NCBI GenBank assembly: GCA_964612895.1
Contig: CAZTFL010000001.1
Location: 588,708 to 612,707 of the forward strand
Origin: Candidatus Woesearchaeota archaeon
Lineage (GTDB): Archaea > Nanobdellota > Nanobdellia > Pacearchaeales > GW2011-AR1
DNA: 24,000 bases
Direction of reading: 5' to 3'
A model generated the notes under the pieces. It was given only the letters and a program-made list of their open reading frames with translations. It was not told the origin of the DNA and searched no databases. Positions 1-24,000 of this stretch are shown here, piece by piece. Made by a program: the position numbers and the translations under genes. How positions within the stretch are numbered: position 1 is the stretch's first letter; every line of letters begins with the position of its first letter.

Positions 1-1118
1 CTGTTAAATTGCCTAAAGATGTTGTTTTTGGAGTAGGAAATCCATTATTAAGCAATAAAGAATGGTTGAATGTTAAATGCCCTATTTGTGGAGAAAATGC
101 AAAAAGAATAACAGATACGATGGATACTTTTGTAAATTCATCTTGGTATTTCTTAAGATTTTGTGATCCGAATAATAAGGAAAAAATATTTGATAAAGAG
201 AAAGTAAAATATTGGATGCCAGTAGATTTGTATATTGGTGGAGCGGAGCATGCTTGTATGCATTTACTTTTTCATAGATTTTTTACAATGTTTTTACATG
301 ATATTGGAGTTATTGATTTTGAAGAACCAACTCCTAGATTATTCCATCAAGGTATGATTAATGATAATAAGGGAGAAAAAATGTCTAAATCTAAGGGAAA
401 TGTAGTTGAACCATTAGAAACTATTGCAAAATACGGAGCGGATACTACTAGGTTTTTTATGGTTTCAGAAGCTTCGCCGGATAAAGGATTTAATTGGTCT
501 GACAAATCAATACAAGGAAGTTTAAGATTTACAAAAAAGATAATGAATATTTTTAATGATATTAAGATAGGAGATGATTCTGGCGAAATGTCCTCTTATT
601 TGAATAAATCAATAAAAGATATTAGTGAAGAGATAGAATCAATCGATTTACGTAAGGCAACAATTAATTTAAGAAATTTATATGAAAAAATCGTTGAACA
701 AAAAGAAGTTAGTAAGAAGACTTTAGATATATTTTTTAGATTGATTGCCCCATTTTGTCCTCACATAGCTGAAGAATTATGGGAAAATTTAGGACATAAA
801 GAAGTAGTTTCAATAAGTAAGTGGCCGGAAATTGAAAACTTAAAAATTATTGAAAAGAAAAAAAATATGGATATTAATTTAAGAATAATAGAAGGAATAA
901 AAGGTTTTTCCAATAAATTTGAAAGCGAAAATAAAAAAATTTATGTTTATGTTATGCCATTTGAAATTAAAGAAGTGAATAAAAAATCCATAGAATCTGA
1001 AAGTGGTTTTTCTGTTGAAATATATTCAGTAAACGATTCTAATAAATATGATCCAGAAAATAGAGCTAAAAAAGCAAAACCAGGGATGCCTTCATTCTAT
1101 TGGATATCTGGTATCTAA
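1..1118 (+). CDS. leuS: Leucyl-tRNA synthetase, C-terminal ~370 aa (5' end lies outside the window); the core looks bacterial-type
   Basis: The reading frame is open from the window edge. It shows 'CPICGENAKRITDTMDTFVNSSWYFLRF', 'VDLYIGGAEHACMHLLFHRFF', 'FHQGMI' and the class I 'KMSKSKGNVVEP' motif. These match the layout of the LeuRS CP/catalytic core and the KMSKS loop. Confidence 0.9.
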   Translation, partial: VKLPKDVVFGVGNPLLSNKEWLNVKCPICGENAKRITDTMDTFVNSSWYFLRFCDPNNKEKIFDKEKVKYWMPVDLYIGGAEHACMHLLFHRFFTMFLHDIGVIDFEEPTPRLFHQGMINDNKGEKMSKSKGNVVEPLETIAKYGADTTRFFMVSEASPDKGFNWSDKSIQGSLRFTKKIMNIFNDIKIGDDSGEMSSYLNKSIKDISEEIESIDLRKATINLRNLYEKIVEQKEVSKKTLDIFFRLIAPFCPHIAEELWENLGHKEVVSISKWPEIENLKIIEKKKNMDINLRIIEGIKGFSNKFESENKKIYVYVMPFEIKEVNKKSIESESGFSVEIYSVNDSNKYDPENRAKKAKPGMPSFYWISGI

Positions 1119-1179
1119 CTTCTTGTTATCTGATTTGTTTTGCGTTATGTTTTTAAACTAATATTGATAGATTTTTGTT

Positions 1180-3900
1180 ATGAGTAAGAGTGACTTTAAG
1201 GGGAATTTTGATAAATTCAAGAAGATTTTTTTAAATGAAAAGGTTCAGTGGGGAATTGTTATTACTCTTTTATTTGTTGTTTTGTTCTTAAGTAGTTCTA
1301 TTAGATTAAGTAACTTGAATTTATTAAAGGATGAGACTACTGGAAATTATATTCCGATGGCTTTAGATCCATTTTATTTTCTTCGTCTTGCTGAAACTAT
1401 TTTAGAAAATGGAAGTTTGCCAGAATTTGATGAGTATAGAGCGTGGTTTGGTTATTCTGAACAACAGTGGGTTTTAGAATTACTTCCTTATTCAGTTGTG
1501 GGAATGTATAAATTTGTTAATTTATTTTCTAGTAATATAACTCTTAATTTTATAGATGTAATTTCTCCAGTAGTTTTTTTTATTTTAGGAGGTTTAATTT
1601 TCTTTTTTCTTAATTATGCTCTTACAAAGAATAAATGGCTATCTATTCTTTCTACTACATTTTTATCGTTTACTAGTGCTTATTTGTATAGGACAATGAC
1701 TGGTTTTGCAGATCATGAGGCAATTGGAATGGTTGGTTTGTTTTTGTCTTACCTTTCTTTTGTCTATATTATGAAGGTTTTAGATAACGATAAAATTAAA
1801 TTGTCAAAGATAATAATCGGTTCACTTCTTGTTGGATTGGCGAGTTTTATTTCGTTTTTTGCTTGGGGAGGAGGATTTAGATTTTTATTAGTGATATTTC
1901 CTCTTACTACATTTTTATATTGGATTTTTAACGTAAGAGAAAAAGAACATTTTGGAAGGAATACTTTAATTGTATATTATTCATGGATGGCTATTACATT
2001 ATTATTTACTGGAATTTTTAATTTGGGAATGAAAAGAGTTTTTGATACGTATTTTATGGCTACTTCAGGAATTGTTTCTTTGTTCGTTGCTGTTTTCATT
2101 TTTATTGATTTTATTGTTGTTAAAAAAATAGATTTGTTTAAATTTATTAAGAAGAAGTATAGGATATTATATAGTTTATTTTTTACATTTATTGCTGGCT
2201 TTTTAGGTTTATTTGCTATAGGTAAAAATCCGGTAAAGTTAATTTTTGCTATTTTGAATTATTTACTTAAACCATTTGGTAGTGATAGAGTAGGTTTAAC
2301 CGTAGCTGAGAATGCTCAACCTTATTTAGTTGATTGGATAAATAATACGGGTGCGATTATTTTTTGGTTATTTGTTTTTGGAATGTTGTTTTTTGGTATA
2401 AAATTAATGAGAAGTTTAAAAGAAATTAAACATAAATCTATATTTTTATTTTTATATATTTTCATGATTTGTGGTATATTATTTTCTAGAATTTCATCAA
2501 CTAGTGTTTTTAATGGAGATGGTTTTTTGAGTAAAATATTTTATTTCTTACCCCTGATATGTTTCTGGGTATATTTATTCCACTTAAGATTTGAAGAAAA
2601 ATTTGTTTGGTCTGGAATGGATTCTTTTATTTTTGCTTGGATGTTTTTTACTTTAATCTCAGGAAGAGCTGCTGCTAGAATGTTTTTCGCAATCACACCT
2701 TTAGTTTGTTTTATGGCTGCCTATTGTATAATTAGATTAGTTGAAGAGTTTAAGAGATCTAAAGACGATATGTTGAAGATACTTTTAGGAATATTAATTG
2801 TTTTTAGTTTAGTAATTTCTGTCGTTGGAGTTGCTCAATCTTATACTTCTATTAATTATGCTGCTAAGTATACTGGTTTGTCTGCTGATTCTCAATGGCA
2901 AAATACAATGGCTTGGGTTAGAGAGAATACAACAAGTTTTGATATTTTTGGTCATTGGTGGGATTATGGTTATTGGGTTCAAACATTAGGAGAAAGAACA
3001 ACTATTGCGGATGGTGGTTATCATCCAAACTATCTCGTTCATTTTATTGGGAGATATGTATTAACTACTCCAAATCCAGAAACAGCTTTTAGTTATTTGA
3101 AGACAACGAATGTTAGTTATCTCTTAATTGATCAAACAGATTTAGGAAAATATTCTGCGTACTCAAAAATAGGTAGTGATGAGAATTGGGACAGGTTTAG
3201 TGTTATTCCTGTTGGAAAATACGATGCAACTCAAACTCAAGAGAGTGCGAATGAAACTGTTATGATTTATTATATGCAAGGAGTTGTTGATGAAGATTTT
3301 AGTTATGATAGTAATTTTGATGGTAAAAAAGATATTCTTTTGCCTGGACCAACTTATGATGATATAGGAAATCCTAGTTATAATTCATATTTAGGAGCTG
3401 TTATTTTTAGAATAGGTAAAGATAATTTATTACAGCCTAATGGAATTTACATACTTAACGGAAAACAATACAGAATTCCTATTAGATATGTTTATTTGAA
3501 TAATGAATTATATGATTTTAAGAGTGGTATTGATGCTGTTATTTCTATTGTTCCTAGCGTAGAAACGAATAAAGTTGATCCATTAGGTGGAATGATTTAT
3601 CTTAGTCCTAAGGTTAAAGATTCTTTGTTCGCCCAATTGTATTTATTAGATGATGTTTTTGGTAATTATGAAAACTTTGAATTAGTTCATGAAGAATTAG
3701 ATAGTTTAGTTAGTCAGGTTAGAGCTTTTACTGAGGATTTTAATTACACCGAATTTTTAATATATAATGGTGGTTTAAGAGGTCCAATAAAAATATGGGA
3801 CGTTAGAAATATTTCAGAAGAAGTTGAAACATATGACGAGTTTCATTATGATTTTGTTGGAAAAGAAGAGTATGGATATTTAGATAGTTTGTTTGAATAA
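1180..3900 (+). CDS. aglB: Dolichyl-phosphooligosaccharide-protein glycosyltransferase (STT3/AglB family oligosaccharyltransferase), 906 aa
   Basis: About 13 predicted TM helices are followed by a large soluble C-terminal domain. The catalytic 'WWDYGYW' motif sits at nt 2956-2970. Acidic loop motifs are present ('ALDPFYF', 'GFADHEAIG'), and 'DQTDLGKYSAYSKI' looks like a DK-type motif. Confidence 0.9.
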   Translation: MSKSDFKGNFDKFKKIFLNEKVQWGIVITLLFVVLFLSSSIRLSNLNLLKDETTGNYIPMALDPFYFLRLAETILENGSLPEFDEYRAWFGYSEQQWVLELLPYSVVGMYKFVNLFSSNITLNFIDVISPVVFFILGGLIFFFLNYALTKNKWLSILSTTFLSFTSAYLYRTMTGFADHEAIGMVGLFLSYLSFVYIMKVLDNDKIKLSKIIIGSLLVGLASFISFFAWGGGFRFLLVIFPLTTFLYWIFNVREKEHFGRNTLIVYYSWMAITLLFTGIFNLGMKRVFDTYFMATSGIVSLFVAVFIFIDFIVVKKIDLFKFIKKKYRILYSLFFTFIAGFLGLFAIGKNPVKLIFAILNYLLKPFGSDRVGLTVAENAQPYLVDWINNTGAIIFWLFVFGMLFFGIKLMRSLKEIKHKSIFLFLYIFMICGILFSRISSTSVFNGDGFLSKIFYFLPLICFWVYLFHLRFEEKFVWSGMDSFIFAWMFFTLISGRAAARMFFAITPLVCFMAAYCIIRLVEEFKRSKDDMLKILLGILIVFSLVISVVGVAQSYTSINYAAKYTGLSADSQWQNTMAWVRENTTSFDIFGHWWDYGYWVQTLGERTTIADGGYHPNYLVHFIGRYVLTTPNPETAFSYLKTTNVSYLLIDQTDLGKYSAYSKIGSDENWDRFSVIPVGKYDATQTQESANETVMIYYMQGVVDEDFSYDSNFDGKKDILLPGPTYDDIGNPSYNSYLGAVIFRIGKDNLLQPNGIYILNGKQYRIPIRYVYLNNELYDFKSGIDAVISIVPSVETNKVDPLGGMIYLSPKVKDSLFAQLYLLDDVFGNYENFELVHEELDSLVSQVRAFTEDFNYTEFLIYNGGLRGPIKIWDVRNISEEVETYDEFHYDFVGKEEYGYLDSLFE

Positions 3901-3901
3901 A

Positions 3902-4921
3902 TTAACTAGTTCTTTTTCCCCATTTTCCGAAGAGAATTCTTATAATATCTCTAAATTTGAGTGCAAAAGAGAATATGCCCAACTTTATACAGAGACTTCC
4001 GATTATTACAGAATCAAATGGTTTTGTAGCTAGGATAGTTATTAGTTTAAATGAGGAGTCTTTTTTGATTATTCTTTTATAATATTCTTTGTTAAAATTT
4101 TCTTTTGAGTTTATTAAAACTCCATAAGTTGCTAAATAGTTATATAATTTAAAGTAAATAAATTCATTCCTGTGTTTTTTTAAAATATTATTTTTTTCTA
4201 AAAATTGTTTTAGTAATTTTATGCTTTCAAAATAATTATCTATTCTTCTTTGAGAATTTTTATAGGAAGTTAGTGAACCTTCGTGTAAAAAGTAATTGTA
4301 GAGATATTTATTTTCTACACAAATTTTATTAGCGTAATAAATTGTTTTATATGCGAAGTCCATATCTTCTGCTACGTATAAATTAGGGAACAAGATATTG
4401 TTTTTTTCTAATAGTTCTCGTTTTATCATTCTTGACCATGGAGCCCAGGCTATTTTTCTTTGAATAGTTTTTTTGAATATAATTTTTTTATTTTCTTGTT
4501 CTTTATTTTTTAAGAGTCTTTTATCTAATATTGTTTTATTTTCAAATACAAGTTTAGGTTTAATTAAAACTACATCGGCGTTTTTTTGTTCTGCTTTTTT
4601 GTATAACAAATCACAAGCATCTTTTTCTAACCAGTCATCTGAATCTACGAAACAGATATATTTTCCTCTTGCTATTTTTATTCCTTTATTCCTACTTTCT
4701 CCAGGTCCACAATTGTCCTTATTGTTTATAATTTTTAATCGTTTATCTTTTTTTTGAAGTTCTTTTAATTTTTTCAAAGAATTATCTGTCGATTTGTCGT
4801 TTATACAGATTAATTCTATCTCTTTTAGAGTTTGATTGAGAACGGACATTATTGGTTTATCCATTAATTTTTCAGAATTGTAGATAGGCATAATGATACT
4901 TATCTTTGGTAAATTTACCAT
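3902..4921 (-). CDS. Family 2 (GT-A fold) glycosyltransferase, 339 aa, with a C-terminal hydrophobic tail
   Basis: The N-terminus 'ISIIMPIYNSEKLMDKPIMSVLNQTLKEIELICINDKSTDNS' and the DxD motif 'FVDSDDW' are classic GT2 signatures. Its stop lies 1 bp from the aglB stop (convergent). Confidence 0.85.
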   Translation of the reverse strand: MVNLPKISIIMPIYNSEKLMDKPIMSVLNQTLKEIELICINDKSTDNSLKKLKELQKKDKRLKIINNKDNCGPGESRNKGIKIARGKYICFVDSDDWLEKDACDLLYKKAEQKNADVVLIKPKLVFENKTILDKRLLKNKEQENKKIIFKKTIQRKIAWAPWSRMIKRELLEKNNILFPNLYVAEDMDFAYKTIYYANKICVENKYLYNYFLHEGSLTSYKNSQRRIDNYFESIKLLKQFLEKNNILKKHRNEFIYFKLYNYLATYGVLINSKENFNKEYYKRIIKKDSSFKLITILATKPFDSVIIGSLCIKLGIFSFALKFRDIIRILFGKWGKRTS

Positions 4922-4933
4922 AATGGGATTAGA

Positions 4934-4950
4934 TTTATATAGTTTATATT
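4934..4950. promoter_or_regulatory. Candidate divergent promoter: two TATA-box-like elements in the 42-bp spacer between the two GT2 genes
   Basis: The sequence 'TTTATATAgTTTATATT' spans 4934-4950. These elements lie about 14-30 bp from the two divergent start codons, which would imply short-leader or leaderless mRNAs. The evidence is weak because the genome is AT-rich. Confidence 0.3.
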
Positions 4951-4963
4951 TGTTTTGGTGATT

Positions 4964-5755
4964 ATGAATCCATTGATATCAGTAATAACTATATGCTATA
5001 ATGAAAATGATGGAATAAAGAGAACTTGTGACAGTGTTATAAACCAAACATATAAAAATTTTGAATGGATAGTTATTGATGGTGGTTCTACGGATGGAAC
5101 TTTAGATATATTAGAGAAATATAAAGATAATATGAAATATTTTATTTCTGAAAAAGACAATGGAATATATAATGCAATGAATAAAGGAATAAAAAAATCA
5201 AAAGGAAATTACTTATTGTTTTTGAATGGAGGAGATTTTTTAAAAGATAATAATATTCTTTATAATGTAAGTAATTTTATTTTAGATGATAAAAAAGAAT
5301 CTAATATATATTATGGGGATGTAGAATATAATAATGGAGAAATTGTTACGTTTAAAAAAACAAAATTAAATAAGAATTTTTTTATTAATAAAACAATCTC
5401 TCATCAAGCTTCATTTATAAAATCAAATTTATTTGATAAATATGGTTATTATAATGAAAATTATAAAATTGTTAGCGATTTTGATTTTTGGATAAAGACG
5501 ATAGTTCTTAATAATGTAAAAACTAAGTACATTCCAATTATTGTATCTGTATTTGACTTACATGGCGTTAGTACAAAATATTCTTATATGAAAAAACATA
5601 TAGAGGAAAGAAATAATGTCTTGTTAATAAATAACATTATTAATAGAAAAGAAGCAATTTTTTTAAAATTTAAATGGACATTATTATTGATATTAAAAAA
5701 AATTGGTGTTTATTTTATATTAAAAAAAATTTATAGAAAATTTATTCATAGATAA
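4964..5755 (+). CDS. Family 2 glycosyltransferase (WcaE-like), ~263 aa
   Basis: The call rests on 'ISVITICYNENDGIKRTCDSVINQTYKNFEWIVIDGGSTDGT', 'YNAMNKGIKKSKGNYLLFLNGGD' and 'SHQASF'. The ORF track starts at a TTG (4955); the ATG at 4964 is the more likely start. Confidence 0.85.
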   Translation: MNPLISVITICYNENDGIKRTCDSVINQTYKNFEWIVIDGGSTDGTLDILEKYKDNMKYFISEKDNGIYNAMNKGIKKSKGNYLLFLNGGDFLKDNNILYNVSNFILDDKKESNIYYGDVEYNNGEIVTFKKTKLNKNFFINKTISHQASFIKSNLFDKYGYYNENYKIVSDFDFWIKTIVLNNVKTKYIPIIVSVFDLHGVSTKYSYMKKHIEERNNVLLINNIINRKEAIFLKFKWTLLLILKKIGVYFILKKIYRKFIHR

Positions 5756-5793
5756 ATAGTAAAGATTAATAAATAGTACAACTTCATAATTAT

Positions 5794-6531
5794 ATGATAA
5801 AAAAAATAAAACGTATATTAAAACAGGGAGGTAAGAAATTGTTATATGAAAAAATAGTAAACAAATTTAGAAATATTTTAGGATTAAATGAAATTTCAAA
5901 AAAACAAATAAAAAAATTAATAGGTAGTAATCCCCAAACGATTTTAGAAATTGGTGCTGCAGATGGAAAAGATTCTATGGAATTTTTAAAATGTTTTAAA
6001 TCAAGTAAAATATTCTTGTTCGAGCCAGATCCTAGAAATGTTAATATATTAATAAAGAAATTTTCAAATAATAAAAATATCTTTATCGAAAAATTTGCTA
6101 TTTCAGACAAAAATGGAGAAACTACTTTTTATCAATCAATGAAAGAGGATGTTTTATGGGCATATTCATCTTCTATTAAAAAGCCTAAAAATCATTTTAA
6201 TCAATTTCCAGATATAAAATTTAATAAATCAATAAAAGTTAAGACAAAAACACTTGATGATTGGTCAAAAGAGAATAAAATTGATTGTATAGATTTTATT
6301 TGGGCAGATGTTCAAGGTGCAGAGAAGGAAATGATTATAGGTGGTATGGAAACATTAAATAATAAAACTAAATATTTTTATACGGAATACTCAAATAATA
6401 ATTTATATGAAAATGAAATCTCTTTAAATGAAATAAAAGAACTTTTAACAAATTTTGAAATTGTAAAAATCTTTGGTACTAAAAATAGTATATACGGGAA
6501 TGTTCTTTTTAAAAATAAAAAAATAAAATGA
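5794..6531 (+). CDS. FkbM-family SAM-dependent methyltransferase, 245 aa
   Basis: The motif order typical of the FkbM (Methyltransf_21) family is present: 'ILEIGAADGKDS', 'LFEPDPRNVNIL', 'FAISDKNGETTFY' and 'IDFIWADVQGAEKEMIIGG'. The stop overlaps the next start (ATGA at 6528-6531). Confidence 0.75.
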   Translation: MIKKIKRILKQGGKKLLYEKIVNKFRNILGLNEISKKQIKKLIGSNPQTILEIGAADGKDSMEFLKCFKSSKIFLFEPDPRNVNILIKKFSNNKNIFIEKFAISDKNGETTFYQSMKEDVLWAYSSSIKKPKNHFNQFPDIKFNKSIKVKTKTLDDWSKENKIDCIDFIWADVQGAEKEMIIGGMETLNNKTKYFYTEYSNNNLYENEISLNEIKELLTNFEIVKIFGTKNSIYGNVLFKNKKIK

Positions 6532-7502
6532 AAATAAATTTCTATAATCCTTATGATAATTCCGGATTTAATAATTGTTTTGTTTCGAAATATATACCAA
6601 ATATCGAAAAAGATAAAAAAAATGGAGATGTAATTGTAGAATATATTCATAAAGGGTTTTCTGAAAATTTTTTTAATTCACCAAAAAAACTTCTTTTATC
6701 AGGAGAAAATCTTTATTATAAATTAAATTTATTTAAATTAATAGAATATATTTCTAAAAAGATAAAAGTTGATTTGAAGTTTTTGAATAAAATATTACCA
6801 AAAAAATTGTTGGATTTAAAGCTGGGATATATGCGCCCGAAATATCTAAATTACATAAAAAAGATATCTAAAAATGATAATAAAAAAGATTATGCAATAA
6901 TTTGTAATGATATAAAAGGTAAGAATATATTAAATCTTCCGTATTTTTTTCATGTAAATTATATTATGAATAAAATATTTCAAAATAAAAAAAAGATTAA
7001 AATACCTAAAAAATTTTGTTGCATATTAATTTCAAATGAATCTGCTTTTGATAGAATCAATTTTGTAAAGAAATTATCAAGGTATAAAAAAGTTGATATA
7101 TATGGAAAGACTTCTTTAACAAATTCGGATAATTCAAAATTACCAGATGGGTTCCATAATAATTCAACTTTTTATTCGCAATATAAATTTGTAATTTGTT
7201 TCGAAAATTCGTTTTCTAATGAATATATTACAGAAAAGCTTCCAAATGTAATGATAGGTAAATCTATTCCAATTTATCGTGGTGCTCCAAATGTAGGAGA
7301 ATATTTTAATACAAAATCTTTTATTAATTATGATGATTATGGTTCATATGAAAAGATGATTGAAAAGATAATTGAACTAGATAAGGATAACGATAAATAT
7401 CTAGAATTTGCAAACATTCCATTTTTAACAAAGAAAAATAAAAATAAGATAAGAGATAAAGAATCCGAATTGAAACGATTTTTAAAAAAAATATTTAATT
7501 AA
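6528..7502 (+). CDS. GT10-family alpha-1,3(/4)-fucosyltransferase-like glycosyltransferase, 324 aa
   Basis: 'FYSQYKFVICFENSFSNEYITEKLPNVMIGKSIPIYRGAPNVGEYFNTKSFINYDDY' lines up closely with the conserved GT10 block of Helicobacter FucT as I recall it ('LSQYKFNLCFENSQGYGYVTEKILDAYFSHTIPIYWGSPSVAKDFNPKSFVNVHDF'). 'LLLSGENLYY' and 'CCILISNES' also match upstream GT10 blocks. Confidence 0.85.
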   Translation: MKINFYNPYDNSGFNNCFVSKYIPNIEKDKKNGDVIVEYIHKGFSENFFNSPKKLLLSGENLYYKLNLFKLIEYISKKIKVDLKFLNKILPKKLLDLKLGYMRPKYLNYIKKISKNDNKKDYAIICNDIKGKNILNLPYFFHVNYIMNKIFQNKKKIKIPKKFCCILISNESAFDRINFVKKLSRYKKVDIYGKTSLTNSDNSKLPDGFHNNSTFYSQYKFVICFENSFSNEYITEKLPNVMIGKSIPIYRGAPNVGEYFNTKSFINYDDYGSYEKMIEKIIELDKDNDKYLEFANIPFLTKKNKNKIRDKESELKRFLKKIFN

Positions 7503-7571
7503 ATATTAAAAAAGCTCTTTATAATAATTATTGAATTAATAAAATTATTGAATTAGTTAGAAATTAATAAT

Positions 7572-8078
7572 TTATTTTTTTACTTTAAGTATTACCCGTA
7601 GTTCCTTTGCTGGGAAAATCCAACAGAATATTTCTTGATAAATTCTCGGAAATAAATTAAAGAACGAAAAGAAAAAAAATTGTTTTCTCCATATTAATTT
7701 TTTATTTTCTGTTTTAAAGTTTCCAGTAGATTGCCAGTGACTTTGATGATTAGCATCTAAAGAATCAAAACTAGTATATGTAAAGTGGTGATAGTGATCG
7801 AGTGCGGAGAATGAACTTTCATGTGAAAAAAATGGAACTCTTATAAAAATAAGAGCATTATTTTTAGATACTCTATAAATTTCTTTAAATAAATTAAGTG
7901 GCTCATGAAAGTGTTCTAATACATGATTAAGTATTATTTCATCGACAGAGTTTGTTTTAAATGGAAGAGGTTTATTTAAATCTACAATTTTATCTGCTCC
8001 AATATCTTTTGACCAATCACAATTTAGATAGTCTTTTCTAATATCTCTTCCACAACCAAGATTTAATTTTAGTGTCAT
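7572..8078 (-). CDS. Class I SAM-dependent methyltransferase (Methyltransf_11-like), 168 aa
   Basis: It carries motif I 'LNLGCGRD' and 'VDEIILNHVLEHF'. It lies on the same strand as, and downstream of, the kinase/nucleotidyltransferase fusion gene. Confidence 0.7.
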   Translation of the reverse strand: MTLKLNLGCGRDIRKDYLNCDWSKDIGADKIVDLNKPLPFKTNSVDEIILNHVLEHFHEPLNLFKEIYRVSKNNALIFIRVPFFSHESSFSALDHYHHFTYTSFDSLDANHQSHWQSTGNFKTENKKLIWRKQFFFFSFFNLFPRIYQEIFCWIFPAKELRVILKVKK

Positions 8079-8167
8079 TGTTGTTAAAATAGTTTAATTC
8101 TATAGAGTTGTGTCGTTTTGAGTATTTAAATAATTGGTATTTTTTGCTTAAGAATAATATTGCTTAT

Positions 8168-9316
8168 TCATTTTCTTCTGATTTTTATTTTAATTGCATT
8201 TTCTATAGGTGTTTGAGATAATAATACTAAATATCCTCCTCCTCCAGCTCCTGTTAATTTCCATCCAGATACACCAGAATTTCTATAATATTCAATTTTT
8301 TCTTTTATCCAATCGGGGCATGTTGCTGGGAACATATTAATTTGTGCATCAAAACTATCTGTAAAAGATTTTGCGAATCTATTAAAATCTTTTTGTATTA
8401 TTGCATTAAAGCATTCGTTAGCTGCATCAGATAATTTTTTTACATTTTCAGTTGTGATATTTTCGCCTTTAAAAACGTAATAATCATCTCTTCTTTTTTC
8501 TAATTCAATTAAATAAATATTTTTCTCTAACCAATCTAAAATATCTTCATCTAATATATTTTCTATTTTTGTTGGCCAGTATTTTCCATCAAATAACGAG
8601 TATGTTAATCCAGGGAAAATTATTCCAATATGATCTTGAGCTCCAGCGATTTCTCTTTCTGGAGTTCCTGGCGGGTTCTCAAAACTAAAAAGTATTTTCG
8701 CTAAATGTTCTGGATCTTCTTTGGGTAAAAAATCTCCCCATAATTTTATTGCTTTGTTTCTTGTAGAAGAAGCCATTCCACTTCTAAAATTAAAAAATTG
8801 CTCTGGTTCTATTGATATATCCAAAACAGGTCCAGAATAATATTTTGATACATATGGTTGGTCTAACCATGCTCCAGCAATATCAAGTCTATAAGGAATT
8901 TTAGATTTTTTATATCTTAATTCGGTGGAACTTCTTTCAGGTAAATTTTCATGAGGTTTTCTTTCTAATACAATATATTCAATTCCCATTTTTTCACATA
9001 ATTCCTTTTTTTCTTTAGCATCACCATCTTTGTTGACTATAAATATATCAGGTTTTACTTTCTCTAATTCATTTACAAAATCCAATATTCCAACTCCAGA
9101 ACCAATATATGCTTCTTTAACACTTTTAATATTATTAATAATAAATAATCTTTCTTTTTCATTATATGTAGGAGTTAATTCTTTTAATCGTTTTATCGTA
9201 ACATCAGATGCTACGGAAACGTATAAATCTCCAAATTCAGCAGCCTGTTTTAAAAATTCAATATGTCCAGCATGTAAGCAATCAAAACAACCACTAACAA
9301 ATACTTTTTTATTCAT
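8168..9316 (-). CDS. Bifunctional fusion of an N-terminal cytidylyltransferase-fold nucleotidyltransferase (~aa 1-125) and a C-terminal GHMP-family sugar kinase (fucokinase/HddA-like, ~aa 135-382)
   Basis: The N-terminus 'VFVSGCFDCLHAGHIEFLKQAAEFGDLYVSVASD' is the GxFDxxHxGH signature of TagD, HldC and RibL. The C-terminal part has 'YRLDIAGAWLDQPY' (compare RIDLAGGWSDTPP), 'FRSGMASSTRNKA' (a degenerate GHMP motif 2) and 'GWKLTGAGGGGYLVLL' (GHMP motif 3). Confidence 0.7.
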   Translation of the reverse strand: MNKKVFVSGCFDCLHAGHIEFLKQAAEFGDLYVSVASDVTIKRLKELTPTYNEKERLFIINNIKSVKEAYIGSGVGILDFVNELEKVKPDIFIVNKDGDAKEKKELCEKMGIEYIVLERKPHENLPERSSTELRYKKSKIPYRLDIAGAWLDQPYVSKYYSGPVLDISIEPEQFFNFRSGMASSTRNKAIKLWGDFLPKEDPEHLAKILFSFENPPGTPEREIAGAQDHIGIIFPGLTYSLFDGKYWPTKIENILDEDILDWLEKNIYLIELEKRRDDYYVFKGENITTENVKKLSDAANECFNAIIQKDFNRFAKSFTDSFDAQINMFPATCPDWIKEKIEYYRNSGVSGWKLTGAGGGGYLVLLSQTPIENAIKIKIRRK

Positions 9317-9429
9317 ATAGTTTGTAGAGTTATTAATTTTAAAAAGATTTGCTTTTAATTATATTCTATAAGGATTATTTTGATTATAAAATTAGAAATG
9401 TTTTTATAATTAAAGAAATTTACTAGATA

Positions 9430-10059
9430 ATGGAAGAGATAGAAGAAAATAAATTTATTATAGAAAGAGATAAAGATCTAGATTTGATTATTAATTCTGT
9501 TAATGGTTTAAAAAAATGTTGTAATGAAATTTATAAATTTGCTTCAATTATAGCTGATAGTTATGATAATAATAAAAAAGTGGTTTTTTGTGGAGTTGGA
9601 AAAAATGCTTTATTGTCAGAAATGATTTGTGAATTTTTACAACCATTTAATGTTGTTTCTTTAGCACTAGATCATAATAGGGCAGTCCATGGAAATTTTG
9701 GTATATTATGTAAAAATGATATTTTTATATTATCTACAAAATCAGGGAATACAGTCGAATTGATATATATGATGGAGTGTTTGAAAAATAAAATGAATAT
9801 GGAGAATGTTTTTTTGATTTGTTCAAATAAAAATGCAGAATTAATTAAAAAATTTAAATTTAAAGATATTCTGATTATCCCACATTTTAATGAAATATCA
9901 AGATTTTCTCATTCTCCACAAACAACAATTTTAAATTATCTTATAGTAATGCAAATAATTGTTAATAAAATTGCTAAGAAAAAAGATATTACCGAAAGAG
10001 ATTATTTGCTCAACCATCAATCTGGAGAAATTGGTAAAAAATTTGAATTATTTAAATAA
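9430..10059 (+). CDS. Single-domain SIS sugar-phosphate isomerase, KpsF/GutQ-like (arabinose-5-phosphate isomerase family) without CBS domains, 209 aa
   Basis: 'VVFCGVGKNALLSEMICEF', 'AVHGNFGI', 'STKSGNTVEL', 'SPQTT' and 'NHQSGEIGKKF' parallel the KpsF blocks GMGKSG, HGDLGM, SNSGES, APT(S/T)ST and HPGGxLGRK. It is transcribed divergently from the fusion gene. Confidence 0.75.
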   Translation: MEEIEENKFIIERDKDLDLIINSVNGLKKCCNEIYKFASIIADSYDNNKKVVFCGVGKNALLSEMICEFLQPFNVVSLALDHNRAVHGNFGILCKNDIFILSTKSGNTVELIYMMECLKNKMNMENVFLICSNKNAELIKKFKFKDILIIPHFNEISRFSHSPQTTILNYLIVMQIIVNKIAKKKDITERDYLLNHQSGEIGKKFELFK

Positions 10060-10060
10060 A

Positions 10061-10077
10061 TTTTTTTTAACCTTTTT
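10061..10077 (+). terminator. Candidate archaeal oligo-T terminator after the SIS isomerase gene
   Basis: A T8 run (10061-10068) and a T5 run (10073-10077) lie directly after the TAA stop at 10057-10059. T-runs are common in this composition, so support is low. Confidence 0.3.
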
Positions 10078-10123
10078 CTATCTTCTCCAAAACACTTTTA
10101 TACTTGTTTTCTTTTTCTAGTTT

Positions 10124-10699
10124 ATGTTATATGATAGATGTTTAGGTTTTTTACTAATTTTTCTTTTTGGTTTGGGCTTTGTTTTTGCTTCTTCTTATAG
10201 TGTTTGTGCAGAGAATTGCGACTTTGCTTCTATTTCGCAGGCAATTTCTAATTCAAATGATGGGGATATTATTAATGTTTTAACTGGAGATTATAACGAA
10301 AAAATTGTTATAAATAAGAATTTAATTTTATTTGCAGAAAAAGGCGTAAATATTTATGGAAATAGTCCCGTTGTTTTAATTACAGACAAGAATGTTACTA
10401 TTAAGGGATTTAATATTTTTCCAACAGATGATTTAAGAATAGGAATTAAGATAAATAATTCAAATGATTATTCGATTGATGGAAATTTCGTCGAAGGAAA
10501 TATTGTTTATGGAATGGGAGTTGTTCCAAAGACGAGTTTTTTGACTGGAATGGCGGTCGCTGATGATTTTGATTCAGTAGATTGGTTATGGATTTTTTTA
10601 ATTATAGTGTTTTTCTTGGTTTCTTTTGTTATTGTCCGTATTGTAAAAAAGAAAAAACATTTATTGAACAAGGTAATAAAAGAAGATATTGGAATATAA
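10124..10699 (+). CDS. Small secreted, C-terminally membrane-anchored protein with right-handed parallel beta-helix (NosD/pectin-lyase-like) repeats, 191 aa
   Basis: It has an N-terminal signal-like segment. 'CDFASISQAISNSNDGDIINVLTGDYNEKIVINKNLIL' is the typical start of beta-helix repeat proteins. The C-terminus is a TM helix 'WLWIFLIIVFFLVSFVIVRIV' followed by a KKKKH tail. Confidence 0.5.
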   Translation: MLYDRCLGFLLIFLFGLGFVFASSYSVCAENCDFASISQAISNSNDGDIINVLTGDYNEKIVINKNLILFAEKGVNIYGNSPVVLITDKNVTIKGFNIFPTDDLRIGIKINNSNDYSIDGNFVEGNIVYGMGVVPKTSFLTGMAVADDFDSVDWLWIFLIIVFFLVSFVIVRIVKKKKHLLNKVIKEDIGI

Positions 10700-10746
10700 T
10701 TTTATTTAGTAAATTTTAAAAAGTGATAATTCTCTAATTTTGTATT

Positions 10747-10817
10747 GCGTGGGTAGTTTAGTGGCAGAATCTTTGGCTTCCAACCAAATGACCCGGGTTC
10801 GAGCCCCGGCCCGCGCA
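10747..10817 (+). tRNA. tRNA-Gly (anticodon UCC), 71 nt, no intron, CCA not encoded
   Basis: I folded the cloverleaf by hand. The acceptor stem is GCGTGGG/CCCGCGC, the anticodon stem is TTTGG/CCAAA with loop CTTCCAA, and the T arm is CCGGG-TTCGAGC-CCCGG. The discriminator is A. Confidence 0.9.
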
Positions 10818-10833
10818 TTTAGTAATTTAAAAA

Positions 10834-11277
10834 TTATCTTTTTAGTTCTTCGTAATTAACATTTGAAATATCTAAGTTATTCCATTGCTGTGTTAATAAA
10901 TATCTTGGTTTTAATACTTGATAATCTTCTCTAAGTGAAAAAATGTCTATCCATCTTCTTTTTTCTAAATTATTAGGGCATAAAATTTTATCTAATACTT
11001 TTCTTTTGTATAAATGACAAATTTCCGGCAAAGCATCTGGAAGAACAATTGCTATATCAATATCACTTTTATCATTATCCCATTTAAATTCATATGCATG
11101 TGAACCAATTAAGTAAACATTTGTAATGTTTTTCATGTTTTCTAATTCCCAAGGTACGCCTTGTCCTTGACAAAATTCTTCCAATTTCCCTAAATATACA
11201 GTTTTCGCTATTTCTAACTTGGAAATCATCTCCTGAGTTGGTTCATCGTTTTTTCCTATATATCTTGGATTTGGCAT
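10834..11277 (-). CDS. Minimal nucleotidyltransferase (Pol-beta superfamily, MNT/KNTase-like), 147 aa
   Basis: 'VYLIGSHAYEFKWDNDKSDIDIAIVL' is the G-S ... D-x-D catalytic signature of Pol-beta-fold NTases. No HEPN-like partner ORF is adjacent. Confidence 0.6.
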   Translation of the reverse strand: MPNPRYIGKNDEPTQEMISKLEIAKTVYLGKLEEFCQGQGVPWELENMKNITNVYLIGSHAYEFKWDNDKSDIDIAIVLPDALPEICHLYKRKVLDKILCPNNLEKRRWIDIFSLREDYQVLKPRYLLTQQWNNLDISNVNYEELKR

Positions 11278-11427
11278 AAAATATACAATAATAAAAACTA
11301 TTTAAATCTTATGGTTTGTAACCACTATTTGATGATACAATATTTATTACAAATTTTTATTTAATGTTTTTATTTAAATACTCAAAAAATACAAAACATT
11401 TAAAATAGAACTATTTTTATTATTATT

Positions 11428-12459
11428 ATGAAATTTCGTGAATGGTATGATGTGAATTATAGGAAATTACTAATAATTCCTATTTTGTTAATTTTATCAT
11501 CTTTGATTTATATTAGTATTTTTTATTCTAATAATCAATCTTTTTTTTATACAGATGTTTCTTTGACTGGTGGAACTTCTTATACTATTTTAACAAATTA
11601 TTCTTCAGCTGATTTAGATAAAGAATTGTCAAATATATTTGAAGATTTTACTATTAAGGGAATTTCTGATGGTTCTGGAATGCAAACTCAACTAATAATT
11701 TCTGTTTCTGAAGAGAACTCAGAACAGATGAAGTTAGAATTGGAGAAAATTTTGGGATTTGAATTAAATGATGACAATACTTCCATTGAATTTACTTCAT
11801 CTAATCTTTCTAATGCTTTTTTAAAACAATTATATATCGCAATAATTTTAGCGTTCTTTTGGATGGGGGCAGTTGTTTTTGTAATGTTTGGGAAGGGTGG
11901 AAAATTGAAATTTTGGGTAATAATTATAAATTTAATTTTTGCAATTTTTTTAGGTAATTTTTTCTTTGAAATAAATTCTATTATTTCCTTTATTATTTTC
12001 TTATTATTTTCAATAAGTTTGTTTTATATTTATATAAAAAATTCTGTTCCATCTTTTGCCGTTATACTTTCTGCATTTGCAAATATTCTAATGACTTTAA
12101 CTGTTGTTAATTTGATGGGTTTGAAATTGTCTACAGCAGGAATTGTGTCTTTTTTGATGATTATTGGTTATTCTGTTGATACAGATATTATGTTAATAGT
12201 TCGTTTATTGAAGAAAGAAGAATCAGTTAATCATGCTATCTTAGGGGCTTTTAAGACAGGGATTTCAATGACAATTACTTCAATTATAGCTGTAGCAATT
12301 GCTTTATTTGTTGTTTATCCTTTTGCGAGTGTTTTAAATGAAATCTTTTTAATTCTTTTAATTGGTTTGGTTTTTGATTTAATGAACACTTGGCTTACTA
12401 ATGTTTCAATATTGAAGTGGTATTTTGATAAAAAAACAAAAAAGGAGGAAAAAATATGA
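11428..12459 (+). CDS. secF: Protein-export membrane protein SecF, 343 aa
   Basis: An N-terminal TM helix is followed by 'DVSLTGGTSYTI' (the SecF DFxGGT-like block), a periplasmic domain and six C-terminal TM helices containing 'IIGYSVDTDIML'. It is translationally coupled (ATGA) to secD. Confidence 0.85.
   Translation: MKFREWYDVNYRKLLIIPILLILSSLIYISIFYSNNQSFFYTDVSLTGGTSYTILTNYSSADLDKELSNIFEDFTIKGISDGSGMQTQLIISVSEENSEQMKLELEKILGFELNDDNTSIEFTSSNLSNAFLKQLYIAIILAFFWMGAVVFVMFGKGGKLKFWVIIINLIFAIFLGNFFFEINSIISFIIFLLFSISLFYIYIKNSVPSFAVILSAFANILMTLTVVNLMGLKLSTAGIVSFLMIIGYSVDTDIMLIVRLLKKEESVNHAILGAFKTGISMTITSIIAVAIALFVVYPFASVLNEIFLILLIGLVFDLMNTWLTNVSILKWYFDKKTKKEEKI
12444..12448 (+). promoter_or_regulatory. 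Shine-Dalgarno-like GGAGG upstream of secD (an internal operon gene)
   Basis: The sequence 'aaaaGGAGGaaaaaatATG' is a G-rich pentamer 7 nt before the start, in an otherwise very AT-rich sequence. Confidence 0.5.
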
Positions 12460-14018
12460 AATTTACTCCTAAAATTTGGTTCTTTGTAATAGTTGCTGGT
12501 CTTTCATTCTTATCTTTATTTGTTTCCTTAAATCCTGTTGGATTGACTTTCTTGCAAAAAGGTGTTTTGATTGGTTCTGTTGATTCAAATTCTGTTTTAT
12601 ACGAAGATGGTGTTCGTCAAGGGATGACTATAACTGCAATAAATGGAAATAAGATAAATAATTTGTCAGATTTTTATGAAAATATTCATCCATATTTATT
12701 ATTAAATGAAAATGAAACTATTCGGGCTGAAATTTCTATTAAAGGAGTTAAAAATTCGATAATTGGTTTATATGGAAGAGATTCATTTAAAGATATAAAT
12801 GTTAAGAATATTCCATCGAGTAAGCTTAAAACTGGTTTGGATTTACAGGGTGGTGCTAGGGCCTTTGTTAGAGTTAATGGAAGTGTTAGTTCTTCTGATT
12901 TAGATGATGTTATTGCGATTTTAGAAGAAAGACTTAATGTTTATGGATTATCAGATATGCGATTGTATAAAGTAGATGCAGGGACAGAACAGCTTGTGGG
13001 TATTGAAATTGCGGGATCTTCTCCTGAACAACTAGAATCACTAATTGAAGAACAAGGTCATTTTGAAGCAAAAATAGGAAATTATAGTGTTTTTATTGGT
13101 GGAGATAAGGATGTTACTCATGTTGCTAGAACAGGCGAAAATGCCGGAATTTATGAATGTAGAGATACAGAAGGTGGTGCTTATTGTAGTTTTAGATTTA
13201 CCATAACATTAAGTGTTGTTGCGGCAGATAAATTTGCTGAGGCTACAAAAGATTTGGATGTAGAAGGGGATTATCTGTCTGAAAATATAACTTTTTATAT
13301 AGATGGTATTGAAACATCTGCACTTAAAATCTCAAGTGGATTAAAAGGTAGTCCTCAAACAACAATTTCTATAAGTGGTTCGGATGTCGGAGAAGATAAA
13401 CAGTCTGCTTATGATGGTGCAGAATTAGAAATGAAAAAATTACAAACAATATTAATTACAGGTAGTTTACCATACAAATTAGAAATAGTTAAAATAGATA
13501 GAATTTCTCCAAATGTAGGCGAAGATTTTACAAAAAGAATTTTATTAGCTGGTATTTTTGCATTCTTTGGTGTTATGTTATTTACATTTTTTAAATATAG
13601 GAAAATAAAAATTTCAATAGCATTAGTTTTAGTTTCATTTGCGGAAATATTAATTACTTTGGGAATTGCTTCTTTAATTAATTGGAATTTAGATTTAGCT
13701 TCTATTGCTGGAATTATTGCTGCTATTGGAACTGGAATAGATAGTGAAATTGTTATATTAGATGAATCAAGAGTAAAGGGAGAAAGTTTGAAAGAACAGA
13801 TAAAAAAAGCGTTATTTATTATAACAACTTCTTTTGTTACAACATTCGTTGCTCTTTTACCATTGACAGGGATTCTTGGATTTTTAGGAATAGGGGCTGC
13901 TTCGGCAGGATTACTTAAAGGATTTGCATTTACAACAATAATTGGAATAACTATAGGTGTTTTAATCAGTAGGCCAGCCTTCTCTGATATTGCAGAACAG
14001 CTGAAAGCTAACGATTAA
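12456..14018 (+). CDS. secD: Protein-export membrane protein SecD, 520 aa
   Basis: It carries 'LKTGLDLQGGARAFV' (the SecD LGLDLxGG block), a large extracytoplasmic domain and a C-terminal TM bundle with 'AAIGTGIDSEIVILDE'. A GGAGG sequence lies 7 nt upstream of the ATG. Confidence 0.85.
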   Translation: MKFTPKIWFFVIVAGLSFLSLFVSLNPVGLTFLQKGVLIGSVDSNSVLYEDGVRQGMTITAINGNKINNLSDFYENIHPYLLLNENETIRAEISIKGVKNSIIGLYGRDSFKDINVKNIPSSKLKTGLDLQGGARAFVRVNGSVSSSDLDDVIAILEERLNVYGLSDMRLYKVDAGTEQLVGIEIAGSSPEQLESLIEEQGHFEAKIGNYSVFIGGDKDVTHVARTGENAGIYECRDTEGGAYCSFRFTITLSVVAADKFAEATKDLDVEGDYLSENITFYIDGIETSALKISSGLKGSPQTTISISGSDVGEDKQSAYDGAELEMKKLQTILITGSLPYKLEIVKIDRISPNVGEDFTKRILLAGIFAFFGVMLFTFFKYRKIKISIALVLVSFAEILITLGIASLINWNLDLASIAGIIAAIGTGIDSEIVILDESRVKGESLKEQIKKALFIITTSFVTTFVALLPLTGILGFLGIGAASAGLLKGFAFTTIIGITIGVLISRPAFSDIAEQLKAND

Positions 14019-14063
14019 ATTTTGATACAAACTTTTTTAAACTGACTTTTTATTTTCTTAATA

Positions 14064-14699
14064 ATGGAAATTAAGAAAGGAGATTTTATAGAAATAGATT
14101 TTACTGGAAGGATTAAAGATGGAAATATTTTTGATACTACAATTAAATCTGTAGCGGAAGAAGAAAAATTAGATTCGAAAAATGTAAAACCTTTTATTTT
14201 GTCTGTTGGTTCTGATATGTTGCCTAAAGGATTTGATGATGATTTAATTGGAAAAGATATTGAAAAAAAATATTCTGTCAATGTTTCTCCTGAAAAAGGG
14301 TTTGGATTAAGAAATAAAAGTTTAGTTAAAATGGTACCTACAAAATTATTTTATGAACAAAAAATTATGCCTCAGAGAGGAATGCAACTTGCTTTAGATG
14401 ATCAAGTTGTTAAAATAATATCAGTTTCAGGCGGTAGAACTTTAGTTGATTTCAATGGACCTCTTGCAGGAAGAGAAATTATTTACGATTACAAAATTAA
14501 TAGATTAATAAATGATGAAAAAGAAAAAATAAATTCATTACAAGATTTCTTTTTTAGAAAGAAGTTTGATTTTGAAATTAAAGATAATAAAATTTTATTT
14601 AATATAGATAAAGAGTATGAACCATATTTTAAAATATTTGCTGGAAAATTTAAAGAAATTCTTGGAAAAGATATAGAAATAAGTGTAAAAAATATTTAA
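14064..14699 (+). CDS. FKBP-type peptidyl-prolyl cis-trans isomerase (archaeal long-type, SlyD-like with insert-in-flap and a C-terminal domain), 211 aa
   Basis: 'GDFIEIDFTGRIKDGNIFDTT', 'LPKGFDDDLIGKDIEKKYSVNVSPEKGFG' and 'GGRTLVDFNGPLAGREIIYDYKI' follow the archaeal FKBP/SlyD pattern. Confidence 0.8.
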   Translation: MEIKKGDFIEIDFTGRIKDGNIFDTTIKSVAEEEKLDSKNVKPFILSVGSDMLPKGFDDDLIGKDIEKKYSVNVSPEKGFGLRNKSLVKMVPTKLFYEQKIMPQRGMQLALDDQVVKIISVSGGRTLVDFNGPLAGREIIYDYKINRLINDEKEKINSLQDFFFRKKFDFEIKDNKILFNIDKEYEPYFKIFAGKFKEILGKDIEISVKNI

Positions 14700-14852
14700 T
14701 TTTATGATTTTTTCAGTGTTTGAAAAGTTTTCTGTTTACAATATTTTTCTTTTTGTGTTATAATTAATTTATTCAGAAATACTTATGAGTGTAATTTTTA
14801 TAATTAAAGTGTATTGTCTTAAGTATTATCAACTTTTTTATTTTATTTATTA

Positions 14853-14927
14853 CGCCCTTGACAGGATTTGAACCTGCGACTCCTTCCTTAGGGGGGAAGT
14901 GCTCTATCCAAACTGAGCTACAAGAGC
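14853..14927 (-). tRNA. tRNA-Arg (anticodon CCU), 75 nt, no intron, CCA not encoded; the anticodon loop reads CCCCUAA (C at position 33)
   Basis: I folded the reverse complement by hand. The acceptor is GCTCTTG/CAAGGGC, the D arm is GCTC-AGTTTGGATA-GAGC, and the anticodon stem is CTTCC/GGAAG. The variable loop is GAGTC, the T arm is GCAGG-TTCAAAT-CCTGT, and the discriminator is G. Confidence 0.8.
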
Positions 14928-15141
14928 ATAAATACAAATATAAAAAATACTATAAAAACTTTGAGATTACAAATGAATAAAAACTTTAAGTGTTTAGAAA
15001 TAACATGGATCATGGGTTGGATGACAGACGGCGGAAATTAGTCGTCAGAAATCATATATCAACAATCAGAGTAAGTTTTCTAATAGAAAAGGTCAGATTG
15101 GAGTTGGAAAAATTCTTGCGATAGTTTTAGGCGTTATAGTT

Positions 15142-16710
15142 TTGGGTTTAGTTATTGTAGGAACGGCTACTGGTGTATTTCAGCCTGTAATTGAAAGAAT
15201 TGGCGCGAAAGGAGACGAACTACTAATAAAATTAAATACTGAAAAAGATATTGAAGCTAATGAAGATTATTTTTGTTATTCAACAGTAAAAATGATAAAA
15301 GATCAAGAGGTTAATTGGACCATTTGTGAAGATGGTGAATATTTTAACGCAACGGAGGGAATTAACGGGTTGGTGATTGAAGGAAAGAAGGTTGTTAAAT
15401 TATTTTATGGGAAAAAAGAAATAAAATATTATTTAGAAAAAGATGCAATAGAATATAGAGAATTAAACTCTAATTTAGAAAATTTATGGCAAAAAATTAG
15501 AGAAAATCGAGATTTGTTAAATATATTGTATCTACGTAATAATTTAACAGAAAAAGGTATTGATAAAATAGATTTTGGAGACTACAAAGATTTGGACGAT
15601 TATTATTTTTTCTCTAATAATTGTTCATTAAATAAAGATAAATTATTATATTTGAATACTAATGTTCTTTTCGAATCAAAATGTGTAATAGCTATTCCTA
15701 ACATTAATGGGAACATTGAAGATAGTGTGAAAGATTTAATTATTAACAATGAAGTATTTCAAACATATTTTCAGTTTGTAGATTTAAATAGTAATTCAAG
15801 AGAAATTTGTGAGGAAGTAAATAGAGATGTTAATAACAATGAATTTTTTATGTATTTTAAAGAAATAATAGAAGAATACTCTCTGAAAAATCAAGATGTT
15901 AATATCAAAGAAATAGTTTTTGATAGTGTAGTAAAAAGTTGTCAGACAATTTGTACTGAAGGTGATAGTTCTACCAGTAAACTTAGAGATTACGGAAATA
16001 AATGTTTAAATTTGTGTGATATGAATAGGGAAAAGTATAAAATTTTTCATTCACTTGGAGGAGATTGTTCTAATAGTATAGATTCAAATGAAGGAAATAA
16101 TGAAGAAAGATATAATGGAATTGTAAATAATATTAAGTCAAAAAAAATTTGGTTGGGTATATCTGAGGATTCGTTTATTGATATTGATAGTAATATTCTG
16201 ATAGATGAAAATAATCCCGATATTAATCAAGGTAATGTATTAAACAAAGCAGTTGAAGAATTCAAACAAAAAACTTCTGAAGAACAACAAAGAATATTTA
16301 GTGAAATGCAAAAACAATTTAATGATTTAAGAACCGATGATTTTAATGTTGAATATAAAATTAATCAAACAATAAATATTTCTGATTATTATTCTGAATG
16401 CGGAGGATGGCATTTAGAAACAGGGATAAATGTAATAACTTACGGGCGTGATTATGGAATTGTTTATAATAGTTTAGATAAGTTTGAAAGGAAAATAAAA
16501 TCATTTTTAGGTAGATTAAAAGAATGTCCGAATGTAAATTTTATTACAAAAAATTATTTAATTGTTGAATATAATTCTACGACAAAAATATGGGATTTAA
16601 ATTTATCAGCGCAAATTTTTAATTCGGATGATTTGAATAATTTAGAAAAAGAAATTAAGAGAGTTATAGAATTATTAAATTTATACAATTATAAATCTTT
16701 AAGAAATTAA
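15142..16710 (+). CDS. Hypothetical Cys-rich, probably extracytoplasmic protein, 522 aa from the TTG start; the true N-terminus probably lies upstream (see findings)
   Basis: This is a long uninterrupted ORF in an AT-rich background. I recognise no family. It has about 20 Cys residues and about 8 N-x-S/T sequons. In-frame upstream sequence (from 15025) encodes 'NRKGQIGVGKILAIVLGVIVLGLVIV' but contains no ATG, GTG or TTG. Confidence 0.6.
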   Translation: MGLVIVGTATGVFQPVIERIGAKGDELLIKLNTEKDIEANEDYFCYSTVKMIKDQEVNWTICEDGEYFNATEGINGLVIEGKKVVKLFYGKKEIKYYLEKDAIEYRELNSNLENLWQKIRENRDLLNILYLRNNLTEKGIDKIDFGDYKDLDDYYFFSNNCSLNKDKLLYLNTNVLFESKCVIAIPNINGNIEDSVKDLIINNEVFQTYFQFVDLNSNSREICEEVNRDVNNNEFFMYFKEIIEEYSLKNQDVNIKEIVFDSVVKSCQTICTEGDSSTSKLRDYGNKCLNLCDMNREKYKIFHSLGGDCSNSIDSNEGNNEERYNGIVNNIKSKKIWLGISEDSFIDIDSNILIDENNPDINQGNVLNKAVEEFKQKTSEEQQRIFSEMQKQFNDLRTDDFNVEYKINQTINISDYYSECGGWHLETGINVITYGRDYGIVYNSLDKFERKIKSFLGRLKECPNVNFITKNYLIVEYNSTTKIWDLNLSAQIFNSDDLNNLEKEIKRVIELLNLYNYKSLRN

Positions 16711-17558
16711 TTATCTATTTTGTATAATAATTCTTTTGGATAATTTTCTTCAGATATGCCAGATGATTTTAATAAAATGTAAGGATATTCATATTCTTTT
16801 TTGTTTTTTATATCCAAAATAGTATTTGTTTCTAGATTATAGGTAGGGGCTTCTTTTGTAAATTTTTTATTAACTGGACTATTTTCTATTAAGGAAAAAA
16901 AATCTCCAGAGTTAATTCCCTTGTTATATACTATTATATTATTATTTTTATAAGTAATAGCCACATAAGAATCTTCTATTGGAATATTATCACTATAATT
17001 CAAATTAAAATAATGTGTATCTCCTACAATAATATGTTCCGTTATTTCTGCATTAAATGAAATAATAGGCATAAAAGATTCTGAGATAACTTTCCCTGTT
17101 TTATCTATTTCCTTAAAATTAGAAACATCATAATAAATTAAAAAATCTTTTTCTTTATCAGAAATTATGTCATAACCAATTCTTGTACCTTTTGGAGCAA
17201 CCTTAATTCCATCTTCATTCATTTCTAATGCAATATTATTATTTTTTAATTTCTCGTAAAAATTAATCATTTCAGATTCCTCTTTTTGATTTTCTGAAAT
17301 TGGAGATTCTTGAATTGATTCTATTTCTCTAGTGTATTTTTCTGTTTGAGGTTCAGTTTGAATGTAAGATTCTTGAGATGTTTTTATATCTTGGATAACA
17401 GGATTTTCTTGTTGTACTATTTGAGTTATAGAGGCCTGGCTTACTTTTTCGTCTAGTGTTTTTTTAGAATCTTTACAAGAAATAGAACCAAATAACAGAC
17501 TAGCAACTAAAGCGGACACTCCTAATGCTTTTGCTATCCGGTTAGTTGTTTTATTCAT
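16707..17558 (-). CDS. Hypothetical secreted protein with a lipobox-like signal peptide, 283 aa
   Basis: The N-terminus 'MNKTTNRIAKALGVSALVASLLFGSISCKDSKK' has an n-region, an h-region and a Cys. It is followed by a Q/E/S-rich linker and a beta-rich C-terminal domain. I recognise no family. Its stop overlaps the convergent 522-aa gene by 4 nt. Confidence 0.6.
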   Translation of the reverse strand: MNKTTNRIAKALGVSALVASLLFGSISCKDSKKTLDEKVSQASITQIVQQENPVIQDIKTSQESYIQTEPQTEKYTREIESIQESPISENQKEESEMINFYEKLKNNNIALEMNEDGIKVAPKGTRIGYDIISDKEKDFLIYYDVSNFKEIDKTGKVISESFMPIISFNAEITEHIIVGDTHYFNLNYSDNIPIEDSYVAITYKNNNIIVYNKGINSGDFFSLIENSPVNKKFTKEAPTYNLETNTILDIKNKKEYEYPYILLKSSGISEENYPKELLYKIDN

Positions 17559-17709
17559 AAAGTATGAATGTGTTTAATCTTTAAAAATGTTACGGGACAA
17601 TAGTAACAGTTTACAATTAAACATCAGTTGTGAGTAGGCATATGTCAGTAATCTAAAGTTAGTTGTGAAAAATAGGAATAAATAAAAACATTTTCTTTTA
17701 ATTATTATT

Positions 17710-18168
17710 ATGAAACCGATTTGTCATATGATATATGCTGGTGTAATTTCTTTATTTATGTATTTTTTTTATAGTGTTTCAATATATTTTTTATTTATTT
17801 TTTGGATATCTTCTTGGTTAATTCCAGATTTAGATCATTATTTTTCTTTTGTTTTTAGGAATAAATCATTTAATTTTTCTAATTTTTTGAGTGTATCTTA
17901 TAATAAAAGAAGTAGTTGGAAAAAAATGAGAAAAGAAGAAAAAAATAATTATAGATATACTCCGATGTTTTTTCATTCTATAGAATGTATTATTTTAATA
18001 TTTCTAATTTCATTTATAAAAATTGATTTTCTTTATATTGCAATGGGAATTATTTTTCATGATTTTTTGGATATAATAGATTTTTATAATAGAAAAGAAA
18101 ATATTTTTATAAAGATGTCATTTATATATACTCTAATATATAATAAAAATAAGAGGTTGTTTAAATGA
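17710..18168 (+). CDS. Small polytopic membrane protein, possibly a YdjM/DUF457-like membrane-bound metal-dependent hydrolase, 152 aa
   Basis: His/Asp motifs sit at TM boundaries ('CH' near the N-terminus, 'LIPDLDHYF', 'FFHSIE', 'FHDFLDIIDF'), resembling the DUF457 pattern. It is ATGA-coupled to the flippase gene. The call rests on weak similarity only. Confidence 0.4.
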   Translation: MKPICHMIYAGVISLFMYFFYSVSIYFLFIFWISSWLIPDLDHYFSFVFRNKSFNFSNFLSVSYNKRSSWKKMRKEEKNNYRYTPMFFHSIECIILIFLISFIKIDFLYIAMGIIFHDFLDIIDFYNRKENIFIKMSFIYTLIYNKNKRLFK

Positions 18169-19529
18169 ATATTTTTAAAGAGGCAAAAAAAGATTCAGAA
18201 AAAATTATAGTTCGTTTTAGAAATAAAAATTTTTCAGGAGATGTTGGACAGGCTGTTAAAAATTCTAGTTGGCAATTTTCTACAAATATTATCGGGAAAA
18301 TATGTTCTTTAATTTTTACAATTATTTTAGCAAGAATTTTAGTCCCCGAAGTTTATGGGTTATATGGATTGGCTTTATCTACTATTTTATTTATTGGAGT
18401 TTTCTCAGATTTGGGATTATCTTCTACCTTAATTACATTAATGTCAAAAACGATTGACAAAAATCCGGGAAAAGCAAAAAAATATTTTTATTATATTACT
18501 AAATTAAAAGTTTTTCTAGTTTTTTTGACATCTTTAATATTAATAATTTTAGCAAAATGGGTAGCTAATTCATATTATAATAAACCAATTTTTTATGCAA
18601 TTTTAGCTGGGGCAGTATATATACCATTTTCATCTTTTTTTAGTTGGACTTCTTCTTTGTTCGTAATTAAAAATAAATTTAAACCAATATTTTTTAAAGA
18701 AATTATATTTCAAATATTAAGAATAATAATTATTCCTATATTAATAATTTTTGTTTTTAATAAATTTGTTTCTGGCGATATTTTATTATTTTGGATTTTT
18801 ATAGCTATTTCCTTTTGTTATTTAATATCTATTTTTTATTCTTTGTTTAAAATAAAAAGTATGAAAATATTATCTTATGAAAAAAATGAAAAATTATCAA
18901 AAAAGGAAATTAAAGGAATTTATAAATTTGCCATTCCATTATCTATAACTGCTTTATCTGGTTCTTTTTTTGGTTTTATCGATACAATAATGTTGGGACA
19001 TTATGTTGATTCTATATTTATTGCATATTATCAAGCGTCTTTTAATTTAATCAATTCTGCATCTGTAATATTGTCTTTCATGGGAATTGCTCTACTTCCA
19101 ATTTTTGCTAGAAGCAATAAAAAAATCTCTATAAAATTATTCAGGAAAAGTAGAATATTTTTATTTTTGATTTCTTTAATTTCTTTAATTTTTACCTTAT
19201 TAATTTCCAATTATTTAATTTTATTTACTTATGGAGAAAATTATCTTTCTTCTATATTTTATTTAAAAGTATTTAGTATTCTTCTTATACTTTCTCCTAT
19301 GATTGAATTGTATACAAATTATTATACATCTAAAAAAAGAACTGGTGTTATAGCTGTAAGTTTGCTGATTTCTACTTTTTTAAATATTGTTTTTAATTAT
19401 ATATTTATAAATTTTGGTTTAAATTATGGAATGAATAAAGCTGTATTAGGTGCATGTATTGCTACAATAATAAGTAGATTTGTTTATTTAGGAATACTTG
19501 GATTTTTTAGGAAGACAATTCATTCTTAA
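18165..19529 (+). CDS. Oligo/polysaccharide flippase of the MOP superfamily (Wzx/RfbX-like), 454 aa
   Basis: It has about 12-14 TM helices. The N-terminal block 'VKNSSWQFSTNIIGKICSLIFTIILARILVPEVYGLYGLALS' is typical of polysaccharide biosynthesis protein/Wzx families. An AAGAGG sequence lies 9 nt upstream. Confidence 0.75.
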   Translation: MNIFKEAKKDSEKIIVRFRNKNFSGDVGQAVKNSSWQFSTNIIGKICSLIFTIILARILVPEVYGLYGLALSTILFIGVFSDLGLSSTLITLMSKTIDKNPGKAKKYFYYITKLKVFLVFLTSLILIILAKWVANSYYNKPIFYAILAGAVYIPFSSFFSWTSSLFVIKNKFKPIFFKEIIFQILRIIIIPILIIFVFNKFVSGDILLFWIFIAISFCYLISIFYSLFKIKSMKILSYEKNEKLSKKEIKGIYKFAIPLSITALSGSFFGFIDTIMLGHYVDSIFIAYYQASFNLINSASVILSFMGIALLPIFARSNKKISIKLFRKSRIFLFLISLISLIFTLLISNYLILFTYGENYLSSIFYLKVFSILLILSPMIELYTNYYTSKKRTGVIAVSLLISTFLNIVFNYIFINFGLNYGMNKAVLGACIATIISRFVYLGILGFFRKTIHS

Positions 19530-19585
19530 TTTTCTATCTATTTAATAATAATAATGATTATAAAGGATTTTGAGATTAATTTAAT

Positions 19586-20680
19586 ATGGAAAATATTGTA
19601 GGTGATAAATTTGACTTCAAAAATTCTAATGATGATATAGATAGGGAATTAGAGGAAATTTTAAAAAAACAATCAGCTAGAATAAAAGTTGTTGGTGTTG
19701 GTGGTGGTGGTGGGAATACAGCTACGAGAATGAAAGAAACAGGAATAAAAGGTGGAGAGGTTATTGCGATAAATACAGATGCTCAGGATTTGTTATATAC
19801 GAAAGCAGATTTTAAAATATTAATAGGAAGAGAAATATCAAAGGGATTAGGTGCGGGAAGCAATCCAGCAATAGGAAGAGAGGCGGCTAGAGAACAAATT
19901 TCTGAAATAAAGAAAAAGCTTTCAGATTCAGATTTAGTATTTATTACATGTGGTATGGGTGGTGGAACTGGTACTGGAGCTGCTCCTGTTGTTGCTGAAG
20001 TTGCTAAACAACAAGGTGCTTTAGTTATTGGTGTTGTAACAATGCCGTTTAATTGTGAAGGTGCAAAAAGAATACAAAATGCTCAAGATGGTCTAGAGAG
20101 AATGCAAGGGGTTGTTGACACTTTAATTGTCATTCCTAATGATAGGCTATTAGATCTTGCCCCGAATTTACCTTTACCTACAGCATTTAAAGTTGCCGAT
20201 GAAATATTAACGGGGGCGGTTAAAGGAATTACAGAATTAATTACAAGTAGTGGATTGGTTAATTTGGATTTTGCGGATGTTAAGGCGATTATGGGTGGTG
20301 GCGGAGTTTCATTAATCGGAACAGGGGAATCAGATTCTAATAATAGAGTTGTTGAGGCTGTTGAAAAAGCATTAAAGAATCCTTTGTTGGATGTAGATAT
20401 AAGAGATGCTAAGGGTGCATTAATTAATGTCGTTGGTGGAAATGACTTATCTCTTGAAGAATATAAAGAAGTTGTTCAAATGATAGGAGAACAATTAAAT
20501 CCAGATGCAAAAATAATAAGTGGTGCAAGAATACAACAAGATATGGAAAATTCTTTGAAGGTTATGGTTATTATAACAGGTGTTAAATCTTCTCAAATAA
20601 GTGGAGAATCAATTTCCGTTGAGAATGCAAGGCTTAAGGATATGGAAGGAGAATTGGGCATAGATTTCTTTGAAGAGTAA
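19586..20680 (+). CDS. ftsZ: Cell division GTPase FtsZ, 364 aa
   Basis: It shows 'VVGVGGGGGNTATRM', 'AINTDAQDL', 'GLGAGSNPAIGREAA', the tubulin signature 'GMGGGTGTGAAPVVAEVAK', 'VVTMPFNCEGAKR' and 'IVIPNDRLL'. Confidence 0.95.
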   Translation: MENIVGDKFDFKNSNDDIDRELEEILKKQSARIKVVGVGGGGGNTATRMKETGIKGGEVIAINTDAQDLLYTKADFKILIGREISKGLGAGSNPAIGREAAREQISEIKKKLSDSDLVFITCGMGGGTGTGAAPVVAEVAKQQGALVIGVVTMPFNCEGAKRIQNAQDGLERMQGVVDTLIVIPNDRLLDLAPNLPLPTAFKVADEILTGAVKGITELITSSGLVNLDFADVKAIMGGGGVSLIGTGESDSNNRVVEAVEKALKNPLLDVDIRDAKGALINVVGGNDLSLEEYKEVVQMIGEQLNPDAKIISGARIQQDMENSLKVMVIITGVKSSQISGESISVENARLKDMEGELGIDFFEE

Positions 20681-20710
20681 ATTTAAAAACTGTTATAATA
20701 TTAATTTTAT

Positions 20711-20890
20711 ATGAATGTTAAACAAAAAATATCTTCAGAATTTACAAAGTATAAAAGAATTTGGAGATTATTAAAGAAACCTACAAAACAAGAATTTTTT
20801 ATGATTTCAAAAATATCTGGAATAGGACTTGGAATTATTGGAATTTTCGGATTTATTATAGCTTTAATTATGAATTTTATCAATTGGTAA
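20711..20890 (+). CDS. secE: Protein translocase subunit SecE (Sec61-gamma homologue), 59 aa; absent from the ORF track
   Basis: My own translation is MNVKQKISSEFTKYKRIWRLLKKPTKQEFFMISKISGIGLGIIGIFGFIIALIMNFINW. 'W.LLKKPTK.EF....K.SG.G..IIG..GFII' matches the archaeal SecE consensus. It lies directly after ftsZ, as in many archaea. Confidence 0.8.
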   Translation: MNVKQKISSEFTKYKRIWRLLKKPTKQEFFMISKISGIGLGIIGIFGFIIALIMNFINW

Positions 20891-20929
20891 TTTGAAAAGT
20901 TTTAAATAGTGAGTTTTGTATTTTTTATT

Positions 20930-21343
20930 ATGACTATTATTGATTTTATGACGGAAAATGCTGTTATTTCCATAATTATTATAGGTATTATTGTTACATT
21001 CATTTCAAGTTTAGTAATGAAAATATTTACTGATCAGAAAAAAATTAAGGAATTAAAAAATAGACAAAAAGAACTCAACTTAGAAGTTCGTGAATTACAA
21101 AAGAAAGGAAATTTTTCTAAAATAGAAGAATTAAACAAGGAAGTTATTGAAGTTGGAATGAGTCTCATGAAAGCATCTTTTAGCGGAAAACAATTCTTAA
21201 TAACAACTATTCCTTTTCTTTTATTATTTAGTTGGTTAAGAGAAACATTTGTTCCAATATTAGGAAGTGGTTGGATTTGGATTTATTTGATATCTTCTAT
21301 GGTATCTTCAATATTAGTTAGAAAAATATTAAATATGGCTTGA
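20930..21343 (+). CDS. DUF106 / EMC3-TMCO1-like membrane protein (archaeal Oxa1/YidC-like insertase candidate), ~137 aa
   Basis: The architecture is TM1, then a basic/acidic coiled coil ('QKKIKELKNRQKELNLEVRELQKKGN...IEELNKEVIEVGMSLMKASF'), then two TM helices ('ITTIPFLLLFSWL', 'WIWIYLISSMVSSIL'), as in DUF106 proteins. The ORF track starts at GTG 20909; ATG 20930 is more likely. Confidence 0.6.
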   Translation: MTIIDFMTENAVISIIIIGIIVTFISSLVMKIFTDQKKIKELKNRQKELNLEVRELQKKGNFSKIEELNKEVIEVGMSLMKASFSGKQFLITTIPFLLLFSWLRETFVPILGSGWIWIYLISSMVSSILVRKILNMA

Positions 21344-22141
21344 TTTTTTTAAGAATTTTTTTGCATTATCTATTCCTAATTCAGAAATTATTCCAGTTAT
21401 TAATTTCATTGGAGTTTTGTCAAATGCTGGATATATTGGATTAATATTTTTATTTCGCTCATCCCAAACTTCTTTTCCATTTCTTTTTTCTATTTCTATT
21501 TTTTTTGTAATTTTTAATGATAAACTACAAGAATATCTTGGAATTTTATAATCTTTTGCTATTTTACATAAGGTTTTTGTTCCTATTTTATTATATACAA
21601 ATTTTTTTGTGATTGCATCTGCTCCGAATAAAAACAAATCACAATGTTTGAGAAGTTCTTCTGCTGCTAAATCTGGTCCGATTATAACTTTTATTCCAAT
21701 TTTAGATAAATCTTTTGCAGTCATTCTTCCTTGTAATAAAGGTTCAACTTCTGTTGTGTATACTGTAAAATTTATTCCTTTTTTTTTAGCATTTTTTAAT
21801 ATATCAATAACAGAGGAAGAATGACAGTGAGTATATATTTTCATATTTTCCTTTATTATTTGAAATCCATTTTCTGCAATTTTTTTATGTGATTTTTCTA
21901 TATTTTCTATAATTTCTTTTGCTGTTTTTTCTATATTTTTTGATTTTTTGATTTTTAATAAAGAATTTTGTAATAATGGTTCGGTTTTTCTAAGAGAAAT
22001 AATTTTTTTATATGATTTTTCTGTAGGATTAAGCAAAAAAGCTTGTATTCCAGCTTTTGCAATATTTTCAGCGCCCTGTATTTTTATAGATTTTATTCTT
22101 TTTAAAATATCTTCATATTTTTTCACATTTCTTTTTTGCAT
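21329..22141 (-). CDS. eIF-2B alpha/beta/delta-family protein (aIF-2BII-like; possible ribose-1,5-bisphosphate isomerase), 270 aa
   Basis: 'GAENIAKAGIQAF', 'IYTHCHSSSVIDILKNAKKKGINFTVYTTEVEPLLQGRMTAKDL', 'LFLFGADAI' and 'YNKIGT' are typical IF-2B family blocks. Confidence 0.8.
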   Translation of the reverse strand: MQKRNVKKYEDILKRIKSIKIQGAENIAKAGIQAFLLNPTEKSYKKIISLRKTEPLLQNSLLKIKKSKNIEKTAKEIIENIEKSHKKIAENGFQIIKENMKIYTHCHSSSVIDILKNAKKKGINFTVYTTEVEPLLQGRMTAKDLSKIGIKVIIGPDLAAEELLKHCDLFLFGADAITKKFVYNKIGTKTLCKIAKDYKIPRYSCSLSLKITKKIEIEKRNGKEVWDERNKNINPIYPAFDKTPMKLITGIISELGIDNAKKFLKKSSHI

Positions 22142-22229
22142 ATAGTTTTTTGTTTTCTAATATATAAAAGATTAACGGAATTTTTTATTTCCAAACTTTT
22201 ATATACTTAAATTACGAAGGTCAATTAAT

Positions 22230-23081
22230 ATGATAGAGATGTTGTTTAAACCTAAAGATGTAGAGAGGCGTCCTTGGCAAATGTTCTTTGTTGGAATGTT
22301 ATATTCTACGATTTCTTTTCTTTTTGTCGCTTTAATTTTTGGAGCAGATGATATTTTAAAAGAAGGTGCTGGAATTTTATTGGTTACTTTTACAGTTATT
22401 TGTTGTTTTCCTTTTTTTTATTATATTTTGAAGTCTGAAGAGAATAAAGATGTTGTTATCACGAATTCAGGTAAATTAATGAAAGAACACTATAAAGCAA
22501 TTAGTATTCTTTTGTGGCTTTTTCTAGGAATATTAATAACTTTTTCTTTTTGGTATATTGTCTTACCTGGTTCTTCTGGACAACACTTCAATTTTCAAAT
22601 AAGAAGTTTTTGTGCTATAAATAATCCAACAAATTATAATTTATGTGTTGAAAATAATGGTTCTATTGTTACAGGTGCTGCTACAAAAGTTGGTTCGTTT
22701 TTATCAATTTTCTCAAATAATATATCAGTTTTGATTTTTACTATAATATTTTCTTTGGCTTTTGGGGCGGGAGCTATTTTTATTCTTGTTTGGAATGCAA
22801 GTGTTATTTCTGCAGCTATTGGTATATTCGCAGAAGGAAGTTTGAAGAATCTTCCATTAGGTTTTTTAAGATATATGATTCATGGAATTCCTGAAATCGC
22901 GGCTTATTTTGTTGGGGCACTAGCTGGTGGTATAGTTTCAGTAGCTATTGTTAGAAAAGATTTAGAGGGGGAAAGAAAGTGGATAATTTTTGAAGATGCT
23001 CTTATATTATTAATAGTAGCAATTGTTATTCTTATTATTTCTGCCTTTATTGAAGTATTTTTCTCACATACAGTGTTTTAA
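22230..23081 (+). CDS. SpoIIM-like (DUF95) integral membrane protein, 283 aa
   Basis: It is a polytopic membrane protein. 'IFSNNISVLIFTIIFSLAFGAGAIFILVWNASVIS' and 'IHGIPEIAAYFVGALAGG' match the conserved NN...G..G...NG and HG.PE blocks of the stage II sporulation protein M family. Confidence 0.6.
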   Translation: MIEMLFKPKDVERRPWQMFFVGMLYSTISFLFVALIFGADDILKEGAGILLVTFTVICCFPFFYYILKSEENKDVVITNSGKLMKEHYKAISILLWLFLGILITFSFWYIVLPGSSGQHFNFQIRSFCAINNPTNYNLCVENNGSIVTGAATKVGSFLSIFSNNISVLIFTIIFSLAFGAGAIFILVWNASVISAAIGIFAEGSLKNLPLGFLRYMIHGIPEIAAYFVGALAGGIVSVAIVRKDLEGERKWIIFEDALILLIVAIVILIISAFIEVFFSHTVF

Positions 23082-23125
23082 TTTTTTATAGTAGTGTTTT
23101 TAAATATTGATTATATTTTATTTTT

Positions 23126-24000
23126 ATGAATTATATAATAATTTTTAGTATAATTATTAGTTTTTTGTTGTCAGTTATAATTTTACCTATTTGGATTAAA
23201 AAAGCCAAAAGTTTGGATATGACATGGGAAGATATGAATAAAGTTGGTCATCCTAAAAATGTCGCTTCTAGTGGTGGAATTGTCGTGCTTATTGCTTTTA
23301 TTTTGGGCGTTTTATCTTATCTTTTTATAAAAACATTTTTTTTAGATATGAGTTCTTACAATTCTGAGATTTTTGCATTATTGACAGTTCTACTTTTTTT
23401 GGGTTTGGTTGGATTGACTGATGATTTATTGGGATGGAAAAGAGGAGGACTTAATACAAAAATAAGAATTATTTTGGCTATTATCGCTTCTATTCCATTA
23501 GTTGTTTTAAATGTAGGCACACATAGCGTAACTCTTCCATTTATTGGTTCTGTTTATTTTGGGATTTTATATCCGATATTAGTTATTCCTTTAGCTATTG
23601 GTTTTGTTTCAACAACTTATAATTTTTTAGCTGGATTTAATGGATTGGAAGCTGGTATGGGAATTTTAATGATAAGTTTTTTGAGTTTTATTAGTTTTAT
23701 TACTGGTTCTTATTGGCTCAGTGTTATTGGACTTTGTATGGTAGCTTCTTTATGTGGTTTTTTAATTTTTAATAAATGCCCTGCAAAAGTTTTTCCTGGT
23801 GATATCTTAACATATTCAGTTGGTGCTTTAATGGTTTCTATGGCGATATTGGGAAATTTTGAAAAAATGTTATTAATTATTTATATTCCATATTTTATTG
23901 AAGTATTATTAAAATCTAGAGGAAAATTAAAAAAACATTCTTTTGGAAAAGTTAATAGCGATGGAAGTTTGTCTTTACCATATGATAAAATATATGGACT
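23126..24000 (+). CDS. aglH: Polyprenyl(dolichyl)-phosphate N-acetylhexosamine-1-phosphate transferase (MraY/WecA/Alg7 family, AglH-like); the 3' end lies outside the window; absent from the ORF track
   Basis: My own translation from ATG 23126 is open to the window end. It shows 'EDMNKVGHPKNVASSGG', 'GLTDDLLGW', 'YNFLAGFNGLEAGMG' (the archaeal/eukaryotic GPT signature) and 'FPGDILTYSVG'. Confidence 0.85.
   Translation, partial: MNYIIIFSIIISFLLSVIILPIWIKKAKSLDMTWEDMNKVGHPKNVASSGGIVVLIAFILGVLSYLFIKTFFLDMSSYNSEIFALLTVLLFLGLVGLTDDLLGWKRGGLNTKIRIILAIIASIPLVVLNVGTHSVTLPFIGSVYFGILYPILVIPLAIGFVSTTYNFLAGFNGLEAGMGILMISFLSFISFITGSYWLSVIGLCMVASLCGFLIFNKCPAKVFPGDILTYSVGALMVSMAILGNFEKMLLIIYIPYFIEVLLKSRGKLKKHSFGKVNSDGSLSLPYDKIYG

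What the first reader, a model, noticed from the sequence alone, without database searches (positions are those of the whole stretch)
8168..9316. Fusion of a HIGH-motif (TagD/HldC-type) nucleotidyltransferase with a fucokinase-like GHMP kinase: a candidate single-polypeptide sugar-activation module with an uncharacterised architecture
Seen in sequence:
- aa 1-125 carry the GxFDxxHxGH signature ('SGCFDCLHAGH') of the cytidylyltransferase-like fold.
- aa ~135-382 carry 'YRLDIAGAWLDQPY', a degenerate motif 2 'RSGMASSTRN' and motif 3 'LTGAGGGGYLVLL' of GHMP kinases. The first block is closest to the RIDLAGGWSDTPP block of L-fucokinase-type enzymes.

Established knowledge:
- The known bifunctional sugar activators pair other folds. 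HldE is a PfkB kinase plus a cytidylyltransferase-fold adenylyltransferase. Bacteroides Fkp is a nucleotide-diphospho-sugar-transferase-fold pyrophosphorylase plus a GHMP fucokinase.
- This protein combines the Fkp/HddA-type kinase with the HldC-type transferase, with the transferase first. I do not recognise this as a characterised enzyme.

Inference: it phosphorylates a sugar at C1 and converts it to an NDP-sugar for the neighbouring glycosyltransferases.
- Hypothesis A is fucose salvage feeding the GT10 fucosyltransferase that ends about 660 bp away.
- Hypothesis B is an HldE-analogous heptose or other aldose-phosphate route fed by the divergently transcribed SIS isomerase. No GmhB-like phosphatase is visible, which argues against B.
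Basis: partly seen in the sequence, partly recalled or inferred. Interest (0 to 1): 0.75.

Follow-up and report, generated by a model that had tools for sequence, protein, structure and literature searches.

The report
Compact two-domain L-fucose salvage enzyme
This archaeal gene fuses a fucose kinase to an unusual type of nucleotide-adding enzyme; it most likely recycles free fucose into an activated sugar for surface glycans, and it belongs to a very widespread family that nobody has yet tested biochemically.

Summary
ORF 8168-9316 (-) encodes a 382-aa fusion of a HIGH-motif (TagD/HldC-type) nucleotidyltransferase (aa 1-134) and a short GHMP kinase (aa 138-382). Profile searches, a confident AlphaFold model (pLDDT 90) and Foldseek support both halves.

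The kinase is fucokinase-type, not heptokinase-type. It keeps the fucose-contact pattern of Bacteroides Fkp (R-x6-W-x-D and G-x-Q-D).

The fusion is not rare. At least 505 species genomes carry it (Bacteroidota, Anaerolineae, Ignavibacteriota, Verrucomicrobiota, DPANN archaea). In 38 of 80 species-level loci it lies within 6 kb of fucose genes: fucP, fucU or RhaM-type mutarotases (sometimes fused), fucI, GH29 fucosidase, oxidative fucose genes and gmd-fcl.

The heptose hypothesis fails. The window's SIS protein is KdsD-like, not GmhA. A close archaeal relative carries its own separate HddA/HddC-type heptose set.

One 2026 paper (Akkermansia Amuc_1591, a divergent homologue) proposed from genetics a "fucose-nucleotidyltransferase" with this architecture. 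There is no biochemistry, and the nucleotide is unknown.

Verdict: a real, probably functional, convergent analogue of Fkp. It is a new variant of a known kind, moderately interesting.

The parts
8168..9316 (-). Whole gene: 382-aa fusion protein (stop codon 8168-8170)
   Evidence: ORF list. An identical protein, P0001, is in the public collection. The N-terminus MNKKVFVSGC matches the start of homologues.
8915..9316 (-). N-terminal HIGH-type (cytidylyltransferase-like) nucleotidyltransferase domain, aa 1-134
   Evidence: Pfam PF01467 aa 7-134, E 1.6e-14. NCBIfam rfaE_dom_II 3.6e-15 and cyt_tran_rel 8e-13. PDB sequence hits 3glv, TagD, ECT, Fom1. Foldseek matches to 3glv, HldC, TagD and Fom1 with TM(target) 0.69-0.86.
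9263..9274 (-). HxGH motif (H15-A-G-H18) within GCFDxxHxGH
   Evidence: Translation. H15, G17 and H18 are invariant in 36 homologues. H15 and H18 are each kept in 36/38 divergent representatives.
8924..8935 (-). R-S-S-T (aa 128-131), counterpart of the RTEGISTT / ISTT phosphate-binding motif of TagD-type enzymes
   Evidence: Translation. S129 and T131 are invariant and R128 nearly invariant. The motif assignment rests on established knowledge of the TagD/CCT family.
8171..8905 (-). C-terminal compact GHMP kinase domain, aa 138-382, fucokinase-type
   Evidence: Pfam GHMP_kinases_C aa 305-370, 20.8 bits against a cut-off of 21. NCBIfam Fkp NF009948 1.6e-10. Profile A2 against PDB: Fkp 9iip 1.1e-14, HddA 3k85 6.8e-7. 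Foldseek: WcbL 1.6e-10, Fkp kinase 9.5e-9, HddA 7e-8.
8855..8896 (-). GHMP motif 1 / sugar site: P-Y-R143-L-D-I-A-G-A-W150-L-D152-Q153-P
   Evidence: Aligns to Fkp P-V-R592-I-D-M-A-G-G-W599-T-D601-T602-P. In Fkp, R592 stabilises the transition state, W599 stacks on C4-C5-C6 of fucose, and D601 binds the C3 and C4 hydroxyls (PMC11982464). HddA has G at the Trp position.
8759..8785 (-). GHMP motif 2 (phosphate-binding loop): R-S-G-M-A-S-S-T-R, aa 178-186
   Evidence: S179, G180, S184 and R186 are invariant in 36 homologues. G180 is kept in 38/38 and S184 in 37/38 divergent representatives. Amuc_1591 has RSGLGGSG at the same place.
8633..8644 (-). G225-A-Q227-D228: predicted catalytic base (D228) and C4-OH ligand (Q227)
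   Evidence: Same G-x-Q-D spacing as Fkp G759, Q761 and D762. G225, Q227 and D228 are invariant. G is kept in 38/38, D in 37/38 and Q in 29/38 divergent representatives. The correspondence is inferred from pattern and spacing; no structural superposition was done.
8231..8260 (-). GHMP motif 3: K-L-T-G-A-G-G-G-G-Y, aa 353-362
   Evidence: Aligns to Fkp K-L-P-G-A-G-G-G-G-Y. Invariant.
7572..8078 (-). Downstream same-strand methyltransferase (89-bp gap), probably co-transcribed
   Evidence: Pfam Methyltransf_11 E 1.3e-8. Gap computed. Co-transcription is an inference.
6528..7502 (+). GT10-family glycosyltransferase (candidate fucosyltransferase), convergent, 665 bp away; presumed user of the product
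   Evidence: Pfam Glyco_transf_10 E 2e-23. Its start overlaps the stop of the FkbM methyltransferase gene 5794-6531. That GT10 enzymes use GDP-L-fucose is established knowledge.
9430..10059 (+). Divergent single-domain SIS protein, KdsD/KpsF-like; probably NOT part of the module
   Evidence: NCBIfam KpsF/GutQ 4.7e-14 and KdsD 2.6e-11, all below cut-off, with no GmhA hit. An SIS gene does not recur next to the fusion in other genomes.

Best explanation
The gene encodes a bifunctional L-fucose salvage enzyme. Its C-terminal GHMP kinase phosphorylates free beta-L-fucose at C1 with ATP. D228 acts as the base, R143 and the RSGMASS loop stabilise the transferred phosphate, and W150, D152 and Q227 hold the sugar. 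The N-terminal HIGH-motif nucleotidyltransferase then condenses L-fucose-1-phosphate with an NTP to give an NDP-L-fucose, most likely GDP-L-fucose. That product feeds fucosyltransferases such as the neighbouring GT10 in this archaeon's AglB-linked glycosylation island. It is a small (382 aa) convergent analogue of the 949-aa Bacteroides Fkp, built with a different transferase fold. Shown here: domain identity, fold, conservation of catalytic and fucose-contact residues, and a strong family-level genomic association with fucose uptake, mutarotation, catabolism and GDP-fucose genes. Inferred: the actual substrate, the two-step reaction, the nucleotide used, and use of the product by the GT10.
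For: Domains and fold: (pLDDT 90.2).

Fucokinase-type active site: the kinase-half profile hits Fkp at 1.1e-14 against HddA at 6.8e-7. Motif 1 aligns residue for residue with Fkp R592/W599/D601, whereas HddA lacks the Trp. G-x-Q-D matches Fkp G759/Q761/D762. These positions persist in representatives only 28-54 % identical.

Context in 80 species-level loci:
- fucP in 10 loci; the representative scores TIGR00885 309.7 bits against a cut-off of 280
- RhaM-type mutarotase adjacent in 11 loci and fused in 4
- FucU in 6 loci
- FucI in 5 loci, 1078 bits
- GH29 fucosidase in 4 loci
- oxidative L-fucose pathway (L-fuconolactonase, FAH-family hydrolase and SDR clusters) in 9 loci
- operon orders gmd-fcl-fusion-rhaM-fucP (L019) and manC-fusion-gmd-fcl (L077)
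- in total 38/80 loci have a fucose-linked neighbour, 28/52 among loci with full flanks

Distance control: fucose-linked ORFs make up 22 % within 1 kb and fall to 0-1 % at 6-10 kb.

Archaeal evidence: GT10 lies 665 bp away in the window, and an Fcl-like gene (315 bits) abuts the fusion in L006.

Independent genetics on a homologue with the same architecture: Amuc_1591 is 36 % identical over aa 3-184, with hhalign probability 99.85 %. Loss-of-function and missense alleles relieve D-arabinose toxicity, and L-fucose rescues growth (PMC13313206).
Against: No biochemical assay exists for any family member.

By homology the transferase half is nearest to adenylyl- and cytidylyltransferases: HldC, a 3glv-type protein, PPAT and TagD. 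I know of no HIGH-family sugar-1-phosphate guanylyltransferase, so GDP as the nucleotide rests on context only.

The archaeal members lack fucP, fucU or mutarotase neighbours, so the source of free fucose in this organism is unknown. The fucose link for archaea is transferred from bacterial homologues at 52-57 % identity, plus the GT10 and Fcl adjacencies.

Fkp T602 is replaced by an invariant Gln (Q153), so the preferred sugar could be a close fucose analogue.

Pfam GHMP_kinases_C is marginal for this protein (20.8 against 21 bits), and GHMP_kinases_N is not detected.
Confidence: 0.72

Rival explanations
1. The two-step chemistry on L-fucose is the same, but the product is not GDP-L-fucose. 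The HIGH-type domain makes CDP- or ADP-L-fucose, a nucleotide sugar not described so far, used by dedicated glycosyltransferases. A candidate user is the WecG/TagA-type GT26 that is translationally coupled to the fusion in DPANN relatives.
For: All characterised close relatives of the N-terminal domain use ATP or CTP (HldC, PPAT, TagD, ECT, Fom1). A GT26 gene overlaps the fusion's stop codon by 4 bp in L092 and in the P0004 locus, and recurs in 6 loci.
Against: The fusion sits inside gmd-fcl / manC operons and next to a GT10, and all known enzymes of those families make or use GDP-fucose. No paper mentions CDP- or ADP-fucose.
Confidence: 0.2
2. Hypothesis B: an HldE analogue that phosphorylates D-glycero-D-manno-heptose 7-phosphate and, after GmhB action, makes an NDP-heptose. 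The neighbouring SIS isomerase would feed it.
For: The N-terminal domain's best NCBIfam hit is the HldC domain. Foldseek's top kinase hit is the heptokinase WcbL. A true GmhA (212 bits, above cut-off) and a GmhB (176 against 178 bits) lie 2 kb upstream of the fusion in archaeal locus L006.
Against: The window's SIS protein is KdsD/KpsF-like with no GmhA hit, and the window has no GmhB. The P0004 genome has the fusion and, on the same contig, a complete separate set: SIS_2, a stand-alone GHMP kinase with N and C domains, an NTP_transferase and a GmhB-type HAD. Motif 1 has the fucokinase Trp where HddA has Gly. The gene abutting the fusion in L006 is Fcl-like (315 bits), not HldD (28 bits). No heptose genes recur in the 80 bacterial and archaeal loci.
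Confidence: 0.03
3. The physiological substrate in this archaeon is D-arabinose, the C6-less analogue of L-fucose, or another fucose-like sugar such as L-galactose. The divergent KdsD-like isomerase would supply D-arabinose 5-phosphate, which is dephosphorylated and then activated to an NDP-D-arabinopyranose, as the Fkp-like enzymes of Leishmania do.
For: The KdsD-like SIS gene is 113 bp upstream and divergent. The Amuc_1591 genetics imply that this architecture accepts D-arabinose. That the Fkp homologues of Leishmania activate D-arabinose is established knowledge. T602 of Fkp is replaced by Q153.
Against: The SIS adjacency is seen only in this genome. No phosphatase lies nearby. Family-level context is L-fucose throughout, and a GT10 is adjacent.
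Confidence: 0.05

Closest known systems
Fkp, bifunctional L-fucokinase / L-fucose-1-phosphate guanylyltransferase of Bacteroides (PDB 5yys, 9iip, 9iit; plant FKGP and Leishmania AFKP80/FKP40 are homologues)
   Same: Predicted overall job: free L-fucose to fucose-1-phosphate to NDP-fucose, on one polypeptide. The kinase halves are homologous (E 1.1e-14) and share the R/W/D and G-x-Q-D fucose-site residues and the GAGGGGY motif.
   Different: Fkp's transferase is a GT-A-like domain plus a beta-helix (abstract of PMC11982464), with the kinase at the C-terminus of a 949-aa protein. Here the transferase is an unrelated 134-aa HIGH-motif Rossmann domain and the whole protein is 382 aa. The kinase lobe is about 100 residues shorter. 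Fkp T602 corresponds to Gln here. The score against the Fkp equivalog model is 39 bits, against a cut-off of 721.
Amuc_1591 of Akkermansia muciniphila, 'putative fucose-nucleotidyltransferase' (Lakey et al., Gut Microbes 2026, PMC13313206)
   Same: Same two-domain order and folds. It keeps HxGH, STT, R-x-D-x-A-G-G-W-L-D, RSGLGGS, G-W-Q-D and a G-G-G-Y-G-G-Y motif. It is 36 % identical over aa 3-184, with hhalign probability 99.85 % over 288 columns. Genetics link it to L-fucose and D-arabinose.
   Different: It is a divergent subfamily. The C-terminal lobe does not align by BLASTP, the protein is 363 aa, and it sits in a murJ operon rather than with fucP or gmd-fcl. It did not appear among the best 120 hits of a verrucomicrobial family member. 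No enzymology has been done, so it is not a characterised reference.
HldE (RfaE), bifunctional heptose 7-phosphate kinase / heptose 1-phosphate adenylyltransferase
   Same: A sugar kinase fused to a HIGH-motif nucleotidyltransferase that acts on a sugar 1-phosphate. The N-terminal domain's best NCBIfam hit is the HldC domain (3.6e-15).
   Different: HldE's kinase has the PfkB fold and comes first, and it needs GmhB between the two steps. Here the kinase is GHMP-type and comes second, and the two steps are consecutive. Scores are far below the HldE and HldC cut-offs (42 against 521 bits; 56 against 181.5 bits).
HddA / WcbL GHMP heptokinases
   Same: Closest kinase folds by Foldseek (WcbL 1.6e-10, HddA 7e-8).
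   Different: Sequence-profile similarity is much weaker than to Fkp. They have GGG[ST]D instead of GGWxD in motif 1. They are stand-alone proteins of about 340 aa.

Membership tests
Cytidylyltransferase-like (HIGH-motif) nucleotidyltransferases, Pfam PF01467 | Profile match above the curated threshold | tested here: met
   54.7 bits against a cut-off of 21, aa 7-134. TIGR00125 48.3 bits against 27.7.
Cytidylyltransferase-like (HIGH-motif) nucleotidyltransferases, Pfam PF01467 | HxGH motif and C-terminal (R)xxxSTT motif | tested here: met
   H15-A-G-H18 and R128-S-S-T131 are invariant or nearly invariant in the family.
Cytidylyltransferase-like (HIGH-motif) nucleotidyltransferases, Pfam PF01467 | Rossmann-like fold superposable on TagD or HldC | tested here: met
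   Foldseek: TagD 2b7l TM(target) 0.85, rmsd 2.0; 3glv 0.80; HldC 0.71.
Cytidylyltransferase-like (HIGH-motif) nucleotidyltransferases, Pfam PF01467 | Nucleotidyl transfer to a phosphate ester; which NTP is used | not testable with these tools
   Needs an enzyme assay. Homology suggests ATP or CTP; context suggests GTP.
GHMP kinase superfamily | Pfam GHMP_kinases_N and GHMP_kinases_C above threshold | tested here: inconclusive
   The C domain scores 20.8 bits against a cut-off of 21, and the N domain is not detected in the window protein. Homologues such as P0073 reach 24.6 bits for the C domain.
GHMP kinase superfamily | Three conserved motifs (motif 1 sugar site, motif 2 P-loop, motif 3 GAGGGG) | tested here: met
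   PYRLDIAGAWLDQP, RSGMASSTR and KLTGAGGGGY, all conserved across the family.
GHMP kinase superfamily | Two-lobe GHMP fold | tested here: met
   Foldseek probability 1.00 to WcbL, the Fkp kinase, HddA and galactokinases. hmmsearch of the kinase half hits only GHMP kinases in PDB.
Fkp-type L-fucokinase | Catalytic Asp (D762) and Arg (R592), plus fucose ligands W599, D601, G759 and Q761 | tested here: met
   R143, W150 and D152 align directly. G225-x-Q227-D228 has the same spacing. Exception: T602 corresponds to Q153.
Fkp-type L-fucokinase | Full-length match to the Fkp equivalog model, and fusion to a GT-A / beta-helix pyrophosphorylase | tested here: not met
   NF009948 scores 39.4 bits against a cut-off of 721, covering only aa 293-378. 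The transferase here has a different fold. So it works like Fkp but is not a member of that family.
Fkp-type L-fucokinase | Genomic association with L-fucose metabolism | tested here: met
   38/80 loci have fucose-linked neighbours, with distance decay from 22 % to 0 %. This holds at family level and mostly in bacteria.
HldE / heptose nucleotide pathway | PfkB-type kinase domain, HldC domain above cut-off, and dependence on GmhA and GmhB | tested here: not met
   The kinase is GHMP-type. HldC model 56 bits against 181.5, and HldE 42 against 521. The window's SIS protein is KdsD-like and there is no GmhB. The P0004 genome has its own HddA/HddC-type set.
Amuc_1591-type putative fucose-nucleotidyltransferase | Same domain order, plus homology over both domains | tested here: met
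   BLASTP 2e-31 over aa 3-184. hhalign probability 99.85 % over 288 columns. Motifs conserved.
Amuc_1591-type putative fucose-nucleotidyltransferase | Orthology (same subfamily) | tested here: inconclusive
   The C-terminal lobe is diverged, and Amuc_1591 is absent from the top 120 hits of a verrucomicrobial member. No phylogeny was made.

The most novel reading that the evidence does not exclude
The HIGH-motif domain does something no member of its superfamily is known to do. One possibility is that it is the first GTP-specific HIGH-type sugar-1-phosphate nucleotidyltransferase, which would make this a 382-aa one-protein route to GDP-L-fucose, convergent with Fkp. The other is that it makes a so far undescribed fucose nucleotide (CDP- or ADP-L-fucose), used by dedicated transferases such as the translationally coupled GT26 in DPANN archaea. 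The second, more radical version is the one scored here.
Probability: 0.2. Interest if true: 0.85.

Novelty: new variant of a known kind. Interest (0 to 1): 0.58.

Why it matters
Fucose decorates surface glycans from gut Bacteroidota to archaeal S-layers. So far the only known one-protein salvage route to activated fucose is the large Fkp enzyme, a workhorse of chemoenzymatic glycan synthesis.

This family would be a second, independently evolved solution, built from a different transferase fold and less than half the size. It is present in hundreds of species, including gut Prevotella, Dysgonomonas and Akkermansia relatives, wastewater Anaerolineae and host-dependent DPANN archaea. Databases label it only as 'adenylyl/cytidyltransferase family protein'.

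Three things follow from settling its substrate and nucleotide:
- thousands of annotations would be corrected;
- it would explain how reduced-genome archaea obtain fucosyl donors;
- it could yield a compact biocatalyst, or, if the nucleotide is not GDP, a new sugar nucleotide.

Tried and rejected
- **Heptose/HldE-analogue reading.** I pursued it after finding GmhA- and GmhB-like genes near the fusion in L006. I rejected it for four reasons: the gene abutting the fusion there is Fcl-like rather than HldD; the window's SIS protein is KdsD-like; the P0004 locus has its own HddA/HddC-type genes; and motif 1 has the fucokinase Trp.
- **L-rhamnose as substrate.** The fused and adjacent PF05336 'rhamnose mutarotase' domains suggested it. 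I rejected it because those loci carry fucP, gmd-fcl, fucI and GH29 fucosidase rather than rhamnose genes.
- **A catabolic role as an alternative fuculokinase.** Rejected because the catabolic operons already contain an FGGY kinase, and the sugar site matches an anomeric (C1) kinase.
- **ManC-like NTP_transferase as the real pyrophosphorylase.** It is adjacent in only 4 of 80 loci, so this cannot be general.
- **Finding Amuc_1591 by database search.** A search with the Nibricoccus member did not surface it. The sequence came from the paper's supplement instead.
- **Source organism.** The record holding the identical protein carries no name.
- **Nucleotide specificity.** I made no attempt to predict it from sequence. 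Base recognition in this fold is, as far as I recall, largely through main-chain atoms, so I judged such a prediction unreliable.
Full report
**1. The observation**

The window carries an ATG-initiated ORF at 8168-9316 on the minus strand, 382 aa.

Pfam places aa 7-134 in CTP_transf_like (E 1.6e-14, 54.7 bits against a cut-off of 21). It places aa 305-370 marginally in GHMP_kinases_C (20.8 against 21 bits). NCBIfam adds the HldC domain (3.6e-15), the fucokinase part of Fkp (1.6e-10) and HddA (4e-5). All of these are far below the equivalog cut-offs.

Sequence search of PDB gives 3glv, TagD, ECT and Fom1-CyTase for the first half, and Fkp and HddA for the second.

An AlphaFold2 model built on 36 homologues is confident (mean pLDDT 90.2, pTM 0.73). 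Only the linker, about aa 121-140, is soft. Foldseek against PDB finds TagD, HldC and 3glv for the N-terminal domain (TM on target 0.7-0.86). For the C-terminal domain it finds WcbL, the Fkp kinase, HddA and galactokinases, all with probability 1.00.

**2. Setting in the window**

The window has 20-30 % G+C. It encodes AglB/STT3, FtsZ, an aIF-2B-family protein, SecD/SecF and SpoIIM-like proteins. The closest homologues of the fusion are labelled 'archaeon', Pacearchaeota or Woesearchaeota. The source is therefore most likely a DPANN-type archaeon; this is an inference.

The gene lies in a glycosylation island:
- AglB (1180-3900)
- two GT2 genes
- an FkbM methyltransferase whose stop overlaps the start of a GT10 gene (6528-7502)
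- on the other strand, the fusion followed after 89 bp by a small methyltransferase (7572-8078)

A single-domain SIS gene (9430-10059) is divergent from the fusion, 113 bp upstream.

**3. The family is large and conserved**

The word-indexed search returned about 8000 hits. The best 120 were nearly all 376-391 aa, covered 97-100 % of the query at 52-65 % identity, and were named at most 'adenylyltransferase/cytidyltransferase family protein'.

They span Bacteroidota (Prevotella, Dysgonomonas, Paludibacter, Chitinophagaceae, Saprospiraceae), Chloroflexota (Anaerolineae, including the cultured Anaerolinea thermolimosa), Ignavibacteriota, Verrucomicrobiota, Latescibacterota and DPANN archaea.

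The exhaustive search of 50 %-identity representatives gives 202 clusters at E <= 1e-30. Most are fusions of about 380 aa. Some have N-terminal extensions (536-666 aa). There are also what look like split forms: kinase-only proteins of about 240 aa and transferase-only proteins of about 140-165 aa.

**4. Both active sites look alive**

In 36 homologues the following are invariant:
- G9, C10, D12, H15, G17, H18 (the GCFDxxHxGH block)
- K45 and R56
- S129 and T131 (the STT motif)
- R143, G148, W150, L151, D152, Q153, P154
- S179, G180, S184, R186
- G225, Q227, D228
- K353, G356, G358-G361, Y362

In 38 full-length cluster representatives only 28-54 % identical to the window protein, the same positions persist:

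| Position | Conserved in |
|---|---|
| D12 | 38/38 |
| H15, H18 | 36/38 each |
| R143 | 36/38 |
| aromatic residue at 150 | 36/38 |
| D152 | 37/38 |
| G180 | 38/38 |
| S184 | 37/38 |
| E/D at 213 | 37/38 |
| G225 | 38/38 |
| D228 | 37/38 |

The 'degenerate' motif 2 (RSGMASSTR) is therefore a conserved family-specific variant of the GHMP P-loop, not decay.

**5. Fucokinase-type, not heptokinase-type**

A profile of the kinase half alone hits the Fkp fucokinase in PDB at 1.1e-14, against 6.8e-7 for HddA and 1e-3 or weaker for WcbL.

In the printed motif 1 alignment the three compare as follows:
- Fkp: P-V-R592-I-D-M-A-G-G-W599-T-D601-T602-P-P
- this family: P-f-R-i-D-l-A-G-G-W-l-D-Q-P
- HddA: P-L-R-L-G-L-A-G-G-G-S-D

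The Fkp structure paper (PMC11982464) shows what these residues do:
- R592 stabilises the transition state.
- W599 stacks on C4-C5-C6 of fucose; the W599A mutant loses more than 3000-fold in kcat/Km.
- D601 binds the C3 and C4 hydroxyls.
- Q761 binds the C4 hydroxyl.
- D762 is the general base.

The family's invariant G225-x-Q227-D228 has exactly the spacing of Fkp G759, Q761 and D762. The one difference is that Fkp T602 corresponds to an invariant Gln. I inferred the G-x-Q-D correspondence from pattern and spacing; I could not run a residue-level superposition.

**6. Comparative context**

I called ORFs within 6 kb of the fusion in all loci and clustered them by BLASTP. I then named the recurrent clusters with Pfam and NCBIfam. 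Among the 80 species-level loci:

| Neighbour | Loci | Notes |
|---|---|---|
| L-fucose:H+ symporter FucP | 10 | TIGR00885 309.7 bits against cut-off 280; usually the next gene |
| RhaM-type mutarotase, adjacent | 11 | PF05336, E 1e-26 to 1e-31 |
| RhaM-type mutarotase, fused to the N-terminus | 4 | |
| FucU (unrelated mutarotase family) | 6 | |
| L-fucose isomerase FucI | 5 | 1078 bits against cut-off 775 |
| Class II aldolase | 6 | |
| FGGY rhamnulo/fuculokinase | 4 | |
| LutABC | 4 | an aldehyde:ferredoxin oxidoreductase gene (AFOR) also recurs in the Anaerolineae operons; not tallied across the 80 loci |
| GH29 alpha-L-fucosidase | 4 | |
| Oxidative L-fucose pathway | 9 | L-fucono-1,5-lactonase, FAH hydrolase, UxaA-type dehydratase, SDRs |
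| Gmd/Fcl-type genes | 9 | |

The clearest operons are gmd (574 bits) - fcl (487) - fusion - rhaM - fucP in L019, and manC - fusion - gmd (580) - fcl (411) in L077.

Overall 38/80 loci carry at least one fucose-linked neighbour; among loci with at least 3 kb on both sides it is 28/52. As a control, the share of fucose-linked ORFs falls with distance from the fusion: 22 % within 1 kb, 15.5 % at 1-2 kb, 6-7 % at 2-6 kb, 1.2 % at 6-8 kb and 0 % at 8-10 kb.

Two unrelated mutarotase families recur next to the fusion, and one is sometimes fused to it. That argues the substrate is a free reducing sugar taken in one anomeric form, i.e. salvage by an anomeric kinase. The embedding in gmd-fcl operons argues that the product joins the GDP-L-fucose pool.

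**7. Archaeal relatives**

DPANN homologues (57-65 % identical) share the synteny SecF - SecD - ~153-aa ORF - (SDR) - MOP flippase - fusion - WecG/TagA-type GT26. The GT26 start overlaps the fusion's stop by 4 bp in two genomes.

In the window this block is broken up. SecF/SecD lie at 11428-14018, and the 152-aa ORF and flippase at 17710-19529. The fusion instead sits beside the GT10 operon.

No archaeal locus shows fucP or a mutarotase. The archaeal fucose link therefore rests on four things:
- the identical active-site residues;
- 52-57 % identity to the bacterial proteins;
- the GT10 in the window;
- an Fcl-like gene (315 bits, against 28 bits for HldD) abutting the fusion in L006.

**8. 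The heptose hypothesis**

L006 has a true GmhA (212 bits, above cut-off) and a GmhB (176 against 178 bits) 2 kb upstream of the fusion, which briefly made Hypothesis B attractive. Three results remove it.
- The window's own SIS protein matches the KpsF/KdsD arabinose-5-phosphate isomerase family (4.7e-14) and not GmhA, and the window has no HAD phosphatase.
- The genome of P0004 (64 % identical) carries the fusion and, 4-7 kb downstream of it on the same contig, a complete separate set: SIS_2, a 322-aa GHMP kinase with N and C domains, a 232-aa NTP_transferase and a GmhB-type HAD. The heptose pathway there has its own HddA and HddC.
- Motif 1 has the fucokinase Trp.

**9. Literature**

Full-text searches for the architecture found one relevant paper: Lakey et al., Gut Microbes 2026 (PMC13313206).

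All 12 D-arabinose-resistant suppressors of Akkermansia muciniphila carried mutations in Amuc_1591 (V176G, G326E or a frameshift). L-fucose or mucin relieved the D-arabinose toxicity. The authors' ColabFold model showed an N-terminal adenylyl/cytidylyltransferase domain and a C-terminal domain resembling the Fkp kinase (9IIP). They call it a 'previously uncharacterized fucose-nucleotidyltransferase'. They report no enzymology and do not identify the nucleotide.

I took the sequence from their supplement. Amuc_1591 is 36 % identical to the window protein over aa 3-184 (E 2e-31). It matches the family profile with probability 99.85 % over 288 columns and keeps the key residues. Its C-terminal lobe is diverged, and it did not appear among the top hits of a verrucomicrobial family member. 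It has the same architecture but is a different subfamily.

No paper mentions CDP- or ADP-fucose.

**10. Mechanism and what remains open**

Most likely (about 0.7), the kinase half makes beta-L-fucose-1-phosphate and the HIGH-motif half converts it to an NDP-L-fucose for fucosyltransferases such as the adjacent GT10. That makes it a 382-aa convergent counterpart of the 949-aa Fkp, using a different transferase fold.

The nucleotide is the open point. Homology places the domain among ATP- and CTP-using enzymes, and I know of no HIGH-family sugar-1-phosphate guanylyltransferase. Context points to GDP. Given fucose as the substrate, I put GDP at roughly 0.55-0.6 and CDP or ADP at roughly 0.2-0.25.

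Other things left unexplained:
- the source of free fucose in a DPANN cell;
- the role of the coupled GT26;
- the SDR 'epimerase' next to the fusion in Anaerolineae;
- the KdsD-like neighbour in the window, which together with the D-arabinose genetics leaves a small chance of a D-arabinose route.

**11. Verdict**

It is not a one-off archaeal curiosity. It is a member of a very large, under-annotated family with one recent genetic report and no biochemistry.

I rate it a new variant of a known kind (bifunctional sugar-1-kinase/nucleotidyltransferase salvage enzymes), with interest about 0.58. The interest would rise sharply if the nucleotide turns out not to be GDP.

Noticed in passing
window 9430-10059 (+): A 209-aa single-domain SIS protein, divergent from the fusion. 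Its best matches are the KpsF/GutQ/KdsD arabinose-5-phosphate isomerase family (below cut-off), it lacks the usual CBS pair, and it is not GmhA. Kdo is not expected in an archaeon. D-arabinose is the C6-less analogue of L-fucose, so a link to the fusion is conceivable but untested.
   Followed up: partly
L092 8001-9832; P0004 locus; L006, L009-L011; window 11428-14018 and 17710-19529: DPANN relatives share the synteny SecF - SecD - ~153-aa ORF with no family hit - MOP flippase - fusion - WecG/TagA-type GT26. The GT26 start overlaps the fusion's stop by 4 bp in two genomes. In the window the block is rearranged and no GT26 is present. The 152-aa ORF (17710-18168) overlaps the flippase start and has no Pfam or NCBIfam hit.
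   Followed up: partly
P0073, L025, L028, L050 (580-597 aa); P0238-P0264: Family variants include an N-terminal RhaM-type mutarotase domain followed by about 100 aa of unassigned sequence ahead of the transferase domain, and other N-extended forms of 536-666 aa. There are also apparent split genes: kinase-only of about 240 aa and transferase-only of about 140-165 aa.
   Followed up: partly
L038, L044, L051, L085 (Anaerolineae): Long operons run FucI - FucU - FGGY kinase - aldolase - aldehyde:ferredoxin oxidoreductase - aldolase - fusion - LutABC, with an SDR 'epimerase' (321-335 aa, only weakly Fcl-like) just upstream of the fusion in L051 and L085. The same SDR lies just downstream of the fusion in L067 and L072. 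Its role next to the fusion in a catabolic operon is unexplained.
   Followed up: no
P0004 locus, 13149-17002 in locus coordinates: A complete GDP-heptose-type gene set (GmhA-like SIS_2, HddA-like GHMP kinase, HddC-like NTP_transferase, GmhB-like HAD, SDR) in a DPANN archaeon. L006 and L092 carry GmhA- and/or GmhB-like genes as well. Heptose-containing glycans in these archaea may merit a look.
   Followed up: partly
L035, L047, L049, L062, L071, L084 (Chitinophagaceae): The fusion is consistently followed by a MarR regulator and, wherever the contig extends that far, a 594-aa acyl-CoA dehydrogenase. In L035, L047 and L049 it is preceded by oxidative L-fucose pathway genes; in L062 it is preceded by a GT2 gene on the opposite strand. 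The MarR gene might regulate the fucose genes.
   Followed up: no
window 15142-16710 (+), 16707-17558 (-), 10124-10699 (+): Two sizeable ORFs (522 and 283 aa) have no Pfam family. A 191-aa protein with a weak DUF1565 / beta-helix match and a C-terminal hydrophobic stretch is probably a surface protein.
   Followed up: no
window 1180-3900 (+): A 906-aa AglB/STT3-like oligosaccharyltransferase, recognised only weakly (STT3-PglB_core E 1e-5). It heads the glycosylation island, which suggests the fucose-containing glycan is N-linked.
   Followed up: no
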